From NCBI GenBank assembly GCA_049324235.1, contig JBMOLJ010000017.1, positions 45,701 to 109,700 on the forward strand: a stretch of DNA of 64,000 nt, written 5' to 3'. Position numbers and translations under genes: made by a program. The notes beneath the pieces are model-generated. The model did no database searches. It was not told where the DNA came from and was given only the letters and a program-made list of their open reading frames with translations. Positions 1 to 64,000 of the stretch are shown piece after piece; within the stretch, counting starts at the first letter, position 1; each line of letters opens with the position of its first letter. Source of the DNA: Bacillota bacterium. GTDB taxonomy: Bacteria; Bacillota; Clostridia; Christensenellales; UBA1431.

Positions 1-2
1 TG

Positions 3-1718
3 GACCTTGCGGGCATGGTTGCGGGTACGAAATACCGCGGGGAGTTCGAGGAGCGGGTCAAGGCCGCGCTCGATGAGCTGAAAAAGGCGGGGAACGTCAT
101 ACTGTTCATTGACGAACTGCATACGATTATAGGCGCGGGGGCGACCGAGGGCGCCATGGACGCGGCCAATATTCTAAAGCCTGCGCTGGCGCGCGGGGAA
201 ATCCAGGTGATCGGCGCTACCACGATGGATGAGTACCGCAAGCATATTGAAAAGGACGCGGCGCTGGAGCGCAGGTTCCAGCCGGTTGCCATCGGGGAGC
301 CTTCCAAAGAGGAAACGCTGCATATCCTGGAGGGGCTTCGGGACAGGTACGAGGCGCATCATAAGGTGCGCATCACCGATGAAGCCCTGCGCGCGGCGGT
401 TGACCTGTCCGACCGCTATATCAGCGACAGGTTCCTCCCCGACAAAGCGATCGACCTCATGGACGAAGCGGCCTCCCGCGTGCGGATAAAGAGCCTTGTG
501 GCGCCGCCCGACATCAAAGAGCTTGAAACCAGGCTCGCCGCGCTTCGGAAAGAAAAAGAGGAGGCCATTGCAAACCAGAATTTCGAGCGCGCGGCATCGG
601 TGCGCGACGATGAGAGAGCCGTTTTGGATTCCATGAAACGGCTGCATGAGGAGTGGGAAGAGCGGTCCCGCCGGAGCGAAGTGACGGATGAGGATATCGC
701 GTCAATCGTGTCTTCGTGGACATCCATACCGGTGACCAGGCTCACCGAGGACGAATCGCAACGCCTGCTCAAGCTCGAAGAGGTGCTGCATGAGCGCGTA
801 ATCGGGCAGGATGAGGCGGTGGAAGCGATTTCGCGCGCGATCCGCAGATCGAGCGCCGGACTGAAGGACCCCAAGCGGCCGATAGGTTCGTTTATCTTTC
901 TCGGCCCGACCGGCGTGGGAAAGACGGAGCTGTCCAAAGCCTTGGCCGAGGCAATCTTCGGCGACGAAAACGCCATGGTGCGCATCGATATGTCCGAATA
1001 CATGGAAAAGCACACGGTATCGAGGCTGGTCGGATCGCCGCCCGGTTATGTCGGCTACGATGAGGGCGGGCAGCTTACGGAGAAAATACGCAGGCGCCCG
1101 TATTCCGTAATATTGTTTGACGAGATTGAAAAAGCGCATCCCGATGTATTCAATATTCTGCTGCAGGTCATGGAAGACGGCCGGCTCACAGATGCGAAGG
1201 GCCGGACGGTGGACTTCAAGAACACCGTGGTCATTATGACCTCGAATGTGGGGGCAAGCAACATTGGCAAGAAGCGTGCGATGGGCTTTGGAACCCAGGA
1301 CGAAAAAGCCGGATTCGCGAGCACGAAGGATATGCTGCTCGAAGAACTCAAGAGAACGTTTAAGCCAGAGTTCCTGAACCGTGTGGATGATATTATCGTG
1401 TTCCACCCGCTTGATGAGGAGCATACGCGCAGGATTGCGGGCCTGATGCTCAGGAACGTGGCAAAGCGCCTTCATGAGCGCGACATCCATATCACCATAT
1501 CGGATGCGGTGGTAGACTATCTGGCGAAGGAAGGGTTCGACCCGGTCTACGGGGCGCGCCCGCTCAGGAGAGCCATACAGCAGCGCGTGGAGGACGCGCT
1601 GTCCGAGGAACTGCTTGCGGGAAACGTGCAGATAGGCGACAAGATACTGGCTTATATGGAAGATGGCAAGCTGGCGTTTAAAAAGGAGCCTGCTTTGGAA
1701 GAGGAAAAAGTGAAATAA
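3..1718 (+). CDS. clpC: ClpC-type AAA+ chaperone / Clp protease ATPase subunit, 5'-truncated by the window edge
   Basis: The ORF is open to the window start in frame 3 (..[20 protein letters not shown]..). It has a short UVR-like linker [13 protein letters not shown] rather than a long ClpB M-domain. The second AAA+ module has Walker [10 protein letters not shown], Walker [11 protein letters not shown] and [10 protein letters not shown]. Confidence 0.9.
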
Positions 1719-1729
1719 CACAGCGGAAT

Positions 1730-1761
1730 AAAGGCATACCGGAACACCGGTATGCCTTTTG
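1730..1761 (+). terminator. Intrinsic terminator after clpC
   Basis: Hairpin aaaggcataccgg-aaca-ccggtatgccttt followed by T-rich ttgcg, 12 nt after the clpC stop. Confidence 0.8.
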
Positions 1762-1827
1762 CGTATGCAACACTCTTGCGGATGAGAAAAACTGTTGCCT
1801 GGCAGGCGGTTTGATTTGGCAAACGCG

Positions 1828-1857
1828 TTGACACGGAAGCGGCAACGCACGTACAAT
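1828..1857 (+). promoter_or_regulatory. Sigma-A-type promoter
   Basis: TTGACA (1828-1833), 18-nt spacer, TACAAT (1852-1857). A GGAAGGAG RBS and the ATG at 1889 lie downstream. Confidence 0.6.
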
Positions 1858-1888
1858 AGCAGGGGAAAAGGGGGAAGGAGCATACGGT

Positions 1889-2401
1889 ATGGAGAAAACA
1901 TCACGGGAAACCTGCTTGCATCCGGCAGGGAAGGACCGTCCGGCGGTGATGGTGCAAAAGGACCATCCTGAAATAGAATTCCGCGGGTGTATGGACACGC
2001 TGGACGCAGCTTTCCTCCTGACTGCTGTGCTGGCGCAAAAGGAAAACGACGAAGCAGTGGCCGGTGCCTTGTGGGAGATGCAGGCGTTTGCGCGCAGCAT
2101 CACGCGCGCGCACGCAACTATGACGCCGATGGAAATGACGGAGCTGATGCATCTTACGCCGGAAAGGATACACGTGCTTTCGCACAACCCTCCCGGCGGA
2201 TGGCTGCATATGGGAAAAGACACGACAGAGCTTATGGCGTACGTCAACCTTTTGCGCACGCAGGTGCGCACGGCGGAACGCGCTGCTGTGCGCGCGTTCC
2301 GCGGCCGCGACGACATCATCGGCGCGCTCAATATCCTCTCCAGCGCCGTGCATGTCCTGCTTTGCAGGATGCAAGCTGAGCAGAAAGGCATACAGGTATG
2401 A
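1889..2401 (+). CDS. PduO-type cob(I)alamin adenosyltransferase-like helical-bundle protein; lacks the usual N-terminal TGDxG segment
   Basis: By eye it matches the PduO-type pattern: RGCMDTLDAAFLL (yGtlDELn-like), LWEMQAFARSI, LRTQVRTAERAAV (aRtvcRRAEr-like), ALNILSSAVHVLLCR (ylNRLSDlLFvlaR-like). GGAAGGAG RBS. Confidence 0.45.
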   Translation: MEKTSRETCLHPAGKDRPAVMVQKDHPEIEFRGCMDTLDAAFLLTAVLAQKENDEAVAGALWEMQAFARSITRAHATMTPMEMTELMHLTPERIHVLSHNPPGGWLHMGKDTTELMAYVNLLRTQVRTAERAAVRAFRGRDDIIGALNILSSAVHVLLCRMQAEQKGIQV

Positions 2402-3210
2402 TTACGACGGGGGTATCCACGGCCAGCTTTTTCGGGAAGGTGTTTACGGAGGAAGCCGTTGAGCATATTGCAAAAATGGGCGCGCCGGTTTGCGAAGTGT
2501 TCCTGGATACGTTCAGCGAGTACGAGCAGGATTTCGTCTGCATGCTCAGGGAACGGACAGAGGCAAACGATCTTCGCGTGCAGTCGGTGCACGCCATGTC
2601 CACGCAGTTCGAGCCGCAGCTCTTTTCCATAAACACCCGCCAGCAAAGGGATGCGCGCGCCATGCTGGAAAAAGTCTTTCAGGCCGCGCGCACGCTTGGG
2701 GCACAAATGTATGTGTTCCACGGGCCGCCCGCTTTTAAGCGGACACTGAAGCTCCTTAACGACTATGCGCGCCTGGGCACGATCGTGTCCACGCTTTCGG
2801 ATCTGGCCGGGGAATACGGCCTGCGTTTTACATGGGAGAACGTGCACTGGTGCGCATACGGGCACGAGCATTTTGCCCACCGCCTGCTCGAGCATGTACA
2901 GAGCGAGAACCTGTATTTTACGCTGGACATCAAGCAGGCGGTGTTATCCGGTCACACGGTGGGCGAATACATCGAGGATATGGGAGAGAGGATTGCCAAC
3001 GTGCACCTGTGCGACTATTTTCGGGCGGAGGACGGGAACATCTACACATGCCTGCCGGGCAAGGGCGAACTCGATCTTTTGTGGTTAAAAGAAGCATTAA
3101 TACGCCGCGGATACGACGGATCGGTCATACTGGAAGTGTATTCGAGCAACTACCAGACATTTTCGCAATTACACGAAAGCTATAAAATGGTGCAGGAAGC
3201 ATTCAGGTAG
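2398..3210 (+). CDS. Sugar phosphate isomerase/epimerase, xylose-isomerase-like TIM barrel family
   Basis: 270 aa with the AP-endonuclease-2/xylose-isomerase-like pattern (VHA..., YVFHGP, FTWENV, ANVHLCD, ILEVY). Its ATG overlaps the upstream stop by 4 nt (ATGA). Confidence 0.75.
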   Translation: MITTGVSTASFFGKVFTEEAVEHIAKMGAPVCEVFLDTFSEYEQDFVCMLRERTEANDLRVQSVHAMSTQFEPQLFSINTRQQRDARAMLEKVFQAARTLGAQMYVFHGPPAFKRTLKLLNDYARLGTIVSTLSDLAGEYGLRFTWENVHWCAYGHEHFAHRLLEHVQSENLYFTLDIKQAVLSGHTVGEYIEDMGERIANVHLCDYFRAEDGNIYTCLPGKGELDLLWLKEALIRRGYDGSVILEVYSSNYQTFSQLHESYKMVQEAFR

Positions 3211-3215
3211 AATGC

Positions 3216-3743
3216 TTACGGGATGAACTTTTTGATCAGTTCGTTTACCCAGAGGCGCTGCGGGCCTTCTACAATGACGAAAGGCCGTTCGGCCGCCTGT
3301 TCGTCGGCCTTGAAAAGCAGGATGCGCGGACCCTGGCGGCGTTCGTTTTCCCAGATCTGCGTATGGAAAAGCACATAATCGGCATACCCTTCCTTATGGA
3401 TGATCAGCGTTATCTCGCCCCACGGCTTTTTGAGGATGTCTTTGAAATGCTCGTCTTCGAGGATGGGGACCCGTATTACCGGCGTTTTGCCGTCGGACAG
3501 TGTAGAATAACGTTTGTTTGTTTCCACCACGATGACCTCCGCCCCTTCGATTGGCTGCATGCTCATGCCGTCCAGTACTTCGGGGACGATGTCGCCGTAC
3601 GGAGGATAAACGACAGGGTCAGGATTGAAAACGGAAACTGTTTCGGGGGTAAGCAGCAGCGAAGCCGACAGGATGAGTATTACCACGCATAAACCGATGC
3701 GGAAAGAACGATACTTAAATAGGTTTTTGATGGATGAAAACAC
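3216..3743 (-). CDS. Hypothetical membrane-anchored protein
   Basis: The long ORF was trimmed to the GTG at 3743, which lies 8 nt after AAAGGGAG. An N-terminal hydrophobic anchor FRIGLCVVILILSASLLL is followed by a soluble domain. I recognised no family. Confidence 0.5.
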   Translation of the reverse strand: MFSSIKNLFKYRSFRIGLCVVILILSASLLLTPETVSVFNPDPVVYPPYGDIVPEVLDGMSMQPIEGAEVIVVETNKRYSTLSDGKTPVIRVPILEDEHFKDILKKPWGEITLIIHKEGYADYVLFHTQIWENERRQGPRILLFKADEQAAERPFVIVEGPQRLWVNELIKKFIP

Positions 3744-3914
3744 GCTGATCACTCCCTTTGGTATCCCTATACATTGATGTGTATGCGGAGGAAACGGATG
3801 CGCATGCATGGTATAATGGGTTATCATTCCATAAAATCCAGGATATGGCGAAAGGTGTGGACGGTCATGGGGAAAGGACGAAAGCAGGAAGGCCTGCGGT
3901 TTTGTTTTAATCAC

Positions 3915-5276
3915 ATGATGCAGGAAATGCTCCCGGAGCTGGGAGTATCGGAACAGGAAATCGCGGGACTGGCGGGCCGGATTGAGCGCGCAGCAAAGAA
4001 CATGGACGATAAACGCGGCGTAATGGCCTGGCGCGACCTGCCGTACAGCCAAAAGGACGTTGTGGAGGAGATAAAGAAAACCGCGCAATGGGCAAAAGAA
4101 AACTTTGATTATTTTGTTTTGCTGGGCATCGGCGGTTCCGCACTGGGGCCTCTGGCGGTACACCGCGCGCTGAATCCCGCATATTACAACGATATGGACG
4201 CAAGAAAGCGCGGCGGTCCTAAAATCTATATCGAGGACAACATAGACCCCGAGCGCATGCAGGCGCTGCTTGATGTGATAGACGCAGGGCGCACGCTGTT
4301 TTATGTGGTTTCCAAATCCGGGGCCACGTCCGAAACCATGGCACAGATGATGGTTATAACACAGCTTTTACATGCGCTGTATCCCGAAGGAACGGGCGGG
4401 CACGTCATTATGGCGACGGACGCCAAAAAGGGGAATCTGAACATCATCGCAAAGCGTGAGGGGAACAGGACTTTCGTCATCCCCGAAGGCGTGGGCGGAC
4501 GCTTTTCCGAGCTTTGTCCCGTCGGGCTGCTGCCCGCGGCAATAGGCGGTATTGATATAGAAGCCCTTTTGGAAGGCGCGGCGCAGATGGACGCGCGCTG
4601 CACCACGCATGATGTTTGGAAAAACCCGGCGTATCTGGGGGCCGTGCTGCAGCTGCTGTACATGCGGAAAGGGCGCAACATCTCGGTGATGATGCCCTAT
4701 ATAGACGCGCTGAAATACGTCGCCGACTGGTACGCGCAGCTCTGGGCCGAATCGCTGGGCAAACGGGTCGACCTTGACGGGCGCGAGGTGTTCGCGGGAC
4801 AGACGCCGGTAAAGGCGTTAGGCGTGACAGACCAGCATTCGCAGCTGCAGCTCTATACCGAAGGCCCGCAGGATAAGGTGGTCACTTTCATCGGCACGGA
4901 CGCATACCGCAACGACGTATACATCCCTAACGCCTATCCCGATATCGATGGGATAAGCTTTTTGGGCGGGCACACGCTGGGTGAGCTGATCAAAGCCGAG
5001 CAGGCGTCCACGGAATATGCACTGTGGAAAGCAGGCCGCCCGAGCCAGACGATATGGCTGCCCGAGATCAGCGCGAATACGATCGGCCAGCTGTTGTATT
5101 ATTTCGAGGTGCAAACGGCGTTTGCGGGAGAACTGCTGAACATCGACGCGTTCAACCAGCCGGGGGTCGAGGAAGGGAAGAACGCGACATATGCAATGCT
5201 CGGAAAACCAGGATATGAAGAAAAGAAGGCCGAGCTCAATAAGCGCAAAACACTAAACCAAAAGTACGTTTTATAA
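3915..5276 (+). CDS. pgi: Glucose-6-phosphate isomerase
   Basis: Firmicute-type PGI motifs: LLGIGGSALGP, VVSKSGATSET, IPEGVGGRFS, LWAESLGK and the C-terminal NQPGVEEGKNATYAMLGKPGYEEKKAEL. I chose the ATG at 3915; an alternative ATG is at 3867. The track ORF starting at 3774 is an upstream extension. Confidence 0.9.
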   Translation: MMQEMLPELGVSEQEIAGLAGRIERAAKNMDDKRGVMAWRDLPYSQKDVVEEIKKTAQWAKENFDYFVLLGIGGSALGPLAVHRALNPAYYNDMDARKRGGPKIYIEDNIDPERMQALLDVIDAGRTLFYVVSKSGATSETMAQMMVITQLLHALYPEGTGGHVIMATDAKKGNLNIIAKREGNRTFVIPEGVGGRFSELCPVGLLPAAIGGIDIEALLEGAAQMDARCTTHDVWKNPAYLGAVLQLLYMRKGRNISVMMPYIDALKYVADWYAQLWAESLGKRVDLDGREVFAGQTPVKALGVTDQHSQLQLYTEGPQDKVVTFIGTDAYRNDVYIPNAYPDIDGISFLGGHTLGELIKAEQASTEYALWKAGRPSQTIWLPEISANTIGQLLYYFEVQTAFAGELLNIDAFNQPGVEEGKNATYAMLGKPGYEEKKAELNKRKTLNQKYVL

Positions 5277-5297
5277 AAAGTTGAAAGCAGGCGTACA

Positions 5298-5879
5298 ATG
5301 AGCAATTTTTTCGCGTACCTGTCTAAAATGAAATATATACGGCGCTGGGGGCTGATGCGCAACACCCGAGATGAGAACATCCAGGAGCACAGCCTGCAGG
5401 TGGCCATGATAGCGCACGCGCTGGCTAAAATAAAGAATACGCTTTTCGGCGGGGACGTGGATGTATGCCGCGTATTGGAGCTCGCGGTCTTCCATGAGGC
5501 GGGCGAGGTCATCACCGGCGACCTGGTGACGCCCATCAAATACTATAACGTGGAAATCAAAAAAGCGTATAAGGAAATAGAGGACGTAGCCAATAAAAAG
5601 CTGCTGGACATGCTCCCCGGGACGCTCAAAACGGTATACGCGCCGCTGCTGTCGCAGGACAGGCTGCAGTCCGGGCAGGAATGGCGCATCGTGAAGCAGG
5701 CCGACAGGATATGCGCTTACCTCAAATGCGTGGAGGAACTGAAAACGGGGAACAGCGAATTCCAGCGCGCGAAGGAAAAGATAAAAGCAGACATTGACGC
5801 AATGGACGCGCCTGAAGTGAAGTATTTCATGCGCGAGTTTGCCCCGGCGTTTGATCTGACGCTGGATGAACTGAACTGA
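5298..5879 (+). CDS. HD-domain 5'-deoxynucleotidase, YfbR-like
   Basis: MKYIRRWGLMRNTRDENIQEHSLQVAMIAH and FHEAGEVITGDL are typical HD-phosphohydrolase YfbR-family motifs. Confidence 0.8.
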   Translation: MSNFFAYLSKMKYIRRWGLMRNTRDENIQEHSLQVAMIAHALAKIKNTLFGGDVDVCRVLELAVFHEAGEVITGDLVTPIKYYNVEIKKAYKEIEDVANKKLLDMLPGTLKTVYAPLLSQDRLQSGQEWRIVKQADRICAYLKCVEELKTGNSEFQRAKEKIKADIDAMDAPEVKYFMREFAPAFDLTLDELN

Positions 5880-5883
5880 TAAA

Positions 5884-5909
5884 AAGGCCCGGAGTTTTCT
5901 CCGGGCCTT
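5884..5909. terminator. Bidirectional intrinsic terminator between convergent genes
   Basis: Hairpin aaggcccggag-tttt-ctccgggcctt, flanked by an A-run on one side and T on the other. Confidence 0.7.
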
Positions 5910-5923
5910 GTACGTGCGCATTG

Positions 5924-6427
5924 CTATTCAATAAGTTCCCCGTAATCCAAACCATTCTCTTCTTCCAACTCCTTAACCAGCAGCGCGCGGACATAGCCGC
6001 GGTCAGTGGTGGTTGAATAGATGAAGAAACCCTGGCCGTAATAGAACCGAACAAGGCTGAACAAGCGCGAGGACGAATGCAGCAGGATCGCTTTGAGGCC
6101 TAGCGCGCGGCATCTTTTTTCCACTTCCTTTATGAGCGCGCGCCCCACGCCGCATCCCTGGGCCATGAGCTTGACGCCGAAACGGGAGATGTATGCAAAC
6201 CCGTCGAACACCTGAAAGCGTACGGAGCCGGCCGGTTCACCGTCCAAATAAGCGATAAGGACGGTTTTTTTCGCCATGTCCCGCAGGATATCCTCTTTTG
6301 TCTCTTTAAGCGCTGCCACCTGCGGCGATTCGATTGCGGACGCGTATTTTTTGAACGCTTCCTGCGTGATGTCAAAAACAATGCCGGCGTCCGCGGGGGC
6401 AGCCTCGCGGATGGTTAAATGCTTCAT
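5924..6427 (-). CDS. GNAT-family N-acetyltransferase
   Basis: 167 aa with the acetyl-CoA-binding motif QGCGVGRALI. AGGTGG RBS. Confidence 0.8.
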   Translation of the reverse strand: MKHLTIREAAPADAGIVFDITQEAFKKYASAIESPQVAALKETKEDILRDMAKKTVLIAYLDGEPAGSVRFQVFDGFAYISRFGVKLMAQGCGVGRALIKEVEKRCRALGLKAILLHSSSRLFSLVRFYYGQGFFIYSTTTDRGYVRALLVKELEEENGLDYGELIE

Positions 6428-6437
6428 TTGCCGCCAC

Positions 6438-7394
6438 CTATTTCATGAGGATTGCCATGACCGCTTTCTGGGCGTGCAGGCGGTTTTCCGCCTCCTCAAA
6501 TACGACAGATTGCGGCCCGTACATCACCTCGGCGGTGACCTCCTCGCCGACATGGGCGGGCAGGCAATGCATGAATATGGCGTTTTCACGGGCGATCTTC
6601 ATGAGCGCAGCGTTTACCTGATAAGGCTCGAAGAACGCTTTGCGCTCCTGCGCCTCACTTTCCTGGCCCATGCTCGCCCACACGTCGGTATATACCGCGT
6701 CCGCATCACGCGCGGCTTCCTTCGCATCGGTAGTGATCTCAACGGAGCAGCCTGTCTTTTTGGCGTTTATCTTCGCGAATTCCTGTATGAGTTTGTCCGG
6801 GGCGTAGCCTTCGGGGTGGGCAACAGAAATACTGACGCCCAGCTTGGTGCATGCGATCATCAGCGAGTGGCAGACATTGTTGCCGTCGCCGATGAAGGCC
6901 ATCTTCAGACCCTTGAGCATGGCTTTGTTTTCATAAAGAGTAAGCAGGTCCCCCAGCGCCTGGCAGGGATGGTACGCGTCGGTCAGTCCGTTGATGACGG
7001 GTACGCGGCTGTATTTGGCAAGTTCCACCACGTCCTGCTGGGAGAACGTGCGAATCATGATTCCGTCGACCATGCGCGAGATGGTCTCGGCCGTGTCCTG
7101 TATACTCTCGCCCCGCCCAAGCTGTATATCGCCTGTATTCAGATACAGGCCCATGCCGCCAAGCTGGAATATGCCGGTTTCGAAGGACACGCGGGTGCGC
7201 GTGGAGGATTTTGCAAAGATCATAGCAAGCGTTTTGCCCTCCAGCAGCTTGTGCGGTATGCCTTCCTTCTGCTTCTTTTTCAGATCGAGGGCGAGTGCCA
7301 GGATCTGAAGGATTTCGTCTTCCGTATATTCCTGCAGGCACAAGAGGTGCTTGGAAGAAAAGGGCGCTTTTGCGGTGTACTGTTCCAGGATCAT
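6438..7394 (-). CDS. argF: Ornithine carbamoyltransferase
   Basis: Motifs STRTRVSFE, HPCQALGD and HCLPAH. I set the start at the ATG at 7394 (MILEQY..), directly after the argD stop. The track ORF extends further upstream. Confidence 0.92.
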   Translation of the reverse strand: MILEQYTAKAPFSSKHLLCLQEYTEDEILQILALALDLKKKQKEGIPHKLLEGKTLAMIFAKSSTRTRVSFETGIFQLGGMGLYLNTGDIQLGRGESIQDTAETISRMVDGIMIRTFSQQDVVELAKYSRVPVINGLTDAYHPCQALGDLLTLYENKAMLKGLKMAFIGDGNNVCHSLMIACTKLGVSISVAHPEGYAPDKLIQEFAKINAKKTGCSVEITTDAKEAARDADAVYTDVWASMGQESEAQERKAFFEPYQVNAALMKIARENAIFMHCLPAHVGEEVTAEVMYGPQSVVFEEAENRLHAQKAVMAILMK

Positions 7395-8626
7395 AGGGGT
7401 ACCTCCTTTGGGTTCTGAGGCGTTGATACGCTCAAAAAAATGGAATCCAGGCATTTGATCAATGCGTCGACATGCTTATGCTGAATGATGAGCGGGGGGA
7501 GGAAGCGCAGCGTATTGTTTGCGGCCATGCCGATAACGAAGCCCTTTTTCAGCGCTTTCGCTGCAATATCGTGCGCTGCGACGGATTCGACAAGCTGCAT
7601 GCCGAGCATGAGACCCATGCCGCGCACATCCTTGATGAGGGCGGGATAAGCTTCCTTGAGTTTCTGCAGCGCCTGTTTGAAGTATGCGCCCGTCTCCACC
7701 GTATGCTCCATAATATTTGTATTCATAAGTTCATACAGCACGGCAAGCCCGGCTGTACAGGCAAGTGGATTGCCGCCGAAGGTCGAACCGTGGTCGCCGG
7801 GCTTGAACGCATTCGCCACTTCCTGCTTGGCTAAGAACGCGCCGATGGGAATGCCATTGCCAAGAGCCTTCGCAAGCGTGAAGATGTCAGGCTCGATCCC
7901 GAAATGCTCGTAGCTGAAGAGCTTGCCGGTGCGGCCCATGCCCGTCTGCACCTCGTCGAGTATCAGAAGCAGGCCGTGGCTTTTGCAGATCTCCTGTAGG
8001 GCTACAAGGTATTCCCTGGAGCATTCGATTACGCCGCCCTCGCCCTGTATGGTCTCGACCATGACCGCGCAGGTCTTTTCATTGATGGCGGCTTCCACGG
8101 CTGCGGCGTCGTTGTAGGGCACGTTAACAAAGGAAGGCGGCATCGGCTCAAAGGGAATGTGGTATTTTTCCTGTCCGGTCGCCGCCAGCGTCGCCAGTGT
8201 GCGGCCGTGGAAGGACTGCTTTGCGGTGATGATCTCGTAGCGCTTTTCGCCTTTATCGAAAAAGTATTTGCGCGCAAGCTTGATGGCGCCCTCGTTTGCT
8301 TCCGCGCCCGAGTTCGTGAAAAAGACACGGTCGGCGCAGCTGTGGGACACGAGCGCCTGCGCCAGCCTGGCCTGCGGCTCAATATAATACAGACTGGATG
8401 TATGGACGAGTTTCTCCACCTGCTCCTGTACAGCGGCTGTGAAGCGCGGATGCGCATACCCTAAAACGTTGACCGCGATACCCGCAAAAAAATCGATATA
8501 AGGCTTGCCCTCGGTATCGAAAAGCGTGCAGCCGTCGCCGGAGTCGAACGCGACCGAGAAGCGCGGCCCGAAGGTGTTCATGAAATACTTTGCGTCCAGT
8601 TCTTTTATTTGCTGCAGATCTTTCAT
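7391..8626 (-). CDS. argD: Acetylornithine aminotransferase (class III PLP)
   Basis: Motifs FFTNSGAEANEGAIKLARK, ILDEVQTGMGRTGK and TLAKALGNG (PLP lysine). GAAAGGA RBS. Confidence 0.9.
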   Translation of the reverse strand: MKDLQQIKELDAKYFMNTFGPRFSVAFDSGDGCTLFDTEGKPYIDFFAGIAVNVLGYAHPRFTAAVQEQVEKLVHTSSLYYIEPQARLAQALVSHSCADRVFFTNSGAEANEGAIKLARKYFFDKGEKRYEIITAKQSFHGRTLATLAATGQEKYHIPFEPMPPSFVNVPYNDAAAVEAAINEKTCAVMVETIQGEGGVIECSREYLVALQEICKSHGLLLILDEVQTGMGRTGKLFSYEHFGIEPDIFTLAKALGNGIPIGAFLAKQEVANAFKPGDHGSTFGGNPLACTAGLAVLYELMNTNIMEHTVETGAYFKQALQKLKEAYPALIKDVRGMGLMLGMQLVESVAAHDIAAKALKKGFVIGMAANNTLRFLPPLIIQHKHVDALIKCLDSIFLSVSTPQNPKEVPL

Positions 8627-8640
8627 TGCCAGAATCCTTT

Positions 8641-9513
8641 CTAATCCTTGGTGACCATCGTGCCGATGCCCTTGTCGGTGAATATTTCCAGCACGATGGG
8701 GTGCGGTATTGTGCCGTTGAGGATATGCGTGCGGTTGACGCCTTTTTTGAGCGCCTGTACGCAGCCGAGCACCTTTGGGATCATACCGCCTTCGATCATG
8801 CCAGAATCGATCGCGCTGTATATCTCGCTGACGGAGATCACTGGAATCAGCGTGGAAGGGTCGTCGCGCTCAGTGCGTATCCCGTCGATGTCGGTAAGAA
8901 ATATGAGCTTTTCCGCGTGCAGCGCCGCGGCCAGTTCGCCTGCGACGGTATCCGCGTTGATGTTATAGCTCTCTCCGTTTTCATCTACGCCGATTGGTGC
9001 GATGACGGGGATGAATTCATCGTCGGTAAGCAGCTTGATTACATTCGTGTTGATGCTTTCGATATTGCCCACGAAGCCAAGATCCTCACCGTCCATCAGC
9101 GGCGCCTTCGTGCAGCGGATCAGGTTTGCGTCGATCCCGCAAAGGCCGATGGCCCTGCCGCCCATCGCGTTGAGGCTTGCCACGATATCCTTGTTGATCT
9201 TGCCGGTTAAAACCATCTGCACAGCCTCCATGGTCTGGGCGTCGGTGATTCGCAACCCGTTATGGAAGCGCGTGGGTATATCGAGGCGCTTTAAAAGCGT
9301 GTTGATCTCCGGTCCGCCGCCGTGTACCACGATGGGGTTGACGCCGACATATTTCAAAAGCGTGATATCCTGCATAATCGTTTTCGTGATATGGTCTTCG
9401 AGCATGGCGTTGCCGCCGTACTTGATGACGACGGTCTTTCCGCTCAGAACCTGTATATAGGGCAGCGCCTCCAGCAGGACATTGGCGTTGTTGATCATTG
9501 CATCCATATTCAT
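8641..9513 (-). CDS. argB: Acetylglutamate kinase
   Basis: Motifs VIKYGGNAM, VVHGGGPEI and NINADTVAGELA. AAAGGAG RBS. Confidence 0.92.
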   Translation of the reverse strand: MNMDAMINNANVLLEALPYIQVLSGKTVVIKYGGNAMLEDHITKTIMQDITLLKYVGVNPIVVHGGGPEINTLLKRLDIPTRFHNGLRITDAQTMEAVQMVLTGKINKDIVASLNAMGGRAIGLCGIDANLIRCTKAPLMDGEDLGFVGNIESINTNVIKLLTDDEFIPVIAPIGVDENGESYNINADTVAGELAAALHAEKLIFLTDIDGIRTERDDPSTLIPVISVSEIYSAIDSGMIEGGMIPKVLGCVQALKKGVNRTHILNGTIPHPIVLEIFTDKGIGTMVTKD

Positions 9514-9533
9514 GGTATTGCTCCTTTCCGGCT

Positions 9534-10571
9534 TTAAAGGTACAGGGGAAGGGCGGTAAGGCCCGCCGTTTCTTCAAGGCCGAAAATAATATTCATGTTC
9601 TGTACTGCCTGCCCGGCGGCTCCCTTGATAAGGTTATCCAGCGCCGATACAAGCACCAGGCGGTTCACGCGCTCATCAAGCACGAAACCGATGTGACAGT
9701 AATTCGATCCGTTGACGAACTTGACCTCGGGCAGGCCGTCCTCGTATACTTCCACAAAAGGCTCGCCCCCGTAGAACGACTGCAGGCAGTCAAAAACATC
9801 GCGCCTGGTAAGAGGCCTTGCCGGAGTGCAGTAAACCGTTGTAAGGATGCCCCGCTTGGTGGGGAGCAGATGCGGCGTGAAGCTGAGGGCTACTGTATGC
9901 CCTGCCAGCAGGGAAAGCTCCTGCTCGATCTCGGAGGTGTGGCGGTGTTTTGCGATGTTGTACGCCTTGATATTCTCATCCACCTCACAGAAATGCAGCG
10001 CGTTCGACAAGGACCGCCCGGCGCCCGTCGCGCCCGATTTTGCGTCGATGATGATGCTGCTATTGTCGATCAGCCCGTTTGCGACAACCGGCGCAAGCGG
10101 GAGTATGCCGCACGTTGTATAGCAGCCCGGATTCCCAATCAGGCGCGCGCTTTTGATGCTGTCGCGGTGGAGCTCGGGCATACCGTACACCGATTGCGCC
10201 AGAAGGCCGGGGCTCGAGTGCGGCTGGCCGTACCACGCTTCATATACGGCGGCGTCGTTGTACCGGTAATCGCCGCTTAAGTCTATCACAATTTTGCCTG
10301 AATCGAAAAGCTCGGGGATCACCTTATTGGAAGCGCCGTGGGGCAGGGACGTGAAAATGACGTCGCTGTCTTCGGTGACGGTGTTATAATCATATTCTTC
10401 CAGGGCAGGGAGCCTGACCGTACGCAGGCTGGGGTACATCGCATGCAGCTCGCTTCCGGCGACGCTGTGCGAGGTGACATGCATAATATGCACGTTATTA
10501 TGCATGGATAGCAGACGCACAAGTTCGGCGCCCGCATAGCCTGTTGCCCCTAAAACGCTCGCTCTGATCAT
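9534..10571 (-). CDS. argC: N-acetyl-gamma-glutamyl-phosphate reductase
   Basis: Motifs VLGATGYAGAELVRLL and the catalytic-Cys region GNPGCYTT. I set the start at the ATG at 10571, 9 nt after AGGAGG. The track ORF has a 67-codon upstream extension. Confidence 0.92.
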   Translation of the reverse strand: MIRASVLGATGYAGAELVRLLSMHNNVHIMHVTSHSVAGSELHAMYPSLRTVRLPALEEYDYNTVTEDSDVIFTSLPHGASNKVIPELFDSGKIVIDLSGDYRYNDAAVYEAWYGQPHSSPGLLAQSVYGMPELHRDSIKSARLIGNPGCYTTCGILPLAPVVANGLIDNSSIIIDAKSGATGAGRSLSNALHFCEVDENIKAYNIAKHRHTSEIEQELSLLAGHTVALSFTPHLLPTKRGILTTVYCTPARPLTRRDVFDCLQSFYGGEPFVEVYEDGLPEVKFVNGSNYCHIGFVLDERVNRLVLVSALDNLIKGAAGQAVQNMNIIFGLEETAGLTALPLYL

Positions 10572-10617
10572 ATAAAATGGCCTCCTGTTTTTGCCTGTAA
10601 AATAATAATACTTTTCG

Positions 10618-10647
10618 ATTATACAATTAAATGCATAAAAATGCAAG
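10618..10647 (-). promoter_or_regulatory. arg operon promoter with an overlapping ARG-box-like operator
   Basis: On the minus strand: TTGCAT (10646-10641), 17-nt spacer, TATAAT (10623-10618). The 18-mer AATGCATAAAAATGCAAG (10630-10647) resembles the ARG box TnTGAATwwwwATTCAnw, with one mismatch per half-site. Confidence 0.5.
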
Positions 10648-10812
10648 CGGTCCATCAAAAAAATCCGAGGGGAAATTCGATGGTTTTTGTTTAGCCTGGA
10701 AATGAAATTAGCTTTCAGCTTCCAGAATTTGTACCATATTGTATTATACATTTTCGCTTCCGGCTTGTACATCGTAAATCTCTACGGAATACGCATGTGT
10801 TTGGAGCAACAG

Positions 10813-10841
10813 TTGAAAAACCTTTTTCCTCGTGGTATAAT
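10813..10841 (+). promoter_or_regulatory. Promoter of the proS leader
   Basis: TTGAAA, 17-nt spacer ending in TGg, then TATAAT (extended -10). Confidence 0.65.
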
Positions 10842-10847
10842 GCAGGA

Positions 10848-11092
10848 TATTCAAGGCGATGAAGGGGAACGGCTGCAGTGTAAAGCGCCATAGAGAGCCT
10901 GCCCGAAGGCTGAAAGGCAGGCGCGCACGGCTCCAGCTTCCCGTCCCGGAGCAAGCAGGATGGAAATGCCAGTATATCCCGCCGTATGCGCCGCGTTAAG
11001 GCGCTTATAAGAGGGTTTGCGCTTTGTGCAAACCAATTAAGGTGGTACCGCGAAACATGGCTTCGTCCTTATTAGGACGGAGCTTTCATTAT
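10848..11092 (+). promoter_or_regulatory. T-box leader (tRNA-sensing riboswitch) controlling proS
   Basis: GA/K-turn-like gcgatga and an AGAGA box lie near the 5' end. The conserved T-box sequence AAGGTGGTACCGCG is at 11039-11052. It is followed by the terminator gcttcgtcct-tatt-aggacggagc and a T-rich tail (11060-11090). I could not assign the specifier codon with confidence. Confidence 0.8.
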
Positions 11093-11115
11093 TAATGAGA
11101 CAGGAGCAAGGAATA

Positions 11116-12564
11116 ATGACAAAAGAAGAAAAACAGGGGTTCGTCACCCATATTACGCCTAAAGACGAGGACTTTTCGCAGTGGTATACGGACGTAATAC
11201 TCAAAGCCGACCTGGTGGACTATTCGGACGTGAAGGGCTGCATGGTCATCAAGCCGTACGGCTATGCCATCTGGGAAAACATACAGAAAGAGATGGACCG
11301 CCGGTTCAAGGAAACCGGGCATAAAAACGCATATTTCCCGCTGTTCATCCCGGAGAGCCTTCTGGCCAAGGAAGTGGAGCATGTGGAAGGGTTTGCCCCT
11401 GAAGTCGCATGGGTGACGCACGGCGGCAATGAGAGGCTCCAGGAAAGACTGGTCGTCCGCCCGACTTCCGAGACCATCATCTGCAGCATGTACGCCAAAT
11501 GGATACAGTCCCACCGCGACCTGCCTGTGCTCATCAACCAGTGGTGCAACGTCGTGCGCTGGGAAAAGAGCACGCGCCCCTTTTTGCGCACGTCCGAGTT
11601 TTTGTGGCAGGAGGGGCATACGGCGCATGTCGATTACGAAGACGCGCAGAAAGAGACCATCAAGATGCTTAATGTTTACGAGGAATTTGCGCGCAATGTG
11701 CTGGCAATCCCCGTCGTGACCGGCCAGAAGAGCGAAAAGGAGAAATTCGCGGGCGCGCAGTCCACGTATACGATGGAAGCGATGATGCAGGACGGGAAGG
11801 CGCTGCAGATGGGCACCTCCCACAACCTGGGCGAGCACTTTGCAAGGGTGTTCGATATCCAGTACCTCGACAAGGACGGGAAGCTTAAATACGTGAACCA
11901 AACGTCCTGGGGCACGTCCACGCGCATGATCGGCGGCCTGATCATGGTACACGGCGATGAGCGCGGGCTGGTGCTGCCGCCCAAGGTCGCGCCCATACAG
12001 GTCGTGATACTGCCCATCGCCATGCATAAGGAAGGCGTCCTGAATAAGGCGGAGGAAATCTACCAAAGCCTTGTGCAGGCCGGTCTTCGGGTAGAGCTGG
12101 ACGACCGCCAGACCCAGAGCGCGGGATGGAAATTCAACGAGTGGGAACTGAAGGGCGTTCCCGTGCGGCTGGAGATCGGCCCGAGGGATATCGCGAACAA
12201 TCAGGTGTTCGTATGCAGGCGCGATACGCTTGAAAAGACCGCGCTGCCCATGGAAGGGCTGGCCCAAAGCCTGAACGCGCTGCTTGACGACATACACGCC
12301 ACGATACTGCAAAAGGCCGCGGATATGCGCGAGGCGCGTACGTATATGGCGACCGATTTTGAGGAGTTTACCGAAGGCATCGTAGAGAAGAAGGGCTTTG
12401 TGAAGGCGATGTGGTGCGGTGAGCGCGCGTGCGAGGATGCCATCAAGGAAAAGACGGGCGCAACGACGCGCTGCATGCCGTTTGAGCAGGAAAGCCTGGG
12501 CGACGTATGCGTGCATTGCCAAAAGCCGGCCAGGGCCATGACGTACTTTGCGCGGGCCTACTGA
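11116..12564 (+). CDS. proS: Prolyl-tRNA synthetase, archaeal/eukaryote-like type
   Basis: FSQWYTDVILKADLVDYSDVKGCMVIKPYGYAIWE plus class II motifs (FRDE-like RPFLRTSEFLWQEGH, GTSHNLG). The C-terminal Zn-type domain ends in ARAY. I set the start at the ATG at 11116, after GGAGCAAGGA. Confidence 0.92.
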   Translation: MTKEEKQGFVTHITPKDEDFSQWYTDVILKADLVDYSDVKGCMVIKPYGYAIWENIQKEMDRRFKETGHKNAYFPLFIPESLLAKEVEHVEGFAPEVAWVTHGGNERLQERLVVRPTSETIICSMYAKWIQSHRDLPVLINQWCNVVRWEKSTRPFLRTSEFLWQEGHTAHVDYEDAQKETIKMLNVYEEFARNVLAIPVVTGQKSEKEKFAGAQSTYTMEAMMQDGKALQMGTSHNLGEHFARVFDIQYLDKDGKLKYVNQTSWGTSTRMIGGLIMVHGDERGLVLPPKVAPIQVVILPIAMHKEGVLNKAEEIYQSLVQAGLRVELDDRQTQSAGWKFNEWELKGVPVRLEIGPRDIANNQVFVCRRDTLEKTALPMEGLAQSLNALLDDIHATILQKAADMREARTYMATDFEEFTEGIVEKKGFVKAMWCGERACEDAIKEKTGATTRCMPFEQESLGDVCVHCQKPARAMTYFARAY

Positions 12565-12654
12565 TCCGTAAAACGTGGATTGCACACGAAGGCTTTATTA
12601 TGCTAAAATATATAAAACGGCGATGGAGTACCGCCGGAAAACCGCTATTGAGCT

Positions 12655-12690
12655 AATGACTCCTGCTATGCAGGAGTCATTCTTTTTATT
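12655..12690 (+). terminator. Intrinsic terminator after proS
   Basis: A 12-bp perfect stem aatgactcctgc-tat-gcaggagtcatt followed by cttttta. Confidence 0.8.
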
Positions 12691-12704
12691 CGGGAGGGGA
12701 AAAG

Positions 12705-14492
12705 ATGCTGGAGGGTACCCATGTAATTCTGGATCGGTTCTGTGAGAAGATTGCGGGCTTGATGCCGATTGCGGCGTCTTTGGACAATCAGGAGATGGCG
12801 GCTGGCCTGGAGAAGCAGCTTCAAAAGGTTCGGAACGTAGAATTCCATATCATGATCCTGGGTTTGTTCAAAAGGGGCAAGTCGACCCTGATAAACTATT
12901 TTTTGAGCGCGAAGCTTCTGCCGACGGGAGTTGTACCGGTCACGTCCGTGGCGTCATACATCCGGTTCGGCGAAATTCCGCAGGTAAAAGTAATATTCAA
13001 GGACACATCGGAAATTATGATCTCAACGGAGCAAATCGACGCGTATGCGTCCGAACGGGGAAATCCCGGCAACGAAAAGAACGTTGACCGCATCGAAATA
13101 TATTATCCGTCCGCGTTTCTGAAAAACGGCGTTGTCCTGGTGGATACGCCCGGAACCGGGTCGACAAACATCGAAAACACGAAGGAAGCCTACAGGTTCT
13201 TGCCCGAAGCCGATGCGGCGTTATTCCTGCTTTCCTCGGACGCCCCTATTTCAGAGCTGGAATTGAACTACCTGTCGGAGGTAAGGAATTATTACGAGAA
13301 AGTTTATATCCTGCAAAACAAAACGGATCATCTCGCCCATGATGAACGGGAAGAGGTCGTTGCATTCACGGAGCGTATCATAAAGCAGGCTTTCGGGGAA
13401 AAGATGCAGGTATTTCCGGTATCCGCAAAACTTGCCATGGAAGGCAGGCTTGAAGGCGATGATATAAAGATACGCGACAGCGGCATGGCGCTTTTTGAGG
13501 AGGAGCTTGAGGGCTTTCTCGTTGAGGAACGGGCTTTTTATATGCTCAGCAGCAACAAAAGAAAGATTCTGAGCATGATAAAAACACTGGAGGAGAACAT
13601 CTGCTTCCAGATCGACATGCTGCAGGCGCCGATCGGCATCGTCCAGTCAAAAGTGAAGCAGTTCGAGGAAAAGATCGTACAGATTGGCAGTTTGAAAAAG
13701 GAATGCATGGCTATTCTGGGCGTGGACCTTGATGAGGTGATGGAGGAATTCCTCATCGATATCGGCTTATTTAAGAAGGAGACCGGTGAGAGCATCAAAC
13801 GCGATCTTACGGAGTATTTCAATGAGCACAAGCACAGCGCCAAACACTCCGAGCTGAAAGAATCCCTGGAAAAGAGACTGCAGGACGGGATCAGGAAAGC
13901 GTTCAGCACATGGAACAGCATCCAGGAAGAAAAAATGAAGACCGCATTCAAAAGGGTGGCTGACAGATTTGCATCGCAGCTCAATAACGCCCAGGAACAT
14001 ATCAACGACATTACACAGGAGGTCTTCGGATTCAGACTGCTTGAAAACGTGGATACCGTGGATATTCAGGATAATAAGCTGTTTTATTTCAGATTCAGCG
14101 CAGGGAACGCGTCATTGCTTGTACCCGATATGAAGTCGCTCAAGTTCCTGCTTAACAAGGAAAAAAAGGCGGAGTTCATGCTCGAGAACGTATTGGGCCA
14201 GGTGGGCGTGGAACTGCAGAAAAACGCTGACGGCTTAAGATGGAGTTATGTCCAGAAGTTCAAAGACAGCAAGCGGATGTTTGAATCGATGTATCAGGAG
14301 AAGGCCGATGCGGTTGTTTCCACAGTCCGGAAAATGATTGCCCAGGCAGTGGAAAAACGCAACGAAGAAGAAGGCAGGGTAGAGAAGAGGGTCGAATATC
14401 TGCGGGAGACGCGGGAAAGGCTGATCCGGGAGAAACACAGCGTCGAGTCCATGGATTTATCGGACACAAAGCAGAAGGAAACCGTTAGTTAA
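12705..14492 (+). CDS. Bacterial dynamin-like GTPase (single copy)
   Basis: G1 GLFKRGKST, G3 DTPG and G4 NKTD, followed by about 350 aa of helical, Glu/Lys-rich stalk. GGGAGGGG RBS. Confidence 0.75.
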   Translation: MLEGTHVILDRFCEKIAGLMPIAASLDNQEMAAGLEKQLQKVRNVEFHIMILGLFKRGKSTLINYFLSAKLLPTGVVPVTSVASYIRFGEIPQVKVIFKDTSEIMISTEQIDAYASERGNPGNEKNVDRIEIYYPSAFLKNGVVLVDTPGTGSTNIENTKEAYRFLPEADAALFLLSSDAPISELELNYLSEVRNYYEKVYILQNKTDHLAHDEREEVVAFTERIIKQAFGEKMQVFPVSAKLAMEGRLEGDDIKIRDSGMALFEEELEGFLVEERAFYMLSSNKRKILSMIKTLEENICFQIDMLQAPIGIVQSKVKQFEEKIVQIGSLKKECMAILGVDLDEVMEEFLIDIGLFKKETGESIKRDLTEYFNEHKHSAKHSELKESLEKRLQDGIRKAFSTWNSIQEEKMKTAFKRVADRFASQLNNAQEHINDITQEVFGFRLLENVDTVDIQDNKLFYFRFSAGNASLLVPDMKSLKFLLNKEKKAEFMLENVLGQVGVELQKNADGLRWSYVQKFKDSKRMFESMYQEKADAVVSTVRKMIAQAVEKRNEEEGRVEKRVEYLRETRERLIREKHSVESMDLSDTKQKETVS

Positions 14493-14550
14493 AACGGAGC
14501 ATTTGTGTAGCTTCTTAAAACGATATAATATATAATATCCTCATGTAATG

Positions 14551-14574
14551 AGCGGGGGATTACCATCCCCCGCT
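14551..14574. terminator. GC-rich hairpin between convergent genes; weak U-tract
   Basis: agcgggggat-tacc-atcccccgct. Only ttgcgg follows it on the plus strand. Confidence 0.4.
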
Positions 14575-14585
14575 TTGCGGATAGA

Positions 14586-15401
14586 CTACTGTTCCCGGGC
14601 CAAAGGCAGCTTTTTACGCGTAATGCGCCAACGGTAGAAAATGTATTTTGCAATCAGTTTGGCAGGAAAGATTACGGAAAGAAAATGCAGGAAGTGGTTG
14701 AAAACGCCGGGGATGTAAATCGGCTTGTTCCTGAATACGCAGTCAATGGTATTTGAAGCGATCGTCCCTGTTTCAAGCGTCGTAATGCGTCCGAGGAAGC
14801 CCTGCGTGTCGATGTTGTTGATGTTTTCCTCGTTGGTGCGCATTCCGGCGGGGCAGAGGATGGTTAAAGAGCCGTTATTCTGGCGTATCTCTTCGCGCAA
14901 TGCCAGGGAAAAATTGATGACCATCCGCTTTGTTGCCGCATAGGTTGCCTTGAGGGGCATGGGATAGAACCCTGCAAGGCTTGCGACGTTGATGATGAAA
15001 AATTTGTTTTTGTGCGGAAATCTTGCAATATAATGGCTTATATCTAGGGTGGCTTCCGAGTTGATGCGGATGATTTTGCATAACGCATCCCTGCTCTGGT
15101 CCTCTGCCGGACCCTCAAAATCCAGTCCGGCCACGTTGATTGCCATCCAGGGTTCAATCCCGCGCAGCGCTATATCCGAGAAGATCTCCTTGCGTGCGTC
15201 CATGTGCATGAGATCGCACGGGAAGCTGACAGTTTTGATATCATAGGTGCTGGCAAGGCCGCGGGCAAGGCTCTCCAGCTTCTCCCTGAACAGGTCGGTC
15301 AGATAAAGATTATATCCGCGGCGCGCGCACTCTACTGCAAACGCTTTGCCGAGGCCCCCTGTTGCGCCGGTAATAAGCACGTATTTTTCCACATAGCTCA
15401 C
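14586..15401 (-). CDS. Short-chain dehydrogenase/reductase (SDR)
   Basis: Motifs LITGATGGLGKAF, NVAG and YAATK. The start is GTG at 15401, or more likely GTG at 15392 after AGAGGTG. Confidence 0.85.
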   Translation of the reverse strand: MSYVEKYVLITGATGGLGKAFAVECARRGYNLYLTDLFREKLESLARGLASTYDIKTVSFPCDLMHMDARKEIFSDIALRGIEPWMAINVAGLDFEGPAEDQSRDALCKIIRINSEATLDISHYIARFPHKNKFFIINVASLAGFYPMPLKATYAATKRMVINFSLALREEIRQNNGSLTILCPAGMRTNEENINNIDTQGFLGRITTLETGTIASNTIDCVFRNKPIYIPGVFNHFLHFLSVIFPAKLIAKYIFYRWRITRKKLPLAREQ

Positions 15402-15506
15402 CTCTTGTAAACATTATACAGAATCATGGCAAAATAGTCAATCAAATGTTTAATGCAAATGATTAATTCAAGCGATTAAATCGGTTGTTGACATTCTGCA
15501 ATAATT

Positions 15507-16403
15507 ATGATACCCTGCACATGGGGTGATTATGTGCAAGCAGACCAAAGGACAGTGCTCATCACGGGCGCAACCAGCGGAATCGGCCTTCAAACAGCAA
15601 AGATACTCGCGCAAAAAGGATTTGCGGTCATGGGCGTCGGACGTTCGCAGGAAAGGATCGACGCCGCGCTTAAATACCTTGATAACAGCAAGGCCTGTTA
15701 TTTTCTGGCTGATCTGGCGTCCCAGCAGCAAATCAGAAGGCTGGCGGCAGAGGTCAGGGAGCATTTGAACGGCCGGGGGCTCGATGTTCTGATCAACAAT
15801 GCCGGTACCTTTTACAGTTATTATGCGCTTTCCGACGAAGGGGTGGAGATGCAGTTCGCCGTGAATGTTGCTGCGCCATATCTCCTTTCACATTTACTAT
15901 ATGAGGATTTGAAAAAAGTGCAGGGCAGGATTATTATGCTCAGTTCGGGATCCCATTACAAGACCGCGGTGCATTGGAACGATATACAGCTTTCACAGCA
16001 TTACAGGCAATTGCAGGCGTACAAGCAGACCAAGCTGTTTGCCGTGCATCTTGCCAGAGAGTTCAATAAGCGTTTTAACGGCGTGCGCGCTTTTGCGGCC
16101 GACCCCGGGCTGGTCAACACGGAAATGGGGCTGAAGTATACCAAAGGCGTTGCAAGGGTGATCTGGAAATACAGGAAAAGGCTGGGGGTCCAAACGCAGG
16201 AGGGAGCAAGGACGCCGGTATATCTCGCGACGGAAAAAGACCTTGGTGAAGATATATACTGGAAAGACGGCAAACCGAAGGCGCCGGCAAGGAACGCAAT
16301 GCGCAACGATTTTTCGCAAAGGATTTGGGAGTATTGCGAGAGGATATGCGCCATCGATTCAAATAGAGTAATTGAAGAAGGGGAGCACTGTGGAACAGAG
16401 TAG
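15507..16403 (+). CDS. Short-chain dehydrogenase/reductase (SDR)
   Basis: Motifs LITGATSGIG, NNAG and YKQTK. The start is ATG at 15507, or alternatively GTG at 15534 after GGGGTGA. Confidence 0.85.
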   Translation: MIPCTWGDYVQADQRTVLITGATSGIGLQTAKILAQKGFAVMGVGRSQERIDAALKYLDNSKACYFLADLASQQQIRRLAAEVREHLNGRGLDVLINNAGTFYSYYALSDEGVEMQFAVNVAAPYLLSHLLYEDLKKVQGRIIMLSSGSHYKTAVHWNDIQLSQHYRQLQAYKQTKLFAVHLAREFNKRFNGVRAFAADPGLVNTEMGLKYTKGVARVIWKYRKRLGVQTQEGARTPVYLATEKDLGEDIYWKDGKPKAPARNAMRNDFSQRIWEYCERICAIDSNRVIEEGEHCGTE

Positions 16404-16959
16404 GAGACAGGCCGTTATGCAGAAGGTGCTGCAGGCGGCGATAGACTGCATTGAAGAATATGGCGTGCAGAAAACGACTATACGGGCCATTGCGTCTAAA
16501 GCGGGCCTGAACAGCGCGGCCATAAATTATTATTTTGAAAACAAGGATGAGCTTATCAGGCAGGCGCTCGATCAAACGCTTAAAAATGCTTTTGACGTTT
16601 CGCATATCAACTTCCGGGAGGACGATTCGCCGGCCCGGTTGCTCGAACGGCTGTTCGAGCATTGGCTGGAGGGAAACCGGAGATATCCCGGCATCATCCG
16701 CGCCTATTTCTATGAACCGTTCGTCAACCAGTATTACAATGATGCGGGCATGGTCAAGCTGAAAGCTTTTGTACAAGAGGTTGAAAATTTGATGGTGCGC
16801 CACGGCATGGAGCAGTCACCAGAAAACTCCATGAAGGTCCGCTGGGTGTTTTCCGCTTTTTTTAACAACATTCTTTTGCCCGGGCTGCTGGGGGAGGATA
16901 TCGTTGCGGACGAGGACGCCGGAAAACGGTTTCTGAAACTGCATTATCAGTTATTCTAA
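16372..16959 (+). CDS. TetR/AcrR-family transcriptional regulator
   Basis: N-terminal HTH TTIRAIASKAGLNSAAINYYFENKDEL. It overlaps the upstream SDR by 32 nt if ATG 16372 is used; later starts at 16390 and 16417 are possible. Confidence 0.85.
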   Translation: MKKGSTVEQSRRQAVMQKVLQAAIDCIEEYGVQKTTIRAIASKAGLNSAAINYYFENKDELIRQALDQTLKNAFDVSHINFREDDSPARLLERLFEHWLEGNRRYPGIIRAYFYEPFVNQYYNDAGMVKLKAFVQEVENLMVRHGMEQSPENSMKVRWVFSAFFNNILLPGLLGEDIVADEDAGKRFLKLHYQLF

Positions 16960-17010
16960 ATGGATGGAGAAGCAACCGTCAGGGCTTTTGAGCAGAAAAT
17001 CATATAAACG

Positions 17011-17031
17011 GTGACCTCAGGGTCACTTTTT
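17011..17031 (+). terminator. Intrinsic terminator after the TetR gene
   Basis: gtgacc-tcag-ggtcac followed by ttttt. Confidence 0.6.
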
Positions 17032-17079
17032 CATTAGTTGTAGCCGCTTTAATCCTATGCAATTTTTAATGAAAACTAT

Positions 17080-17110
17080 TTGACACCTGGAAAATATTGT
17101 GGTATATAAT
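17080..17110 (+). promoter_or_regulatory. Promoter of hsp20-htpG
   Basis: TTGACA (17080-17085), then a 17-nt spacer ending in TGG to TATATA, or a 19-nt spacer to TATAAT (17105-17110). Confidence 0.65.
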
Positions 17111-17120
17111 GAGTAAGGAA

Positions 17121-17147
17121 TTAGCACTCAACGAACGAGAGTGCTAA
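17121..17147 (+). promoter_or_regulatory. CIRCE operator (HrcA binding site)
   Basis: TTAGCACTC-aacgaacga-GAGTGCTAA, an exact match to the CIRCE consensus TTAGCACTC-N9-GAGTGCTAA, about 10 nt downstream of the -10. Confidence 0.9.
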
Positions 17148-17181
17148 CAAAAACAATGAAACGTGAAGGGAGTTGTTAATC

Positions 17182-17625
17182 ATGGCAGGATTGGTACCGT
17201 TCAACAGGAACAGGAGCCTCAGGACAAGCGGCTGGGAAGGTTTTCACAACATGCTTGACGACTTTTTCAACGATACATGGCTGCCTGCACGGAGCCTGAT
17301 CAACGACACATTCAAGGTGGATGTTGTCGAAACAGAAAAAGAATATACCGTCGAAGCGGAACTGCCCGGCGCAAAAAAGGAAGAAGTAAACGTGGTGTTC
17401 AATGACGGCAGGCTGACCATCGCCGTAAAGCGGGAAGAAAACGTGGAGGAACAGCAGAAAAACTATATCCACAGGGAAAGGCGCTTCAGCTCCATGCAGA
17501 GGTCCGTCTATCTGGCAGATGCCAGGGCGGACGGCATAAAAGCCAGGATGGAAGACGGCGTGCTGCATATTACTGTGCCGAAACAGGAAAAGGCAGAGAA
17601 TACGAATAAAATTGAGATTGAATAA
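17182..17625 (+). CDS. Hsp20/alpha-crystallin small heat-shock protein
   Basis: Alpha-crystallin domain VDVVETEKEYTVEAELPGAKKEEVNVVFNDGRLTI...GVLHITVPK. ATG at 17182, 9 nt after GAAGGGAG. Confidence 0.9.
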   Translation: MAGLVPFNRNRSLRTSGWEGFHNMLDDFFNDTWLPARSLINDTFKVDVVETEKEYTVEAELPGAKKEEVNVVFNDGRLTIAVKREENVEEQQKNYIHRERRFSSMQRSVYLADARADGIKARMEDGVLHITVPKQEKAENTNKIEIE

Positions 17626-17635
17626 CTGACGGATA

Positions 17636-17675
17636 CAGGACGCATAAAAGGGCCATTGGCCTTTTATGCGTCCTG
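17636..17675 (+). other. Very stable intercistronic stem-loop between hsp20 and htpG
   Basis: An 18-bp stem with one bulge: caggacgcataaaagg(g)cc-att-ggccttttatgcgtcctg. No U-tract follows, so it is more likely a partial terminator or an mRNA stabiliser. Confidence 0.5.
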
Positions 17676-17698
17676 ACTTGCAAAAAGGAGTGACGAAA

Positions 17699-19567
17699 TT
17701 GGCGAAAAAACAGTTTAAGGCCGAATCCAAAAGGCTGCTGGACCTCATGATCAACTCGATCTATACGCACAAGGAGATTTTTTTAAGGGAACTCATTTCG
17801 AATGCAAGCGATGCTATAGACAAGATCTATTATAAGGCTTTGACAGATGAGAGCATTGGGTTCAATAAGGATGATTACTATATAAAGGTTTCTATTGATA
17901 AGGAAAACAGGATACTGAGGATTTCCGATACGGGAATCGGCATGACCAGGGAAGAACTGGAGGACAACCTTGGGATCATCGCAAAAAGCGGATCGCTGAC
18001 GTTCAAGAAGGAGAACGAATTAAAGGACGGATATGACATCATCGGCCAGTTCGGCGTCGGATTCTATTCGGCGTTCATGGTTTCCGATACCGTTACCGTC
18101 ATCAGCAGGGCGTTTGGCAGCGAGCAGGCTTTCAAATGGGAATCGAACGGTTCGGACGGCTACACCGTTGAACCGTATGAAAAGGACGCCGTCGGGACGG
18201 ACGTTATTCTTAAGATAAAGCCGAATACAGAAGAAGAAAACTATGATGCGTATCTTGAGGAATACAGGGTAAGGTCGATTATCAAGAAATACTCGGATTT
18301 TATAAGATACCCGATTAAAATGGATGTTACGGCGAGCAAGCTGAAGGAAGGCAGCGAGACGGAATACGAGAAGGTTGCCGAAGAACAGACGATCAACAGC
18401 ATGGTCCCCATTTGGAGAAAGAATAAAAACGAACTGACCGACGAGGATTACGAGAACTTCTATTCCGAAAAACACTATGGGTATGATAAGCCGGTAAAGC
18501 ACATCCATATCAGCGTTGACGGCGCTGTGCGGTATAACGCGATTTTGTTTATTCCTCAGAGCATTCCTTTTGACTACTATACGAAGGAATACGAAAAAGG
18601 GCTGGAACTGTATTCAAACGGTGTTCTCATTATGAATAAATGCCCGGACCTGCTGCCTGACTATTTCAGCTTCGTGAAAGGTCTGGTCGATTCCGAAGAC
18701 CTTTCCCTGAACATTTCCAGGGAGATACTCCAGCATGACAGGCAGCTCAAGCTCATTGCAAAGAACATCAGGAACAAGATCAAGAGCGAATTGCTGGCTA
18801 TGCTCAAAAACGAAAGGGAAGCATACGAAAAATTCTATGAATCCTTCGGAAGACAATTAAAGTTCGGCGTCTATAACGATTTCGGCAGCAACAGGGAAAT
18901 GCTGCAGGACCTGCTAATGTTTTATTCATCGACGCAGGAAAAGATGGTGACGCTGGACGAATACGTGGAAAGGATGCCGGAAGGCCAGAAATACATATAC
19001 TACGCTTCCGGTGAGACCTATGACCGGATCAAAAAACTGCCGCAGACCGAACTTGTGGCCGAAAAAGGATACGAAATACTGTACTTTACGGAAGATATCG
19101 ACGAGTTCGCGATCAGGATGCTGATAAACTATAAGGAAAAGGACTTCAAGTCGGTTTCAGGCGGCGACCTCGGCATTGAAACGGAAGAAAAGGCCACAGA
19201 GGATAAGGGCGATGCGGAGCTGTTTGCAAGCATGAAGGACATACTTTCCGATAAAGTGAAGGATGTCCGTGCATCCAGGCGTCTGAAGCGCCATCCCGTG
19301 TGCCTGACCAACGAGGGCGAGCTTTCCATAGAAATGGAAAAAATACTCAGCGCGATGCCCAACAACCCGCATATGAAAGCGGAAAAGGTTTTGGAAATCA
19401 ACGAGAACCACGAAGTGTTCAAGGCATTGAAAGACGCCTTTCAAAACGATAAGGAGAAATTCAGGCTTTACACGGACCTGTTATACTCTCAGGCGCTGCT
19501 CATCGAAGGCCTGCCTCTTCATGACCCCGTTGAATTCGCCGATAATCTGTGCAAGGTAATGGTGTGA
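17699..19567 (+). CDS. htpG: Molecular chaperone HtpG (Hsp90)
   Basis: Motifs [38 protein letters not shown] and [15 protein letters not shown] start at 17699, 8 nt after AAAGGAG. The track ORF begins 11 codons upstream. Confidence 0.92.
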
Positions 19568-19570
19568 AAA

Positions 19571-19612
19571 AGAGCCGCTTGTCAGGGCCAGTGACCTGAT
19601 AAGCGGCTCTTC
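19571..19612 (+). terminator. Terminator hairpin after htpG
   Basis: The outer stem agagccgctt/aagcggctct extends through gtcagg/cctgat. It is followed by tcattca, a modest U-tract. Confidence 0.6.
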
Positions 19613-19667
19613 ATTCATGGAGATTATTAAGCAGGAATTTCGGCGGGCGATATGTAATACTGGAAAT

Positions 19668-19814
19668 AATTAGGGCATACTGAATAAGTCGTTTTACGAC
19701 TTATTCAGTGCGGGCAATTGCCCGCACTGAAATTCTAATGCCTTAATTACGCCGCCTGAATAACACAAAAATACCTCTATAGCCGCATAGCGGCGGCATT
19801 TTTGTGTTATTCAG
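19668..19814. repeat. Cluster of nested and tandem perfect inverted repeats (a structured element)
   Basis: An outer pairing aattagggcat (19668-78) / atgccttaatt (19738-48) matches 10 of 11. It encloses hairpin ctgaataagtcg-tttt-acgacttattcag (19680-19708) and the palindrome agtgcgggcaattgcccgcact (19707-19728). A third hairpin follows: ctgaataacacaaaaat...atttttgtgttattcag (19756-19814). Confidence 0.6.
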
Positions 19815-19914
19815 CAAGGTCTAATTGCCGGACAGCCTTTCAGAGACGGTTGAAAGTGTGCCACAAGAAAAACCTGTTTCAGGGAAATAATATGAGTGAT
19901 CGGATGGTGATAAC

Positions 19915-21321
19915 ATGAATGCTTTTGCCGTACGCGCGGGATATCTGCTCCCGCATCCTCCCATAATCGTTCCCGGGGTCGGCGGGGGAAGGGAAACTGA
20001 GGCAGCTAAAACGATCGCTTCCATGGAAAGAGTGGCGGAGGAAATCGGACGGCTGCGTCCCGATACCGTCGTGCTGCTTTCCCCGCACGCGCCGGTTTTC
20101 AGCGATTATGCGTTCATGTACGATGCGCCTGTACTGAAAGGGGACCTGAAACAGTTCGGCACAAATGCCGAAGTCTCTTTTCATCAGGACAGCGCGTTGC
20201 GCGTGGAGATTGAGCGCCGGATGCAAGCAAACGGCATACCGGGCGGCGCGCTGGACGAATCGGTGATGCGCAGGAATCAGATCAAAAACACGCTTGATCA
20301 TGGCGCCGTGGTTCCGCTGTATTTTGCCGGGGCGAAATACAGCGGATTCAAGCTCGTCGTGCTGTCGGCGCCGGCGCTGGACATGCAGATGCTCTACAGG
20401 CTGGGGTACGTGATACGGGAAGCGGCTGAAGCTCTGGGCAGGAAGATTGCGGTCGTTGCCAGCGGCGACCTCTCGCACAGGGTCAATGCAGAAAGCCCGT
20501 ACGGGGCCTGCCCGGAAGGAGAACAGTTCGACAGTTTTATCAACGGTTCGCTGGAGGCTAACGATATTCCAAGGCTGCTGTCCGTTGACCATGCCCTGAG
20601 GGAGAAGGCGGGAGAGTGCGGCTACCGCCCGCTGGTCATGCTTTGCGGAGCGTTTGACGGGGTCAGGGCCGGTATACAGGTGCTGTCCTACGAAGCGCCG
20701 TTTGGCATCGGCTACGGCGTAGCAGCGTTCAGGCCCGTGGCCTATAGCGGTACCAGCGCGTTTGATGAGGCGCGGACGATGATTTCGAAAGGCAAAAACG
20801 AAAGCATGCATGTGCGGATAGCCCGTAAAACGCTTGAGAGCTATGTTCGGGACGGCAGGACGCCTGAACCTAAAGATTTCTTGGAATACGGAGAGGATGC
20901 GGGAATTTTCAGCCAACCGGCAGGCGTGTTCGTGTCCATCAAAAAATTCGGGGAGCTTCGGGGATGCATCGGTACTACGGGACCAACCACGGATTCCGTA
21001 GCGGAAGAGATCATCCAGAACGCGGTCAGCGCCGGTACGCGCGACCCGCGTTTTCCTCCTGTGACCGCCGACGAACTGGAATATCTGGATTACAGCGTCG
21101 ATGTGTTGAATCCGCCGCAGCCTGTTTCGTCCAAGGATGAGCTGGACCCTTCGGTGTACGGCGTAATCGTAGAAAATGGCTATCGAAGGGGCCTGCTCCT
21201 GCCCGATCTCGAGGGCGTGGACACCGTGGAAAGGCAGCTTGAAATCGCCTGCAAGAAAGCGGGAATAGACCCTGAGGGGGAATATGAAATTTCGAAGTTC
21301 ACCGTTACGAGATACAGGTAG
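19915..21321 (+). CDS. Fusion protein: class-III extradiol dioxygenase subunit-B-like (LigB/Memo superfamily) domain plus an AMMECR1 domain (AmmeMemoRadiSam system protein A-like)
   Basis: N-terminal half: [32 protein letters not shown]-terminal half: [18 protein letters not shown]...RDPRFPPV...[18 protein letters not shown], which are AMMECR1 hallmarks. Confidence 0.8.
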
Positions 21322-21338
21322 AGCGGGGTGAGATGCGT

Positions 21339-22196
21339 ATGAAACAGGCCATGTATTATGAAAAAATGGATGAAACCATGGTCAAATGCATGCTCTGTCC
21401 GCACGGCTGCCGTCTAAAGCCCGGACAGACGGGGATTTGCCATGCGCGCAAAAACATTGACGGCGACCTGTTTTCCCTGAACTATGGAAAGGTAACAGCT
21501 CTTGCGCTCGACCCGATAGAGAAAAAGCCGCTGAAGCGGTTTTTCCCCGGGAGCATGATTCTTTCGGTCGGGAGCTTTGGTTGCAACCTCAAATGCTCTT
21601 TTTGCCAGAATTGGCAGATATCCCAGTCGGAACAGGCTGGTAGGGACGCCACGCCCGAAGAACTGGCAGCGGCGGCGCAAAAGGCGGCCGATGCCGGAAA
21701 CAACATCGGGTTGGCGTATACCTACAACGAGCCGTCGATCTGGTATGAATTCGTATACGAATGCGCCGCGTTGGCGCATGAGCGCGGCCTGAAAAACGTT
21801 TTGGTCACCAATGGCTATATATCCAAAGAACCTATGGAGATGCTTCTGCCTCACATCGATGCAATGAATATAGATCTGAAATCTATGACCTCCGGGTTTT
21901 ACCGCAGCCTGTGCAAAGGGGAGATTGGGTTCGTGCAGGATACAATCAGGCTGTGCGCCGATGCCTGCCACGTCGAGGTGACGACCCTGCTCATTCCAGG
22001 GGAAAACGATTCGGAGGATGAGGTACGCGCCCTGTCTCAATGGCTTGCGTCGGTTTCGCCGGAGATTCCGCTGCACCTGACGAGATACCATCCCGACTAC
22101 AGGATGGGAAAACCGCAGATGGAAAGGGAAAGGCTGTTTGACCTGGCTGAGATTGCGGGGAAAACCCTGCGCTATGTTTTCTGCGGCAACGTTTAA
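21339..22196 (+). CDS. AmmeMemoRadiSam-system radical SAM enzyme (PflA-like activase family)
   Basis: N-terminal Cys-rich KCMLCPHGCRLKPGQTGICHAR and the radical-SAM CNLKCSFCQNW (CxxxCxxC). ATG at 21339 after GGGGTGAG, 18 nt after the upstream stop. Confidence 0.8.
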   Translation: MKQAMYYEKMDETMVKCMLCPHGCRLKPGQTGICHARKNIDGDLFSLNYGKVTALALDPIEKKPLKRFFPGSMILSVGSFGCNLKCSFCQNWQISQSEQAGRDATPEELAAAAQKAADAGNNIGLAYTYNEPSIWYEFVYECAALAHERGLKNVLVTNGYISKEPMEMLLPHIDAMNIDLKSMTSGFYRSLCKGEIGFVQDTIRLCADACHVEVTTLLIPGENDSEDEVRALSQWLASVSPEIPLHLTRYHPDYRMGKPQMERERLFDLAEIAGKTLRYVFCGNV

Positions 22197-22240
22197 GTAT
22201 ACTGTTATTATGCATATTAAACCGGCCATATCCAAAGGTG

Positions 22241-22267
22241 AAACCGCGATAATCATCGCGGTTTTTT
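22241..22267 (+). terminator. Intrinsic terminator
   Basis: aaaccgcgat-aatc-atcgcggttt followed by ttt. Confidence 0.8.
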
Positions 22268-22304
22268 GGTACACATTTTCCCTGTTATTTATAACATTTA
22301 TACC

Positions 22305-22333
22305 TTGACATCCTGCGTTGCTGTTACTATATT
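22305..22333 (+). promoter_or_regulatory. Promoter of the kinase-HAD-kinase operon
   Basis: TTGACA (22305-10), 17-nt spacer, TATATT (22328-33). Confidence 0.6.
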
Positions 22334-22341
22334 ATAATTAC

Positions 22342-22364
22342 ATTCAGTATTCTGAATAATGAAT
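22342..22364 (+). promoter_or_regulatory. 23-bp palindromic operator, copy 1
   Basis: In ATTCAGTATTCTGAATAATGAAT, 10 of 11 symmetric positions pair (ATTCAnTATTC-N-GAATAnTGAAT). It starts 9 nt after the -10. The 24-nt string cattcagtattctgaataatgaat is identical at 26478-26501. Confidence 0.7.
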
Positions 22365-22503
22365 CAATATACGCTATGTGCGTATTTGTAAAGTCGGTTT
22401 TGCCACATAAAGGTTGTATACCAGATTCAAAAGGTACAATTACGGCAAGGGTGCTCAAAAAACCGGAATGATTTTGCTCCAATAAATTAAAGGAGGACTT
22501 ATC

Positions 22504-24039
22504 ATGGCGAAGTACTATGTCAGTTTTGATTGCGGTACGCAAAGCACAAAAACGGCGATTTATAGGGATGATACGGTTTGCATTGCGGAGGAGTCCATAC
22601 CGACCATAATCAACTATCCTGTCGCCGGATGGGCGGAGATGGACGCCGATCACTATCTGCAATCGGTGCGGGAGGGCATCAAAAGTTGCCTGCAAAAGAG
22701 CGGGATCGACCCGAACGATATCCGCGCCATCTGCGGCGACGGCATCATCTGCGGAATCGTAGGCGTGGACGGGGACGGAAATGCGATCACGCCGTATATT
22801 CCTTATCTGGACTCACGCGGGGCCGAGGACGCAAAATGGATCAGGAACAACCTGGAGCCGATATGGATTGAGGAAAGCGGAAACGCCATTGTTGACGCGT
22901 TCGAACCGCCGGTGATAGCGCGCTGGCTGATCAAAAACCATGATGAGTTCAAAAAGCGCGGCGCAAAGGTCCTGAACAACGGGCCGTACGTCCTGTCGCG
23001 TCTTGCAAAGCTGAAAGCCGAAGATACCTTTATCGATTGGGCTACGCTTTCGGGGTGGCTGATCGGCTATGACGCGGCTGCGAAAACCTGGTCCAGGAAG
23101 CAGATGGACAGCCTTGGCATCCCGATGAACCTGCTTCCCAAAATCGTTAAGCCATGGGACATCGTAGGGACGCTTTGCGCCGAGGAAGCAGCGCTTATAG
23201 GCCTGCCTGCAGGCATCCCCATTGCAGCGGGTGCGGGTGATACCATGCAGTCCAACTTGGGCTGCGGGCTGGTCGAGGCAGGGATGGCCGCCGACGTTGC
23301 CGGAACGGCGGCGATGTTCACGGTCATGGTTAACGGAATCAACGAAAACCTGAGCCGCAATTCCGGGCTGTTCTATTCCATCGGCACGCTGCCCGACACC
23401 TACTTCTATTGGGGGTACATCCGTACAGGCGGCCTGTCATTAAGGTGGTTCAGGGATAATGTCTGCAAAAGAGAAGGGGACAACACATTCTACGATGAAA
23501 TCCAGGAAGCAGCCAAAAACGTTCCTGCAGGTTCGAACGGCACGCTGTTCTTCCCGTACCTGCAGGGCGGGAGCGGCAGCCTGGAAAATGCCAGCGGCTG
23601 TTTCGTCAATCTGACAACCGCTTCCGACCGCGGGGAAATGTGGAGGGCAATACTCGAATCGATCGCGTACGAGTATCTGTCCCAGGCCGACAGTATGAGG
23701 GCGCATGGCATTGGCATCGACCGCGTGATCATCACGGAAGGCGGGAGCAAAAGTGACCTGTGGAACCAGATCAAGGCCGACGTGTTCGACGCCAAAACGC
23801 TCACGCTTACCAGGGCGGAAGGGGCCGTAATGGCCAACGCCCTCGTTGCCGCCTATGCGGTGGGGGATATACCGGACCTGAAAAAAGCCGTTGTCGAACA
23901 GGTTGCGATTAAAAACACATATTCGCCTGATACGGAAAACACGAAATACTACAGAAAGGCGTTTGAACTCCAGCAAAAACTCATCAGGGAGAAAATGACC
24001 GGGGCGTTCGACAGCCTCGCCGAACTCAGGAGAATTTGA
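22504..24039 (+). CDS. FGGY-family carbohydrate kinase (paralog 1)
   Basis: N-terminal SFDCGTQSTK (actin-fold phosphate-1 motif), GWAEMD, GAGDTMQ and the C-terminal FGGY_C pattern ITEGGSKSDLWNQIKADV. AAAGGAGG RBS. Confidence 0.85.
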   Translation: MAKYYVSFDCGTQSTKTAIYRDDTVCIAEESIPTIINYPVAGWAEMDADHYLQSVREGIKSCLQKSGIDPNDIRAICGDGIICGIVGVDGDGNAITPYIPYLDSRGAEDAKWIRNNLEPIWIEESGNAIVDAFEPPVIARWLIKNHDEFKKRGAKVLNNGPYVLSRLAKLKAEDTFIDWATLSGWLIGYDAAAKTWSRKQMDSLGIPMNLLPKIVKPWDIVGTLCAEEAALIGLPAGIPIAAGAGDTMQSNLGCGLVEAGMAADVAGTAAMFTVMVNGINENLSRNSGLFYSIGTLPDTYFYWGYIRTGGLSLRWFRDNVCKREGDNTFYDEIQEAAKNVPAGSNGTLFFPYLQGGSGSLENASGCFVNLTTASDRGEMWRAILESIAYEYLSQADSMRAHGIGIDRVIITEGGSKSDLWNQIKADVFDAKTLTLTRAEGAVMANALVAAYAVGDIPDLKKAVVEQVAIKNTYSPDTENTKYYRKAFELQQKLIREKMTGAFDSLAELRRI

Positions 24040-24044
24040 AACTG

Positions 24045-24076
24045 ATAAGGTGCGGCCTGAGAAGGCCGCACCTTAT
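24045..24076 (+). other. Strong intra-operon stem-loop
   Basis: A 13-bp perfect stem ataaggtgcggcc-tgagaa-ggccgcaccttat with no U-tract, between kinase 1 and the HAD gene. Confidence 0.5.
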
Positions 24077-24102
24077 GAAAAAGCATTTTAAGGAGAGCAC
24101 AG

Positions 24103-24798
24103 ATGAAGGTTGCCATTTTGGATTTCGACGGAACGCTTTTTGATTCTGCGCCGTTCTGGGAGAATACGATCAATACCTTTTTGCTGGAGCGGAACATCAC
24201 GCCGCCTCAGGACATTCTGGGCATTGCAAAACCTCTCGGCATCAGGGGCTGCGCGGAGCTGTTCAAAGAAAGGTTTGATATACCGGATGATACCATGGAG
24301 ATCGTGACTGCCTGGCGGTCGGAGGTAGGTAAGAACTACCGGTATACCATACCGCTCAAGGAATATGCCCGTGAGTACATCAATTATCTTCTGGACAAGG
24401 GGATCAAGGTCTGCATGGCAACGGCCATGGAACGGGAATTTTTCACCCCCGCCCTCATCCGCACGGGCATCTATGATCTTTTTGAACTGATCGTCACCAT
24501 CGAGGATGTAAAGGCGGACAAGAACAGCCCGAAGATATTCCTTCACTGTGCGGAGCATTTCGGGGTTACTCCCGCGGATTGCACCGTATTCGAGGATTCC
24601 TACAAAACCGCAGAAATCTGTCAAAAGGCAGGCTTTCATGTGATAGGCGTGGACGACGGCGTGTGCAAGAGCGATTTCGAAAAGATGCAGCCGTTTTGCG
24701 AGAGGTATATTTTCTCGTTCCGCGAATTGCTGGACGGGTATGAACCTGCGCCCAACATAGAAATGGAGCGGGCCAAAGATGCTATTGACGTTCTATAA
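24103..24798 (+). CDS. HAD-IA superfamily hydrolase (phosphatase / beta-phosphoglucomutase-like)
   Basis: Motif I DFDGTLFDS, motif II ATAM, and motifs III/IV K...FEDS. TAAGGAGAG RBS. Confidence 0.8.
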   Translation: MKVAILDFDGTLFDSAPFWENTINTFLLERNITPPQDILGIAKPLGIRGCAELFKERFDIPDDTMEIVTAWRSEVGKNYRYTIPLKEYAREYINYLLDKGIKVCMATAMEREFFTPALIRTGIYDLFELIVTIEDVKADKNSPKIFLHCAEHFGVTPADCTVFEDSYKTAEICQKAGFHVIGVDDGVCKSDFEKMQPFCERYIFSFRELLDGYEPAPNIEMERAKDAIDVL

Positions 24799-24858
24799 CT
24801 GAACAAAAATTTGTCAACGATACAAAAGTGCCTGATAAATTGAATAGGAGGAATGGTT

Positions 24859-26415
24859 ATGCCTAAGTATGTGGCAGGAATTGACGCCGGTACGACAGGG
24901 ACGACAGTGATGATAGCGGACACCGCGGGAAACGTCGTTGGGAGCGCATACAGGGAATATGCCTGTATTTACCGGCATCCTGGCTGGGTGGAGCAGGATA
25001 TGAATGCGATTTGGACGGCGATATGCGAAGCTTCCAGGGAAGCGATCGCGAAAACCGGCGTGGACCCCAGGGATATCGGTTCATTGGGCTTATCCAGCCA
25101 GCGCGGGACCTTTGCGGCCATAGACAGGGACTGGAACGCGCTGCATGATTCCATCGTGTGGTGTGACATGCGCGCGGGCGAGGAAGTGGAGTGGATAAAG
25201 AACAATATCGGCGCCGACAGGTTCCACGATATTACCGGCCTGCCCCTTTCAGGGCTGTGGTCTTTCGCCAAATTCAAGTGGGTGATGGACAAAAATCCCG
25301 AAATCTATGAAAAGGCGTGGAAGTTTGTAAACGGGCAGGAATGGTTCCTGCACAAGCTGGGTTCCGAGGTGCTTTTCTCCGATCCCGCATCGCTGACGAT
25401 GAACGGTATGATGGACATCTCCAAACTGCAATGGTCGGACGAGCTTTTACACGCTATCGAATTTGATACGGACAAGCTGCCTCCTATTTCCACGCCGATG
25501 ACGCAAATGGGCGTGATTTCCAAACAGGCGGCTGAAGCAACGGGCTTCGCGGAGGGCATGCCGATCTGTTCGGGCGGGGGCGACCAGCAGTGCGCGGCCA
25601 TTGGTTCGGGCGTTATCCGCGAGGGGCTTTCGGAAATAACGATCGGGACATCCTCGGTCATGGTGGCGCATGTGGACAGCAGCAAGCCCGACCCGGACCA
25701 GGCCGTTTTCTTTGGGGGTCATGCCATACCGCACAAGTGGGATATGGAAGGCGGCGCTTCCTCATCGGGCGTAAACCTGCGGTGGTGGAGAGATACATAT
25801 GCGCAGGCTGAAATCGGCCTTGCAAAGTCCATGGGGACAGACCCCTATGAGCTGATCGGCATGCAGGCCGAGAAAGCGCCGGTCGGCTGCAAGGGCTATA
25901 TGGTTTTCCCGTTCATGACAGGGCAGGTTACCCCGTATTATGTTGACAACGCGCGGGGCGGATCCCTCGGGCTTTCCCTGATACACGACCGCTCCATGAT
26001 GGCGCGTGCGGTCATGGAAGGCGCGGCCTTTGAACTGCGCATGATCGTAGCCGCGATGGAAAAGGTGCTGGGCAAGCCGTTTGACGCCGTCAGGCTTTCG
26101 GGCGGCGGAGCCAAGTCGCCGTTATGGTGCCAGATACAGGCGGACATGTACGGAAGGCCTGTCGAGCAGCTCAGGACGCAGGAGTGCACCACGCTCGGAG
26201 CGGCCATACTGGGCGCTGCGGGAGCCGGTTTATTCGCGGGCATAGAGGAAGCGGTTGAAAACATGGTGCATCCGTTCGGTATGATTGAACCGAATATGTC
26301 CAATCACGGAATATATACCGACATGTTTGAAATTTTCAGGAACGCTTTCCTGGCGCTTCGCGACGCGAATGTATATAATGATCTGGCTGCGGTGTCCGCA
26401 AAACATTGGGGCTAA
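24859..26415 (+). CDS. FGGY-family carbohydrate kinase (paralog 2)
   Basis: Motifs GIDAGTTGTT, GWVEQD, SQRGTF, GGGDQQCAAIG and LSGGGAKSPLWCQIQADM. I prefer the ATG at 24859, 7 nt after AGGAGG; the track start at 24853 abuts the RBS. Confidence 0.85.
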   Translation: MPKYVAGIDAGTTGTTVMIADTAGNVVGSAYREYACIYRHPGWVEQDMNAIWTAICEASREAIAKTGVDPRDIGSLGLSSQRGTFAAIDRDWNALHDSIVWCDMRAGEEVEWIKNNIGADRFHDITGLPLSGLWSFAKFKWVMDKNPEIYEKAWKFVNGQEWFLHKLGSEVLFSDPASLTMNGMMDISKLQWSDELLHAIEFDTDKLPPISTPMTQMGVISKQAAEATGFAEGMPICSGGGDQQCAAIGSGVIREGLSEITIGTSSVMVAHVDSSKPDPDQAVFFGGHAIPHKWDMEGGASSSGVNLRWWRDTYAQAEIGLAKSMGTDPYELIGMQAEKAPVGCKGYMVFPFMTGQVTPYYVDNARGGSLGLSLIHDRSMMARAVMEGAAFELRMIVAAMEKVLGKPFDAVRLSGGGAKSPLWCQIQADMYGRPVEQLRTQECTTLGAAILGAAGAGLFAGIEEAVENMVHPFGMIEPNMSNHGIYTDMFEIFRNAFLALRDANVYNDLAAVSAKHWG

Positions 26416-26438
26416 CTCGGCAAAATCAGTAATAGGTA

Positions 26439-26466
26439 TTGACATACGCGTATATATAATTATAGT
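26439..26466 (+). promoter_or_regulatory. Promoter of the RuBisCO-like protein gene
   Basis: TTGACA (26439-44), 16-nt spacer, TATAGT (26461-66). Confidence 0.55.
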
Positions 26467-26478
26467 ATAAAAAGCAGC

Positions 26479-26501
26479 ATTCAGTATTCTGAATAATGAA
26501 T
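26479..26501 (+). promoter_or_regulatory. 23-bp palindromic operator, copy 2
   Basis: ATTCAGTATTCTGAATAATGAAT, identical to 22342-22364. It lies 13 nt after the -10 and 23 nt before the RLP start codon. Confidence 0.7.
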
Positions 26502-26524
26502 TAATTGTTAAGGAGGAGCATGGT

Positions 26525-27841
26525 ATGAGCGGCAAAAGGAATTACGATCCCATTATTTTCTGCCAGTATGAATCACTGAATATGGAAGATTTCGTGGTAG
26601 CGACGTATCTGATGAGCGCGGAGACCACAGACGTATTGATGCGCGCGGGCGCAGTGGCTGTGGAGCAAACCACCGGCACGTGGGCGCGCGTCCCCGATGA
26701 AACGGAAGAGGTCCGGCAAAAGCATGTCGGGCGCGTAATTTCCGTGTATAACATTCCCGGCTACGAGATATCCTGCCCGGACAGAATCCGTACCTGCATC
26801 GTACAGATAGCATTCCCGTGGAGGAACTTCGGACAGCAGATGCCCGAGATGCTTTCCAGCGTTTTCGGAAACATCTCCCTCGTTGACAACCTGAAACTGC
26901 TTGACCTGTATTTCCCCAAGAGCTTTGTGGATGGGTTTAAGGGGCCGAAATTCGGGACGCAGGGCCTTAGGGACTTGCTCGGCATCCAGGACCGCCCGCT
27001 GACCATGGCCATGATCAAGCCCTGCACCGGTATACCCGTTGATGTTATTGAGCGCCAGTTCTATAATCTGGCCGTTGCGGGCGTCGACATCATAAAGGAC
27101 GACGAACTCATCGCCGACCCCGTGCATGCCCCGTACTATGAGAGGCTGGAAGCCTGCCTCCGCGCATCCGACAAGGCTTTTAAAGAGACCGGTAAGCGCA
27201 CGATTTATTTCCCCAACATAACCGACCGTCAGGACAGGATGTTTGAAAAGGCCCATAAGTCCATCGAGATGGGGGCACAGGCGCTGATGATCAACGCGCA
27301 TGCGTCGGGTTACGGCTGCCTGACTGCGCTCTCCTGCGACGAGAGCATCAACGTCCCGCTGCTTGCACATCCCTGTTACGGCGGCGCATCCTTCCTGAGC
27401 CCGACAACGGGAATGTCTTCAAGCCTGGTGTTTGGCAAATACATGCGTCTGGAAGGAGCCGACATCGTTGTTTACAACTGCGCATACGGAAAGGTTCCGG
27501 GTCTGGTCGACCGCTATGTGCGCATAGGGCAGAGCCTGCTCTCCAAATTCTATGACCTCAAACCGGCATTCCCGAGTCCGGCAGCAGGACTCCATCCCGG
27601 TATGGTACCCACCGTTATGAGCGATCTTGGACCGGATACCCTTCTCGGAGCCGGTGCAGGCATGCATGCGCATCCGATGGGCATGAAGGCCGGTATTGAC
27701 GCGCTTTTGCAGGCTGCAGAGGCTTGGAAGCTGAATATCCCGCTGGAAGAGTACGGCAAGGATCACCCCGAGCTTCAGGCGGCACTGGACATCTGGGGCG
27801 TTTATGACCCCCATAAGAGCATCTTCGAATTAACCAAATAG
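26525..27841 (+). CDS. RuBisCO large-subunit-like protein, form IV (RLP); not a carboxylase by motif content
   Basis: It aligns by eye to RbcL: EQTTGTWA (ESSTGTWT), VFGNIS (GNVFGF), DRPLTMAMIKPCTG (IKPKLG, second Lys replaced by Cys), AGVDIIKDDE (GLDFTKDDE, with the carbamyl-Lys/Asp/Glu triad kept), AHPCYGG (H327 region). There is no GKLEG loop-6 lysine. PSPAAGLH replaces PVASGGIH. Confidence 0.85.
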   Translation: MSGKRNYDPIIFCQYESLNMEDFVVATYLMSAETTDVLMRAGAVAVEQTTGTWARVPDETEEVRQKHVGRVISVYNIPGYEISCPDRIRTCIVQIAFPWRNFGQQMPEMLSSVFGNISLVDNLKLLDLYFPKSFVDGFKGPKFGTQGLRDLLGIQDRPLTMAMIKPCTGIPVDVIERQFYNLAVAGVDIIKDDELIADPVHAPYYERLEACLRASDKAFKETGKRTIYFPNITDRQDRMFEKAHKSIEMGAQALMINAHASGYGCLTALSCDESINVPLLAHPCYGGASFLSPTTGMSSSLVFGKYMRLEGADIVVYNCAYGKVPGLVDRYVRIGQSLLSKFYDLKPAFPSPAAGLHPGMVPTVMSDLGPDTLLGAGAGMHAHPMGMKAGIDALLQAAEAWKLNIPLEEYGKDHPELQAALDIWGVYDPHKSIFELTK

Positions 27842-27851
27842 TGGGGGTTGG

Positions 27852-27889
27852 GAAAGCGTGTGCTTAACGTACACGCTTTCGCTTTCTTT
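27852..27889 (+). terminator. Intrinsic terminator after the RLP gene
   Basis: gaaagcgtgt-gcttaacgt-acacgctttc followed by gctttcttt. Confidence 0.7.
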
Positions 27890-28055
27890 GACGCATCAAA
27901 GCGCATAATGTATGGTTATAAAAGCGGCTATGTCGCAAACCTGAAATACTATATCAAAGAAATACGTATGAATTCCACCAATGTCAACGTGGCGATAACA
28001 TCCTGTTACGGCTAATCATTTAATATAGTACGACATCGATTTACATAAATGAAGG

Positions 28056-28084
28056 TTGCGGGACACGTCATAACTTGTTATACT
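28056..28084 (+). promoter_or_regulatory. Possible promoter of kinase 3
   Basis: TTGCGG, 17-nt spacer, TATACT. It lacks the palindromic operator seen at the other two promoters. Confidence 0.35.
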
Positions 28085-28194
28085 ACAAATAATCAAAACG
28101 ACATATCGGCAATCCCCATTTTCATATGAAGCATTGGCAGCGATAGCTCCGATAAATATATTTTCCCAAAAAAATAATACAGGAGGTTACTACA

Positions 28195-29715
28195 ATGGCG
28201 AAGTACATTCTTGGTATCGATGACGGGCTCACCAATTCCAAGGCGGTATTGTTCACGCTCGACGGAAAAGAACTGGGTTCCGCGAGCAGGCATTTTGAAG
28301 TGAGCAGCCCCAAACCCGGCTATGTTCAGGCCGATCCGGTTCAGCTTTGGGAGAACACCGCGGACTGCATCAAGGAGGTTATTGAAAAGACCGGGGTTGA
28401 CCCTGCTGAAATCGGTGCGATCGGCGCTACCGGATTCGGAAATGGCGCTGTCTTTATCGCAGCCGACGGGTCTCCCGCGTATGCTGCTTTTGGCTCGAAC
28501 GACGGCCGTGCCGTCGATATAGCGCAAAGGCTGAACGATTCGGGTGCGGGCGCTGAGATTTTCAAGATCAACGCGACGGGCGCCGGGTCGTGGCAGCCCT
28601 TGACCCAGGCGCTCTGGCTGAAAGAAAACGAACCCGAGGCGTATGCCAAAATCGATTGGCTCTGCCAGTGCAAAGACTGGATCAATTTCAAGCTTACCGG
28701 TAACCGGATGACAGAAAAGAATGACGTTTCGGGCGCCGGATATATCGATTTTTCCACGGGTGAATACAACAAAGAAATATTCTCGCTGTACGGTGTGCCT
28801 GAACTGGCCGATAAGGTTGCCCCCATGGCGGAGTTCAGCCACTCGATCGTCGGTACTGTCAACGCAGAGGCTGCAAAACGCACAGGCCTCAAGGAAGGGA
28901 CGCCGGTCGGCGCAGGCATGATGGACGTTGCGGCCTGCAGCATCGGAACCGGCGTTATCGATGAAAAATATGCGTGCGTCATTGTGGGAACATGGTCCAT
29001 AAACCAGGTGATCATCGATCGTCCCCTCCCGAACATGACCTCCGTGCAGTTCTTTGATCTGCCCGGTAAAATTCTGAGCCTTTCCGGATCGGCAACTTCC
29101 GCTACAAACGTCGAATGGTTTGTCACCGAGTTCGGACAGGGATGTGCTGTGGAAGCCAAGGAGCGCGGGATATCGAAATACGATATAGTGACGGAAAAAG
29201 CCGCAACCATCCCCGCCGGCGGAACCAGCGTGCTGTATCTGCCGTTCATCGGCATGCCCAACGTCCATGCACGCGGACGCGCAGGCTTCTCCAACATTGC
29301 CATGGGCCATACGTTTGCCGACCTGGCGCGCGCCCTGTTTGAAGGGATCACCTTCGAGCACAAGCGCCACATCGATATCATCAAGAGCCAGGGAGCATCC
29401 GTCACGGCTGTCCGTCTGGCAGGCGGCGGAGCGAAGAGTCCGTTCTGGAGCCAGATGTTTGCCGATATCCTCGAAGTGCCGGTCGAAGTGGTCGGGGTTG
29501 CAGAACTCGGAGCGCTTGGTACGGCCATTGCCGCGGCTCTCGGCGCCGGAATCTACAAAGACTATGACGAGGCGCTCGGGAAGGCGGTTGAAATCAAGAA
29601 GACGTTCTATCCCATCGCCGAAAACACCAAGGCATATATGAACCGTTACAAGAGCTGGCAGGCTTTGGTGCAAACGATGATCGCCGGTTGGGATAAGGGT
29701 GGAATCGAACCGTAA
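28195..29715 (+). CDS. FGGY-family carbohydrate kinase (paralog 3), L-xylulose/3-keto-L-gulonate kinase (LyxK)-like
   Basis: Motifs [40 protein letters not shown] (compare E. coli LyxK WLKEHEPERYAQIG...DYLRWCLTG, as I recall it), [10 protein letters not shown] and [29 protein letters not shown]. Confidence 0.85.
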
Positions 29716-29744
29716 GCAAGGTGCTATTGCTGGAATCCTGGCTG

Positions 29745-29773
29745 GGCCGCCGTAACAAACACGGCGGCCTTTT
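29745..29773 (+). terminator. Intrinsic terminator after kinase 3
   Basis: ggccgccgt-aacaaac-acggcggcc followed by ttttgcg. Confidence 0.8.
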
Positions 29774-29902
29774 GCGTAGGGCTTTTCATATACAGCCCTC
29801 ACCACACACGGGGAATGATTCGTGCGGCGTTTTGACAGCAAGGACATATATGTTATAATGGACAATAGATGAATTTGCAAATGAGAAGGAAAAAATCACA
29901 GT

Positions 29903-30835
29903 ATGACTATGAAATTACTGACCAAACAGGGCGAGATCGTTGCAAAGCTGGCAAGACAGCTTCTTACGGTTTCACCCGGGTATCGCCTGCCCAGCGTAAG
30001 CGATTACTGTAACATGTTTTCCGCGGGCGCCGGCACTGTGCACGCCGCCTTGCGCACGCTTACAAATTCCGGGGCGATTGAGCTGGAGATTCATGGTCAT
30101 CAGGGGACGGTAATTACGGGTCTCAACCGCATGATCCTTTGGAAATTCAGCCTGAACACGCTGTTTTACGGAAGTATGCCCCTGCCGTACACATCAAGGC
30201 TGCAGGGCATGGCTACCGCGATATACGAGCAGTTTGAGGAAGCGGGCATCCCGTTCAGCCTTGCATATGTGCGGGGCGGCCGCATGCGCATCCAGAGGCT
30301 GCTGGACAAACACACGGATTTTGCCGTCTGCTCCCGACTTACCGCCAGGCTTGCGCGAAAAGAGTATCCGGAGCTTTTTACGGTGATGGATTTTGGGCAC
30401 GAAAGCTATCTCACCCACAGCATGCTGGTTTTCTCAAAACCAGGCATCACCGCCATTGAGGACGGCATGCGCGTAGGCGTTGACGAATCCTCCTATGACC
30501 ATCCGGAGCTGGTAAAGGTTGCCAGCCGCGGCAAAAACGTGACGTTCGTACCGCAAAGCTATAACCAGATCATATCCAAGATACGAAAAGGCGAAATTGA
30601 CGCTACGGTATGGAGCCTTGATGAAATCGAGGAAAAGTATCCGGGGCTGAACATGGTGCCCGCTGAAAACTCGGAAGAAATGAAATCCATTACCTATGAG
30701 AGCGCCTGCGCGGTCATACTCATCCGCGAGGATACGAAGTTCTGCGCGTCTATTCTGCGCGAGGTGCTTGATCTGGAAAAACTCAGCAGGATACAAAAAG
30801 AGGTCATGGACGGGCACAAGACGCCGTCATATTAA
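29903..30835 (+). CDS. YhfZ-type transcriptional regulator (GntR-like winged HTH plus a periplasmic-binding-protein-like C-terminal domain)
   Basis: The N-terminal region LPSVSDYCNMFSAGAGTVHAALRTLTNSGAIELEIHGHQGTVI is a GntR-like wHTH. The roughly 230-aa C-terminal domain has an alternating beta-alpha pattern, as in E. coli YhfZ (family assignment from memory, not from a search). Confidence 0.6.
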   Translation: MTMKLLTKQGEIVAKLARQLLTVSPGYRLPSVSDYCNMFSAGAGTVHAALRTLTNSGAIELEIHGHQGTVITGLNRMILWKFSLNTLFYGSMPLPYTSRLQGMATAIYEQFEEAGIPFSLAYVRGGRMRIQRLLDKHTDFAVCSRLTARLARKEYPELFTVMDFGHESYLTHSMLVFSKPGITAIEDGMRVGVDESSYDHPELVKVASRGKNVTFVPQSYNQIISKIRKGEIDATVWSLDEIEEKYPGLNMVPAENSEEMKSITYESACAVILIREDTKFCASILREVLDLEKLSRIQKEVMDGHKTPSY

Positions 30836-31051
30836 CTATATTTAGACCTATCGCATGGTATACTACACGAGGAACCCGGAAGGATTTCTCGAGCGGAATC
30901 GCGCCATTCTTCTCTGCATCCCCCCTTTAACGAAAGTCTGTTGTCATTATATTGAAATGCGCTTACGGATGTTCAATATCCGGCTAATGCTTGACATTTT
31001 ATCCAATGCTTTCTACTCTTGTAAGATAACATCAAGAAAAAGGACGGTAAG

Positions 31052-32542
31052 ATGGCGGAGAATACGAACAGACTGGGTTACCTGATGGAAATGCTGGATA
31101 TTTCGGGCAAGGAATTGGCGCAGGCGCTGACCGTCGATGCAACGACGGTCAGCAAATGGAAGAACAACCAGCGCAAGCTGACATACAAATCAAAGTATAC
31201 CCGGAAAATCGCAGGGTACTTCCTTAACAGCGCAATGCAGAGCAAGCGCGGGAAGATCACCGCCCTGCTCACAGCATACATGCCGGAGCTGAATATTGGC
31301 AGCGAGCATCAGCTCGTCGATGCGCTATGCCTTTGGCTGACCGAAAAGGGAACCGAACCGCCGGTGATGGTCGGGAGCACATCCGTAAACAGGTTTGCCC
31401 CTGAAAACGGCTATGTCGCCAACGTAAGGGTCTATACCGGCTATAAAGGGATAATGGAGGCGCTGGCGACATTCTGGGAATACACATTAACGCTTCCGTA
31501 CGGACAGGAAATACTCCTTGCAGATTACAGGGATATCAATTTTGACGAACAGGACCCGTCCGACATCGTCCGCATGATGAAGTTTTTCATTGACGCCGCA
31601 GAATACGGGCATACGATAAAGATCATCGACTGCGCTACGGATGTATTCAGGCCTTATGTGGCCATATTCCGCTGGCTGCCGATGTATCTTTCGGAAAATG
31701 TTCAAGTCTGGCGCTATCAGGATTTCATGAAGAGGGAGACCCGCATGAGCACCTTTGTATTGCCGGGGGAAATAGTGCTTAGCAGCTTTGCGGTTGACAC
31801 GTTGCCGGGAGTGCACCACAGCATGATATTTCATGACAGGGATACCGTCCGTTTCATGGAAGACAGCGTGCGTGCGATTCTGGCAAACTCCAAAAAAATG
31901 ATAGAGACGATTAAAGCCGCGGATGTATTGCGAATGCTGGAGATACTCGACGGCCATCTGAAGTCGCGGCAGCTCACGTACATGCTCAACCCCGTCCCTA
32001 CATTCAGGAATATGCCAATAAGACTGCTCAGGGAGATACTCGAAGAAAACGGAGTGGAGGAAGGCATCATTAGCATATGCTTGGAGGCAAACCGGAGAAC
32101 GCGCGCGGTCAGGGACCGGTGCAGATATATACAGATTTACGATCTGGACGCTATGGAGGCCCGGGTGCACAGCGACTTTATTGTCGATTACGACCTGTCG
32201 GCCATATGCGGCAAAAGGATAACGGTTCCGAAAGCATGCTATAAAAGGCATTTGGAATACCTGCTGGGCATCAAAAGCTCGGAAAACTATTCCATGACAA
32301 TGACATCGTTTTCAGCGCTCGGGCTGCTGTCCACCACGATAAGCATCATCGTCCAGGATGACAGCCTGGTCGTGGCCTGGGATCCGGAGCGGTATCCACG
32401 GAGGATGTACTGCATGGACCTTCAGGTGATAAACGGTTTTTATACGTATATCGAGGACCTTTGGAAAGCGATACCTCCTATTTGCAAGGATGACGGCTGG
32501 AAGTGCAAACAGCTCAACAGAATGATACAGATGCTGACATGA
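31052..32542 (+). CDS. XRE-family HTH regulator with a large uncharacterised C-terminal domain
   Basis: The N-terminal region LGYLMEMLDISGKELAQALTVDATTVSKWKNNQRK is a Cro/C1-type HTH. I could not assign the remaining roughly 430 aa. Confidence 0.7.
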   Translation: MAENTNRLGYLMEMLDISGKELAQALTVDATTVSKWKNNQRKLTYKSKYTRKIAGYFLNSAMQSKRGKITALLTAYMPELNIGSEHQLVDALCLWLTEKGTEPPVMVGSTSVNRFAPENGYVANVRVYTGYKGIMEALATFWEYTLTLPYGQEILLADYRDINFDEQDPSDIVRMMKFFIDAAEYGHTIKIIDCATDVFRPYVAIFRWLPMYLSENVQVWRYQDFMKRETRMSTFVLPGEIVLSSFAVDTLPGVHHSMIFHDRDTVRFMEDSVRAILANSKKMIETIKAADVLRMLEILDGHLKSRQLTYMLNPVPTFRNMPIRLLREILEENGVEEGIISICLEANRRTRAVRDRCRYIQIYDLDAMEARVHSDFIVDYDLSAICGKRITVPKACYKRHLEYLLGIKSSENYSMTMTSFSALGLLSTTISIIVQDDSLVVAWDPERYPRRMYCMDLQVINGFYTYIEDLWKAIPPICKDDGWKCKQLNRMIQMLT

Positions 32543-32580
32543 TTGGCGAAAAATTGGCATAAAAAATTAAAATAAATATA

Positions 32581-32609
32581 TTGACAATACGTTGGCATGA
32601 GTTTATACT
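32581..32609 (+). promoter_or_regulatory. Promoter of the amine-utilisation-like operon
   Basis: TTGACA (32581-86), 17-nt spacer, TATACT (32604-09). Confidence 0.65.
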
Positions 32610-32654
32610 GTCTGTAATCACTGAGGGAATTAGAAAAAGCAAAAAACGGCAATG

Positions 32655-32729
32655 GCGTCTTTGGAGCAGAAGCTCCCAAAGGCGCTTTAATTGTTTACAA
32701 GGGCGTAAAAACACATTACGCCCTTTTCC
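32655..32729 (+). promoter_or_regulatory. Leader with a 13-bp hairpin followed by an intrinsic terminator (candidate attenuator or riboswitch of unknown class)
   Basis: Hairpin gcgtctttggagc-agaa-gctc(c)caaaggcgc (32655-85), then aagggcgtaa-aaacaca-ttacgccctt followed by ttcctatt (32699-32729). This lies about 85 nt upstream of the permease ATG. Confidence 0.5.
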
Positions 32730-32814
32730 TATTGGTTACGATCCTTCCAATGGCGGGAGATTTTAATCATATACACATTATTTTCAACCATCATGAAGGA
32801 TTGGAGGTTTTTTT

Positions 32815-34245
32815 ATGGCAGGGACGAAGAAATTAGGCCTGTTCAGTGCGGTAAGTACATGCGTCGGGCTGATTGTAGCGACGAGCTGTCTGGTATCTTT
32901 GGGAACAGGGTCCGGTTTGGCGGGGGCCGGGTTTGCTATACCGTTGGCGATAGCGGTTGTCCTTAACATGTTTATTGCGTTATCATTCGGAGAACTTCAT
33001 GCCATGATGCCCAATGTTACCGGAGGCATGGGACAATATACCGCGACGGCGCTGGGACCTGTTCCGTCCATTATTTCGAACATATCGGCGTACGTGTTCT
33101 GCATGGCGTTTGCGGCAAGCGCGGAGGCCGTGATGTGCGGACTTGTTTTTACGCAGGCCTTTGCGCCGGACTGGAACCCGTTGGTTGTGAGTACGGTGGT
33201 AACGCTGATACTGCTGGCAGCCAACTTCAGAGGGATCGACATGTTCGCAAGGATACAGAATGTGACCGTTACGCTGCTGATCGGCTCGCTGGCTGCGCTC
33301 GCGATCCTAAGCTTTTTCATGATTGCGCCCGGTCAGCCTGTGACTACGGTGGAAACCCCGGCGATTACCGGCTTTGGCGATCTCGCAGGCCTGGCCGCAA
33401 TCGGATTCTGGCTGTTTATCGGTGTTGAATTTGTAATACCGATTTCCAAGGAACTACGCAATCCCAAGAGGGACGTTTTGCTCGCTATGGTTATCGGCCT
33501 CGTCGTATTGTTTGTGGTACAGCTGCTCTTAGGGATCGGTATGACCAATTATGTTCCCCTTTCCGTACTTTCCTCGGAAGCCATGCCCCATATAGTGTTT
33601 GCGCAAAGCCTTCTGGGTGATGTGGGCAAGTACTGGATGGGAATTATTACGTTGCTTGCCGGCGTCAGTACGCTCAATACGGTGCTGGCCAGTTCGACCA
33701 GGATCACAGCAGGAATGGCGGAAGGCGGCATGCTTCCCAGGTTCTTTGCAAAGGAGAACAAAAAGGGAGTACCCTTTGGAGGCTTGCTCTTGCTTACCGG
33801 AAGCATACTGGGCATTGTCCTAACGGGCCTTGGGAACTCTGCTGACCTGATCACTATGATTCTCACAGGCTCCTGCTTCTGGCTTGTTTCCTATATTATT
33901 ACGCATGTTAACGTACTGGTCCTGAGAAGAAGGTATCCGCAGCGCGCGGCGGCGTGGAAGTTCAAGCTGTTTGGAATACCGCAGATAATAGGGATTATCG
34001 GCTGTGTGTATATGATTATCAACATCAGCCCGGATCCGGATGCCAAGACCATAATATTTACGGTATTCGGCATAGCGCTCGGGTTGCTCATTACCTATGC
34101 AACGGTCTGGACCAAGTTCGTTATGAAAAAGGGCATTTTTGAGCACGTTCCCATCGAGGCGGTCATTGCAGGAGGGCCGGTTGGCAGGGAAATGGATGAG
34201 CCGGAAACGCAGCCTGGTGTTGCCGCGGGCAAGAGCGCCATATAA
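32815..34245 (+). CDS. APC-superfamily amino acid/amine permease
   Basis: 476 aa with about 12 hydrophobic segments and an APC-type N-terminus (LGLFSAVSTCVGLIVATSCL). GGAGG RBS. Confidence 0.85.
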   Translation: MAGTKKLGLFSAVSTCVGLIVATSCLVSLGTGSGLAGAGFAIPLAIAVVLNMFIALSFGELHAMMPNVTGGMGQYTATALGPVPSIISNISAYVFCMAFAASAEAVMCGLVFTQAFAPDWNPLVVSTVVTLILLAANFRGIDMFARIQNVTVTLLIGSLAALAILSFFMIAPGQPVTTVETPAITGFGDLAGLAAIGFWLFIGVEFVIPISKELRNPKRDVLLAMVIGLVVLFVVQLLLGIGMTNYVPLSVLSSEAMPHIVFAQSLLGDVGKYWMGIITLLAGVSTLNTVLASSTRITAGMAEGGMLPRFFAKENKKGVPFGGLLLLTGSILGIVLTGLGNSADLITMILTGSCFWLVSYIITHVNVLVLRRRYPQRAAAWKFKLFGIPQIIGIIGCVYMIINISPDPDAKTIIFTVFGIALGLLITYATVWTKFVMKKGIFEHVPIEAVIAGGPVGREMDEPETQPGVAAGKSAI

Positions 34246-34268
34246 GCAGTTTAGAGGAGGTGGAAAAA

Positions 34269-35633
34269 GTGGTACTGGATATTTTAACGGGTGCGGAAAT
34301 GCTTACGCATGACGACGTAAAGCAACGGATAAAAGAACAGGATATCGAAATGATTCGGCTCGAGTACACGGACATCCTGGGCGTAAACCGGGGCAAAATG
34401 ATGCCGGCGGAGATGATCGATGAGGTATTCGAAAAAGGCATATGCTTCGGCGCGGGCACCTTGTGCATGGGCTTTAACAACAGCGTGGCCCTTAGCCAGG
34501 GATTTTCAGAGACCATAGATGATATGAAAGTCATTGCGGACCCGTCGACCTTCGTCGTACTGCCGCACGAGGATAAGACTGCACTCATCATAGGCGACCT
34601 GTATTATCTGGGAAAGCCCATGAATCAGTCTCCAAGAGTGTTTTTAAAGAAGATCGTTTGGGAGTACCATAAGCTGGGATTTGACCCCATCGCGGCAAGT
34701 GAAGTTGAGTTTTTCGTCTACAAAAAGCAGCCTGAAGGCGGGGTGGCTCCCTACACAAACCAGCTTGCAAACTGTTATACCAGCAATAAAAGGATCGATC
34801 CATTGGGATTTCTATCCAAGCTTACCAAGACGTTTAAAAACATGGATTTCAATGTGCTCTACATGAACCACGAGTATTATCCCGGCCAGTTTGAATACAA
34901 CTGGTCGCACGCAAAGGCCGTCCGCTGCGCCGATGAAACGGCGTTGTTCAAGAGCCTGAGCAAGGATATTGCGGACATGAACGACATGATGGTTACCTTT
35001 ATGGGCAAGCCCAAATTATCCGAAGGCGGGAGCGGCTGCCATTTCCATATTTCCCTCAACGATCTGGAAACAGGAAAAAACGTTTTCGGCGATGTGCAGA
35101 AGGATGACGGCATTGCGGACATCATGAAGCATTTTATCGGGGGAATCTGCAAGCACGCGCTGCCGCTGACGGCTTTCCTGTCGCCGACCGTCAACTGCTA
35201 CAAGCGGTACCAGCCCGATTCCTTCGCGCCTATCTATGTGGGCTGGGGCTATGACAACAGGACGACGTACATCCGCATCCCGCAGGAGCGCGGGCAGGCG
35301 ACACGCGTTGAGGTCCGCGCTGCAAGCGCGGCAACCAACCCTTATCTGGCCCTTGGAGGAATACTGGCCGCCGGACTGGATGGAATCGTAAACAGGATTG
35401 AGCCTCCCGGCGTGATAGAAGGGGACTTCTATCACGATAAAGAGCACGCGAAGGAAGTAGTGCCCCGGAGCCTGTTCAGGGCGATCTCGTTGCTGGAGGA
35501 GGACGAATGGTTCTGCGATTGCGTGAGCAGGGAACTGATCGATGCTTTTGTCAAGTTGAAGAACCTTGAGATCAGCGACTTTACCAAATTTGTTACGGAC
35601 TGGGAATGGAATACGTATTCGTACCATATTTGA
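34269..35633 (+). CDS. Glutamine synthetase-family ligase (gamma-glutamyl-amine synthetase-like; GmaS/PuuA-like)
   Basis: GS catalytic-domain motifs: EVEFFVY, GSGCHFHISL, NCYKRY, NRTTYIRIP, NPYLALGGILAAGLDG. I prefer GTG at 34269, 8 nt after GAGGAGG; the track start is 34260. Confidence 0.8.
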   Translation: MVLDILTGAEMLTHDDVKQRIKEQDIEMIRLEYTDILGVNRGKMMPAEMIDEVFEKGICFGAGTLCMGFNNSVALSQGFSETIDDMKVIADPSTFVVLPHEDKTALIIGDLYYLGKPMNQSPRVFLKKIVWEYHKLGFDPIAASEVEFFVYKKQPEGGVAPYTNQLANCYTSNKRIDPLGFLSKLTKTFKNMDFNVLYMNHEYYPGQFEYNWSHAKAVRCADETALFKSLSKDIADMNDMMVTFMGKPKLSEGGSGCHFHISLNDLETGKNVFGDVQKDDGIADIMKHFIGGICKHALPLTAFLSPTVNCYKRYQPDSFAPIYVGWGYDNRTTYIRIPQERGQATRVEVRAASAATNPYLALGGILAAGLDGIVNRIEPPGVIEGDFYHDKEHAKEVVPRSLFRAISLLEEDEWFCDCVSRELIDAFVKLKNLEISDFTKFVTDWEWNTYSYHI

Positions 35634-35660
35634 TGGATTTTAAGTGGAGGGGAAACGGAT

Positions 35661-36557
35661 ATGTGCGGCATAGCGGGCGTTATTTCAAAAACAAAAACGG
35701 ATATTGCACAGGGGCTGGTGTCCATGCTCGAGCTGATTCAGCACAGGGGGCCGGACGCAAGCGGCATCGCGGTATACGGGGGCAAAGACCACATCATCCT
35801 CAGAGCGACCATGAAAGGAAAACCCCTGTCGGCCTCGCTCATGGAAACGGTGGGGAAATACGCGACGGTACTTGGGCAGCAGATAGGAGACTGGAGCAGG
35901 CCGCTCATTTTCTCGGAAATGCGTCTCGAAATCCCCGAGGAGGATATCCCGTCGCTGCATGCGGCGATCAACAAAGTGCCCGGGCTTACCGTCCATTCCA
36001 TCGGAAAAGGGATGAAGGTATATAAAGAAGGCGGACCGGTAGCCAATCTCAAGGCGAACAACAGGATCGACGCGGTCTCTGCCACGCACGGCATTGGCCA
36101 CGTGCGGATGGCGACCGAAAGCGCGGAGGACATCAACGCGGCCCACCCGTTCGTTTCCCCGTTTTATCCCGGACTCTCCATCGTACACAACGGGCAGTTT
36201 ACGAACTATTTCAACATGCGCCGCTTCCTTGAAGCAAAGGGCGCTGTGTTTAAGACGATGAACGATTCGGAGGCCGCCAGCCACCTTATTGCCTATGCGA
36301 TGCGGGAAAACGGCGGGGACCTTCATGAGGCCCTGCAATATGCGCTCGATATGCTCGACGGCGTGTTCTGCATCATAGCGTCCACGGCAACGCAGATGGG
36401 GTTTGTAAAGGATAAGCTTGGCATAAAGCCCCTGCTGGTATTTGAAACCGATGAAATGGTCATGTTCGGCTCCGAGCAAATCGAGTTTACGGCGCTTTAT
36501 CACGATGTGTTTGCGGATGAAATGAGTCCCGGGGAGGTGAAGGTATGGAATATTTAG
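35661..36557 (+). CDS. Class-II (Ntn) glutamine amidotransferase, GltB-domain-1 / MgsA-like
   Basis: N-terminal MCGIAGV (catalytic Cys after Met removal), HRGPDASGIA, GHVRMAT, HNGQFTN. Confidence 0.85.
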   Translation: MCGIAGVISKTKTDIAQGLVSMLELIQHRGPDASGIAVYGGKDHIILRATMKGKPLSASLMETVGKYATVLGQQIGDWSRPLIFSEMRLEIPEEDIPSLHAAINKVPGLTVHSIGKGMKVYKEGGPVANLKANNRIDAVSATHGIGHVRMATESAEDINAAHPFVSPFYPGLSIVHNGQFTNYFNMRRFLEAKGAVFKTMNDSEAASHLIAYAMRENGGDLHEALQYALDMLDGVFCIIASTATQMGFVKDKLGIKPLLVFETDEMVMFGSEQIEFTALYHDVFADEMSPGEVKVWNI

Positions 36558-37270
36558 ATGCGGCAAATATGAAGCCCGGGGAGCTGAATGCAGCCATCAG
36601 GGATAGAATGGCCGAGGGCATAACGGAATTTACGGTAAAGAACGCGCATTCGATGCACAACATGTTCGCGGGACTGACCGGGGATTGCAGCATAAGGATC
36701 GAGGACAGTACCGGCCTGTATACCGCAAGTTTTATGGAAGGCCCCCGCGTCGTGGTAGACGGGAACGTGGGATGGTATGCGGGCGACGATATGATGGGCG
36801 GGGAACTGCTCATCAAAAAGAACACCGGATGCAACATAGGCGCATACATCAACGGCGGTACCATCGTCGTCTACGGGAGCACCGGCAGCCGGGTGGGCTA
36901 TGGCATGAAGGGCGGAACCATCATCGTATGCGGCAACGCGGGACGCTGGGCGGCCCAGATGTCCATGGGCGGAAGCCTGGTCGTGCTGGGAGAGATGGGG
37001 AGACAGATCGGCGAATCAATGTATAGGGGGGCCATATTCACATGTGATCCGCAGGCGGGCGATAAGCTGGGCGGAAACGTGTTTTTGGACGAGATAACAG
37101 TACAGGAAGCCAGTGCGTTATCCAGGCTTTTTAAGAAGTATGAGATCGATGCGCATCCTGAAGCATTCAAAGTCGTCCGTCCGGTTTCATCGGGAAGGCA
37201 TACATACGTTTTGTTCAAACCGGAACTTGCGCCTGAAGGGGCGAAAAAGCATGCGGCGGCGAAGGGGTGA
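36545..37270 (+). CDS. GXGXG-motif protein, glutamate synthase C-terminal beta-helix domain / MgsB-like
   Basis: Repeated G-x-x-G-x-x-G beta-helix turns: DGNVGWYAGDDMMGGELLIKKNTGCNIGAYINGGTIVVYGSTGSRVGYGMKGGTIIVCGNAG. It overlaps the upstream stop by 13 nt. Confidence 0.85.
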   Translation: MEYLDAANMKPGELNAAIRDRMAEGITEFTVKNAHSMHNMFAGLTGDCSIRIEDSTGLYTASFMEGPRVVVDGNVGWYAGDDMMGGELLIKKNTGCNIGAYINGGTIVVYGSTGSRVGYGMKGGTIIVCGNAGRWAAQMSMGGSLVVLGEMGRQIGESMYRGAIFTCDPQAGDKLGGNVFLDEITVQEASALSRLFKKYEIDAHPEAFKVVRPVSSGRHTYVLFKPELAPEGAKKHAAAKG

Positions 37271-37275
37271 GACAG

Positions 37276-38583
37276 ATGAGCGATACAAAAAGAATAACAG
37301 AGCCGGTAAACGCCCAGCACGGGGTGTGGAGCAAAGAGACGCTTGCCGAGATCGATTATAAGGCAGGCGCCGGAAAACACAGGATCAGGGGCTGCGCAAC
37401 GCCCAGGCGCATGCCGGGGTTTGACGACCTCATGATCCTGCCGGGGCAGCTCACGCGCATGACGATCGACACCTACCGCGAGGACTGTGAAACGCGGACC
37501 GTTCTGGGAAAGCGCTTCGCGAAAAAGCCGCTGATTATCGAAACGCCCGTGATGATTGCTGGAATGTCCTACGGCGCGCTGAGCAAGGAGGCAAAGATCG
37601 CCCTTGCAAAAGCGTCGTCCATCGTCGGGACGGTAATAAGCAACGGCGAGGGCGGCATACTGCCCGAGGAGCTAGAACATTCCTACAGGCAGTCGATACA
37701 GGTGCTGGCCAGCCGCATGGGCTTTACAAAAAGGAACCTTGAAGTGGCCGACATGCTCGAATTCCTGTACGGCATCGGCGCAAAGCCCGGCCTTTCAGGC
37801 CATCTCATGGGCAGCAAGATCACCGCGGAGATCGCAGAGCAGAGGAAGATACCGGTAGGGATCGACCTGCACAGCCACCCGAGAAGCGGCGACTCCTTCG
37901 GGGCCGACGATATGGTCATCAAGATGGAGCAGATGCGCGAGCTGACCAACTATGAAGCGCCGATATTTGTAAAGATCGCCGCGGGCCGCGTGCGCGAGGA
38001 CATTAAGATCGCGGTGAAGCTGGGCGTGGATGGTATCATACTCGACGGCTGCCAGGCGGGGACGGGAGCGGCGCCGGTGATGGCGGCGGATCACCTGGGG
38101 ATACCAGCGATGCCCGCATTGGTGCAGGCAGTCCGCACGCTGGAGGAAATCGGCCTGAAAGATGAGGTGAGCCTAATCATATCGGGCGGCGTCAAGGACG
38201 GGGCGGATCTCGCGAAGGCGCTTGCCATAGGCGCCGACGCCGTCGCCATAGGCACTGCCGCCATGGTGGCCATGGGATGCAGGGTGTGCATGCGCTGCCA
38301 TACGGGCAACTGCAGCTTCGGAATCGGCACGCAGGACCCGGAGCAGAGGAAAAATCTGGATATCGACGCCGCCGCCCAGAGGGTGGCCAACTATATCAGC
38401 GCGATGACGGCCGAAGCCGTGCTGCTTGCCAAGGCGGCCGGAAAATCAAAGCTCAAAAACCTTGAGAGAGAGGACCTGCGCGCGCTGACGCTGGAGACCG
38501 CGGCCATGACCGGCATACCGCTCGTCGGGAGCGATCTGGTGATCGGCGAGGGATTCGGGTTTACCGCAAACAATAAAATCTGA
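37276..38583 (+). CDS. FMN-binding glutamate synthase-family protein, GltB-domain-2 / MgsC-like
   Basis: Motifs IAGMSYGALS, ILDGCQAGTGAAP, ISGGVKDGADLAKALAIGADAVAIGTAAMVAMGCRVCMRCHTGNCSFGIGTQDPE. ATG at 37276 after AAGGGG. Confidence 0.85.
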   Translation: MSDTKRITEPVNAQHGVWSKETLAEIDYKAGAGKHRIRGCATPRRMPGFDDLMILPGQLTRMTIDTYREDCETRTVLGKRFAKKPLIIETPVMIAGMSYGALSKEAKIALAKASSIVGTVISNGEGGILPEELEHSYRQSIQVLASRMGFTKRNLEVADMLEFLYGIGAKPGLSGHLMGSKITAEIAEQRKIPVGIDLHSHPRSGDSFGADDMVIKMEQMRELTNYEAPIFVKIAAGRVREDIKIAVKLGVDGIILDGCQAGTGAAPVMAADHLGIPAMPALVQAVRTLEEIGLKDEVSLIISGGVKDGADLAKALAIGADAVAIGTAAMVAMGCRVCMRCHTGNCSFGIGTQDPEQRKNLDIDAAAQRVANYISAMTAEAVLLAKAAGKSKLKNLEREDLRALTLETAAMTGIPLVGSDLVIGEGFGFTANNKI

Positions 38584-38602
38584 TGGTCGGAGTGTGTCGT
38601 TT

Positions 38603-38914
38603 ATGAGGATACAGCAGCATCCAATTCTGAAAACATTCGATAAAGGAAAACGCGTCGCCTTTGAGTTTGACGGCAAGGCAATGGAGGGATACGAGGGCGA
38701 ACCGGTCGCCGCCGCATTGCGGGCGGCAGGCGTGATGACCCACCGTCATACCACGCGTTTTGGCAATCCACGGGGAATCTTCTGCGCGATAGGCAGGTGT
38801 ACGGACTGTGTGATGGTGGTGGATGGGAAACCCAATATGAGAACCTGCGTAACGCCGCTTCGCGAGGGTATGAAGGTCGAGACACAATTTGGAGCGGGTG
38901 CGAAAAAGGGGTAG
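38603..38914 (+). CDS. Small (2Fe-2S)-binding subunit, HcnA / sarcosine-oxidase-alpha N-terminal-like
   Basis: Motifs FEFDGKAMEGYEGEPVAAAL and GIFCAIGRCTDCVMVVDGKPNMRTCVT. ATG at 38603 after GGAGTG; the track GTG is at 38594. Confidence 0.75.
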   Translation: MRIQQHPILKTFDKGKRVAFEFDGKAMEGYEGEPVAAALRAAGVMTHRHTTRFGNPRGIFCAIGRCTDCVMVVDGKPNMRTCVTPLREGMKVETQFGAGAKKG

Positions 38915-38920
38915 GCGTTT

Positions 38921-40525
38921 ATGGACAGATATGAGCTAATCGTGATCGGAGCAGGTCCGGCCGGGCTGTGTGCGGCAATCGAGGCCGCATCCTCGGGTAT
39001 GAAGACTATAGTTTTCGATGAAAACGCGCGTCCGGGCGGACAGCTTTTCAAGCAGATACATAAATTCTTTGGTTCAAAAGAGCACAGGGCAAAAAAAAGA
39101 GGTTTCAGGATCGGTGAGGAGCTTTTAAAACAGGCGGAGGATGCGGGAGTCGATGTCAGGCTCAACGCTACTGTTATGGGGATATTCCAGAATAAAGAAA
39201 TTACCGTGATGACCGGTGACCATATAGAGCATTTCAAGGGGGATAACATCGTTGTTGCGACCGGGGCGTCCGAGAACATGGTCGCTTTCCCGGGCTGGAC
39301 CCTGCCGGGCGTAATGGGGGCGGGCGCGGCGCAGACACTGATGAACCTGCACGGCATTAAACCCGGGGAAAGAGTTTTGATGGTAGGCTCGGGAAACGTC
39401 GGCTTGGTCGTGAGTTTTCAGCTTTTACAGGCTGGCAGCGAGGTTGCGGCGATTATCGACGCCGCGCCGCGTATCGGGGGATACGGTGTACACGCGGCTA
39501 AAGTCGTACGCACGGGCGTCCCCGTGTATCTGTCGCATACGGTCATTCAGGCCCAAGGCGAAGACCGTGTGACCGGCGCCGTCATCGGCGAGGTGGATAA
39601 GAACTGGCAGATTATCGCGGGTTCTGAAAAGCATCTTGAGGTGGACGCCATATGCCTGGCGGTAGGGCTTTCGCCGATGTCCCAGCTTACCCGGATGACC
39701 GGCTGCAAAATGGCCGATTCGCCTGCGAAGGGCGGGCTGGTGCCGGTTTGCAACACCTTCGGGGAAACCTCGGTGCAGGGAATATTCTGCGCCGGTGACG
39801 TTTCCGGGATTGAGGAAGCAAGCTCGGCCATGATTCAGGGGTATATCGCAGGCGCAGCCGCCGCAAGGCGCAGCGGATACATAACGGATGAAGTGTTTCT
39901 GAAGAAGGAGCAAAAGCTGTATGCGTCCCTTGGGCAGTTAAGAGGGGGCATGTTCGGCGGCAAAAACAAGGGACGAACGGATTTGACGCATACGGATGAG
40001 GGCGTTCCCCTGTCTGAAACGCTGTTGAAAAAGGGCTATATCGGTGAAACGGAGATATTGAATTTTCCGGGGGCAAACGGATATAAGAAAAAAGGTATTC
40101 ATCCGGTGATCGAGTGCACCCAGAATATCCCGTGCAATCCGTGCCAGGATGCCTGCGCCAAAGGATGCATCGTCGTCGGCAAGAACATTACAAGCCTGCC
40201 GGTGGTCTCGGAACAGGCCCAGTGCACCGGTTGCGGCATGTGCGTGGCTTCCTGCCCGGGTCAGGCCATTTTTCTCATCGACGAAGATTATGCCAAAGGG
40301 TTCTCAGCCGTTTCGTTGCCGTATGAATTGCTGCCGCTCCCCAAAACAGGGGACAGGGGCGTTGCGCTGGACAGAAGCGGCAAAAGCCTTTGCCCGGCTG
40401 AGATTGTGGCCGTGAAAACGGCAAAAGCCATGGACGAGACAGCCATATTGACGATGAAGGTTCCCGCCGAGATGTCGTCAAAGGCGCGGTTTTTCAGGCT
40501 GGAAGGGGTGTCGGATGATGAATGA
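38921..40525 (+). CDS. FAD/NAD(P)-binding pyridine-nucleotide-disulfide-type oxidoreductase subunit (HcnB/OoxA/LhpE-like) with a C-terminal ferredoxin-like Cys clusters
   Basis: Two Rossmann motifs, VIGAGPAGLCAAIEAA and MVGSGNVGLVVSF. The C-terminus has CNPCQDACAKGC and CTGCGMCVASCPGQA (4Fe-4S-type). Confidence 0.75.
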   Translation: MDRYELIVIGAGPAGLCAAIEAASSGMKTIVFDENARPGGQLFKQIHKFFGSKEHRAKKRGFRIGEELLKQAEDAGVDVRLNATVMGIFQNKEITVMTGDHIEHFKGDNIVVATGASENMVAFPGWTLPGVMGAGAAQTLMNLHGIKPGERVLMVGSGNVGLVVSFQLLQAGSEVAAIIDAAPRIGGYGVHAAKVVRTGVPVYLSHTVIQAQGEDRVTGAVIGEVDKNWQIIAGSEKHLEVDAICLAVGLSPMSQLTRMTGCKMADSPAKGGLVPVCNTFGETSVQGIFCAGDVSGIEEASSAMIQGYIAGAAAARRSGYITDEVFLKKEQKLYASLGQLRGGMFGGKNKGRTDLTHTDEGVPLSETLLKKGYIGETEILNFPGANGYKKKGIHPVIECTQNIPCNPCQDACAKGCIVVGKNITSLPVVSEQAQCTGCGMCVASCPGQAIFLIDEDYAKGFSAVSLPYELLPLPKTGDRGVALDRSGKSLCPAEIVAVKTAKAMDETAILTMKVPAEMSSKARFFRLEGVSDDE

Positions 40526-40838
40526 AATATTGGACCGCAGCCTTGATCTGGGGGAGTTTGTCCCGCAGCCCGATGACGGTATGATCATTTGCCGCTGCGA
40601 GGAGATTACCAAGGGCGAGATACGCAAAGCCGTACACGACGGCATGCGGAACCTGACGGAAATCAAGCGGTATCTGCGTGCGGGCATGGGGCTTTGCCAG
40701 GGCCTTTCCTGCAGCCGTCTCGTACGGGCCATCGTCGCAAAGGAACTCGGGGTTTCTCCGGCAAAACTGGAGCTGTCATCGCCCCGCTCTCCTGCACGCC
40801 CGGTAGAGATGCGTGTCTATGCAAACGAATTGAGGTGA
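40515..40838 (+). CDS. BFD-like (2Fe-2S)-binding protein
   Basis: CRCEEITKGEIRKAV...GMGLCQGLSC matches the BFD-like [2Fe-2S] pattern. It overlaps the upstream gene by 11 nt. Confidence 0.75.
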   Translation: MMNEILDRSLDLGEFVPQPDDGMIICRCEEITKGEIRKAVHDGMRNLTEIKRYLRAGMGLCQGLSCSRLVRAIVAKELGVSPAKLELSSPRSPARPVEMRVYANELR

Positions 40839-40843
40839 AGGCA

Positions 40844-41968
40844 ATGACGAAGACAGCCGGGGTCATCATCATCGGCGGCGGTGTGATCGGATGCGCGGCG
40901 GCGTATTATCTCGCTTTAAAAGGCGTAAAAAGTATCGTCCTGGAAAAAAACGAAATAGGGCATGGCGGATCAAGCAAGAACGGCGGCGGTGTAAGGCAGT
41001 CCGCGCGGGACAACAGGGAACTGCCGCTTGCCATGTTCGGCGCCGAATGCCTGTGGCCAGGGCTGTCCGACGAGCTGGGCGTTGATGTGGAGTACTGCAA
41101 AAAAGGAAACCTGCGCCTCGCAAAGACAGAAGAGCATATCAGGATTCTTGAAAAACTCGTGGAGAACAGCCGCGCCGGGGGCTTGAAGGTGCAGATGATA
41201 ACCGGTGACGAAGCAAGGGAAATCTGCCCCTATATGTCCGAAGAGGTGATCGGCGCGAGCTGGTGTCCGACCGACGGGCATGCCAATCCCATGCGCACAA
41301 CGCTCGGCTTTTACAAAAGGGCGCGCGAACTCGGGGCGCGCTTTATCACGGGTGAAAATGTGTTGGAAATAAAAAAAATTAAGGGCCGGGCGCGGCAGGT
41401 GATAACAAACGCGAACGTGTATGAGGGGGAGACCGTTATCCTGGCTGCAGGATACGAGTCCAGAAGCATTGCCAATACCGTGGGGATAGACGTGCCGATG
41501 CAGCGGGTGCTGCTTGAAGCGCTGGTGACCGAGCCCCAGCCAAAAATGTTTGAGCAGATGCTTGGTACGGCCGCAGCCGACTTTTACGGACATCAGGCAA
41601 AGCACGGATCGTTTGTGTTCGGGGGTTCGGGCGGCCTTGAACCGTATATCTCCGAAGTGCCGGAACCGGCCACAACCAGCACGACCGCGCCTTCCGTTTG
41701 CAGAGCCATCATAAAATACTTTCCGGTTTTGAAGGAAGCGAAAATCGTACGGTCATGGGCGGGTTGGATAGACGATTGCGCCGACCATGTTCCGGTCATC
41801 AGCAGGGTTGACGAGGTGCCCGGGCTTATACTCGCCTGTGGCTTTTCGGGGCACGGCTTTGGAATATCCCCGGTGGTCGGGCTGCTGCTGAGCGAGCTTG
41901 CGACCGGTGTGAGGACATCCCTGTACCTGAACGCGTTCAGGTACGACCGTTTTGCGGCAAGAGCATAA
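40844..41968 (+). CDS. FAD-dependent amine/imino-acid oxidoreductase subunit (sarcosine oxidase beta / HcnC / OoxB / LhpB-like, DAO family)
   Basis: N-terminal GVIIIGGGVIGCAAAYYLA and C-terminal FSGHGFGISPVVG. ATG at 40844 after GAGGTGAAGG. The track ORF carries an 85-codon upstream extension in the same frame. Confidence 0.8.
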   Translation: MTKTAGVIIIGGGVIGCAAAYYLALKGVKSIVLEKNEIGHGGSSKNGGGVRQSARDNRELPLAMFGAECLWPGLSDELGVDVEYCKKGNLRLAKTEEHIRILEKLVENSRAGGLKVQMITGDEAREICPYMSEEVIGASWCPTDGHANPMRTTLGFYKRARELGARFITGENVLEIKKIKGRARQVITNANVYEGETVILAAGYESRSIANTVGIDVPMQRVLLEALVTEPQPKMFEQMLGTAAADFYGHQAKHGSFVFGGSGGLEPYISEVPEPATTSTTAPSVCRAIIKYFPVLKEAKIVRSWAGWIDDCADHVPVISRVDEVPGLILACGFSGHGFGISPVVGLLLSELATGVRTSLYLNAFRYDRFAARA

Positions 41969-41986
41969 TAGAAAGGGGAATATAGA

Positions 41987-42391
41987 ATGGAGTTTACGAG
42001 AGTCAATTATTCATCAGGTGCGCCATTGGAGGAGAAAGTCGGTTACAGCCGTGTGGTGAAAGCCGGTCCCTTTGTTTTTGTGGGAGGCACGACGTCTGTT
42101 TTACCCGATGGAAGCGTATACGGAGAGAACGACCCGTATGCGCAGACGAAGTATGTCCTGGAAAAGCTTATCGGGCTGATCGGGGAGGCCGGAGCCAAAC
42201 CGGAGGAGGTCGTACGGGTCAAGGTATATGCCACGGACATGAAAATGTGCGGCGAAATCACCCGGGCGTATTCCGAATTCTTTAAAGAAATAAAGCCGTT
42301 GTGTACGGTCGTAGGCACCTCGGCGCTCAACCGTCCGTCGCAGCTCGTTGAAATTGAGATGGACGCGATCATCGGCGCAGCCGCAGGATGA
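41987..42391 (+). CDS. RidA/YjgF-family reactive-imine deaminase-like protein
   Basis: 134 aa with the YjgF/Rid pattern (YSRVVKAGPFVFVGGTTS..., VRVKVYATDM, VEIEMDAI). Confidence 0.75.
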   Translation: MEFTRVNYSSGAPLEEKVGYSRVVKAGPFVFVGGTTSVLPDGSVYGENDPYAQTKYVLEKLIGLIGEAGAKPEEVVRVKVYATDMKMCGEITRAYSEFFKEIKPLCTVVGTSALNRPSQLVEIEMDAIIGAAAG

Positions 42392-42536
42392 AATTCCATA
42401 GTCCTGGGTTGATGTTGATTAAAGAACTGCCTTTTCAATCTAACACCAGCAAAAGGCTACTAAGAAGCTGTTGTTTTTTACTTTTATGCATATTTTATGG
42501 TATAATCAAAAAGCATGATTTCTGGGAGGGAAAAAC

Positions 42537-42794
42537 TTGAAAGTACAAAAAAGCAACGGGACGCTTCAGGATTTTGATATCGAAAAGATTAAGCTGGTGA
42601 TTGGGCGGGTTTCCGATGAGGTTGATGAATCATTGAATTCAAGCGATATCAATACGATAAGCAAAGAGGTTCTGGAAACCGTGAAACGCGAGCATAACGA
42701 AGTGGTTGTACACAGTGATTTGAGGCAAATTGTATACAAGGCTTTAAAAGATTACGGTTTTACGGATGTTGCCAATGCATATATGCGGGGATAA
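42537..42794 (+). CDS. Stand-alone ATP-cone domain protein
   Basis: The TTG start follows GGGAGGG. VQKSNGTLQDFDIEKIKLVI...VHSDLRQIVYKALKDYGFTDVANAY matches the ATP-cone fold pattern of NrdR/NrdA N-termini. Confidence 0.65.
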   Translation: MKVQKSNGTLQDFDIEKIKLVIGRVSDEVDESLNSSDINTISKEVLETVKREHNEVVVHSDLRQIVYKALKDYGFTDVANAYMRG

Positions 42795-42800
42795 TTAAAG

Positions 42801-43135
42801 CAAAATAAAACAGCCTGCAAAAAAAATGCAGGCTGTACGCGTTTTAGGGATAGTCTCGGAGCAAATAGAAAGCTCCAGAGAATCTTTATTGAAGCTAACA
42901 TCCCTTTGCAGTCCGCTCAAGGCCGTTTCATCTTCCGAACCAACTCTAACTTCCTGTTACTCCTATGAACCTTTCGTTCATACTTTCTCATTCCGCTATC
43001 ACTGGCTCTTCCGGTATAGGGAACTGTTTCCACTAATGTGGACCTTTCGTTCGCCAAACCTTCTCCCGTATTCATCATACGGTGCTTTCCTGCTCCGTTT
43101 GTTTTGCTTCTTAGGTTATCCCTGGAGCTTGTTTT
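42801..43135 (-). ncRNA. Candidate non-coding RNA of unknown class; tentative
   Basis: A roughly 300-nt stretch with no credible ORF. It is strongly pyrimidine-rich on plus and purine-rich on minus, with 13 GGA triplets on the minus strand. An 11-mer acctttcgttc is duplicated (42969-79 and 43042-52). Local hairpins include atgaac-ctttc-gttcat and ccgta-ttcatca-tacgg. The only good terminator (42810-36) reads on the minus strand. Confidence 0.3.
42810..42836. terminator. Hairpin terminator whose U-tract lies on the minus strand
   Basis: acagcctgca-aaaaaaa-tgcaggctgt. On the minus strand it is followed by ttttatttt; on the plus strand only by acgcgtttta. Confidence 0.6.
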
Positions 43136-43335
43136 CATTTTACACACCCATTACAATAAGAACAAATGCAAAAAACATTCAAATAGCATTAAAATGCCAA
43201 AATATCCTGATAAAAGCACCGTAATGCTTATTATTTTGAATGATTGATTAAATTATTGAATAAAAATATAAATCATCCTGTTATTTTTAGCCTCTATGAT
43301 ATAAAATATCCATAGGAATTTGGAAGGTGATAGGA

Positions 43336-44277
43336 TTGTCGATCGTTACAATTTCGAGGCAGATAGGCAGTTTGGGCGACGAAATAGCTGCATCGTTGTC
43401 CCGTAAATTGGATATGGAACTCATTGTACGGGACAGGATCATAAACGAATGGCTTCCCGAAAACACTAACGACTATGTGCGGCGCATGCTTGCTGAAAGC
43501 CCGAAATTTTTTTTAAACCAGATGGAAGACGGCGTCAGCTTCAAAGAATATATCGAACAGCGGCTGATAGCGTTTGCACAGCATACACCCGCGATCATAA
43601 TCGGCATGGGCGCGCAGGTCATTTTTTCTTCCCATCAGGATGCCACAAACATCAGGATCATCGCCTCCTTTCAGACGAGAATCAACCGCATCAAAAAGCA
43701 ATTCGGCATCGGCGACACAGAGGCCGAAAGCATCCTTTTTACAACCGATAAAAAGCATAAACGTTATATTGCGACACTGTATGGCGTGGACTGGGCCGAC
43801 CCCACGCTTTATGATTTGACCGTCAATACGGATGCTGTCGGCGCCGATGAATGTGTGGAACTGGTTTGTTCCATGGTAAAAGAAAGGGTACGCCTGCGGC
43901 AGGAGAATCAAACGGAAACGGACATATCAAAAAACGAAATACAGAATTGCGTTTTCAGGCATCCAGCCGAAAGCGAATTTGCAAAGATTCTGGACATGTA
44001 TAATATCGACTGGAAGTATGAGCCCAAGACGTTCCCCGTTGAGTGGGACGCCGAGGGAAATGTTACCATGGCGTTCAGTCCTGATTTTTACCTGCCCAAA
44101 TTTGATACGTACATTGAAATCACCACGATGAACCAGAAATATGTCACCATCAAAAACAAAAAAGTGAGAAAGCTCAGGGAATTGTATCCCGGCATTAATG
44201 TAAAGATCGTTTACAAAAAGGATTTTCATGCGCTGCTGAGAAGGTTCGGAGATGTGATAGGAAGTGAAGAAGCATAA
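43336..44277 (+). CDS. Fusion protein: cytidylate-kinase-like family (AAA_33-like) N-terminal domain plus a PD-(D/E)XK / TnsA-N-like nuclease-fold C-terminal domain
   Basis: N-terminal part: SIVTISRQIGSLGDEIAASLSRKL...IIGMGAQVIF...RYIATLYGVDWADPTLYDLTVNT, the cytidylate-kinase-like-2 pattern. C-terminal part: ESEFAKILDMYNIDWKYEPKTF...AFSPDFYLPKFDTYIEIT...KKVRKL, an E...PD...ExT/K-type core. I prefer TTG at 43336 after GGAAGGTG; the track GTG is at 43327. Confidence 0.6.
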   Translation: MSIVTISRQIGSLGDEIAASLSRKLDMELIVRDRIINEWLPENTNDYVRRMLAESPKFFLNQMEDGVSFKEYIEQRLIAFAQHTPAIIIGMGAQVIFSSHQDATNIRIIASFQTRINRIKKQFGIGDTEAESILFTTDKKHKRYIATLYGVDWADPTLYDLTVNTDAVGADECVELVCSMVKERVRLRQENQTETDISKNEIQNCVFRHPAESEFAKILDMYNIDWKYEPKTFPVEWDAEGNVTMAFSPDFYLPKFDTYIEITTMNQKYVTIKNKKVRKLRELYPGINVKIVYKKDFHALLRRFGDVIGSEEA

Positions 44278-44817
44278 ATGGATACGCCGAAGATAAAGAG
44301 GATCGTTTTTAGCGAAACGGAAATTATGGATAAAGTCGCGGAGTTGGGTAAAAAGATCAGCGAGGATTACAGAGGGAAGGATCTTCTGCTTATCAGCATC
44401 CTTAAGGGAACGTTTATCTTTCTGGCCGACATCACAAGAAAGATCGACATCCCGGTGGAGATCGACTTCATGTCCATAGGCCTCTACCCCGGAACGACCA
44501 ACCAGACCGGCATAGTGCGCATCACCAAGGACCTGGATTCGGATATTACGGGAAGGCACGTACTGGTCATCGAGGATATTATCCGAACAGGGCTGACGAT
44601 AGGGTATCTCATCCAGAACATGGAGTCCAGGAAGCCTGCCAGCATCAAGATCTGCACGCTGCTGGACAATCCCGCGCAAAGGCTGGTGAACATACCGGTA
44701 GCGTACAGCGGATTCAAGGTCCCCGATGTATCGCTTGCCGGGTATGGCATGGACATAAAGGGGTATATGCGCAATTTGCCCTATATCGCCGAAGTCGATG
44801 AAAAATATAACGCCTGA
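44278..44817 (+). CDS. hpt: Hypoxanthine phosphoribosyltransferase-family protein (variant PRPP loop)
   Basis: It is collinear with bacterial HprT (ILKG, DFMS, KDLD, GYGMD, RNLPYI). The PRPP motif reads VLVIEDIIRTGLT instead of EDIIDxGxT. The ATG directly abuts the upstream TAA. Confidence 0.8.
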   Translation: MDTPKIKRIVFSETEIMDKVAELGKKISEDYRGKDLLLISILKGTFIFLADITRKIDIPVEIDFMSIGLYPGTTNQTGIVRITKDLDSDITGRHVLVIEDIIRTGLTIGYLIQNMESRKPASIKICTLLDNPAQRLVNIPVAYSGFKVPDVSLAGYGMDIKGYMRNLPYIAEVDEKYNA

Positions 44818-45162
44818 TGCAGCCTGAGAGTGCAAAAACATTGCCGTCACCGGCAAGATAACACATTGTGATTAGAATCTGCATTCCTCCCCAAAATCCT
44901 CCTTGATGCATCAAATCTTTCACTTGACAGAGATCTTTCCTCAATGTTAAAATTCCTTATCTCTTTGCACTGCATGTACTACAGTACAAACTGATCAGGC
45001 GATGGGCTTATGCCGGTCCATGCAGCCGGGCCAAAAGTGGCAGCAGGTCAAATCTTACATGCCTGTGGGACAGAACAATGTTTCCGCAGGTGTTTTTTTA
45101 TCCGCGGAAACATGATAAATGCATTGCCCTAGAGCTATCATAATGAATGCCGGAGAGGCATC

Positions 45163-47706
45163 ATGATGGAGGAGTGTTCTATGCATTTGAACAACCTAAC
45201 ACCCTGGGGCCTGACGAGTGAACAGGCAAAAGAACTGCAGAAAAAATACGGCAGGAATGAACTTACCCCCCGGAAAAAGGAGAGTTTCCTGCGTAAAATT
45301 TTTGAAGTTGTAGCTGAGCCCATGTTTCTTTTGCTGATCATAGCCGCTGCGATCTATTTCATACTCGGCGAGCCTCGCGACGGGATTATCATGCTCGTTT
45401 TTGTTTCAGGCGTTATCAGCATCGACATTTTTCAGGAATGGAAAACCGATAAAACGCTTAATGCGCTCAAGGACTTATCCGCACCCCGCGTGAAGGTAAT
45501 CCGCGACGGCGTAGAAAAAACGATCAACAGCGCCGATCTGGTTCCGGGCGATCTGATGCTTATTTCAGAAGGCGTAAAGATTCCGGCTGACGGCAGGATT
45601 GTTAAAGCAAGCGACCTTTGCGTGGACGAATCCTTGCTCACAGGCGAGCCGGAGGGCGTATGGAAAGTCACCGTGGATCAGGCCGAGCATGACAGCAGGG
45701 ACTATTGGCGGCGCGACACCTGCTACGCGGGGACGCTGGTGACGCAGGGCCTGGCCGAAGTAGTTGTGGAAAAAATCGGCCCGATGACGGAATACGGCAA
45801 GATCGGCAAAGACGTTGCCGAGGCGCCGGATAGGCCGACGCCGCTGGAAAAGCAGACGGGCAAGCTCGTCAAGCTGTGCGCCGGTATTGCCGCCGTGCTT
45901 TTTGCACTGGTCAGCGGGATAACGTATCTGAACCTCCCGGAGCTCATCTTTAAGGACCGGATCATCGAAAGCATTTTGTCGGGCATCACCCTGGCTATGG
46001 CCATGATCCCCGAGGAATTCCCCGTCATTCTCACGGTTTTCCTCTCGATGGGAGCCTGGCGTCTGGCAAAAAAGCATTCGCTTGTCAGAAGGCTTCCTTC
46101 GGTGGAGACGCTGGGCGCGGTCTCCGTGCTTTGCGTCGATAAGACCGGCACGATTACCATGAATCAAATGACCGTGCGCGAAATCTGGGCAAAGGATGGC
46201 GACGCTGACAATCTGTGCAGAGTGATGGGTATGGCATGTGAAACCGCAGCCTATGATCCCATGGAAAAGGCGATGCTTTCCTATTGTGAAAGCCGCAATG
46301 TTTTAAAAGAACAGCTTTTTGCGGGCGTACTCTTGCTCGAGTACCCGTTTACCAATGAGAGCAAAATGATGGGGCATGTGTGGAAGCGGGAAACGGAAGT
46401 GGTGGTTGCCGCCAAGGGTTCGCCGGAAAGCATACTGCCCCTTTGCAAAATGTCCGATGCCGAGCGCAGGGTAGTGCACGAAAAAATTCTTGAAATGTCG
46501 AACGAAGGCCTGCGCGTTATTGCGGTCGGGGAAATGAGAATAGAGAGTGAAGACGAGGCGCCCGGGACATTGCAGGAATGTGCATTGGAGTTTTGCGGAC
46601 TTGTCGGGCTCGCCGATCCGCCGCGGGAGTCCGTAAAGGAAGATATCCAACAGTGTGTCAAAGCGGGCATACGCGTCGTGATGATCACCGGTGACAACGG
46701 AAATACCGCAACGTCTATCGCAAGACAGATCGGAATGCCGGGGTGTCAGAAGATCATAACGGGCAACGAAATCAGCGAAATGACAGACGAGGAGCTGCGC
46801 GAAAAGATCCGCGACGTGAGCATATTTTCCCGGGTCGTGCCGGAGCATAAGATGCGCATCGTCAAAGCGTTCAAGGAAAACGGCGAGGTCGTCGCGATGA
46901 CAGGCGACGGAGTCAACGATGCGCCTGCCCTGAAATATGCGGACATCGGTATTTCAATGGGCAAGCGCGGGTCGGAGGTTTCGCGGGAGGCGGCCGACCT
47001 CATCCTGCTCGATGACAATTTCTCGACGATCGTGGACACCGTAAAGGACGGCAGAAGGATATTTGACAATATCCAAAAGGCTGTAGGGTATGTTTTCACC
47101 ATACACATACCTATCGCGCTTGCTTCGTTGCTTGCGCCTATGCTGGGGATCACGGCAGCCGCGTTGATGCTGCTTCCCCTGCACATCGTTTTGCTCGAAC
47201 TGGTCATCGACCCGACGTGCTCGATTGCCCTTGAACGCCAGCCTGCGGAAAAGAACATCATGGACCGCCCGCCGCGCAAACGGAATGAGAAGATACTGAA
47301 TATGCATATATTGGCAAAAAGTATTGCCCAGGGCCTCATGATCTTTGCCGCCTCGTTTGGGACGTATTATTTAAACATCCTGAATGACCCCATGAATCCG
47401 GCGTTTGCGCGCACGATGGGCATGGCTGTCATATTGATCAGCAATATACTGCTCGTGCAGGTAAACAGCTCGAACCACGACTTATTCTTTCATTCATTCA
47501 GACGGCTGGTCAAAGACAAGGTTATATGGCTCGTAAGCGCCGGTCCGCTTATCCTGCTGCTCGTTATGATCTATACGCCATTGCATCAATTTTTAAAACT
47601 CTATCCGCTGTCTTTTGCTCAGTTGCTTTTGGCGGTGGGCATTGCGATTATTGCGACAATGTGGTATGAACTGGTGAAGCTGATGAAGCGCGTTAAGAAT
47701 GGCTGA
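45163..47706 (+). CDS. Cation-transporting P-type ATPase, type IIA (Ca2+-ATPase-like)
   Basis: Motifs TGEPE, CVDKTGTITMNQM, MITGDNGNTA, TGDGVNDAPALK. The N-terminal region LTSEQAKELQKKYGRNEL is a cation-ATPase N domain. The start may instead be ATG 45181. Confidence 0.88.
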   Translation: MMEECSMHLNNLTPWGLTSEQAKELQKKYGRNELTPRKKESFLRKIFEVVAEPMFLLLIIAAAIYFILGEPRDGIIMLVFVSGVISIDIFQEWKTDKTLNALKDLSAPRVKVIRDGVEKTINSADLVPGDLMLISEGVKIPADGRIVKASDLCVDESLLTGEPEGVWKVTVDQAEHDSRDYWRRDTCYAGTLVTQGLAEVVVEKIGPMTEYGKIGKDVAEAPDRPTPLEKQTGKLVKLCAGIAAVLFALVSGITYLNLPELIFKDRIIESILSGITLAMAMIPEEFPVILTVFLSMGAWRLAKKHSLVRRLPSVETLGAVSVLCVDKTGTITMNQMTVREIWAKDGDADNLCRVMGMACETAAYDPMEKAMLSYCESRNVLKEQLFAGVLLLEYPFTNESKMMGHVWKRETEVVVAAKGSPESILPLCKMSDAERRVVHEKILEMSNEGLRVIAVGEMRIESEDEAPGTLQECALEFCGLVGLADPPRESVKEDIQQCVKAGIRVVMITGDNGNTATSIARQIGMPGCQKIITGNEISEMTDEELREKIRDVSIFSRVVPEHKMRIVKAFKENGEVVAMTGDGVNDAPALKYADIGISMGKRGSEVSREAADLILLDDNFSTIVDTVKDGRRIFDNIQKAVGYVFTIHIPIALASLLAPMLGITAAALMLLPLHIVLLELVIDPTCSIALERQPAEKNIMDRPPRKRNEKILNMHILAKSIAQGLMIFAASFGTYYLNILNDPMNPAFARTMGMAVILISNILLVQVNSSNHDLFFHSFRRLVKDKVIWLVSAGPLILLLVMIYTPLHQFLKLYPLSFAQLLLAVGIAIIATMWYELVKLMKRVKNG

Positions 47707-47727
47707 AGAACCTGCGTAATAGCCGTC

Positions 47728-47758
47728 AAGCCCTGTTGTGGAACAGGGCTTTTGTTTT
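47728..47758 (+). terminator. Intrinsic terminator after the P-type ATPase
   Basis: aagccctgtt-gtgg-aacagggctt followed by ttgtttt. Confidence 0.8.
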
Positions 47759-47877
47759 AGAGGCCTTGGTGATAAAATACTACGGGATGGATGCAAATGA
47801 AATGTATGGATATTGCGAAGGATGCCGGGTATGGCACGGGAAATATCTCCCGGCTTCAACGCTTCGGGGTGTTTGAA

Positions 47878-49173
47878 ATGGAATCATTGGCGATTTATGT
47901 TTTATGTGCGGTGTCCGTTGTCCTGTGTATTTTCGTGTTCCTGCTCTGGCGGCGTCTCTCGAAGGCGTCCGGCCCGGCCGAACACCGTATAGTAAGCATG
48001 GAGCAGGCGCTGTCCGCGCAGTTGCACCGCTCCATGCAGGACAACCTTGCGCAGTTTTCCATGCAGCGTGACGAGATCAACGCGCAAATGGCGCGCATGA
48101 TGCGGATGCTGTCGGCGGACATGGGGCGGATGAGCGATACGCAGCAAAACAGCCTGAAAGGTATGAGCATGCAGCTCGTCGAGATGGTGCGTTTAAACCA
48201 GCAAAAGCTGGATGAAATGCGCCTGACCCTCGAAAGAAACGTGAAAGCAATGTCCGACGAGAACGCGAAACGCCTTGATGAAATGCGCCGGACCGTGGAT
48301 GAAAAGCTCCAGACCACGCTGGAGAGCCGCCTCAACCAGTCCTTTGAGCTGGTAAGCAAAAGGCTGGAACAGGTATACCGCGGCCTGGGCGAGATGCAGG
48401 CGCTGGCCGAGGGCGTGGGCGACCTCAAGCGCGTGCTCTCCAACGTGAAGGTGCGCGGCACATGGGGCGAGATACAGCTTGGCGCGCTGCTCGAGCAGAT
48501 GCTCGCGCCTTCCCAGTACGCGTGCAACGTTGCCGTCAGGCCGGGTGCGGCCGAGCGCGTAGAATACGCCATACGCTTGCCGGGTAAAGACGAGGATGGG
48601 ACAGTCGTTTTCCTCCCCATCGACGCGAAATTTCCGCAGGAAGCCTATCTGCGCCTGGCCGAGGCCGCGAGGGACGGCGATGCGGCCGCCGTGGAGCTTC
48701 AGGTGAAACAGCTTGAAAGCATTTTAAAAGCGCAGGCCAAACTGATCATGGAGAAGTATATCCATCCGCCGTACACGACCGACTTTGCGATCATGTATCT
48801 GCCCACGGAGGGGCTGTATGCCGAAGTGGTGCGCAGGAACGGGTTTCTCGAAACGCTGCAGCGGGATTACCGCGTGTCAGTCGCCGGACCGTCCACGCTC
48901 ACTGCGCTTTTGAACAGCCTGCAGATGGGGTTCAGGACGCTTGCAATCGAGAAACGCTCCAGCGAAGTGTGGCAGCTTTTGGGTGAGTGCAAAAAAGAGT
49001 TTGGAGAATTTGCGGTGATACTAGACAAGACCAGGAAGAAGCTGCAGGAAGCGGTGAATACTATGGAGAGCGCACAACAGAAAACGCGCAGGATCGACCG
49101 GAAGCTGCGGGCGGTCGAGATAGAAGAAACCTGTGCGTTGGAGGATGACATTGAGGGAGACATGCTTGCATGA
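47878..49173 (+). CDS. rmuC: DNA recombination protein RmuC
   Basis: An N-terminal TM helix and a Gln/Met-rich coiled coil, then the RmuC core RGTWGEIQLGALLEQ...FLPIDAKFP...MYLPTEGLYAE. ATG at 47878 after GGGGTG. Confidence 0.85.
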   Translation: MESLAIYVLCAVSVVLCIFVFLLWRRLSKASGPAEHRIVSMEQALSAQLHRSMQDNLAQFSMQRDEINAQMARMMRMLSADMGRMSDTQQNSLKGMSMQLVEMVRLNQQKLDEMRLTLERNVKAMSDENAKRLDEMRRTVDEKLQTTLESRLNQSFELVSKRLEQVYRGLGEMQALAEGVGDLKRVLSNVKVRGTWGEIQLGALLEQMLAPSQYACNVAVRPGAAERVEYAIRLPGKDEDGTVVFLPIDAKFPQEAYLRLAEAARDGDAAAVELQVKQLESILKAQAKLIMEKYIHPPYTTDFAIMYLPTEGLYAEVVRRNGFLETLQRDYRVSVAGPSTLTALLNSLQMGFRTLAIEKRSSEVWQLLGECKKEFGEFAVILDKTRKKLQEAVNTMESAQQKTRRIDRKLRAVEIEETCALEDDIEGDMLA

Positions 49174-50204
49174 AAAACGATAGACGAAAACCCGCGTTCA
49201 TTATTTTTCTATTGACTGTTATCTCATTATTGGCAGGCTGCCAAACAGGGGACGGGGCGGAAACCGCCACGCAGACAAAGTTCATGCTGGGGACGGTGAT
49301 AACGCTCACGTCGTATCAAAAAGATGCGGACGACGCACTGAGCGCCGCGTTTGACCGAATCGCACAGATTGAATCCGAAATGAGCGCCAAAAAAGCGGGT
49401 ACAGAAATCGATACACTGAACACAAAGGGGACGAACAAGCTTACATCGGACGTTTTTTATGTTCTGAAGAAAGCGCTGGAAATGGCAAAACTGTCCAAAG
49501 GGGCGTTTGATCCCACGGTCCTTCCGCTGAGCAGGCTCTGGGGGATTGACGACGATACAAAGGCAAAGATAGTTCCTGCCGCGAGGGAAATCGAAAAGGC
49601 GCGCGCTCTCGTGGACTATAAAAAAGTGGGACTTGACGCAAAAACCCGGACCGCCGCTATTCAGACGGGTATGGGCGTGGACCTTGGCGGTATTGCAAAA
49701 GGCTACGCGGCGGATGAAGCCCGGCGTATTTTCAAAGAAAAGGGTGTTAAGAGCGCGATTCTGGATCTTGGCGGGAACGTTGTGGCCATCGGGAACCGGC
49801 CGGACGGACAGCCGTGGCGCATCGGCATCCGTGACCCGCGCGCCCGGGAAGAGGGCGGTTACTACGCCGTGCTTTCAGTCAGAGATCAGGTTGTCGTGAC
49901 GTCCGGCGACTACGAACGCTATTTTGAGGTGAACGGGGTGCGGTATCACCATATTTTCGATACCGCGACGGGGTATCCCGCAAAAAATGGTGTAATAAGC
50001 GCGACAATCATATCAGGGAATTCTACGGAGGCGGATGCCTTGTCCACCGCGGTATTCGTGCTTGGCGTGGAGAAGGGCCTGGCGTTGGTGGAGTCCGTTG
50101 AGGGGACGGAAGCGGTTATTGTGACGGACGATAAAAAGGTGTACACAACGCCGGGAATCAGGGACAAGGTGGAGATCGTCTCAAAGGAGTATGTGCTGCA
50201 ATGA
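49170..50204 (+). CDS. apbE: FAD:protein FMN transferase (ApbE family lipoprotein)
   Basis: Lipobox LLAGC, with motifs FDPTV, DLGGIAKGYA, TSGDYERYF and HHIFD. Its ATG overlaps the rmuC stop. Confidence 0.88.
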   Translation: MKNDRRKPAFIIFLLTVISLLAGCQTGDGAETATQTKFMLGTVITLTSYQKDADDALSAAFDRIAQIESEMSAKKAGTEIDTLNTKGTNKLTSDVFYVLKKALEMAKLSKGAFDPTVLPLSRLWGIDDDTKAKIVPAAREIEKARALVDYKKVGLDAKTRTAAIQTGMGVDLGGIAKGYAADEARRIFKEKGVKSAILDLGGNVVAIGNRPDGQPWRIGIRDPRAREEGGYYAVLSVRDQVVVTSGDYERYFEVNGVRYHHIFDTATGYPAKNGVISATIISGNSTEADALSTAVFVLGVEKGLALVESVEGTEAVIVTDDKKVYTTPGIRDKVEIVSKEYVLQ

Positions 50205-50554
50205 AAAAGGGTGATATTGCAATTTTTGCGGCTCTTCTGGTCATTGCCGCTCTTTTGTGGTGGGCGTTCTCGGCTTCTCCCGCTGGTGACACGGTGTATG
50301 TCGTGGTTCAGAAAGACGGGCAGCAGGTCCTCATGACGCCTCTTAACGGGACCGATACATTTTGGGCAGATGCGCACAACAGGGTTGTGATAAAAGACGG
50401 AAAGGTACATATGGAATGGTCGGACTGTTACAATCAGGTATGCGTTCACGCGGGCAGCATCAGCCAAGCGAACCAGCAGATCGTGTGCCTGCCCAACAGG
50501 GTGGTTGTCCGGCTGGAAGCAAAAAATGCCGCGCTTGACGGCATGACATATTAG
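50201..50554 (+). CDS. NusG domain II-containing membrane-anchored protein
   Basis: An N-terminal TM helix, then WSDCYNQVCVHAGSISQANQQIVCLPNRVVVRLE, the typical NusG_II family ending. It overlaps the apbE stop (ATGA). Confidence 0.75.
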   Translation: MKKGDIAIFAALLVIAALLWWAFSASPAGDTVYVVVQKDGQQVLMTPLNGTDTFWADAHNRVVIKDGKVHMEWSDCYNQVCVHAGSISQANQQIVCLPNRVVVRLEAKNAALDGMTY

Positions 50555-50570
50555 GAGGTATACGAAGGGC

Positions 50571-51119
50571 ATGAACAAGGTGAGGCGCATGGTGCTCCTT
50601 TCGCTGCTCGTCGCAATGGCCTCCGCGGTGCATTATATCGAGGGGCTGGTGCCCGTGCTCATTTCCGGGCTGCCGGGCGTGAAACTGGGCCTTGCAAACG
50701 TATTTTCGCTGTTCGCGCTAGTTTCGCTGGGGGCGGGCGACGCCTTTATCGTTGTGGTACTCAGGTGCCTGCTGACATCCGTTGTCTGGGGTCAGGCGGT
50801 AAGTCTGGCCTACAGTCTCGCCGGCGGCCTGTTGAGCACGCTGGTGATGTGGATTTTTTACAGGTATTTAAAAGAACGCTTGAGCCTGTACGGCATTAGC
50901 GCTGCCGGCGCGTTCTTCCATAATGTCGGACAGCTTTTTGTTGCGGCGCTGATACTGCAAAGCGGCTATGTCTTCGGGTATCTGCCGGTTATGACGGCCG
51001 TAGCCGTGCCGACGGGGCTCTTTGTGGGCATGCTCACGCAAATGGTCAAAAGAGCGGTGGACATGACCGGAATATTGCGGGAAACGGGAAACGGAGGCAA
51101 AAATGAGCGGAAGCCTTGA
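50571..51119 (+). CDS. Gx transporter family protein (formerly 'heptaprenyl diphosphate synthase component I'-like)
   Basis: 182 aa with 5 TM segments: LSLLVAMASAVHYIEGLVP...GVKLGLANVFSLFAL. Confidence 0.7.
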   Translation: MNKVRRMVLLSLLVAMASAVHYIEGLVPVLISGLPGVKLGLANVFSLFALVSLGAGDAFIVVVLRCLLTSVVWGQAVSLAYSLAGGLLSTLVMWIFYRYLKERLSLYGISAAGAFFHNVGQLFVAALILQSGYVFGYLPVMTAVAVPTGLFVGMLTQMVKRAVDMTGILRETGNGGKNERKP

Positions 51120-51579
51120 CGAAGCATATATGAAGGAAGCTATAGCAGAGGCGGAAAAAGCGCTGGCGCTGGACGAAATCCCCATAGGCGCCGTCGTGGT
51201 TTTTGAAGGCCGCGTCATCGGGCGCGGCCATAATCTTCGGGAGACAACGGGCGACCCTACGGCGCACGCCGAAATGCTGGCGCTTCGCGAGGCCGCAAAA
51301 GTGATCGGGCACTGGCGCCTGATTGGCTGCACGCTCTACGTCACGCTGGAGCCCTGCGCCATGTGCGCAGGGGCTGTCATCAACGGGCGCGTGGACCGCG
51401 TCTGCTTCGGCGCGTATGACCCGAAAGCGGGCTGCTGCGGAACGCTTTATGACCTGCCGGGAGAAAAGAAATTCAACCACCATCCGGGAGTGGAGGGCGG
51501 CGTGCTGGAAAACACGTGCGCCGCGCTTTTGAAGGATTTCTTCGCCCGGAAACGGGCGGAACAGAAAAAAGAAGAGTAA
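51103..51579 (+). CDS. tadA: tRNA adenosine(34) deaminase
   Basis: The CDA zinc motifs HAEMLALREA and PCAMCAGA. Confidence 0.92.
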   Translation: MSGSLDEAYMKEAIAEAEKALALDEIPIGAVVVFEGRVIGRGHNLRETTGDPTAHAEMLALREAAKVIGHWRLIGCTLYVTLEPCAMCAGAVINGRVDRVCFGAYDPKAGCCGTLYDLPGEKKFNHHPGVEGGVLENTCAALLKDFFARKRAEQKKEE

Positions 51580-51607
51580 AGAGTCGATAAAAAACGACAT
51601 AGCCGCC

Positions 51608-51629
51608 AACCGCCCGTAGGGCGGTTTTT
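51608..51629. terminator. Terminator between convergent tadA and the ABC operon
   Basis: aaccgccc-gta-gggcggtt followed by ttt. A T-run is also present downstream on the minus strand. Confidence 0.7.
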
Positions 51630-51658
51630 CTATGGTAAAATAGGTTTGCGGGTTATTC

Positions 51659-52351
51659 TTATTCTTCCGAAGAATACGGATGCGTGCCCAAACGGGCGCG
51701 TGCCGAAACCATAAAGTCCGCATCATTGCGTTTTTCGTCGATTAATTCGATTGTGTCCGTGATCTGCACGGGCGGGCCGGTGATGACATGGACCGTGTCG
51801 GCGAGGCGCAGCGCTTCCTCGGGATAATGCGTTACGAGTACGAGCAAGCGGTTGAGCTTTTCTTTTTCCAGCAGCGTAAAAAGCGTTTCCTTCGCCTGCG
51901 CGTCGATGCCGCGGAACGGTTCGTCCAGCAAAAGCACATCGCCGTTGTAGGCCAGCGCGCGCGCAAGCGCGACGCGCTGGCGCATGCCGCCGCTCAGTTC
52001 ACAGGGGAGCTTCTCGGCAGATTCCGTCAGTCCCACGCGTTTAAGCCAATCCACCGCGCGTTCATGCGCATCATTGCCGCCTATAACCTGCTCGACGTTA
52101 TCGGACGCGCTTATCCAGGGCAGCAACCGGTCCTCCTGAAAGGCGAACGATACCTTTTGGTTGTCCGTGAACGTAACCGAACCGGAGTCCGGAAGCACGA
52201 TACCGGCCAGGATGTTGAAGAGCGTCGTTTTCCCGCTCCCCGACGGCCCGAAAAAACACACGCAGCCCGAATCGGGCAATTCAACAGAAAAATCCGAAAG
52301 CACTTTTTCATCGCCGAATGATTTTGAGATTTTATCCAATATGACAGCCAT
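51659..52351 (-). CDS. ABC transporter ATP-binding protein (NitT/TauT-type)
   Basis: Walker A GPSGSGKTT, signature LSGGMRQRVALARAL, Walker B LLLDEP. Confidence 0.88.
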   Translation of the reverse strand: MAVILDKISKSFGDEKVLSDFSVELPDSGCVCFFGPSGSGKTTLFNILAGIVLPDSGSVTFTDNQKVSFAFQEDRLLPWISASDNVEQVIGGNDAHERAVDWLKRVGLTESAEKLPCELSGGMRQRVALARALAYNGDVLLLDEPFRGIDAQAKETLFTLLEKEKLNRLLVLVTHYPEEALRLADTVHVITGPPVQITDTIELIDEKRNDADFMVSARARLGTHPYSSEE

Positions 52352-52371
52352 AGATTCTCCCGATAGGCGTG

Positions 52372-53154
52372 TCAGTCACGCACATTGTATTTTTGGCCTG
52401 CCCTTTTGAGCAGCAGCATAAAGCCTTTTTCCAATATAAAACTTAAGATGATGACCACGGCGGTCCACGCAAACACGTCGGTTGTCTCCAGATATATTTT
52501 TGCGCTATAGAGTTCTGTTCCTATGGAGTGCTTGGGGACACCCAGCACCTCGGCCGCAATGCCCGCCTTCCAGGCAAGGCCAATGCCGATATTGCAGGCG
52601 GCGACGAAATACGGCATGACCGAGGGAATGTAAATGCGTTTGAGCGTTTTGGAGGGGCTGAAACGGAAGACCTTAGCCATCTCCAGAAGCTTCATGCTGG
52701 TGTTCTGTATCCCTTTGTACACGTTCTCCCAGATGATGGGAAAGACCATCAAAAAGGCTGCGAAAACGGGGACACTGCCGGTATTGAGCCATATCAGCGC
52801 AAGGATGATGAACGACGAGACCGGCGTTGCGCGGATGACGCGGATGACGGGATAAAAAAGATCGTGTACGAAAGAGGACATCCTGGCCAGTACGGCAACG
52901 ACGATGCCTGCGACCACGGCCAGCAGGAAGCCCAGCACGATCCTTCCGAGCGATGCGAGCGTAGAGGCCCAGAAAGCGCTTTGTCCGGCAAGCTCAAAAA
53001 GACGCGCAAGTACCTGAGCAGGAGATACGACGAGTATCTCCTGCCCGACTATACCGTACACGGCATACCAGATAAGCAGCCATATGACGGCGATCATAGT
53101 TTTTCTGAGTATGCGTTTCCTAAAATTATTTGGCGATGTAATAGAACGCCTCAT
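52372..53154 (-). CDS. ABC transporter permease (NitT/TauT-type, BPD_transp_1)
   Basis: 260 aa with 6 TM segments and an EAA-like loop (MAKVFRFSPSKTLKRIYIPSVMPY). Confidence 0.85.
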   Translation of the reverse strand: MRRSITSPNNFRKRILRKTMIAVIWLLIWYAVYGIVGQEILVVSPAQVLARLFELAGQSAFWASTLASLGRIVLGFLLAVVAGIVVAVLARMSSFVHDLFYPVIRVIRATPVSSFIILALIWLNTGSVPVFAAFLMVFPIIWENVYKGIQNTSMKLLEMAKVFRFSPSKTLKRIYIPSVMPYFVAACNIGIGLAWKAGIAAEVLGVPKHSIGTELYSAKIYLETTDVFAWTAVVIILSFILEKGFMLLLKRAGQKYNVRD

Positions 53155-54136
53155 TCGGGAGTTTGCCTCCTACAGATTTCGGGTTTGCCGCAAAAAGGAC
53201 ATTCAGGACAGGCTGCAGCATCGTTTTCATGGCTTCGCCGTCCACATAGACGATGTTGCAGTTGGGAATGGCCTTTTCCGCCAGCGCCGCAGATGTGAGG
53301 ATACCGTATTTCTCGATAAGGGCCGACGCTTCTTTGACATTGCCGTTTACATACTCGGTGGAGGCCTTGTACTCTGCGAGGAAATCTTTTAAAGCCTGCG
53401 GATTTTGCTCTGCAAAATCCTTGCGAACGATCATGACGCCCATCGCGAGTTCGCTTTGCTCGTTGCCTTTGATGCCGTTCCATTCTTTTGTAAGGTTCAG
53501 CGCGACACGGACATTTTTGTTCTTCTGCGTGACCGTGGTGACGAACGGCTCGGGAAGCATGGCGAGATTTACCTTGCCCGACGAAACCAGTGTGGCAAGT
53601 TCGGAATGCTCGGCCTTGTATTCGATGTTCACATCTTTCTCGGGGTCGATGCCGTTTTTGGAAAGAATGTAATCCAGCGCGTATTCGGGCGTTGCGCCCT
53701 GCCCGGTCGCGTAAACCGTTTTGCCTTTCAAATCGGCAAGCGATTTTACCGTATTGCCGTTTTCAACAACGTACAGCACGCCCAGCGTGTTGATCGCGAG
53801 CAACTGGACTTTTCCGTTGGTCTTGTTATACAGGGATGCGGCCAGGTTCGTGGGTACGGCTGCAATGTCAACCTCTCCCGTGGTGATCTTCGCAACAATA
53901 GCGTCCGGGGCACCGGTGAGATTGAACGTATAATCGTTTTTCGCCGTGCCCTTATTCATATCATCCATTATTTTGGCAAGCCCCATGCCGGTCGGGCCGA
54001 TGAGCGCCGCAACGTTCACCTTTGTTTTTGCTGCCGCAGGGGTTGCAGAGGGAGCGGTCTGGTTGGCTGTACAGCCTGCTACGAGCGCCAGTATCAGAAC
54101 GAGTGCTGTGAACAGTACAATAGTCCTTTTTTTCAT
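53126..54136 (-). CDS. ABC substrate-binding lipoprotein (NMT1/THI5-like / aliphatic-sulfonate-type SBP)
   Basis: ATG at 54136 follows GGAAGGTGG. Signal peptide with lipobox LALVAGC. The family call is by fold-pattern resemblance only, and the substrate is unknown. Confidence 0.75.
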   Translation of the reverse strand: MKKRTIVLFTALVLILALVAGCTANQTAPSATPAAAKTKVNVAALIGPTGMGLAKIMDDMNKGTAKNDYTFNLTGAPDAIVAKITTGEVDIAAVPTNLAASLYNKTNGKVQLLAINTLGVLYVVENGNTVKSLADLKGKTVYATGQGATPEYALDYILSKNGIDPEKDVNIEYKAEHSELATLVSSGKVNLAMLPEPFVTTVTQKNKNVRVALNLTKEWNGIKGNEQSELAMGVMIVRKDFAEQNPQALKDFLAEYKASTEYVNGNVKEASALIEKYGILTSAALAEKAIPNCNIVYVDGEAMKTMLQPVLNVLFAANPKSVGGKLPNEAFYYIAK

Positions 54137-54180
54137 AATTACCACCTTCCATTTTTTTTGAAATGATATACTGTAATGCT

Positions 54181-54861
54181 TTATTGACATAAAGACTGCA
54201 GTCCGGCCTTGTTGAGGATGCGGATATGTTTCCCGTTGCGCTCGATCAGCCCCGATTCGGTGAGCGCATCCAGCGCGCGGTAGAGGGAGGCGCGGCCGAG
54301 GTTCAGCACTTTAGCGAGGTTTTTCAGGCTTACCGGAAAATAAACCGCGGTTTCTCCCTCGGAGATGTCCAGCAGGTACCAGGCCAGCCTGCTTTCGGCA
54401 CTGGCTTGCGTAAAGCTGTCTATTTTCCGGTTTAAAAAACGTATCCTCTGCGATAAAAACGCCAGATAGTTCTCGACCAGCGTGAAATTCCGGCGCATGC
54501 ATTCCGTCAGCAGGTCCTGCCGTATGAACAGGATTGCGGACGGTTCCAGCGCTAGGACTTCGGACACATACTCTTCGTCATCCTGAAACAGAATGGCGGC
54601 CCCGAAAAGGCATGGAGGGGTCAGGCGGTTGAGTATGACCGTATGTCCCGCGCTTTTTTTACGCACTTCGGCCTTGCCTGAGAGCAAAATGCCAAGGCTC
54701 CTGCGGTAATGGTTTTTGCTGTAGATGATCTGGCCGCTCTCGAAACGCAGCATTTCCGCACGGCTGTCGCTGAGCATATCCTGCAGGACATCGGAGTCCA
54801 CGCCACGGAAAAGATCGATGGACTTCAAAAGATCCATGAAGTTTTTATCGGCTGAAACCAT
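54181..54861 (-). CDS. Crp/Fnr-family transcriptional regulator
   Basis: A cNMP-binding-like N-terminal domain (LFRGVDSDVL...) and the C-terminal HTH NLAKVLNLGRASLYRALDALTESGLI. Confidence 0.85.
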   Translation of the reverse strand: MVSADKNFMDLLKSIDLFRGVDSDVLQDMLSDSRAEMLRFESGQIIYSKNHYRRSLGILLSGKAEVRKKSAGHTVILNRLTPPCLFGAAILFQDDEEYVSEVLALEPSAILFIRQDLLTECMRRNFTLVENYLAFLSQRIRFLNRKIDSFTQASAESRLAWYLLDISEGETAVYFPVSLKNLAKVLNLGRASLYRALDALTESGLIERNGKHIRILNKAGLQSLCQ

Positions 54862-54984
54862 GGGCCCTCCCGCAATAGTGTCTCACATGATACATTATTA
54901 TAGATGGATGCGGCAGATTCGTCAATGAGATATTTTTCAAATTTATGGAAAGTTTTATGCAATCAAGGGCAGACAGGTAAAGAA

Positions 54985-55013
54985 TTGCAAAACACACAGT
55001 GCATCTGTATAAT
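54985..55013 (+). promoter_or_regulatory. Promoter of the CoA-transferase operon
   Basis: TTGCAA (54985-90), 17-nt spacer, TATAAT (55008-13). Confidence 0.65.
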
Positions 55014-55099
55014 GGACAAGGATGCAACAAGACGGCTTTGGACGCAGGGCAAGGCAAGAGTCTGGCATATTATCAAAAGTTTGCGGAGGTAGCATAAGG

Positions 55100-55762
55100 T
55101 TGAAGCAGAAAATCATGTCTGCACAGGAGGCGCTTGCGCCCGTTAAACCGGGCGCATCCATTATGATTGGGGGTTTTTTGCAAAGCGGATCGCCCGATTG
55201 CCTGATCCGGGCGCTGGTCAGGCACGGCGCGGACGGGTTATGCATCATCAGCAGCGATTCGGGAAACGAACGCACGGCGGGGCCGGAACTGATGGGTAGC
55301 GGACTGGTCAAAAAAGTAATCAATTCCTATATAGGGTGCAATCCGGTAACGGTCAGGATGATCATGGAAGGCAGGATAGAATCCGATGTGTATCCCATGG
55401 GCACCTTTGTGGAGAAGATACGCGCGGGCGGTTGCGGCCTTGGAGCGGTGATTACCGACGTCGGGCTGGGCACGCTGTATGCCGAAGGCAAACCCACCAT
55501 CGAACTGGAAGGGAAAACATATCTGATTGAGATGCCGCTCAAAGCTGATGTCGCTATTATTCACGGCGCAGTGGCCGATGAACGGGGAAATCTGGCGCTC
55601 AGGGGCACCGCGCATAATTATACGCTGTGGATGGCGATGGCCGCAGATTACGTAGTTGCCGAGGCGGACGAGATCGTGTCGGTGGGCGTGCTCGATCCGG
55701 AGACGGTCGACGTGCCCGGCATACTGGTCGACGCGCTGGTAAAGGCAGGTGACGCCGCATGA
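55100..55762 (+). CDS. Family-I CoA-transferase, subunit A (AtoD/ScoA-like)
   Basis: Motifs SAQEALAPVKPGASIMIGGF and GAVADERGNL. TTG at 55100, 10 nt after GGAGG; an alternative ATG is at 55115. The track ORF starting at 55022 is an upstream extension. Confidence 0.85.
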   Translation: MKQKIMSAQEALAPVKPGASIMIGGFLQSGSPDCLIRALVRHGADGLCIISSDSGNERTAGPELMGSGLVKKVINSYIGCNPVTVRMIMEGRIESDVYPMGTFVEKIRAGGCGLGAVITDVGLGTLYAEGKPTIELEGKTYLIEMPLKADVAIIHGAVADERGNLALRGTAHNYTLWMAMAADYVVAEADEIVSVGVLDPETVDVPGILVDALVKAGDAA

Positions 55763-56391
55763 ATACGAAGGAGTTGATCGCGAGCCGCATCGCGCAGTTG
55801 CTATGCGACGGAGAGGTCGTAAACCTTGGCATAGGCATCCCGACTCTGGTTCCGCGTTTCGTGCCGGATGGCGTGGACATCCTGTTGCATTCGGACAACG
55901 GGATACTGGGCATCGGTCCCGAGCCGGAGCCTGAGGCGCGCTCGCGCGATCTTATCGACGCGGGAGGAGAATATGCAACGGCCTTGCCGGGCGCGGTTTT
56001 CCTGGACAGCGCGACAGATTTCGGGCTGATCAGGGGCGGCCACCTGGACGTGGCCGTGCTGGGCGCGCTGGAGGTGGACCAGTACGGCGGGATTGCGAGC
56101 TGGGACATCCCGGGCGTGCGCTCGCACGGGATAGGCGGATCCATGGACCTGTGCACCGGCGCGAAAAGGGTCATCGTGGGCATGACGCACTGCAACAGGG
56201 ACGGCGCGTCAAAGGTGCTCAGGCGGTGCCGTTTGCCGCTCACTGCCACGGGCGTGGTGAAGACCGTCGTCACCGACCTTTGCGTGATGCAGGTGGAACC
56301 GCCGGTGCTGGTGGTCACCGCGCTCATGCCCTGCGTAACGAAGGAAATGGTGCTGTTGGCAACGGAAGCCGACCTGGAATTCAGGATATAG
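55759..56391 (+). CDS. Family-I CoA-transferase, subunit B (AtoA/ScoB-like) with SDNG in place of SENG
   Basis: It is collinear with E. coli AtoA (VNLGIGIPT..., GGSMDL, KVLRRCRLPLT). Codon 46 is GAC (55894-55896), so the motif reads HSDNG where AtoA has QSENG. Confidence 0.85.
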   Translation: MNTKELIASRIAQLLCDGEVVNLGIGIPTLVPRFVPDGVDILLHSDNGILGIGPEPEPEARSRDLIDAGGEYATALPGAVFLDSATDFGLIRGGHLDVAVLGALEVDQYGGIASWDIPGVRSHGIGGSMDLCTGAKRVIVGMTHCNRDGASKVLRRCRLPLTATGVVKTVVTDLCVMQVEPPVLVVTALMPCVTKEMVLLATEADLEFRI

Positions 56392-56405
56392 AATGGTTAA
56401 ATTGG

Positions 56406-56451
56406 AGCGGGGCCGTAACTGCGATAATGCGGAGTACGGCCCCGCTTTTTT
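56406..56451 (+). terminator. Intrinsic terminator after the CoA-transferase operon
   Basis: A 12-bp stem agcggggccgta...tacggccccgct followed by ttttt. Confidence 0.85.
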
Positions 56452-56526
56452 ATCGATTTTTATGGTAAATGGATTAAAACCATATTATGATTATGAGAAA
56501 GGTTTTCAGTGAGAGGATATCAGCCT

Positions 56527-57228
56527 ATGGCGTTCATTGAACTGGAGGAAGTCCAAAAAACATACCGTATGGGCGAAGTCCTTATCCATGCGGTTGACAA
56601 AATAAGCTTCTCGGTTGAAAAGGGCGAGTTCGTGGTCATCGCGGGGCCGAGCGGGGCCGGAAAGACGACGGTGCTCAACATCATCGGCGGCATGGATACG
56701 TGCGACGGCGGACGCATGACAATCGACGGCGAGCTGGTAAGCGGATACGATGCCCGCAGGCTGACGCAGTACCGCAGGCACGATATCGGCTTCGTCTTCC
56801 AGTTTTACAATCTGGTGCACAACCTGACCGCCCTGGAAAACGTCGAGCTTGCGTCGCAGATCTGCGATAATCCGCTGGACCCTGACATCATTCTCAACGA
56901 GGTTGGCCTGTCCGGGCGGAAAAACAATTTTCCCGCACAGCTTTCAGGTGGCGAGCAGCAGCGCGTTGCCATTGCGCGCGCGCTTGCCAAGAACCCGAAG
57001 CTCATGCTCTGCGACGAGCCGACGGGCGCGCTCGACTATGTCACGGGCAAGCAGATACTTAACCTCCTTCAGGAAACCTGCAGGAAACGGGGCATGACCG
57101 TTATTGTGATCACGCACAATTTAGCCATTGCGCCCATTGCCGACCGCGTAATCAGGATCAAAAACGGAAAGGCAAGCGATATACGCATCAACGAGAACCC
57201 TGCTTTAGTGGGAAGCATCGAGTGGTAG
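56527..57228 (+). CDS. ABC transporter ATP-binding protein (MacB/LolD/FtsE-like)
   Basis: Walker [10 protein letters not shown], signature [15 protein letters not shown], Walker [12 protein letters not shown] at 56527 after GAGAGGA. Confidence 0.88.
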
Positions 57229-57229
57229 C

Positions 57230-59749
57230 ATGAACGAAACGCTGATAAAAAACCTTTTCAGGGAAATATGGCGCACAAAAGCGCGCTTTCTTTCGATCCT
57301 CATCATATCCATGGTGGGTGTTGCTTTTTTTGTGGGCGTAAGGAGCTCGGGTCCGTCCATGAAATCGTCGGCGGACGCATATTTCGACGGGCACGATATG
57401 GCGGACATCATGATCGTTTCCTATGGCAGCCTGTCGGAAAACGACCTTGACGCCATACGCGCTGTGGAAGGTGTTGACACAGTGCAGCCGGGCATGACCG
57501 GCGATGCGATGATGCAGTACGAGCAGGACGGGTCAAAAACCGAGATCGCCATAACGCTCCGTTCGATGCCCATCAGGCAGACGGACCCCGAATGGAACGG
57601 GAAGCCCGCCGTTATCAAATTGCCCGACGCGGATATCGACACGCAGCCGGACGTATGGCTGAACCGGCTGGAGGTAGCAGCGGGCAGGCTGCCTGCAAAC
57701 GATTTTGAATGCATCATAGATTCCAGGATAACGCTTTCGACCGACATCGGCATCGGGGACGTGGTTGCATTCTCCAACAACGGAACAGCACGTGATCTCC
57801 AGATCGTCGGAATCGCGGATTCGCCGCTGTATATTTCGTACAGCCGCGGCAACAGTACGCTGGGGAACGGCAAAAGCGGCGGTTTTGTTTATGTTTCGGG
57901 AAATATCATAAAGGCGCTGGGGCCAAAACTTCCCGTGACGGCAAAGCTCTTTGCGAGCTACTCGACCATTGACGTAAAGGTCGCGGGCGCAAAGGAACTC
58001 GATTGCTTCGGCAAAGAATACGCAGCGCTGGTCGACACGGTCAAACAACGCATCGAAAAACTCGACGACAACGAAAAGGATGCATGGAAGGTCAACCTTA
58101 GGGAAAAGAACAACGAAAGCTACGCAAACTACAAGGACGCCGCCGACAGCCTCGATACCATCGGACAGGTATTCCCGCTGATATTCTTTATTGTTGCGGC
58201 GCTGGTCAGCTTGACGACCATGACGCGCATGATAGAGGAAAAGCGTGTGCAGATCGGAACCTTAAAGGCGCTCGGGTTCGGTACGGGCCTGATCATTTCC
58301 GAATACTTGGCCTATGCAATCGGCGCAAGCCTCATAGGCGGCATGGCCGGTGTCATCATAGGGTATCAGTTCTTCCCGCCGCTGATCCTGTCGTCCTACG
58401 GCGTTGTGTACTCGATTACCTCCTATGCGCCGGTGCTCAATACGTTGCAGGCGGTGATTGCCGTTTTGGCGGTGGTGGGCAGCACTGCGCTCGCAACGCT
58501 GCTGGCGTGCAAAAAGGAACTGCGGGCAATGCCCGCAGCACTCATGCGGCCGCGGGCCCCGCGCAAGGGCAAACGCATCTTTTTGGAGCGTATTCGAATC
58601 ATCTGGAAGCGGCTGTCGTTTACCCGTAAAGTCACGCTGCGCAACCTTTTCAGGTACAAGCCGAGGTTCTTCATGAGCGTGATCGGTATCGCGGGAAGCT
58701 GCGCGCTTCTGGTTACCGGTTTTGGGTTGCAGGATTCGGTTCTGGGGATGTACGATAAACAGTTCGGCGAATTATGGCACTACGATATGACCGGCTATCT
58801 GGCAAAGAACCAGACGCCGTCCGAGAACAAGGCCTTGTCGGACAGCCTTCCGAAACGGCCGGATATTGACAGCGTGCTGTTTGCGTATGAGCAGGGGATA
58901 GAGATCACAAATCCCGCAAACGGCAAGGTCTATTCCGCGTATTTAAACGGTATTTATGACGAAAATACGTTTTCCAAGATGATCAGCCTGAAGACGGAGG
59001 ACCGTCCGCTGAAACTCACCGACGAAGGCGCCGTCATCACGCAGAAGATCGCAAACGCCCTGAAACTGAAAACCGGCGATACCTTGGTCTTTACGCTGGA
59101 TTCAAAGGAATACAAGGCAAAGGTATCGGGCATAACCGAGAACTATATTTTTCATTACGTTTATATGAACGACGCGTATTACCGGAAAGTTTTCGATAAA
59201 CCTATGCCGTTCAACCAGTTCAGGCTTGGCGTCAGCGACGACGAAAAAGGGGATGCGATAGCGAAAGAACTGCTCTTGGACGAGCGGGTGGCCATGGTGG
59301 TGAGCATATCGAAATTCAAGGATACGCTCAAAGACATGGTCACGACGATTAATTCCGTTGTATGGGTTTTGATCGTATCTTCGGCCGTGCTGCTGTTCGT
59401 GGTGATGTTCAATCTGACGAATATCAACATCGCGGAAAGGGAAAGGGAACTGGCCACGCTCAAGCTCCTCGGGTTCTACGACAGGGAGACGTATCAGTAT
59501 ATCTACCGGGAGAACAGGTTCCTCACTGTGATCGGAGCGGCGGCGGGCCTTTTCCTGGGCGTGTGGATGCATTATCTGGTGACAAACTCGATAGAGGTTG
59601 GCAACGCCATGTTCGTGCGAGAAATCGAGTTTACGAGCTATATATTTGCGGCCGTTCTGACCATGGCTTTTTCGGAAATGGTAAACGTGGTCATGCGGCG
59701 CAGGATCCGCCGCATCAATATGGTGGAATCCCTCAAGAGCGTTGAATGA
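57230..59749 (+). CDS. ABC transporter permease with two FtsX-type modules and large extracytoplasmic domains
   Basis: 839 aa. Two copies of the FtsX 4-TM pattern (..RVQIGTLKALGF.. and ..ERELATLKLLGF..), each preceded by a large soluble loop. Confidence 0.85.
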   Translation: MNETLIKNLFREIWRTKARFLSILIISMVGVAFFVGVRSSGPSMKSSADAYFDGHDMADIMIVSYGSLSENDLDAIRAVEGVDTVQPGMTGDAMMQYEQDGSKTEIAITLRSMPIRQTDPEWNGKPAVIKLPDADIDTQPDVWLNRLEVAAGRLPANDFECIIDSRITLSTDIGIGDVVAFSNNGTARDLQIVGIADSPLYISYSRGNSTLGNGKSGGFVYVSGNIIKALGPKLPVTAKLFASYSTIDVKVAGAKELDCFGKEYAALVDTVKQRIEKLDDNEKDAWKVNLREKNNESYANYKDAADSLDTIGQVFPLIFFIVAALVSLTTMTRMIEEKRVQIGTLKALGFGTGLIISEYLAYAIGASLIGGMAGVIIGYQFFPPLILSSYGVVYSITSYAPVLNTLQAVIAVLAVVGSTALATLLACKKELRAMPAALMRPRAPRKGKRIFLERIRIIWKRLSFTRKVTLRNLFRYKPRFFMSVIGIAGSCALLVTGFGLQDSVLGMYDKQFGELWHYDMTGYLAKNQTPSENKALSDSLPKRPDIDSVLFAYEQGIEITNPANGKVYSAYLNGIYDENTFSKMISLKTEDRPLKLTDEGAVITQKIANALKLKTGDTLVFTLDSKEYKAKVSGITENYIFHYVYMNDAYYRKVFDKPMPFNQFRLGVSDDEKGDAIAKELLLDERVAMVVSISKFKDTLKDMVTTINSVVWVLIVSSAVLLFVVMFNLTNINIAERERELATLKLLGFYDRETYQYIYRENRFLTVIGAAAGLFLGVWMHYLVTNSIEVGNAMFVREIEFTSYIFAAVLTMAFSEMVNVVMRRRIRRINMVESLKSVE

Positions 59750-60058
59750 GAAGGGGCGAAAATAATGAAAAAACGCCTTGAAATACGTGTTTTTATTGTG
59801 TGCTTTGCGGGTACATATTAGCATCGGGAGTTTTTGCTAAAGAGAGGCGTTGTTCATGAAAACCTGTATCTGCAAAAATATAAAAACGAAAATAATTTTA
59901 ACAATGGCGTTGCTCTTTTTCATTTACTGCACGTGTTTCAGTTTTACGCCTGCCCTGGCGTGAATCGGGGAGCCCATAGCAAAAACAGTTCAGACAAGCG
60001 GGGACATGTTCAGACGATGCCGGCTTGTTTTTCATTTATGGATTTTTGCCAAGTTCTG

Positions 60059-61768
60059 TTATTCAAAGGATTTGACAGGCTCTGTCGTGAATACGAACCG
60101 GACCGAGCCGGTGCAGCCGTCAGGCAATAAGGAAAAATTGTTGTATGCCTCGCCCAAAGCCAGTACCGCGTCCTTTCTCGCGTTTAAATCATCGACGGAC
60201 CCGTTGACGCCCCGGCTGAAATCATGTACGCCCCGGCTGTATTGCTCCATGCCCGATGCAATATCCGCAGCGTTATCAGTCAACGACTGTGAACCCTTGC
60301 TTAAAGCCTCGCCGTTTGAAGCAAGCGTATCCAGACCGCCGGACAGCTTTGCGGCGCCCTTTTTGAGCTGCGCAAGGCCTTCGGAGAGCTGGCTGAGTCC
60401 ATCGGCGATATCCTGCGTGTTTTTGCTGAGCGCGGGAAGCGAATCGAGAAAAGGCGAAAGCGCATCAAGTGAACCCTGCAAGCGGGAAGCGAGAGTCTGC
60501 AGGCCAGATGCCGACGTTTCCAGGCCCGTATGCGCTGCAACGGCGGACTGCAGCGCGGCGACCATGGCCGGGTCCACATTGATGGAGGCGAGCTCCTCGG
60601 GCGATAATGCGGCTAGCGCGTTGCTCAGCGGTTCCAGGCTCGCAAGCAGTTGAGACAGATCATTTAACGATGACGCCAAATCATTAAGCGAATCAATCTG
60701 GCCGGTTGCATCATTCAGATTGGCCGTATCCGTGTTGGCGGTGTTAATGGCCTCGGCCAGCGCCTGTGCGCCATCCTTCAGGCGGGCGCCGCTATCCGAA
60801 ATACCGGCAATACCGTCCGCCAGCTCGGAAAGCTTGTTTTGCAGCGCTTCAATACTGCCGATATATGCCGAAAGGCTCTTGTTGAAATCCGACATGCCGC
60901 TGCTGTAAGCATTCGTCGCATCGCTGATTTTCTTTCCGCCGCTATCTATATCTTTAAGACCGCTTTGCAAGGAATCGAGCGGCTCCATATTCCCGATATC
61001 GTCGGCTGTAAGCATGCCCGGCACAGCCATTGTGGTCATCGCGTCCAATGCGAAATCTTTTACGGTAGCCGTAACCGTAAAATGATCCGAAATGCCCAGC
61101 GCATCGCCATCCATGTTCAGGCTTTCAGATAGTCCGGGCAGCCCGAATCCGGCGACCATAACCGTATCGCCCTGGTCGATGATCTTGCCGTTATCCACGG
61201 TGATGTCCGAAAAGAGATTCGCAGGCAGCTCGATCATGGTGATCATCGTAAAAGGCGTAAACAGTTCTTCCAATGAGCCGTTGATGCGTTTCATGTGGCG
61301 GTCGAAGTTCGTAAACTTAGCGCTGATGCTTACCTTGCCGCTTTTGCCCGCAAGATCGCCGGGGGAGATAGCCTTCCCGTCCAGCGTATAGGAAAATATG
61401 CATTCAACGGGCAGCGCATGAAGGCTTGTGCCCTGATAGTATACGTCCTCTCCGCCGGCCTGCCAGGTGATGGCCTCGCCTTTGACAACGGGGTTTATAC
61501 CCGGCGTGATGGATTTAACGCTTTCAAGGTTCGACCTGTCGGCAAGCCTCTCTGCTCCCTTGGGCGTTTTGAGATGTACGCTTACAGTGATGGAATTGAC
61601 TTTTCCGGTTGCGTCCGTATCGGCATAGACCGTCTCGTTCTTCTGCCCGGGCGGAACGGGCTGTGCGCCCAAGGATGCTGTCGCACGGGAACCTGGGGCA
61701 TGCAAAACGAAGGCAAACACTATCGCCAATACAATGAGCATAACGGCAAAAGCTTTTTTCTGATTCAT
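60059..61768 (-). CDS. Signal-anchored extracellular protein with a YhgE/Pip-like N-terminal domain and Leu/Ala/Ser/Gly-rich coiled-coil repeats
   Basis: ATG at 61768, 9 nt after AGGAG. N-terminal anchor AFAVMLIVLAIVFAFVL. The central roughly 250 aa consist of degenerate heptads (..LSELADGIAG.., ..LSQLSEGLAQLKKGAAKLSGGLDTLAS..). There is no C-terminal TM block. Confidence 0.65.
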   Translation of the reverse strand: MNQKKAFAVMLIVLAIVFAFVLHAPGSRATASLGAQPVPPGQKNETVYADTDATGKVNSITVSVHLKTPKGAERLADRSNLESVKSITPGINPVVKGEAITWQAGGEDVYYQGTSLHALPVECIFSYTLDGKAISPGDLAGKSGKVSISAKFTNFDRHMKRINGSLEELFTPFTMITMIELPANLFSDITVDNGKIIDQGDTVMVAGFGLPGLSESLNMDGDALGISDHFTVTATVKDFALDAMTTMAVPGMLTADDIGNMEPLDSLQSGLKDIDSGGKKISDATNAYSSGMSDFNKSLSAYIGSIEALQNKLSELADGIAGISDSGARLKDGAQALAEAINTANTDTANLNDATGQIDSLNDLASSLNDLSQLLASLEPLSNALAALSPEELASINVDPAMVAALQSAVAAHTGLETSASGLQTLASRLQGSLDALSPFLDSLPALSKNTQDIADGLSQLSEGLAQLKKGAAKLSGGLDTLASNGEALSKGSQSLTDNAADIASGMEQYSRGVHDFSRGVNGSVDDLNARKDAVLALGEAYNNFSLLPDGCTGSVRFVFTTEPVKSFE

Positions 61769-61951
61769 GGCAAACAACTCCTAGCTGGCCCCGAAGCCTT
61801 ATCAGCCGGTGTGTTTATTCATCGTAGCATATTTTGTTTTCGAGTTAAACACACTATGTATGGAATTTGGGTATGTTTTTTCATGTTAATACAGGAGTTT
61901 TTGCCACAATCAGTACATTTTTGTTCAAAATTGGTAGGGTTTTCTTTCAAC

Positions 61952-61979
61952 TTGACGCCTAAATAATGGGGTATATATA
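61952..61979 (+). promoter_or_regulatory. Possible htrA promoter
   Basis: TTGACG (61952-57), 16-nt spacer, TATATA (61974-79). Confidence 0.45.
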
Positions 61980-62012
61980 GAAATACAGAAGAAAGAAAGG
62001 AGAAACGGCGTG

Positions 62013-63281
62013 ATGGAGCAGGAGCCAAGAGACTTAATCAAAGAACCGTATACGGGGGGAATGACAGAAAGCCCCGGTCCGGCTACCGGTGCAAATCCCT
62101 ATCAATACAATATAAACGGCGCTTCGGGCGCCACGACTCCGCCGAAAAAAAGGAAGGGAGGGTTTATCGCGCTGGTGATTGCCTGCAGCCTCGCAACAGG
62201 AACGCTTGGCGGTGTTGCGGGTGCGCTCGTTGCAGGGCAACCTGCGCAGACGGTGCAAAGCAGCACAGCGGCAGAAAACAATACAGCATCCAATGACAGT
62301 GCGAATACCAGCCTAGAGGACTCGACGAAAACGGTTGCGGTTGGTGACGGGCAGACGCTTACAGTGGCGCAGATAACGCAGAAGGTCGGGCCGAGCGTGG
62401 TGGCCATTTCAACAAAAAGCCAGGGCGTGACCACGGGGCAGGGCGGATTCAACACCGAACAGGTCACAGGCGCGGGTTCGGGTATTATCATCAGCTCTGA
62501 CGGATATATTGTCACAAACGAGCACGTGGTTTCCGGCGCGTCCTCTATCACAGTCCGCACGCAGGACAGCAAGGAGTACACCGCAAAAGTGGTCGGGTCT
62601 GATTCGCAGACGGATATCGCGCTTTTGAAAATCGAGGCCAACGGGCTGACTGCAGCAACGCTGGGCGATTCCAGCGCGATTAAAGTGGGCGAACTCGCCG
62701 TGGCTATCGGCAATCCGCTGGGGGAACTGGCGAATACGGTGACCGTGGGTATCATCAGCGCGCTGGACAGAGATATTGATATCGACGGACAGACCATGCG
62801 CCTTTTGCAGACCGATGCCGCCATAAACCCGGGGAACTCGGGCGGCGCGCTGATAAACGCGTATGGGCAGGTAATAGGCATAAACACCGCAAAAACATCC
62901 GCTGTTGGCGTTGAGGGGCTGGGGTTCGCCATACCCATCAACGACGCAAAACCGGTCATCGAAGCGTTGAAGACCAAAGGCTATGTCTCGGGAAGGACGA
63001 AGCTGGGCATCTATACGCGCGATATCGATGAGCAGACAGCGTCGATGTATAACATGCCCCAGGGCGTTTACGTCGTATCCGTCGAGCCTTTCAGCGGGGC
63101 GGAAATTGCAGGGATCAAAGCTGGTGACGTCATTACCGGGTTTGACGGACAAACCGTTAAAACAACAGCGCAGATCAACGAAATAAAAAAGAAACACAGC
63201 GTGGGCGATACGGTGAGCTTTACGCTGGTGCGGAACGGTCAAACGATTAACGGAAGCATCAAGCTGGGCGAAGACAAATGA
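62013..63281 (+). CDS. htrA: HtrA/DegP-family trypsin-like serine protease with a PDZ domain
   Basis: Catalytic triad context VTNEHVV / DIALLKI / GNSGGALIN. An N-terminal TM anchor and a C-terminal PDZ domain (GVYVVSVEPFSGAEIAGIKAGDVI). Confidence 0.9.
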   Translation: MEQEPRDLIKEPYTGGMTESPGPATGANPYQYNINGASGATTPPKKRKGGFIALVIACSLATGTLGGVAGALVAGQPAQTVQSSTAAENNTASNDSANTSLEDSTKTVAVGDGQTLTVAQITQKVGPSVVAISTKSQGVTTGQGGFNTEQVTGAGSGIIISSDGYIVTNEHVVSGASSITVRTQDSKEYTAKVVGSDSQTDIALLKIEANGLTAATLGDSSAIKVGELAVAIGNPLGELANTVTVGIISALDRDIDIDGQTMRLLQTDAAINPGNSGGALINAYGQVIGINTAKTSAVGVEGLGFAIPINDAKPVIEALKTKGYVSGRTKLGIYTRDIDEQTASMYNMPQGVYVVSVEPFSGAEIAGIKAGDVITGFDGQTVKTTAQINEIKKKHSVGDTVSFTLVRNGQTINGSIKLGEDK

Positions 63282-63311
63282 TGTGCTCTAAATCGTTTTG
63301 CCATACATAGA

Positions 63312-63345
63312 AACGCCTCCTGCCGCCACAAGCGCAGGAGGCGTT
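63312..63345 (+). terminator. Hairpin after htrA (no clear U-tract)
   Basis: A 12-bp perfect stem aacgcctcctgc-cgccacaagc-gcaggaggcgtt. Confidence 0.5.
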
Positions 63346-63555
63346 CGGCCATTCTGAATACCTCAGGGACGATGTTGTTATCGTTTGCTTTGCACCCGGC
63401 GGCAACTCCCTGAATAGTATAAACTGTGATTGCGAATCCTATGAGGTGCAAAAGAAATGTCCTCACCTGTCAGGGAGGAATAATTTTGATGAATTGGGGC
63501 TTGTAATTCGTAAGATAAAGTGATAAACTTGAGGCAATTCTAGGAGGATGCAGTA

Positions 63556-63681
63556 ATGCTGATCGCTCTGGCCACAATGTTTTTCCTGTTTATTAGCTTT
63601 AGCTACTTTGTTAGCTACGGCTATTACTGGTTTAGCAGGAAAACATCGTTGGCTTTTAGCGGAGGATCGGCTGCACAATAG
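63556..63681 (+). CDS. Candidate 41-codon aromatic-rich leader peptide upstream of DAHP synthase
   Basis: It is not in the supplied track because it is under 60 aa. ATG lies 8 nt after AGGAGG. It translates to MLIALATMFFLFISFSYFVSYGYYWFSRKTSLAFSGGSAAQ; 12 of 41 residues are Phe/Tyr/Trp, with 11 of them in codons 9-26. Confidence 0.45.
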   Translation: MLIALATMFFLFISFSYFVSYGYYWFSRKTSLAFSGGSAAQ

Positions 63682-63701
63682 GTAAAGCTGTTTCGGATAC
63701 C

Positions 63702-63743
63702 AACCGCGAAGGCTCATCGATGTGAGACTTCGCGGTTTTTGTT
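63702..63743 (+). terminator. Intrinsic terminator (attenuator) between the leader ORF and aroF
   Basis: aaccgcgaag (63702-11) pairs with cttcgcggtt (63728-37), with an inner ctc/gag extension, followed by tttgtt. It lies 21 nt after the leader stop and 32 nt before the aroF ATG. Confidence 0.7.
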
Positions 63744-63774
63744 ATGTTTACGGAAAATAAGGAGGGAGAAAGAA

Positions 63775-64000
63775 ATGATCGTGATCATGAAGCCTGAGGC
63801 ATCGGATGAAGAGATTAAACCGATCGTGGAAGAACTGAACGATAAGGGGATGCAGGTACAAATCAACAGAGGGGTGGGATGCACGGTGCTTGGCGTATTG
63901 GGAGACACGCTTTCGATCGACAAGGAGAATATCGAGCTTCGAAAGGGTGTAGAACGCGTGATGCCGGTGCAGGAACCGTATAAGAAAGCGAACAGGAAGT
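63775..64000 (+). CDS. aroF: 3-deoxy-7-phosphoheptulonate (DAHP) synthase, type I-beta with an N-terminal ferredoxin-like regulatory domain; 3'-truncated by the window edge
   Basis: It is absent from the supplied track because the ORF is open at the window end. ATG follows GGAGGGAG. MIVIMKPEASDEEIKPIVEEL...GCTVLGVLGD...VERVMPVQEPYKKANRK parallels the Thermotoga-type DAHPS N-terminus (MIVVLKP...ERTVIGIIGD...VLKPYKLVSR, from memory). Confidence 0.75.
   Translation, partial: MIVIMKPEASDEEIKPIVEELNDKGMQVQINRGVGCTVLGVLGDTLSIDKENIELRKGVERVMPVQEPYKKANRK

Follow-up and report, generated by a model that had tools for sequence, protein, structure and literature searches.

The RLP and FGGY kinase locus and its repeated 24-mer

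The stretch of DNA analysed here, 64 kb in length and referred to below as the window, carries genes for FGGY-family kinases, a RuBisCO-like protein (RLP) and a YhfZ-type regulator. The features on which the argument depends are listed in order of position.

22305-22333, + strand: predicted promoter P1 of the kinase operon, TTGACA-17-TATATT, matching the consensus at 11/12 positions (promoter scan)
22341-22364, unstranded: putative operator O1, the 24-mer CATTCAGTATTCTGAATAATGAAT, an exact repeat with a 23-bp dyad at 22342-22364; top match with both matrices
22504-24039, + strand: FGGY-family carbohydrate kinase 1, 511 aa (Pfam FGGY_N and FGGY_C; scores below all NCBIfam equivalog cut-offs)
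24103-24798, + strand: HAD-IA family phosphatase, 231 aa (Pfam Hydrolase and HAD_2)
24853-26415, + strand: FGGY-family kinase 2, 520 aa, the final gene of the P1 operon
26439-26466, + strand: predicted promoter P2 of the RLP gene, TTGACA-16-TATAGT, matching the consensus at 11/12 positions (promoter scan)
26478-26501, unstranded: putative operator O2, the identical 24-mer, an exact repeat with a 23-bp dyad at 26479-26501; top matrix match
26525-27841, + strand: RLP, form IV, 438 aa (Pfam RuBisCO_large and RuBisCO_large_N)
27852-27880, + strand: intrinsic terminator ending the RLP transcription unit, a 12-bp stem followed by a T-run
28195-29715: third FGGY kinase, without a site in the window; co-regulated in relatives
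29832-29859, + strand: predicted yhfZ promoter, TTGACA-16-TGtTATAAT, matching the consensus at 12/12 positions, with an extended -10
29903-30835, + strand: yhfZ, 310 aa, a winged-helix regulator of the GntR type whose effector domain is YhfZ_C; candidate cognate repressor, 3.4 kb downstream
31052-32542, directly after yhfZ: 496-aa protein with a weak N-terminal helix-turn-helix (HTH), a sub-threshold HTH_3 match within the first 100 residues (E=8.8e-4; 19.7 bits, cut-off 23)

Just upstream of P1, a hairpin and T-run resembling an intrinsic terminator can be read directly at ~22240-22267, at the end of the preceding operon. FGGY kinase 1 is the first gene past O1 and follows a 140-nt leader. 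No terminator was found between FGGY kinase 2 and P2, so that read-through from the P1 operon into the RLP gene is possible. The RLP is MtnW/YkrW-like, yet it scores under the corresponding equivalog cut-off (NCBIfam NF007095, 362.8 bits versus 409). The product of yhfZ passes the curated NCBIfam model YhfZ_full (309 bits versus a cut-off of 260), scores above the cut-offs of both Pfam HTH_41 and YhfZ_C, and over residues 76-310 matches PDB 2OZZ, a solved C-terminal domain fold (E=6.5e-23).

The 24-mer CATTCAGTATTCTGAATAATGAAT occurs exactly twice in the whole window, at O1 and O2, both times on the + strand and with 0 mismatches between the copies; no third copy was found on either strand of the 64 kb when up to three mismatches were allowed, and none of 100 dinucleotide-preserving shuffles (0/100) gave any match to it. 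Its 23-nt core, ATTCAGTATTC-T-GAATAATGAAT, reads directly as a palindrome with 10 of 11 symmetric pairs, the sole break being G6 versus A18. The dyad can be described as four tetramers in a 7-bp phase, ATTC-N3-ATTC-N-GAAT-N3-GAAT, or alternatively as two overlapping 16-bp palindromes, ATTCw-N6-TGAAT, set 7 bp apart. Both copies follow near-consensus sigma-70 -10 boxes. O1 starts 8 nt past that of P1 (9 nt for the core) and spans approximately +1 to +24 relative to the predicted start; O2 starts 12 nt past that of P2 (13 nt for the core), with 8 nt between its end and the Shine-Dalgarno sequence AAGGAGG. These readings bear out the initial annotation, which had described an identical 24-mer without a third copy at two promoters, a 23-bp palindrome with 10/11 symmetric pairs, and spacings of 9 and 13 nt after the -10 boxes, the last being correct for the 23-nt cores in the promoter scan.

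The window was also scanned with two position weight matrices, one built from six near-clade sites, those of the window included, and the other from the YhfZ family at large. O1 and O2 ranked at the top in both scans, with 31.4 bits under the near-clade matrix and 21.6 bits under the family matrix, and the next independent match, within the open reading frame at 49399, reached 11-13 bits. A weaker match at 26472 overlaps O2 at a distance of 7 bp, which follows from the 7-bp phasing of the units. No operator-like site was found in the window upstream of the third kinase (28195), yhfZ (29903) or the 496-aa gene (31052), in agreement with the initial annotation, which had seen no copy upstream of kinase 3 or of either regulator gene; after the yhfZ promoter there was no matrix match of 7 bits or more.

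Related sites beside yhfZ in near and distant lineages

Relatives of YhfZ in genome contigs were found with a 13-sequence alignment as query, a single-protein query having found none. Wherever a YhfZ orthologue (43-80% identity) in a related locus has RLP or FGGY genes as neighbours, the promoter or leader of the target operon contains a related 23-mer, and such sites at orthologous RLP/FGGY/HAD operons beside yhfZ orthologues were seen in at least eight other lineages. The target genes themselves recur together: RLP, HAD and FGGY kinase 1 form a module in L195, L003, L004 and L017, orthologues of FGGY kinase 1 (55-78% identity) adjoin yhfZ or the RLP gene in L003, L004, L017, L195 and L196, and RLP orthologues adjoin yhfZ in many loci. 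An exact search of the first four related loci with the degenerate pattern ATTCNNNATTCNGAATNNNGAAT gave no match; scans tolerating mismatches and matrix scans were needed.

The form of the site varies among these loci. In L001-L002 and L005-L012 (YhfZ 80% identical), TATAAT-ATTCAATATACTGAAT is found at the promoter of an SDR-RLP-yhfZ operon; the 23-bp dyad is incomplete here, so that the site can be aligned in two registers, with 6 mismatches in each. L015 (48%) has two sites between yhfZ and the RLP gene, one of which matches the window core at 21/23 positions, while L014 (48%) also has two sites and L016 a single weaker one. L017 (46%) carries ATTCAGTAAACTGGATAATGAAC, 12 nt past TATAGT, upstream of FGGY1-HAD, and its promoter can be aligned with P1 across the -35 box, the -10 box and the operator. 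L194, L195 and L196 (YhfZ 52, 43 and 53% identical) were left out of matrix building; in these held-out loci the best 23-mer of the locus again fell in the promoter or leader of the adjoining FGGY/RLP operon. The initial annotation had proposed a search of related genomes for the motif; it is present at orthologous target genes in the L001-type loci, in L014-L017 and in L194-L196. It is absent from L003 and L004, whose RLP genes are accompanied by a regulator of SorC type; its presence therefore goes with the regulator and not with the target genes.

The YhfZ subfamily extends over Bacillota, Chloroflexota, Streptomyces and enterobacteria including E. coli. We assembled a distant set of 74 YhfZ loci of ~17 kb each, in which YhfZ is less than 40% identical to that of the window. 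In 48 of the 74 the highest-scoring 23-mer anywhere in the ~17 kb lay no more than 250 bp from yhfZ, against 2.6 expected (P about 3e-51, a value that, like the P values of the covariation test below, is over-optimistic because the near-clade matrix served as the seed of the family matrix and the loci are not phylogenetically independent). In 41/74 distant loci a match scoring 12 bits or more was present no further than 200 bp from yhfZ, compared with ~0.6 upstream and ~0.5 downstream in shuffles. The sites follow a positional pattern, most of their centres being 22-57 bp ahead of the yhfZ start or 23-49 bp beyond the yhfZ stop; unlike most of these distant family members, the yhfZ gene of the window is not flanked by a site. 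Many family sites yield paired matches 7 bp apart. The family consensus is ATACAATATAC-w-GTATATTGTAT, of which the window sequence is an ATTC/GAAT variant. Reciprocally, it is the matrix rebuilt from the distant sites that ranks the two window sites best of the 64 kb. Over 13 kb of E. coli K-12, the highest-scoring matches are one immediately ahead of the yhfZ ATG (ATTCAATTTACTGAAAATTTATT) and one in the gap between yhfY and yhfX; both are weak, at 11-14 bits.

The choice between the two forms of the unit appears to differ with a residue in the recognition helix. Where YhfZ has Arg before the G-T-V-Q motif of this helix, the sites contain on average 2.41 TAC/GTA units versus 0.41 TTC/GAA units (54 distinct sites), and where this residue is A, S, V or Y the preference is the opposite (15 sites). 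The difference between Arg and non-Arg proteins gave a Mann-Whitney P of 7e-8, or 0.002 for the six distant non-Arg lineages alone, values that come from few independent lineages and ignore kinship. The ATTC/GAAT variant thus appears to track loss of Arg from the beginning of the recognition helix; in the YhfZ of the window, Ala43 precedes G-T-V-H.

The cognate protein and alternative readings

We consider it probable that the two 24-mers are operators of the local YhfZ-type GntR-family regulator (29903-30835), in a clade-specific form of an operator common to the YhfZ family. The initial annotation had proposed a repressor operator and a small regulon comprising FGGY kinase 1, the HAD phosphatase, FGGY kinase 2 and the RLP, and the related sites in the other lineages lend support to this proposal from comparative sequence.

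YhfZ might bind the sites and yet be an activator, a dual regulator, a roadblock or a looping element and not a simple promoter-occluding repressor. In L014, L015, L194 and L196 the sites do fall farther downstream, 35-120 nt from the predicted -10 box, and the spacing of the two sites in L014 and L015, ~80-120 bp, suggests a roadblock or looping. In the window, L017, L195 and the L001-type loci, however, the site directly adjoins or runs into the -10 box and the start region, and the promoters there already agree with the consensus at 11-12 of 12 positions and so need no activator; moreover, members of the GntR family with sites at this position are typically repressors. We therefore hold a mode of action other than simple repression to be improbable, if the best placed of the alternatives.

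Somewhat less probable again is that the operator belongs to a different protein, either the 496-aa HTH protein or one encoded elsewhere, for example a global regulator. The initial annotation had left the choice open between the YhfZ-type regulator, an XRE-type regulator, which is the 496-aa protein, and something encoded elsewhere. The gene for the 496-aa protein directly follows yhfZ and its first 100 residues give the HTH_3 match listed above; the motif centre TTCTGAA also has a faint likeness to the CodY box, and TGAAT/ATTCA are the pentamers of the ARG box. Against this, none of the more than 90 motif-bearing YhfZ/RLP loci contains a homologue of the 496-aa protein, which forms a singleton cluster in a collection of 15 billion proteins, while the motif tracks yhfZ genes and not their targets, as the motif-free, SorC-regulated RLP loci L003 and L004 illustrate. 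The YhfZ-type regulator is most likely the cognate protein, to judge from its company of sites in the distant loci (48/74 versus 2.6), and the XRE-type candidate falls away.

Several named candidates were tried and rejected. The CodY box AATTTTCWGAAAATT, a 15-bp consensus, had 0 matches in the window at up to three mismatches. For the paired ARG box TGAAT-W4-ATTCA only site 1 matched, with 2 mismatches and no second box, and the number of matches equalled the chance expectation. A cre site was rejected by eye, the central CG being missing. The 496-aa protein was likewise discarded as the cognate, being an orphan with a sub-threshold HTH_3 match and missing from all motif-bearing loci.

A third reading places the function in RNA. 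Because both sites lie downstream of a predicted -10 box they are probably transcribed, and a 5' hairpin within the first ~24 nt of both transcripts could stabilise the mRNA or be bound by an RNA-binding protein. The 24-mer can in fact fold as a 6-bp hairpin (-4.9 kcal/mol, z=-2.5), but this hairpin is weak and is not part of the minimum-free-energy fold of the RLP leader, which has itself a z-score of +0.24. A search of Rfam at a permissive E-value gave no family match, the sole hit, sroH, being noise at 19 bits versus a gathering score of 80 (E=0.45). More to the point, orthologous sites, for instance in L017 and L014, keep the half-site sequence but break its complementarity; the L001-type site overlaps the -10 box, and many distant sites lie past the yhfZ stop in either orientation, positions that fit recognition of duplex DNA. 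An RNA-level element is accordingly very unlikely. The leader at 22365-22503 was separately considered as a riboswitch-like element, a reading that gained no support: it is not conserved with L017, has no Rfam match and folds with a z-score of -1.6.

Hardly any weight attaches to the notion that the identity of the copies reflects nothing but a recent promoter-cassette duplication or a small dispersed repeat without regulatory meaning: the copies are identical even at the family-degenerate positions 6, 7, 12, 17 and 18 and in an extra 5' C, and the promoters share TTGACAT.C.GCGT and TATAnTATAA upstream, but related sites persist at the same position where YhfZ is only 43-53% identical and the surrounding non-coding DNA is not conserved, there are only two copies in 64 kb, and a common origin of the two cassettes is compatible with functional operators. 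Sequence identity between the copies ends abruptly at the downstream edge of the 24-mer, and the promoters have nothing else in common upstream. Such perfect identity exceeds what selection on an operator alone would predict, and hints at a recent copying of a promoter-operator cassette. Among 241 million metagenome records, the degenerate 18-base pattern ATTCANNATTCNGAATANTGAA matched no more than 101 times, at scattered and unrelated places, which suggests that the motif is no widespread repeat. None of these 101 matches lay beside a YhfZ, RLP or FGGY homologue, and their flanks and neighbouring genes were unrelated. Among them are tandem repeats of GAATTCA and long palindromes that are unrelated, and the set is uninformative on the association with yhfZ.

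Proposed regulation by YhfZ and comparison with known systems

The placement of the dyads relative to the predicted starts is such that a protein bound there would interfere with RNA polymerase. As both sites begin 8-12 nt past a strong predicted -10 box, O1 and O2 should span the start of transcription and the first transcribed bases (approximately +1 to +28), and bound YhfZ should for this reason block the polymerase. We propose that YhfZ on O1 and O2 would prevent open-complex formation or promoter escape at P1 and P2, the block at P1 silencing FGGY kinase 1, the HAD phosphatase and FGGY kinase 2 and that at P2 silencing the RLP. YhfZ itself is probably made constitutively, since its gene has its own consensus promoter without a site. 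Binding of a pathway metabolite to the periplasmic-binding-protein-like YhfZ_C domain would then release YhfZ; the inducer would probably be a sugar or sugar-phosphate on which the kinases and the RLP act. As to stoichiometry, each site may bind one dimer, or two dimers on the overlapping palindromes. The biology so envisaged is ordinary and conventional: a repressor encoded nearby would act on palindromic operators at the promoters that it controls.

The arrangement resembles that of GntR repressors such as FadR, HutC/NagR-DasR and YtrA in its winged-helix GntR-type N-terminal domain and locally encoded regulator, in an AT-rich dyad that overlaps the promoter or start of adjoining catabolic operons, and in a presumed release by an effector through a C-terminal ligand domain. 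It differs in that this domain is YhfZ_C, periplasmic-binding-protein-like (PDB 2OZZ), and not FCD, UTRA or aminotransferase-like. The operator also departs from the GT-N(x)-AC arrangement that is reportedly canonical for the family, its units reading AC...GT in the YhfZ family and TC...GA in the clade of the window. The initial annotation's remark that a GT-N-AC core is lacking thus stands for the window clade and needs amending for the family version, which does have GTAT/ATAC units, but in the order AC...GT and not GT...AC. Finally, the GntR box is typically 15-17 bp, whereas the YhfZ site is longer, with four tetramers over 23 bp in a 7-bp phase.

E. coli YhfZ (b3383; yhfZYXW-php-yhfUTS cluster) belongs to the same family by NCBIfam YhfZ_full and by Pfam HTH_41 and YhfZ_C. 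It is, however, only ~32% identical to the window protein, and its targets are an aminotransferase, a mutase and a phosphotriesterase homologue, with no RLP or FGGY kinase. We found no published operator or function for it in the searchable literature, no published operator for the subfamily in the literature on YhfZ, HTH_41 and PF14503, and nothing relevant on RLP together with FGGY. The 16-bp palindromes offset by 7 bp recall the overlapping-dimer operators of DtxR/IdeR and the Fur boxes, in which a single site is bound by two dimers on different faces, but the protein family is unrelated and the resemblance formal only. The SorC/DeoR-type control in L003 and L004 (Lachnotalea glycerini and relatives) provides a parallel in the same FGGY1-HAD-RLP module (60-78% identity) under a local sugar-phosphate-sensing repressor; there the regulator is of a different family (Sugar-bind PF04198) and the ATTC/GAAT motif is absent.

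More tentatively, and with the odds in our view rather against it, the motif may reflect a code general to the YhfZ subfamily, E. coli yhfZ included. Four ATWC/GWAT tetramers in a 7-bp phase would be read by two overlapping dimers, with the third base of the tetramer (A or T) set by one residue, Arg or a small one, at the start of the recognition helix; here such a code would join the sugar chemistry of three FGGY kinases and the RLP in one inducible pathway. If this is true, the inducer would identify the substrate of the RLP.

The family consensus and its ATTC/GAAT variant provide a first candidate binding motif for the uncharacterised YhfZ family. In the window, the sites delimit a compact putative regulon around a form-IV RLP, whose joint control with FGGY1-HAD-FGGY2 would narrow the search for its substrate. 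The ligand of YhfZ is likely to be a pathway intermediate, and the two operators could be used as a reporter in substrate screening.

The repeated 24-mer and its promoters

The 24-mer CATTCAGTATTCTGAATAATGAAT lies at 22341-22364 (O1) and 26478-26501 (O2) with no base differing. As the initial annotation had stated, there is no third copy in the window; a search of both strands with up to three mismatches allowed added none, and 100 dinucleotide-preserving shuffles yielded 0 matches. The 23-nt core, ATTCAGTATTC-T-GAATAATGAAT, is the near-perfect palindrome first described, with 10 of 11 symmetric pairs and a sole break at G6 versus A18. A consensus scan placed two promoters, each matching 11 of 12 consensus positions: P1 is TTGACA-17-TATATT and P2 is TTGACA-16-TATAGT. 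Because of this placement the cores start 9 nt (P1) and 13 nt (P2) past the -10 boxes, exactly the spacings noted earlier, and O1 and O2 should cover about +1 to +24 and +5 to +28, counted from the predicted transcription starts.

Features of the locus (window coordinates; promoters and operators are predicted)
about 22240-22267: terminator-like hairpin at the end of the upstream AmmeMemoRadiSam genes
22305-22333: promoter P1
22341-22364: operator O1; a leader of 140 nt follows
22504-24039: FGGY-family kinase 1 (FGGY1)
24103-24798: HAD phosphatase
24853-26415: FGGY kinase 2 (FGGY2)
26439-26466: promoter P2
26478-26501: operator O2
26525-27841: RuBisCO-like protein (RLP), MtnW-like, under the equivalog cut-off
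27852-27880: strong terminator
28195-29715: third FGGY kinase (FGGY3), with its own promoter
29832-29859: yhfZ promoter, perfect 12/12, extended -10
29903-30835: yhfZ; 309 bits against the 260 cut-off of the curated YhfZ_full model
31052-32542: 496-aa protein without a Pfam match at the default threshold
32815-34245: amino-acid permease

The DNA 3' of the 24-mer is unrelated between the two regions, and 5' of it P1 and P2 share only a few extra bases (TTGACAT.C.GCGT and TATAnTATAA). O1 and O2 are identical even at positions that are degenerate across the family, and share an extra 5' C, which suggests a recent common origin of the two promoter-operator cassettes. The third kinase and yhfZ are without a site, though they are co-regulated in relatives.

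Directly upstream, at 19915-22196, lies an AmmeMemoRadiSam system (a fused LigB/Memo-like and AMMECR1 protein of 468 aa and a radical SAM partner of 287 aa), which appears to be outside the regulon. Long leaders precede FGGY kinase 1 (22365-22503) and kinase 3 (27881-28194, about 310 nt counted from the RLP terminator), with no Rfam match in either. The former has a fold z-score of -1.6 and shows no conservation with the leader (330 nt) of L017, a related locus described below.

Related sites in close, intermediate and distant relatives

The search of related genomes that the initial annotation had proposed recovered related sites at every locus where a YhfZ orthologue of 43-80% identity adjoins RLP or FGGY genes. 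In close relatives (L001, L002, L005-L012; RLP orthologues about 90% and YhfZ orthologues about 80% identical) the gene order is unlike that of the window: a divergent pair of operons carries SDR-dehydrogenase-aldolase-dehydrogenase-FGGY3 on one strand and SDR-RLP-yhfZ on the other. The latter promoter has ATTCAATATACTGAAT(G/C)TTCATT immediately 3' of its TATAAT. The register of this site is ambiguous, since two alignments are equal at 6 mismatches each: one preserves the window site's left 16-bp palindrome, and the other, shifted by 7 bp, gives a 23-bp dyad overlapping the -10 box. In L003 and L004, where the RLP is 75-78% identical and a SorC-type regulator replaces YhfZ, the motif is absent.

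An alignment-based YhfZ scan of one genome per species gave 80 YhfZ loci. YhfZ proteins at 45-48% identity adjoin RLP or FGGY kinases in four further loci.

Sites in intermediate relatives
L014: a pair of sites with the form TTTCAGAATGCnGAATAnTGnAT
L015: two sites between yhfZ and RLP; one (other strand) is ATTCAGTATTCTGAATAGTGAAC, 21/23 identical to the window
L016: a single weaker site
L017: ATTCAGTAAACTGGATAATGAAC, 12 nt past a TATAGT -10 box, upstream of FGGY1-HAD

Between P1 and the L017 promoter, the -35 box, -10 box and operator are conserved and the leader is not. The -10 region of P2, TATAGTATAAA (26461-26471), recurs identically in the L017 promoter (about 11093-11103) though the two YhfZ proteins are just 46% identical; in the window its GTAT lies 14 bp (two 7-bp units) 5' of the first ATTC and may represent one more operator unit or chance similarity between -10 elements. 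L015 (10001-11270) and L017 (10001-11460) belong to one genome, Christensenellales bin220 (JAXGLZ010000001.1), whose two YhfZ paralogues lie one with RLP-SDR-FGGY3 and the other with FGGY1-HAD, each with its own ATTC/GAAT-type sites. The window has one YhfZ, two identical predicted operators for RLP and the FGGY1-HAD-FGGY2 operon, and no site at FGGY3; this arrangement suggests paralogue loss or regulon fusion.

In each of three loci fetched later and used in no matrix (L194, L195 and L196; YhfZ 52, 43 and 53% identical), the top-scoring 23-mer across the full ~16.5 kb falls within the adjacent FGGY/RLP operon's promoter or leader; in L195 it lies directly 3' of the -10 box of an RLP-HAD-FGGY1-yhfZ operon. 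The YhfZ-linked operon of L194 (9206-16195) joins an FGGY kinase and RLP to GlpA-like FAD dehydrogenases and an Fe-S/CCG protein, which hints that the RLP pathway can feed glycerol-3-phosphate-dehydrogenase-like oxidation.

A symmetrised matrix built from six near-clade sites, those of the window among them, was then run over 74 loci in which YhfZ shares under 40% identity with that of the window and the surrounding genes are unrelated. Matches of at least 12 bits fell within 200 bp of yhfZ in 41 of them (26 upstream, 22 downstream), against 0.6 upstream and 0.5 downstream in dinucleotide shuffles and just 25 in the remaining 1.17 Mb. In 48 of the 74, the highest-scoring 23-mer of the whole locus lay within 250 bp of the yhfZ ends, where position alone predicts 2.6 such loci (binomial P about 3e-51, treating the loci as independent, which they are not fully). 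Iteration on the distant sites, found in 58 loci with centres mostly 22-57 bp before the yhfZ start or 23-49 bp after its stop, gave the consensus ATACAATATACwGTATATTGTAT. Paired matches 7 bp apart occur in many loci, and the architecture is one of four tetramers, ATWC-N3-ATWC-N-GWAT-N3-GWAT, that is, overlapping 16-bp palindromes. Turned on the window, the distant-site matrix ranked 22342 and 26479 first at 21.6 bits; the next independent match reached 13.0 bits and lay within an ORF.

In E. coli K-12 (L092, NC_000913.3 3503000-3516000) the best matches in 13 kb, at 9346-9375 and 8004-8033, are weak (11-14 bits) yet correctly placed: ATTCAATTTACTGAAAATTTATT just 5' of the yhfZ ATG and ATTAAATATTCATTTTTTTGAAT in the yhfY-yhfX gap. 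Both are candidate operators of YhfZ, there an uncharacterised y-gene regulator.

The probable cognate regulator and other readings

The motif follows yhfZ rather than the target genes; therefore YhfZ is, with high probability on this comparative evidence, the cognate protein of O1 and O2. The N-terminal winged helix can be aligned across the family. In distant YhfZ an Arg precedes the G-T-V/I-Q start of the recognition helix and the wing reads GHLGT; in the RLP-associated clade Ala, Ser or Val stands in place of the Arg and the wing reads GHQGT. Sites of Arg-type proteins (54 distinct) average 2.41 TAC/GTA versus 0.41 TTC/GAA units, whereas the 15 non-Arg sites favour TTC/GAA over TAC/GTA (Mann-Whitney P = 7e-8, kinship ignored); six distant non-Arg lineages alone, including E. 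coli and Chloroflexota, gave P = 0.002, again with kinship ignored. Since the test carries no phylogeny correction, we take this covariation as supportive only.

The initial annotation had named as possible cognates a YhfZ-type regulator, an XRE-type regulator at 31052 and a protein encoded elsewhere. The first is favoured, as the motif tracks yhfZ; the second was rejected. That 496-aa protein, an orphan and putatively DNA-binding, matches no family apart from a below-threshold HTH_3 hit at its N-terminus, forms a singleton cluster in a collection of about 15 billion proteins, and is without homologues in all of the motif-bearing loci. Known boxes fared no better: CodY gave no match in the window at up to 3 mismatches, and the ARG box matched one site only, at chance level.

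That the 24-mer acts as an RNA element is unlikely: its hairpin has just 6 bp (-4.9 kcal/mol), the RLP leader folds no better than its shuffles, and Rfam gave no match; orthologous sites keep the half-site sequence but break complementarity, and also overlap -10 boxes or follow stop codons. A dispersed repeat appears improbable from the sequence covered, with two copies in the 64-kb window and only 101 scattered, unrelated matches to a degenerate 18-base pattern in 241 million metagenome records.

Unrelated metagenome contigs (L107 3872-3910, L142 321-359, L157 706-744, L126 278-316 and L103 9714-9752) carry long near-perfect palindromes with ATTCAATATTCGGAATATTGAAT-like cores, e.g. CCTATAATATTCAATATTCGGAATATTGAATATATAGGT. 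No YhfZ, RLP or FGGY genes lie near them, and they may be operators of another regulator.

Proposed regulation by YhfZ

We consider it probable that O1 and O2 are operators through which YhfZ represses the P1 and P2 operons. YhfZ would be transcribed from its own operator-free consensus promoter, bind O1 and O2 across the predicted start regions and stop initiation or escape at P1 and P2, until a metabolite bound in its periplasmic-binding-protein-like YhfZ_C domain frees it from DNA. For the YhfZ_C fold there is a solved structure, 2OZZ, which contains neither DNA nor ligand. With four tetramers per site, YhfZ may bind either as a single dimer making extended contacts or as two dimers, each on one of the overlapping palindromes. 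In some relatives sites lie 35-120 nt downstream of the promoter, and in L014 and L015 two sites are separated by 80-120 bp; YhfZ may act there as a roadblock or by looping.

We propose that the window YhfZ, which falls within the curated family definition, and its sites work like classical GntR-family repressor-operator pairs. FadR- and HutC-type boxes have the canonical layout GT-N(x)-AC. The YhfZ operator differs, with AC...GT units family-wide and TC...GA in the window clade, in agreement with the initial remark that the site is unlike such cores. The literature searched gave no published YhfZ operator, regulon or ligand. The new elements are thus a predicted operator and, across the family, a motif for the uncharacterised YhfZ regulators; the predicted operator is attached to an RLP-containing pathway.

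Follow-up and report, generated by a model that had tools for sequence, protein, structure and literature searches.

A RuBisCO-like protein from a kinase-linked clade: probable rearrangement of a phosphorylated sugar in place of CO2 fixation

The open reading frame at 26525..27841 (plus strand) of the 64-kb window, the whole stretch of DNA analysed here, encodes a genuine RuBisCO-like protein (RLP) of 438 aa whose sequence places it in a large and so far uncharacterised clade, which a rough tree (neighbour-joining on BLOSUM distances, like the other trees mentioned below) puts as sister to MtnW. The reaction of this protein is probably the rearrangement of a phosphorylated sugar and not CO2 fixation, because the catalytic machinery is mostly kept, the site for a second phosphate is lost and sugar kinases adjoin the gene, as they always do in close relatives on adequate contigs. 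We put at about an even chance a mechanism in which Mg2+ and a carbamate drive the enolisation of a ketose monophosphate supplied by the kinases, which is then isomerised or epimerised.

The protein is present in the public collection as an exact match (MFZ5974104.1, from a Bacillota MAG), and its nearest homologues are up to 90% identical. A Shine-Dalgarno sequence (AAGGAGG) lies 8 nt upstream of the start, a promoter-like TTGACA-N16-TATAGT (26439..26466, plus strand; an 11/12 consensus match only) stands further upstream, and a terminator-like 12-bp stem-loop with a T-rich tail (27852..27880, plus strand) directly follows the stop codon. The product matches the Pfam domains RuBisCO_large_N and RuBisCO_large (E 4e-40 and 1e-12), and with 48.6 bits for PF02788 (cut-off 20.7) and 138.3 bits for PF00016 (cut-off 30.1) it falls within the RuBisCO large-subunit superfamily. 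It remains below the models for bona fide RuBisCO (TIGR03326, 247.6 against 497; PRK04208, 235 against 438; PRK13475, 122 against 489). When its AF2 model (pLDDT 94.6) was searched with Foldseek, the top 50 matches were all RuBisCO or RLP chains, the best being Geobacillus kaustophilus MtnW (TM 0.86); this structural search simply repeats the sequence result.

The active site was numbered by spinach RbcL, whose sequence is identical to PDB 8RUC/1IR1, from two independent alignments that concur at every key position, one made with MAFFT L-INS-i on a set of 120 homologues and the other by running hmmsearch with the clade profile on spinach RbcL. The motif EQTTGTW (26663..26683, plus strand, as are all residue positions that follow) supplies E47, T52 and W53, equivalent to E60, T65 and W66, with the Glu found in 120/120 homologues. 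N116 in VFGN (26870..26872) corresponds to N123, is Asn in 119 of the 120, and occupies the position of the MtnW catalytic Lys98. In M-I-K-P-C (27011..27025), M163 at the T173 position, K165 (K175) and C167 at the K177 position are each found in 120/120, and the cysteine falls in an ungapped stretch (IKPCTG against IKPKLG). The KDDE motif (27095..27106), likewise invariant in all 120, holds K191 (K201), where carbamylation is expected, together with the putative metal ligands D193 (D203) and E194 (E204). The sequence-only reading had recognised these residues, M163 apart, in EQTTGTWA, VFGN, MIKPCTG and VDIIKDDE, and its motif assignments as a whole were about half right, the calls at H327 and loop 6 being those that failed.

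It had taken AHPCYGG for the H327 site and had seen no loop-6 lysine. In both alignments HPCYG (27368..27382) instead carries H282, which pairs with H294 (LLAHPCYG against LLHIHRAM), followed by P283 and G286, where R295 and H298 have been lost. The H327 equivalent is V316, at the start of a segment (27470..27493) that runs from the end of strand beta6 through loop 6 to K323 in AYGKVPG, which aligns without gaps to VVGKLEG; K323 is thus the K334 equivalent, is Lys in 120/120 homologues, and is placed by the AF2 model in the loop joining beta6 to alpha6, between E314-318 and H328-339. The reading had itself named a K334 equivalent emerging from a proper alignment as grounds for giving up that part of the claim, which is accordingly refuted. 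Its statement that the H294-R295 pair is absent holds for R295 (P283); H294 is kept, since the LMINAHASG on which that statement was based aligns to spinach 264-273 and not to 294-295. Its headline that the carboxylation residues are lost fails because the loop-6 lysine is present and invariant in 120/120 homologues, and E60, N123 and K334 are all present and clade-invariant.

At the P1 phosphate site, A353-A354-G355 (27581..27589) replaces S379 and G380 with alanine and keeps G381, in agreement with the earlier pairing of PAAGLH with ASGGIH. The full set of replacements is therefore T173 (M), K177 (C), R295 (P), H298 (G), H327 (V), S379 (A), G380 (A) and G404 (A). The residues K177, R295, H298, H327 and S379 that mark bona fide RuBisCO are represented by C167, P283, G286, V316 and A353, and these replacements hold clade-wide. 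The metal and enolisation residues (K175, K201, D203, E204 and H294) are all invariant; the proximal phosphate site is retained (T65, W66, G381, G403) and the distal site is gone, all three of its residues (R295, H298, H327) being replaced. Both alignments thus uphold the earlier view of an RLP that does not act on RuBP and has a different phosphate arrangement. The earlier suggestion that a metal-stabilised enediolate forms on a substrate phosphorylated otherwise than RuBP is likewise a fair one, because the residues for metal, carbamate and enolisation are kept along with the proximal, and not the distal, phosphate site. A bisphosphate substrate made by the action of two kinases was also considered; given P, G and V at the three distal-phosphate positions, we regard it as unlikely.

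After the RLPs, form III RuBisCO (Thermococcus kodakarensis 3A12, Pyrococcus horikoshii 2CWX) provides the next-best relatives in structure and in sequence. It shares E60, T65, W66, N123, K175, K201, D203, E204, H294, K334, G381 and G403 with the RLP, as well as the length of loop 6 and the presence of a C-terminal extension. With most catalytic residues present, K334 included, it might be asked whether this is a divergent but genuine RuBP carboxylase of a form III-like kind. That reading is barely credible: R295, H298, H327, K177, T173 and S379 are all invariantly replaced, the score is about half the family cut-off (247.6 bits against 497 for the type III model), the gene context differs, and in the rough neighbour-joining trees the protein falls among RLPs and not among full-signature RuBisCOs.

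The closest characterised homologue is MtnW (G. kaustophilus 2OEK/2OEM, Bacillus subtilis 2ZVI), both in sequence (~36-37% identity, E 1e-83) and in fold (TM 0.86). The two proteins are of the same length class, have the same loop lengths, keep K175, K201, D203, E204 and H294, and are often accompanied by a HAD phosphatase. They also share the losses at R295 (P), H298 and H327 (hydrophobic), which makes it likely that the RLP is, in the same manner as MtnW, built for a monophosphate. The best NCBIfam, PDB and Foldseek matches are all MtnW, and JGI/IMG gives that name to members of the 90% cluster to which the protein belongs. It is nevertheless very improbable that the RLP is a true MtnW, that is, the DK-MTP-1-P enolase of methionine salvage. 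It lies below both MtnW equivalog cut-offs (NF007095, 362.8 against 409; TIGR03332, 322.8 against 513.6) and stands apart from the MtnW clade in the rough trees. It has Asn (N116) for the catalytic Lys98, Glu for Gly at E60, Lys for Ser at K334, and Met and Cys at the T173 and K177 positions, where MtnW has Ile and one of Val, Met or Cys; it also carries a 14-aa C-terminal tail that MtnW lacks.

Gene context separates the two in the same way, FGGY kinases being the neighbours of the RLP and mtn genes those of MtnW. The methionine-salvage neighbourhood (MtnX-type HAD, MtnB, MtnA, MtnK, MtnD) was judged within the 64-kb window, where 20 gene families that go with MtnW-type RLPs were searched for by tblastn and none matched. 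Conversely, an MtnX-type HAD is found in 30/30 MtnW-type loci and an FGGY kinase in 0/30. The loss of Lys98 bears on mechanism as well. In the G. kaustophilus enzyme the residue of this column is K98, reportedly assigned its catalytic role by Imker and colleagues in 2007, and we take it to be the base for the C1 proton; because Asn replaces it in the RLP, proton abstraction should follow a RuBisCO-type and not an MtnW-type route.

The clade signature is E60, N123, M173, K175, C177, K201, D203, E204, H294 and K334 with a tail of ~14 aa; the RLP carries it, reading ETWNMKCKDEH..K. In the RLP this tail is GVYDPHKSIFELTK (27797..27838, plus strand; residues 425-438), a block with pLDDT 86 that is kept in the E60/K334 clade and is missing from MtnW-type RLPs and from RLPs that lack K334. 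E60, N123 and K334 co-vary with it: among 96 cluster representatives K334 never occurs without E60 and, outside bona fide RuBisCO signatures, is accompanied by the ~14-aa tail. Judged by these residues, among the RLP sequences examined the clade is the group that keeps the loop-6 lysine, its glutamate partner, N123 and the closing tail.

The cysteine at the K177 position, which the sequence-only reading had not recognised from characterised RLPs, is real, and no characterised RLP with this residue set was found in a literature search that did not reach the key RLP reviews. It is not peculiar to this gene, being carried by 219/223 distinct clade members and so a hallmark of the clade rather than a singularity. 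It also occurs in the sister group that lacks K334 and in the Alicyclobacillus acidocaldarius RLP 4NAS (FKACAG), which was deposited as MtnW, is 37% identical to the RLP, and, though its structure is solved, is to our knowledge biochemically uncharacterised. Unlike the RLP, 4NAS otherwise bears the MtnW signature (G60, K123, S334, short C-terminus), and the trees place it with the MtnW clade. Some relatives within the same rough clade retain K177 (P0127, P0144, P0149). The RLP has 915 relatives at E<=1e-20 among the scored candidates, and the clade, which has many 50%-identity clusters, is widespread in anaerobic Bacillota, Synergistota and Desulfobacterota-type MAGs and in some archaeal MAGs. 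Its members are routinely misnamed MtnW, and a full-text literature search, outside which the key RLP clade surveys lay, found no paper on the clade.

Three FGGY kinase genes stand within 4 kb of the RLP gene; three kinases, one phosphatase and one RLP occupy 8 kb, and each of the kinases has orthologues that adjoin related RLPs elsewhere. FGGY kinase 1 (22504..24039, plus strand; 511 aa), a Pfam match below all NCBIfam equivalog cut-offs, is the type most often linked to the clade, with 46-80% orthologues next to the RLP in 13/20 non-redundant loci. It is followed by a HAD-IA sugar-phosphatase-like protein (24103..24798, plus strand; 231 aa) with the DxD motif in MKVAILDFDGT, orthologues of which are found in 11/20 loci and always with FGGY1 where the contig permits. 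FGGY kinase 2 (24853..26415, plus strand; 520 aa) and FGGY kinase 3 (28195..29715, plus strand; 506 aa) were assigned by domain and profile matches. Orthologues of the second, 52-72% identical, adjoin related RLPs in five loci (L005, L045, L087, L092, L153), and the closest relatives (L084, L168-L170) have a 79% orthologue of the third in their RLP cluster. A YhfZ-type GntR regulator (29903..30835, plus strand; 310 aa; domain and profile matches) is preceded by a promoter-like site that matches the consensus at 12/12 positions (29832-29859); its 80% orthologue adjoins the RLP in L084, and YhfZ is found in 7/20 loci. A 595-aa antisense reading frame overlapping FGGY3 (28093-29880, minus strand) was disregarded as spurious.

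A putative 28-nt operator repeat stands after the promoters of both the FGGY1 operon and the RLP gene. The first copy (22341-22368, plus strand) follows a promoter-like site upstream of FGGY1 (22305-22333, plus strand); the second (26478..26505, plus strand), identical at 27/28 positions, contains the palindrome TTCAGTATTCTGAA. No shuffle attained the observed count. The palindrome has no occurrence in any of 167 related loci and therefore supports co-regulation in this genome only. An Rfam search of the cluster turned up neither a riboswitch nor a leader.

Linkage to kinases extends across the relatives. An FGGY kinase lies within 7 kb in 16/20 non-redundant close relatives (the other 4 are on contigs of 1.9-5.9 kb) and is found in 32/52 of the wider clade against 0/30 MtnW-type RLPs. 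One carrier in culture, Lachnotalea glycerini (L001), has the gene order SorC-FGGY1-DUF1097-HAD-RLP. Other clade members have as neighbours GlpA-like DAO/BFD genes for polyol-phosphate oxidation, PTS EIIC, class II aldolases, or SDR and 2-hydroxyacid dehydrogenases with a class II FBP aldolase; clusters for ketose-phosphate catabolism are made up in this way. The window kinases give no lead to the substrate: none of FGGY1-3 reaches an NCBIfam equivalog cut-off, the sub-threshold NCBIfam and PDB matches are XylB-, GntK-, LsrK- or GlpK-like, and the best PDB relatives are uncharacterised or generic. A phosphate of AI-2 (DPD), suggested by the LsrK-like scores and a diketone analogy, was dropped because those scores reach at most half of the LsrK cut-off.

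Characterised RLPs all form an enediolate, and that of Rhodospirillum rubrum is a ketose-1-phosphate isomerase (PMC10176493; PMC5893883). The known functions are a handful, namely enolase, 1,3-isomerase, decarboxylase/transcarboxylase and oxygenase (PMC10176493). [quoted passage not shown] The R. rubrum, Chlorobaculum tepidum and OiaC/OiaX RLPs were compared indirectly, through PDB E-values, NCBIfam scores and unlabelled cluster representatives, and by that measure DeepYkr is distant in sequence (3QFW, E 2e-31). The short clusters of ~370-395 aa, which together with 3QFW we take to be the DeepYkr group, keep E60 and N123 as the RLP does; they differ in having A173, a gap at 177, His at E204 and Arg at K334 (ENAK-K.DHHPxIR, against ENMKCK.DEHPGVK and 438 aa in the RLP).

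By homology, the RLP would be a homodimer-type enzyme in which a carbamylated K191, with D193 and E194, binds Mg2+. A ketose monophosphate produced by the adjacent FGGY kinases would bind with the phosphate next to its carbonyl in the retained proximal site (T52, W53, G355, G377). The carbamate/K165/H282 system would deprotonate the carbon alpha to the carbonyl, so that a cis-enediolate forms on Mg2+, as happens in the first step of RuBisCO. Loop 6, its K323 paired with E47 from the other subunit and the C-terminal tail lying over it, would shut over this intermediate. Re-protonation at another carbon or face would then yield an isomer with a shifted carbonyl, or an epimer, which could pass into central metabolism, be cleaved by an aldolase in those relatives that have one, or be dephosphorylated by the HAD enzyme.

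The invariance of the enolisation and metal residues beside the replaced distal-phosphate residues, the linkage to FGGY kinases and ketose-phosphate-type clusters, the operator-like repeat common to the FGGY1 operon and the RLP gene, and the R. rubrum precedent all point to such an isomerase or epimerase. Against it, carbamylation, metal, dimer and loop closure are expected from homology, the three kinases offer no substrate, and a plain isomerase has no obvious need of K334, E60, N123 and a closing tail. These four features are exactly what the most racemase-like group, the sister group, has lost. In favour of the isomerase reading, however, that group has TIM homologues in 7/10 loci and RpiB homologues in 6/10, and its clusters of FGGY kinase, G3P-dehydrogenase-like protein, TIM and RpiB mirror EryA/B/H/I, matching the Brucella erythritol pathway except for the tetrulose-4-phosphate racemase (PMC11508834). 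The racemase itself, EryC, is a functional analogue only, of unrelated fold. The analogy is drawn from context and for the sister group, not for the window RLP, whose surroundings, unlike the Brucella set, contain no TIM, RpiB or dehydrogenase partner.

The phosphatase is a further difficulty, since a linked HAD is unusual in a catabolic route and would fit better with the logic of MtnW and MtnX applied to another substrate. The RLP would then tautomerise ("enolise") a diketo- or keto-sugar phosphate made by FGGY1, and the HAD would dephosphorylate the enol-phosphate to an aci-reductone or diketone, the outcome being a salvage, detoxification or small-molecule-forming module and not a catabolic isomerase. 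We regard this as unlikely without being far-fetched. Besides the kinship with MtnW, a HAD phosphatase accompanies the RLP in 30/30 MtnW-type loci and in 11/13 FGGY1-containing loci, and a glyoxalase/VOC gene takes its place in loci without one (L005, L087, L097). In the subgroup L070 and L076 the HAD clusters with those beside MtnW-type RLPs, and so may be of MtnX type, and is joined by an aminotransferase; stand-alone kinase-HAD-RLP modules also exist, in several genomes with no visible downstream enzyme, which counts against the isomerase. Against the phosphatase route stand the Asn at the position of Lys98, the membership of the window HAD in a different subfamily (HAD-IA sugar-phosphatase type) from the MtnX-type cluster, the want of a conserved diketone-making dehydratase in the module, and relatives at 90% identity that have no HAD at all.

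Modules without downstream enzymes would also be explained, because direct cleavage yields 3-phosphoglycerate, if the RLP handled CO2. On this reading, which we think improbable, the enediolate of a ketose monophosphate would be carboxylated and cleaved (for example to 3-phosphoglycerate and a non-phosphorylated hydroxy-acid), or a beta-keto-acid phosphate decarboxylated, by way of E60, N123, K334 and the tail. There is precedent for CO2 chemistry in the decarboxylating and transcarboxylating RLPs of D-apiose catabolism (PMC6302742; PMC10176493). Of these, OiaC/OiaX (3-oxo-isoapionate-4-phosphate decarboxylase and transcarboxylase/hydrolase) likewise act on a monophosphate downstream of a dedicated kinase (PMC6302742). 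Retention of E60, N123, K175, K201, D203, E204, H294 and K334, the constant pairing of K334 with E60 and the tail among the 96 cluster representatives, the K177 of P0127, P0144 and P0149 in the same clade, and the 2-hydroxyacid dehydrogenases in the clusters of the closest relatives all agree with such chemistry. FGGY kinases as a rule act on neutral sugars or polyols, and the kinases of apiose pathways are acid-sugar kinases, so the partner kinase of the RLP belongs to another family than that of OiaC/OiaX. K177, T173, S379 and H327 are moreover replaced, the indirect comparison with the OiaX model NF042437 gives 165.8 bits against a cut-off of 700, a CO2-dependent step has no direct support, and the closest relatives carry a class II FBP aldolase in their clusters, an indication that C-C cleavage falls to another enzyme.

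There is a small chance that the clade represents a monophosphate-specific, CO2-handling relative of RuBisCO that carboxylates and cleaves, or decarboxylates, the enediolate of a kinase-made ketose 1-phosphate. On this reading the clade would have kept all the parts for adding CO2 and closing the site (N123, the E60-K334 pair on loop 6 and the C-terminal latch) and discarded just the distal-phosphate site and K177. Were this so, one possible outcome would be 3-phosphoglycerate and a free hydroxy-acid, kinase and RLP would form a self-contained two-step pathway, and the clade would stand as an extant link between RLP isomerases and true RuBisCO. For annotation, the clade can be told from MtnW by Asn in place of Lys at the N123 position combined with an FGGY rather than an mtn gene context. 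The three kinases, one phosphatase and one RLP within 8 kb make a defined, testable system, which could yield a new sugar-phosphate pathway and could show the role of K334 and loop closure where CO2 is perhaps not a substrate.

The RuBisCO-like protein (RLP) is a 438-residue chain encoded at 26525–27841 (+), with both RuBisCO large-chain domains present; a Shine–Dalgarno sequence (AAGGAGG) lies 8 nt 5′ of its start, and the gene has a promoter-like site (26439–26466) and a terminator-like hairpin with a 12-bp stem (27852–27880). Active-site residues were mapped onto spinach RbcL, identical in sequence to PDB 8RUC/1IR1 and with the canonical numbers all landing on the correct residues, by MAFFT L-INS-i with 120 homologues and independently by searching the spinach sequence with the clade profile (hmmsearch), and the two mappings were concordant. 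The residues kept are E60 (E47 in the query), T65 (T52), W66 (W53), N123 (N116), K175 (K165), K201 (K191), D203 (D193), E204 (E194), H294 (H282), K334 (K323), G381 (G355) and G403 (G377), and those lost are T173 (M163), K177 (C167), R295 (P283), H298 (G286), H327 (V316), S379 (A353), G380 (A354) and G404 (A378). Five motifs named in a sequence-only reading agree with the alignment to spinach and three of its assignments do not: the loop-6 lysine (K334) that it reported as lost is present in AYGKVPG as K323, which sits between strand 314–318 and helix 328–339 of the AF2 model and thus in loop 6; AHPCYGG, taken for the H327 site, is the H294 site; and LMINAHASG, placed at H294–R295, was out of register and matches spinach 264–273. 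The corrected picture is arguably of greater interest than the original one.

E60, M173, K175, C177, K201, D203, E204, H294 and K334 are shared by every one of the 120 best homologues, whose identity to the query goes as low as 46 per cent, and Asn at the N123 position by 119 of them. Three RLP groups were discerned among the 167 related loci examined, which came from species-representative genomes and metagenomes. Group A (E60/N123/C177/K334) includes the query, Lachnotalea glycerini, Moorella thermoacetica, Eubacterium barkeri, Clostridium drakei, Desulfosporosinus, Desulfomonilia and one Baldrarchaeota MAG; group B (G60/N123/C177/G334) includes Lactonifactor, Faecalicatena, Anaerobium and Micropruina; and group C (G60/K123/(V,M,C)177/S334), the type of the methionine-salvage enolase MtnW, includes Paenibacillus and Geobacillus. 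In rough NJ trees MtnW is sister to A and B together, and a few K177-retaining relatives fall inside the group A neighbourhood. Near the clade, the cluster representatives P0127, P0144 and P0149 (and P0134, P0131) keep K177 along with E60/N123/K175/K201/H294/K334, are missing R295 and/or H327, and may be intermediates linking the clade to form III RuBisCO.

The Cys at the K177 position (Cys167), treated as invariant in groups A and B when mechanism is considered, was counted in 219 of 223 distinct E60/N123/K334 sequences drawn from proteins and loci (Asn in three, Ser in one). Because it is conserved in groups A and B, is variable (V/M/C) in MtnW and gives way to Ser or Asn in a few group A members, it seems more likely to have a polar role, for instance in tuning K165 or contacting substrate, than to act as an obligatory thiolate base.

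When RuBisCO closes, K334, the residue at the loop-6 tip, engages E60 from the partner subunit, and loop 6 is covered by the C-terminal strand. In group A a tail of ∼14 residues follows the last conserved Trp (GVYDPHKSIFELTK in the query, with a conserved aromatic-acidic/small-aliphatic motif), and chains of groups B and C end 3–5 residues past it. Among 96 full-length 50%-identity cluster representatives, whose counts are not phylogenetically independent, 23 have both K334 and E60 and none has K334 without E60; the median tail is 14 residues in the 15 that combine E60 with K334 and lack the full RuBisCO signature, and 4–4.5 residues in RLPs without K334. All three elements are dropped jointly in MtnW-type and group B RLPs. 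Given their co-occurrence and their roles in RuBisCO, the query's clade appears to retain the entire closure apparatus. The retained E60/N123/K334/tail set could also be that of a (de)carboxylase, which we consider unlikely; RuBP carboxylase itself was rejected, with all three distal-phosphate residues replaced and family scores about half of the cut-offs.

The AF2 model has high confidence (pLDDT 94.6), and its top structural matches are MtnW structures (TM 0.84–0.86), with form III RuBisCO and the RLP of C. tepidum coming after them. Members of the query's 90% cluster, from Christensenellales MAGs, are named "DK-MTP-1-P enolase" by JGI and differently by NCBI; one public entry from a Bacillota MAG, MFZ5974104.1, is identical to the query. 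MtnW identity was rejected: the query scores under both equivalog cut-offs and has Asn where the G. kaustophilus enzyme has Lys98, in an alignment that gives back the published numbering K98/K147/K173. Of 20 gene families associated with MtnW-type RLPs, none gave a tblastn match in the 64-kb window; an MtnX-type HAD is present in 30 of 30 MtnW-type loci and an FGGY kinase in 0 of 30. OiaX was likewise rejected (166 bits against 700); 3QFW is distant from the query (E 2e-31), and the short ENAK-K.DHH..R clusters, which we take to be DeepYkr, have a signature unlike that of the query.

The query has the enolisation and metal residues and those for the proximal phosphate, lacks the distal-phosphate residues and the MtnW base, and is linked to sugar kinases. 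We give an even chance to its being an enolising isomerase or epimerase of a ketose monophosphate. The substrate would carry its phosphate adjacent to the carbonyl; the carbamate/K165/H282 system would enolise it on Mg2+, the active site would close via K323, E47′ and the tail, and re-protonation of the enediolate would give an isomer or epimer. Such chemistry would resemble that of the R. rubrum RLP, or the C3 mis-protonation that is a known side reaction of RuBisCO.

Three FGGY sugar-kinase genes, FGGY1 (22504–24039), FGGY2 (24853–26415) and FGGY3 (28195–29715), encode proteins of only 24–29% pairwise identity, and are accompanied by an HAD-IA phosphatase-like gene (24103–24798) and a YhfZ regulator gene (29903–30835). 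Orthologues of each kinase adjoin related RLPs in other loci. Those of FGGY1 (46–80% identity) are found in 13 of the 20 non-redundant close loci, usually alongside HAD (11 loci) and often alongside SorC and DUF1097; those of FGGY2 (52–72%) occur in six loci, sometimes beside a glyoxalase/VOC gene; and the closest relatives have an FGGY3 orthologue (79%) together with YhfZ (80%), in an RLP cluster that adds two genes each for SDRs and 2-hydroxyacid dehydrogenases, and one for a class II FBP aldolase. An FGGY kinase is present in 16 of the 20 close loci, the remaining four being contigs of 1.9–5.9 kb. The linked HAD and VOC genes would also suit a tautomerase–phosphatase logic like that of MtnW and MtnX, a reading we regard as unlikely, though more probable than the (de)carboxylase one. 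A 595-aa antisense ORF at 28093–29880 (−), overlapping FGGY3, was set aside as spurious; the region has several further long ORFs on the antisense strand.

A 28-nt direct repeat, CATTCAGTATTCTGAATAATGAAT(C/T)AAT, occurs in two copies identical at 27 of 28 positions, each just 3′ of a promoter-like site, one before FGGY1 (22341–22368) and one before the RLP gene (26478–26505), and holds a perfect palindrome, TTCAGTATTCTGAA. A zero-mismatch scan of the window gave no further copy, and the repeat is absent from the 167 related loci. As the putative operator of both the RLP gene and the FGGY1 operon, it supports a common regulator for the two in the source genome.

Other group A loci combine an FGGY kinase either with a class III aminotransferase, to which a class II aldolase or MtnX-type HAD is sometimes added, or with a GlpA-like DAO/BFD dehydrogenase, Pyr_redox_2, DUF1667 and SorC; further partner sets are PTS EIIC with GlpA/GlpB-like genes, and PEP_hydrolase with UPF0261 (Moorella type). 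In loci of the Moorella type (L004, L109, L126, L134, L136, L141, L142, L147), whose subgroup signature is H-L-A-V-K-F-G-G, PEP_hydrolase (PF09370) paralogues and UPF0261 consistently flank the RLP gene and replace the FGGY kinase, a different partner set that is likewise uncharacterised. One cluster in Caproiciproducens faecalis (L015) has two group A RLP genes ∼4.5 kb apart (4151–5470 and 9992–11311) and also holds FGGY, SorC and GlpA-like/DUF1667 genes. Group B neighbours are TIM and RpiB (about 6–7 of 10 each), FGGY and G3P-dehydrogenase-like genes, and the G60/N123/C177/G334 RLPs of loci L039, L019, L038, L072, L051 and L026 are missing the C-terminal tail. The Brucella erythritol pathway gene set includes EryA/B/H/I (PMC11508834), which the group B set matches, minus an EryC-type racemase; this suggests, by analogy, that the group B RLP may take the EryC role.

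Further from the RLP gene, 19915–22196 (+) encodes a LigB/Memo-like and AMMECR1 fusion (468 aa) and, after it, a radical SAM protein (287 aa), an arrangement reminiscent of an AmmeMemoRadiSam-type trio in which two of the parts are fused. Downstream, a separate cluster at 31052–41968 (+) encodes an APC permease, glutamine-synthetase-like, GATase_6, GXGXG, Glu_synthase domain, Pyr_redox_2/4Fe-4S and DAO proteins, together with a 496-aa protein that has no Pfam or NCBIfam match, and resembles gamma-glutamyl-amine/N-methylglutamate-type amine utilisation. A fluoride riboswitch (12610–12672 (+), Rfam 52.6 bits) lies directly 5′ of an ORF for a dynamin-family GTPase (12705–14492 (+), Dynamin_N), an unusual gene in that position; a T-box leader (10850–11073 (+)) precedes the prolyl-tRNA synthetase gene (11095–12564), and a NiCo riboswitch (44981–45075 (+)) precedes an 847-aa ORF (45163–47706).

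The RLP functions in a 2023 review are only enolase, isomerase, decarboxylase and oxygenase (PMC10176493), and RLPs are filtered out of large RuBisCO surveys (PMC12663927). The searchable literature, a scope that leaves the classic RLP reviews outside, yielded no description of the query's clade. The clade belongs to a known superfamily and, within the literature covered, would be a new variant of it and not a distinct kind of system.

Follow-up and report, generated by a model that had tools for sequence, protein, structure and literature searches.

An operon of strictly anaerobic bacteria predicted to take nitrogen from a primary amine by a route parallel to the N-methylglutamate pathway

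Results

Layout and conservation of the operon

Ten co-directional plus-strand open reading frames occupy positions 32815-42391 of the window (the whole stretch of 64,000 nucleotides analysed here) with intergenic gaps of -13 to +27 nt, and Pfam confirmed the named domains of all ten genes with E-values of 1e-15 to 1e-95. The first-pass annotation had described ten packed genes with these domains behind a single promoter and leader; genes, promoter and leader were all recovered, but a conserved upstream regulator has to be added as an eleventh gene. The DAO gene most likely starts at the ATG at 40847. The features are as follows:

31052..32542, plus strand: candidate operon regulator of 496 aa, N-terminal XRE-type helix-turn-helix and two phospholipase-D-fold (PLD-fold) domains
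32542..32558, strand not specified: candidate operator, direct repeat ATTGGC-N5-ATTGGC, just 5' of the -35 hexamer
32581..32609, plus strand: sigma-70-like promoter TTGACA-17-TATACT, 11 of 12 positions matching
32654..32725, plus strand: attenuator-like leader, from folding energies, with a tandem pair of hairpins and a T-rich tract behind each
32815..34245, plus strand: APC-superfamily permease of 476 aa (AA_permease_2, 3.6e-38)
34260..35633, plus strand: glutamine synthetase (GS)-family ligase, predicted gamma-glutamyl-amine synthetase (Gln-synt_C, 8.5e-91)
35661..36557, plus strand: Ntn-type (class II) amidotransferase subunit, MgsA/GlxB-like, starting MCGIAG with an N-terminal Cys (GATase_6, 9.3e-18)
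36545..37270, plus strand: GXGXG beta-helix subunit, MgsB/GlxC-like (GXGXG, 2.1e-16)
37267..38583, plus strand: FMN-binding GltB-like subunit with a C-x2-C-x2-C-x4-C Fe-S motif (Glu_synthase, 5.1e-95)
38594..38914, plus strand: small 2Fe-2S protein, counterpart of the N-terminal SoxA domain (Fer2_4, 1.8e-30; soxA profile 12-99)
38921..40525, plus strand: FAD/NAD(H) oxidoreductase, counterpart of the middle portion of SoxA (Pyr_redox_2, 3.7e-34, and Fer4; soxA profile 171-487)
40515..40838, plus strand: BFD-like 2Fe-2S protein, counterpart of domain A3 of SoxA (Fer2_BFD, 7.4e-15; SO_alpha_A3, 2.6e-11; soxA profile 523-596)
40847..41968, plus strand: SoxB-like beta subunit, an FAD dehydrogenase whose predicted substrate is a secondary amine (DAO, 7.4e-70)
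41987..42391, plus strand: Rid-family protein lacking the catalytic arginine (Ribonuc_L-PSP, 1.6e-21)

Conservation in relatives had been proposed as a check. At least 16 independent Bacillota loci (genomes) do share the nine enzyme genes in unchanged order, among them those of Desulfoscipio gibsoniae, Halanaerobium hydrogeniformans, Fusibacter paucivorans and one strain of Clostridium beijerinckii, and so do Desulfovibrionales; the arrangement is therefore not due to chance. Orthologues of all nine are also present in Desulfobacterota. The operon is thus conserved and is found in strictly anaerobic bacteria; it is also uncharacterised, literature searches having found no biochemical or expression data on any family member.

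A candidate dedicated regulator, a promoter and a structured leader

The putative regulator matched no Pfam family and belongs to a family of only 34 clusters among 5.8 billion proteins. Twelve related loci, and also C. beijerinckii, have a homologue immediately 5' of the permease or ligase gene, and the AlphaFold model (pLDDT 89) matches the folds of PLD-family proteins and of the TrmB/TrmBL2 sensor domain. The candidate operator is the sole exact match to its direct repeat within the window; the same repeat recurs in the regulator-permease spacer of loci L003, L005/L016, L012 and L019, with one-mismatch versions in L010 and L011, and TTGACA is kept at the same position when the spacers of related loci are aligned. 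Downstream of the promoter, the leader spans about 205 nt and is structured (folding z = -6.6 over its entire length); in it, the hairpins at 32654-32686 and 32699-32725 have folding energies of -20.7 and -13.6 kcal/mol. The leader had no Rfam match, and all nine regulator-linked loci carry a hairpin and T tract 35-75 nt past the promoter, with differing sequences. No GlnR/TnrA box was found at the operon promoter, which together with the dedicated regulator favors specific over general nitrogen control. The upstream HTH/PLD-fold regulator and the terminator-type leader seem to govern expression of the operon.

The ligase is neither a glutamine synthetase nor a typical GmaS

In the ligase, all residues of the GS ammonium site and flap are replaced (D50 by G, S53 by T, Y179 by C, H210 by N and E327 by F). 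All five are replaced in 45 of 45 operon-linked ligases and kept in 40 of 40 true GS in the same alignment; therefore, the ligase cannot be an ammonia-using glutamine synthetase, and we reject that identity. The ligase family forms its own clade apart from the 40 true GS, GmaS and PuuA, and the proposal of a GS-family ligase that does not make glutamine thus withstood the clustering check. The ligase scores under every NCBIfam equivalog cut-off. By raw score it comes closest, among solved structures, to true GS I-alpha enzymes (237 bits), and its nearest solved non-GS relative is GmaS (197-203 bits), as the likeness to GmaS proposed earlier would have it. The GmaS pocket residues Y147, E179, E186, N188 and K30' are kept, but the GmaS-defining residues fail: the ligase has Asn for the proposed catalytic Asp177, Tyr for Q175 and Phe for W300, and it lacks the flap insertion. 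GmaS identity is rejected on account of Asp177, and given these replacements the substrate cannot be read from GmaS.

A split GltB-like enzyme that retains Fe-S ligands

The Ntn subunit is 30-34% identical to the products of proteobacterial GlxB/MgsA genes adjoining glnT, and the GXGXG gene overlaps the genes on both sides. The FMN subunit shares 45% identity (329 bits) with MgsC/GlxD as compared with 34% (136 bits) with E. coli GltB. The GltB [3Fe-4S] ligands C1102, C1108 and C1113 are matched exactly by three cysteines of its motif, the fourth being extra, and the GltB-aligned cysteines are invariant in the family, whereas MgsC/GlxD has none of the three and carries a 16-residue insert instead. 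The earlier equation of these genes with exactly MgsABC therefore stands for the GATase-GXGXG-FMN order and the identity to MgsC, but not for the Fe-S ligands, and their retention in the operon and loss in MgsC suggest that the reaction of the FMN subunit is redox-linked. Its nearest outside relatives are Fer4-fused archaeal-type GltB-like proteins, to which it is 49-50% identical and thus as close as to MgsC, so that the reaction is not fixed by similarity alone; in loci L044 and L045 the FMN subunits themselves carry a fused ferredoxin motif.

A SoxA/SoxB-like dehydrogenase divided among four genes

The small 2Fe-2S protein has a C-x4-C-x2-C...C motif, and the FAD/NAD(H) oxidoreductase ends in a two-cluster 4Fe-4S domain; its motifs GAGPAG...DE and GSGNVG...(I/V)D (NAD site) are kept across the family. 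The beta subunit scores 155 bits against soxB, under the cut-off of 529, and among solved structures it comes nearest to 1y56_B, the beta subunit of Pyrococcus L-proline dehydrogenase (161 bits); its closest solved relatives all act on secondary or primary amines. Profile searches of the operon dehydrogenase found no GCV_T/folate domain, SoxD or SoxG, in agreement with the initial assignment to the HcnABC/Oox/archaeal proline-dehydrogenase type rather than to MgdABCD. The colinearity with soxA, the missing folate domain, the kinship of the beta subunit and the NAD motif together point to a secondary-amine dehydrogenase.

The Rid protein scores 56 bits against TIGR00004 (cut-off 106), has 3i7t as its best solved relative and, like all 16 family members, has Cys or Phe at the position of the catalytic Arg105. 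A classical imino-acid-quenching role, as assigned to it by the first-pass annotation, thus does not follow.

Transport, aldehyde handling and gene losses in related loci

The permease reaches no NCBIfam equivalog and is co-located with the operon in 22 related loci; across loci, transporters are either of this APC type or branched-chain amino acid (LIV) type ABC systems, and none is of the Amt type. In Desulfobacterota, shell genes of a microcompartment and a gene for an EutE/PduP-type aldehyde dehydrogenase (519 bits, cut-off 403) are interspersed among the nine orthologous genes. In L041 and L044, from two other lineages, an aldehyde:ferredoxin oxidoreductase gene comes after the DAO gene. 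At L045 the FMN-subunit gene is followed by genes for an Octopine_DH-family protein and for a protein like acetylating aldehyde dehydrogenases, and the search for flavin dehydrogenase homologues at that locus came up empty. In the window, no aldehyde-consuming gene lies in or beside the operon. The orthologous loci nevertheless speak for the aldehyde product proposed from the window, and as CoA-acylating aldehyde dehydrogenases and microcompartment shells presumably serve aldehydes of C2 or larger, the shell genes, the EutE/PduP-type dehydrogenase and the aldehyde:ferredoxin oxidoreductase favor an aldehyde of this size. No folate or formaldehyde genes were found in any of about 45 loci. Six loci have a PuuD-like class-I amidase gene beside the ligase gene, and in Fusibacter the operon adjoins a gene with a GGACT domain, pointing to gamma-glutamyl amide intermediates. 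Finally, L041 has the ligase and dehydrogenase genes, with all three GltB-like genes missing within 13 kb; this layout would suit a dehydrogenase that uses a gamma-glutamyl compound as its substrate.

Discussion

From these sequence features, we suggest the following scheme: (i) the APC permease would bring in an amine, (ii) the GS-like ligase would use ATP to join it to the gamma-carboxyl of glutamate, (iii) the Ntn amidase would free it again within the GXGXG/FMN complex, (iv) the FMN/Fe-S subunit would condense it with 2-oxoglutarate and reduce the imine to an N-substituted glutamate, as glutamate synthase does with ammonia, and (v) the SoxB-like FAD subunit would oxidise this product on the alkyl side to glutamate and an aldehyde, together with the split SoxA-like partners, which have sites for two 2Fe-2S clusters, two 4Fe-4S clusters, FAD and NAD(H). 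The ligase, the GltB-like trio, the dehydrogenase and the aldehyde genes broadly agree with the route from amine to gamma-glutamyl amide, N-alkylglutamate and glutamate plus aldehyde outlined beforehand; the Rid role, the exact match to MgsC and the GmaS residues do not.

The operon shares eight enzyme roles and the same logic with the N-methylglutamate pathway (GmaS, MgsABC, MgdABCD), i.e. a GS-like ligase without ammonium residues, the order Ntn, GXGXG, FMN and a SoxB-like dehydrogenase with SoxA-related partners. It differs in its ligase (Asn for Asp177, Phe for Trp300, no flap insertion), in the four Fe-S cysteines of its FMN subunit, in a SoxA equivalent made of three proteins with real Fe-S sites, an added 4Fe-4S domain and no folate domain, in lacking SoxD/SoxG, in having an APC permease rather than Amt, and in its strictly anaerobic hosts. 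A DAO-type beta, a Pyr_redox_2 alpha and a small Fer2_4 subunit also make up archaeal L-proline dehydrogenase (1y56), which was aligned here, and presumably HcnABC, opine oxidase OoxAB and D-hydroxyproline dehydrogenase LhpBEF; these enzymes act on secondary or alpha-amino groups. Unlike them, the operon has the BFD/A3 domain as a separate protein and encodes, along with the complex, a GS-like ligase and the split GltB-like subunits. Glutamate synthase, whether GltB/GltD or the split, ferredoxin-fused form of archaeal type, has the same Ntn, GXGXG and FMN domains and the three [3Fe-4S] cysteines, but the operon has the extra fourth cysteine, a partner ligase that cannot make glutamine, a linked amine dehydrogenase and, instead of GltD, a SoxA-like NAD/FAD/Fe-S partner. 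By analogy of mechanism only, the proposed chemistry is that of the saccharopine route of lysine catabolism, in which an amine and 2-oxoglutarate are reduced to an N-substituted glutamate that is then oxidised on the opposite side of the nitrogen to glutamate and an aldehyde; the saccharopine enzymes are unrelated NAD(P)-dependent dehydrogenases without ATP-dependent gamma-glutamylation or Fe-S/flavin subunits. The E. coli Puu pathway (PuuA, PuuB, PuuC, PuuD) likewise has a GS-like ligase that makes gamma-glutamyl-amines and carries an aromatic residue in place of the flap Glu, DAO-family oxidation and an aldehyde product, and some related loci have PuuD-like amidases, but the operon has a ligase of another clade, a multi-subunit Fe-S dehydrogenase and GltB-like genes, and the window lacks PuuC and PuuD.

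Alternatively, the operon could in function be a true orthologue of the N-methylglutamate pathway, converting monomethylamine via gamma-glutamylmethylamide and N-methylglutamate to glutamate and formaldehyde as a nitrogen source in anaerobes. We consider this unlikely: the gene-for-gene parallel with gmaS-mgsABC-mgdABCD, a top NCBIfam match of the ligase to TIGR03105 (GlnT/GmaS type), a 'CY' motif at Y179 common to ligase and GmaS, and hosts several of which presumably live where methylamines are common have to be set against the missing GCV_T domain and folate/formaldehyde genes, the APC or LIV-type ABC transporters where the classical cluster has Amt, the Asn in place of Asp177, and aldehyde dehydrogenases and shells that we take to indicate larger aldehydes. 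Similarly, basic amino acid/polyamine transporters are weakly resembled by the permease and the GGputSyn profile scores 291 bits on the ligase, which, with the PuuD-like amidases, the GGACT-domain gene and a set of ligase, dehydrogenase and aldehyde:ferredoxin oxidoreductase in L041 that mirrors PuuA/PuuB/PuuC, would suit an anaerobic Puu-like route, in which one amino group of putrescine, cadaverine, lysine or another diamine, polyamine or basic amino acid is gamma-glutamylated for protection, the distal free amine is oxidised to an aldehyde and the GltB-like module recovers the nitrogen later. This route is quite improbable, as 291 bits fall well under the PuuA cut-off of 650, the ligase clade is apart from PuuA, the window operon has neither aldehyde dehydrogenase nor PuuD, and the tightly conserved GltB-like genes are left with no clear role.

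A reordering of steps is also conceivable, in which the dehydrogenase dealkylates the gamma-glutamyl-alkylamide to glutamine and an aldehyde, and the GltB-like trio, as an archaeal-type glutamate synthase, uses those electrons to turn glutamine and 2-oxoglutarate into two glutamates. The GOGAT Fe-S ligands and Fer4-fused relatives of the FMN subunit, the layout of L041 and an identical, redox-balanced net stoichiometry are consistent with this order, to which we give little credence nonetheless: the solved relatives of the beta subunit use secondary or primary amines, the aerobic precedent places the GltB-like step ahead of oxidation, and SoxB/DAO-family flavoenzymes oxidise amines and not amide nitrogens, amide N-dealkylation in this family having to our knowledge no precedent. 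Hardly credible, finally, is conventional ammonium assimilation by GS-GOGAT in which the electron-donor module is unusual; it would account for the raw-score match of the ligase to true GS I-alpha and for the GOGAT Fe-S ligands, and it conflicts with the replaced ammonium-site and flap residues, the separate ligase clade, the SoxB-like amine dehydrogenase, the dedicated permease and regulator, and the lack of a GlnR/TnrA box.

Returning to the scheme in which the N-substituted glutamate is formed before oxidation, we suggest with less confidence, judging only from cofactor content and gene adjacency, that the electrons from the dehydrogenase may return via the Fe-S subunits to the FMN step, or exchange with NAD(H). 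If they were recycled, amine, 2-oxoglutarate and ATP would in sum yield aldehyde and glutamate, and no outside electron acceptor would be needed. Methylamine is probably not the amine used. On balance, we lean towards the view that the operon encodes an inducible pathway by which strict anaerobes would take nitrogen, and perhaps carbon, from a primary amine, and which would constitute the Fe-S counterpart of the aerobic N-methylglutamate pathway.

Organization and conservation of the operon

What is new in this operon is that strict anaerobes appear to have rebuilt the logic of the N-methylglutamate (NMG) pathway of aerobic methylotrophs around a ligase from a separate clade, a synthase subunit with Fe-S ligands and a dehydrogenase of the Oox/Hcn type. 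The first-pass annotation had proposed ten plus-strand open reading frames; all were found at the coordinates it gave, with intergenic spacing ranging from a 13-nt overlap to a 27-nt gap, and every domain that it named was confirmed by Pfam.

Features of the locus, with Pfam domains of the operon in gene order
31052-32542, candidate regulator of 496 residues with an XRE-type helix-turn-helix and no Pfam domain
32612-32814, leader with tandem terminator-like hairpins with T tracts and a helix pairing with the ribosome-binding site
32815-42391, plus strand, operon of ten genes:
1, AA_permease_2 (permease)
2, Gln-synt_C (ligase)
3, GATase_6/7 (amidase)
4, GXGXG (GXGXG protein)
5, Glu_synthase (FMN subunit)
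6, Fer2_4 (Fer2_4 protein)
7, Pyr_redox_2 with Fer4 (alpha subunit)
8, Fer2_BFD/SO_alpha_A3 (BFD/A3 protein)
9, DAO (beta subunit)
10, Ribonuc_L-PSP (Rid protein)

For the DAO gene, the most plausible start is the ATG at 40847; an ORF called mechanically from 40589 would run across the entire BFD gene. None of the ten proteins reaches any curated cut-off of the NCBIfam equivalogs, so that naming by homology alone is not possible. For the permease no NCBIfam equivalog was even approached, and reading the substrate from this protein was therefore rejected.

As the first-pass annotation had asked, we examined whether the whole operon is conserved. Apart from further loci interrupted by contig ends, at least 16 distinct Bacillota loci are complete and keep the nine enzyme genes in this order. 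These include Desulfoscipio gibsoniae, Anaeromicropila populeti, Halanaerobium hydrogeniformans, Fusibacter paucivorans, Intestinibacillus, Syntrophomonas, Candidatus Clostridium eludens and several other Bacillota genomes, as well as a Clostridium beijerinckii strain in which the ligase, FMN and DAO proteins are 73-83% identical to those of the window. The same nine genes in the same order are also present in two Desulfovibrionales genomes. The operon arrangement is a conserved unit and not a chance run of genes.

Some neighbours of the operon differ between these loci. In C. beijerinckii (L091:6546-9754) it adjoins genes for a class-III aminotransferase-fold protein, an APH-type kinase and a short-chain dehydrogenase, a trio resembling that of amino-alcohol kinase/phospho-lyase pathways; D. 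gibsoniae, too, has a class-III aminotransferase gene upstream (L001:3449-4789). In one sub-group (L001:8139-9911, L013, L020 and L021), genes for a DUF3156 protein and a WD40 beta-propeller protein with an apparent signal peptide are found between permease and ligase.

The ligase

The ligase was aligned with GlnA of E. coli and B. subtilis, PuuA of E. coli, two proteins of the GlnT/GmaS type and 80 genome relatives.

Residues at glutamine synthetase (GS) positions in the ligase alignment
True GS (40/40 in the alignment): D50, D; S53, S; Y179, Y; H210, H; E327, E
Operon-linked ligases (45/45): D50, G/A/C; S53, variable; Y179, C/V/A/I; E327, F
Operon-linked ligases at H210: N, except S or A in two loci
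Ligase of the window: D50, G; S53, T; Y179, C; E327, F

By raw score, the best solved relatives of the ligase are true type I-alpha glutamine synthetases (237 bits, compared with 197-203 bits for GmaS structures). Identification as a true GS on the basis of this match was rejected by the residue analysis and by a neighbour-joining tree, in which the operon-linked ligases form a separate branch apart from GS, GmaS and PuuA; clustering with bona fide GS, which the first-pass annotation had named as a refuting outcome and which the higher raw score could have favoured, is not seen in this tree. The GS ammonium-site residues Asp50' and the flap Glu are lost in all members of the ligase family, as they are in GmaS. 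The models for the known amine ligases are not reached either: the ligase scores 320.8 bits against TIGR03105 (GmaS type; cut-off 469.6) and 291.5 bits against NF045547 (PuuA; cut-off 650).

In GmaS, Asp177 is the proposed catalytic base and strictly conserved among GmaS homologues (PMC7948447). The ligase family has an invariant Asn at this position (N203 in A3). Compared with the GmaS structure (PMC7948447), the methylamine-pocket residues Y147, E179, E186, N188 and K30' are kept, Gln175 is replaced by Tyr and the flap Trp300 by Phe, and a 6-residue flap insertion is absent. Because the GS residues are replaced, the branch is separate and the GmaS pocket is only partly kept, the ligase is, as judged from its residues and tree position, a non-ammonia GS-family enzyme of its own clade. 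The natural reading is that of a predicted gamma-glutamyl-amine synthetase, although GmaS gives no basis for naming the amine that it uses.

The GltB-like module

The GltB-like module consists of three separate proteins in the order Ntn amidase, GXGXG protein and FMN subunit next to the GS-like gene. Order and domains match those of two classical examples, i.e. the genes beside glnT on a Sinorhizobium plasmid and the NMG cluster on an Acinetobacter plasmid (L006 and L007), with identities of 30-34% for the amidase, 30-34% for the GXGXG protein and 44-45% for the FMN subunit. Unlike the operon of the window, the Acinetobacter cluster has Amt transporters and a sarcosine-oxidase-type gene with a folate domain.

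With MgsC/GlxD of the two classical plasmids the FMN subunit shares 45% identity (329 bits), and with E. coli GltB 34% (136 bits). Every FMN subunit of the window family has a C-x2-C-x2-C-x4-C motif, in which cysteines 1, 3 and 4 align exactly with E. coli GltB Cys1102, Cys1108 and Cys1113, which we take to be the [3Fe-4S] ligands. In contrast, the two MgsC/GlxD sequences compared have no Cys at the Fe-S site and carry a 16-residue insert instead. In a search of 1.8 billion cluster representatives only one exceeded 50% identity to the FMN subunit, and the family is therefore compact; after it come, at 48-50%, GltB-like proteins of archaeal type fused to ferredoxin, and a type with an insert in which cysteines are still present. 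That the Fe-S cysteines are unique to the window family was rejected, since most of the 50%-identity representatives of GltB-like FMN proteins keep 3-4 Cys; the Cys-less state of MgsC/GlxD is the exception within the wider GltB-like FMN family. In a Chloroflexi locus (L044) and a Desulfovibrio locus (L045) the FMN subunit itself has an N-terminal CxxCxxCxxxCP motif.

Glutamate synthase receives its electrons from GltD or ferredoxin. No GltD counterpart was found in the operon, where the alpha subunit scores 139 bits against soxA versus 45-47 bits against GltD-type models. From its Fe-S motif, we infer electron exchange between the FMN subunit and a partner, and a glutamate synthase-like reaction in which 2-oxoglutarate is reductively aminated; the classical N-methylglutamate synthase, in contrast, is redox-neutral. 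It would differ from glutamate synthase in its supply: there a true GS provides glutamine, whereas the partner ligase in the operon is not a GS.

The dehydrogenase and the Rid protein

The Fer2_4, alpha and BFD/A3 proteins align one after another along the SoxA profile (positions 12-99, 171-487 and 523-596 of 996) and, by this coverage, are together the equivalent of a split N-terminal half of SoxA. The soxA matches end at profile position 596/996, and the folate-binding GCV_T domain had no match in any operon protein. Equivalents of SoxG (gamma) and SoxD (delta) were likewise not found in the operon, the small proteins being Fer2_4 and BFD/A3. The dehydrogenase pieces contain complete cysteine motifs for two 2Fe-2S and two 4Fe-4S sites, and the alpha subunit, with conserved GAGPAG...DE and GSGNVG...(I/V)D motifs, is predicted to bind FAD and NAD(H). 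Among solved structures it is closest to 2gag_A and 1y56_A. For the beta (DAO) subunit the best NCBIfam match is soxB (155 bits, below the cut-off of 529); its closest solved structure is 1y56_B, the beta subunit of L-proline dehydrogenase from Pyrococcus, with glycine and sarcosine oxidases next. Enzymes of the HcnABC/OoxAB/LhpBEF/archaeal proline dehydrogenase type combine DAO, Pyr_redox_2 and small 2Fe-2S (Fer2_4) subunits, all of which are present in the operon. The proposal of the first-pass annotation that the dehydrogenase belongs to this type rather than to MgdABCD is borne out by the domain content and the lack of GCV_T, SoxD and SoxG.

Its suggestion that the last gene encodes a RidA that quenches an imine fared less well. 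The Rid gene is strictly conserved at the operon end and its product is closest to 3i7t, the structure of an uncharacterised protein, with 56 bits against TIGR00004 (cut-off 106, not reached). In place of the canonical carboxylate-binding catalytic Arg105 of RidA, the protein of the window has Cys, and 16/16 family members have either Cys or Phe; because this Arg is absent, quenching of an imino acid is unsupported.

Genes associated with the operon in other lineages

All nine core proteins have orthologues in Desulfobacterota (43-71% identity). There, microcompartment genes (BMC-domain proteins, EutN, PduS-like and EutJ-like) begin immediately after the first seven genes. With 10-kb flanks these loci appeared to be a variant without DAO, BFD and Rid; this was rejected when the genes were found 6 kb further, behind the shell genes, and the idea that the alpha/Fer2_4 pair serves the FMN subunit alone was dropped once the longer loci showed them. 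In extended loci from Syntrophobacteraceae and Desulfatiglandales genomes the remaining core genes lie behind and among the shell genes, and the BFD/A3 protein has an N-terminal extension of ~115 residues.

Extended Desulfobacterota loci
L092:2638-19884 and L093:2688-21103 (also L029-L048), nine orthologues interleaved with microcompartment shell genes
Shell genes: two BMC-H, EutN, a 183-residue BMC-domain protein and two CsoS1D-type
Also present: RpiR regulator and aldehyde dehydrogenase

The aldehyde dehydrogenase passes the EutE/PduP-type model (519 bits, cut-off 403). From their gene content, these loci look like an uncatalogued metabolosome in which the aldehyde-forming enzyme would be the DAO/BFD dehydrogenase. 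In the 2021 microcompartment catalogue (PMC8217296, supplementary file 6) no type has Glu_synthase or GXGXG, and a GS-like gene occurs only in MIC2, a type with 22 loci in Proteobacteria and Actinobacteria. The microcompartment-embedded sister form is absent from this catalogue, and MIC2 may be distantly related in function to the present systems.

Other lineages pair the core with different enzymes. In a proteobacterial locus (L041:1966-8688) and in the Chloroflexi locus (L044:9848-21324) the DAO subunit carries a fused 4Fe-4S domain and a tungsten-type aldehyde:ferredoxin oxidoreductase comes next; the two copies are 70% identical. L041 has ligase and dehydrogenase, and no GltB-like genes were found within its 13-kb contig piece. 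The Desulfovibrio MAG locus (L045:8582-19984) contains permease, ligase and three GltB-like genes, the FMN subunit being fused to the ferredoxin motif, followed by EutN, BMC, Octopine_DH-family, acetylating aldehyde dehydrogenase-like, another BMC and PduS-like genes. No flavin-complex homologue was found in this locus, in which, by gene content, an opine-type NAD(P) dehydrogenase seems to take the place of the flavin/Fe-S complex. A PuuD-like class-I amidase gene adjoins the ligase gene in six loci and a GGACT-domain gene adjoins the operon in Fusibacter. The orthologous loci point to gamma-glutamyl amides, a secondary-amine (opine-like) intermediate and an aldehyde product. At least in the microcompartment lineages, the CoA-acylating aldehyde dehydrogenase and the microcompartment suggest that the aldehyde is C2 or larger.

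Regulation and neighbouring genes

The candidate regulator at 31052-32542 comes from a small family, with only 34 clusters among 5.8 billion proteins. It adjoins the operon in every case examined, including 12 related loci and C. beijerinckii. Its structural model (pLDDT 89) has two phospholipase-D-fold domains, a fold used as ligand sensor in TrmB. A candidate operator, the direct repeat ATTGGC-N5-ATTGGC, lies just upstream of the -35 element; it is unique in the window and found in the same place in related loci. The leader folds with z = -6.6, and a hairpin with T tract is present in 9/9 regulator-linked loci, with the structure kept and the sequence not; the 5' arm often begins CAAAGGCG. 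A search of the leader against Rfam gave nothing near any gathering score, and it may be an undescribed attenuator or riboswitch. No GlnR/TnrA box was found at the operon promoter, the single match in the window being unrelated (44199). Control of the operon looks substrate-specific rather than part of general nitrogen control.

Upstream of the operon are three genes for FGGY-family sugar kinases (22504-24039, 24853-26415 and 28195-29715), a gene for a RuBisCO-like protein (26525-27841) and a gene for a YhfZ-type regulator (29903-30835). The region 22504-30835 looks like a separate cluster for a sugar or RuBisCO-like-protein pathway. Elsewhere in the window a T-box leader (10850-11073), a fluoride riboswitch (12610-12672) and a NiCo riboswitch (44981-45075) are all above their Rfam gathering thresholds, the last just upstream of a P-type cation ATPase gene (45163-47706).

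A candidate pathway and its alternatives

Combining domain content, residue patterns, cofactor motifs, gene-order conservation and associated genes, from which we infer every catalytic step, we suggest a pathway in which (i) an amine would be imported, (ii) it would be gamma-glutamylated in an ATP-dependent manner, (iii) the amine would be transferred through the amidase channel onto 2-oxoglutarate and the product reduced to an N-substituted glutamate, and (iv) oxidation on the alkyl side would give glutamate and an aldehyde. The electrons from the dehydrogenase may return to the FMN/Fe-S subunit, directly or via NAD(H), making the pathway redox-neutral, with ATP hydrolysis at the ligase step presumably as the driving force. 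Such electron return would be an Fe-S equivalent of saccharopine logic and, as an idea, fits an obligate anaerobe and the cofactor content.

Among the readings that compete with this pathway, plain GS-GOGAT assimilation is excluded by the ligase residues. A Puu-like diamine route leaves the GltB-like genes unexplained. An NMG pathway specific for methylamine is weakened by the missing folate domain, the different transporters and the presence of aldehyde-handling genes; methylamine is unlikely as a substrate given the inference of an aldehyde of at least C2, the lack of a folate function and an APC permease or LIV-type ABC transporter instead of Amt. A scheme in which dealkylation takes place on the amide, before a true GOGAT reaction, is consistent with the Fe-S site of the FMN subunit and the layout of L041, but has no known chemical precedent in the DAO/SoxB-type flavoenzyme family.

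A stronger form of the pathway with an N-substituted glutamate intermediate, which we put forward tentatively and consider rather unlikely as a whole, is that the operon is a self-contained, PLP-independent and redox-neutral "amine:2-oxoglutarate aminotransfer machine" and, in Desulfobacterota, an uncatalogued microcompartment core. Here, the GOGAT-like Fe-S/FMN synthase would take a gamma-glutamyl-amine instead of glutamine to form an opine-like N-substituted glutamate, and the SoxAB/opine-oxidase-like Fe-S flavoprotein would cleave it to glutamate and aldehyde, passing two electrons straight back to the synthase. If so, an obligate fermenter would need no external electron acceptor.

Searches of the searchable literature for an anaerobic NMG-like pathway, for gamma-glutamylation in anaerobes and for a GS/GOGAT-linked microcompartment returned nothing relevant. 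Being MgsC-like in sequence and GOGAT-like at its Fe-S site, the FMN subunit links glutamate synthase with N-methylglutamate synthase and could show the origin of the redox-neutral aerobic enzyme, and the version embedded in microcompartments suggests a new type of signature enzyme for metabolosomes and, with it, a possible new microcompartment function. The operon is widespread in gut, digester and subsurface habitats, where its hosts are fermenters, syntrophs and sulfate reducers, and its presence in the cultured organisms C. beijerinckii, D. gibsoniae DSM 7213, H. hydrogeniformans and F. paucivorans DSM 12116 makes it directly testable. Known anaerobic routes for simple amines use corrinoid methyltransferases, B12-dependent lyases or PLP transaminases. 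To these the operon would add an ATP-driven amine route via glutamate, apparently without corrinoid, B12 or PLP cofactors.
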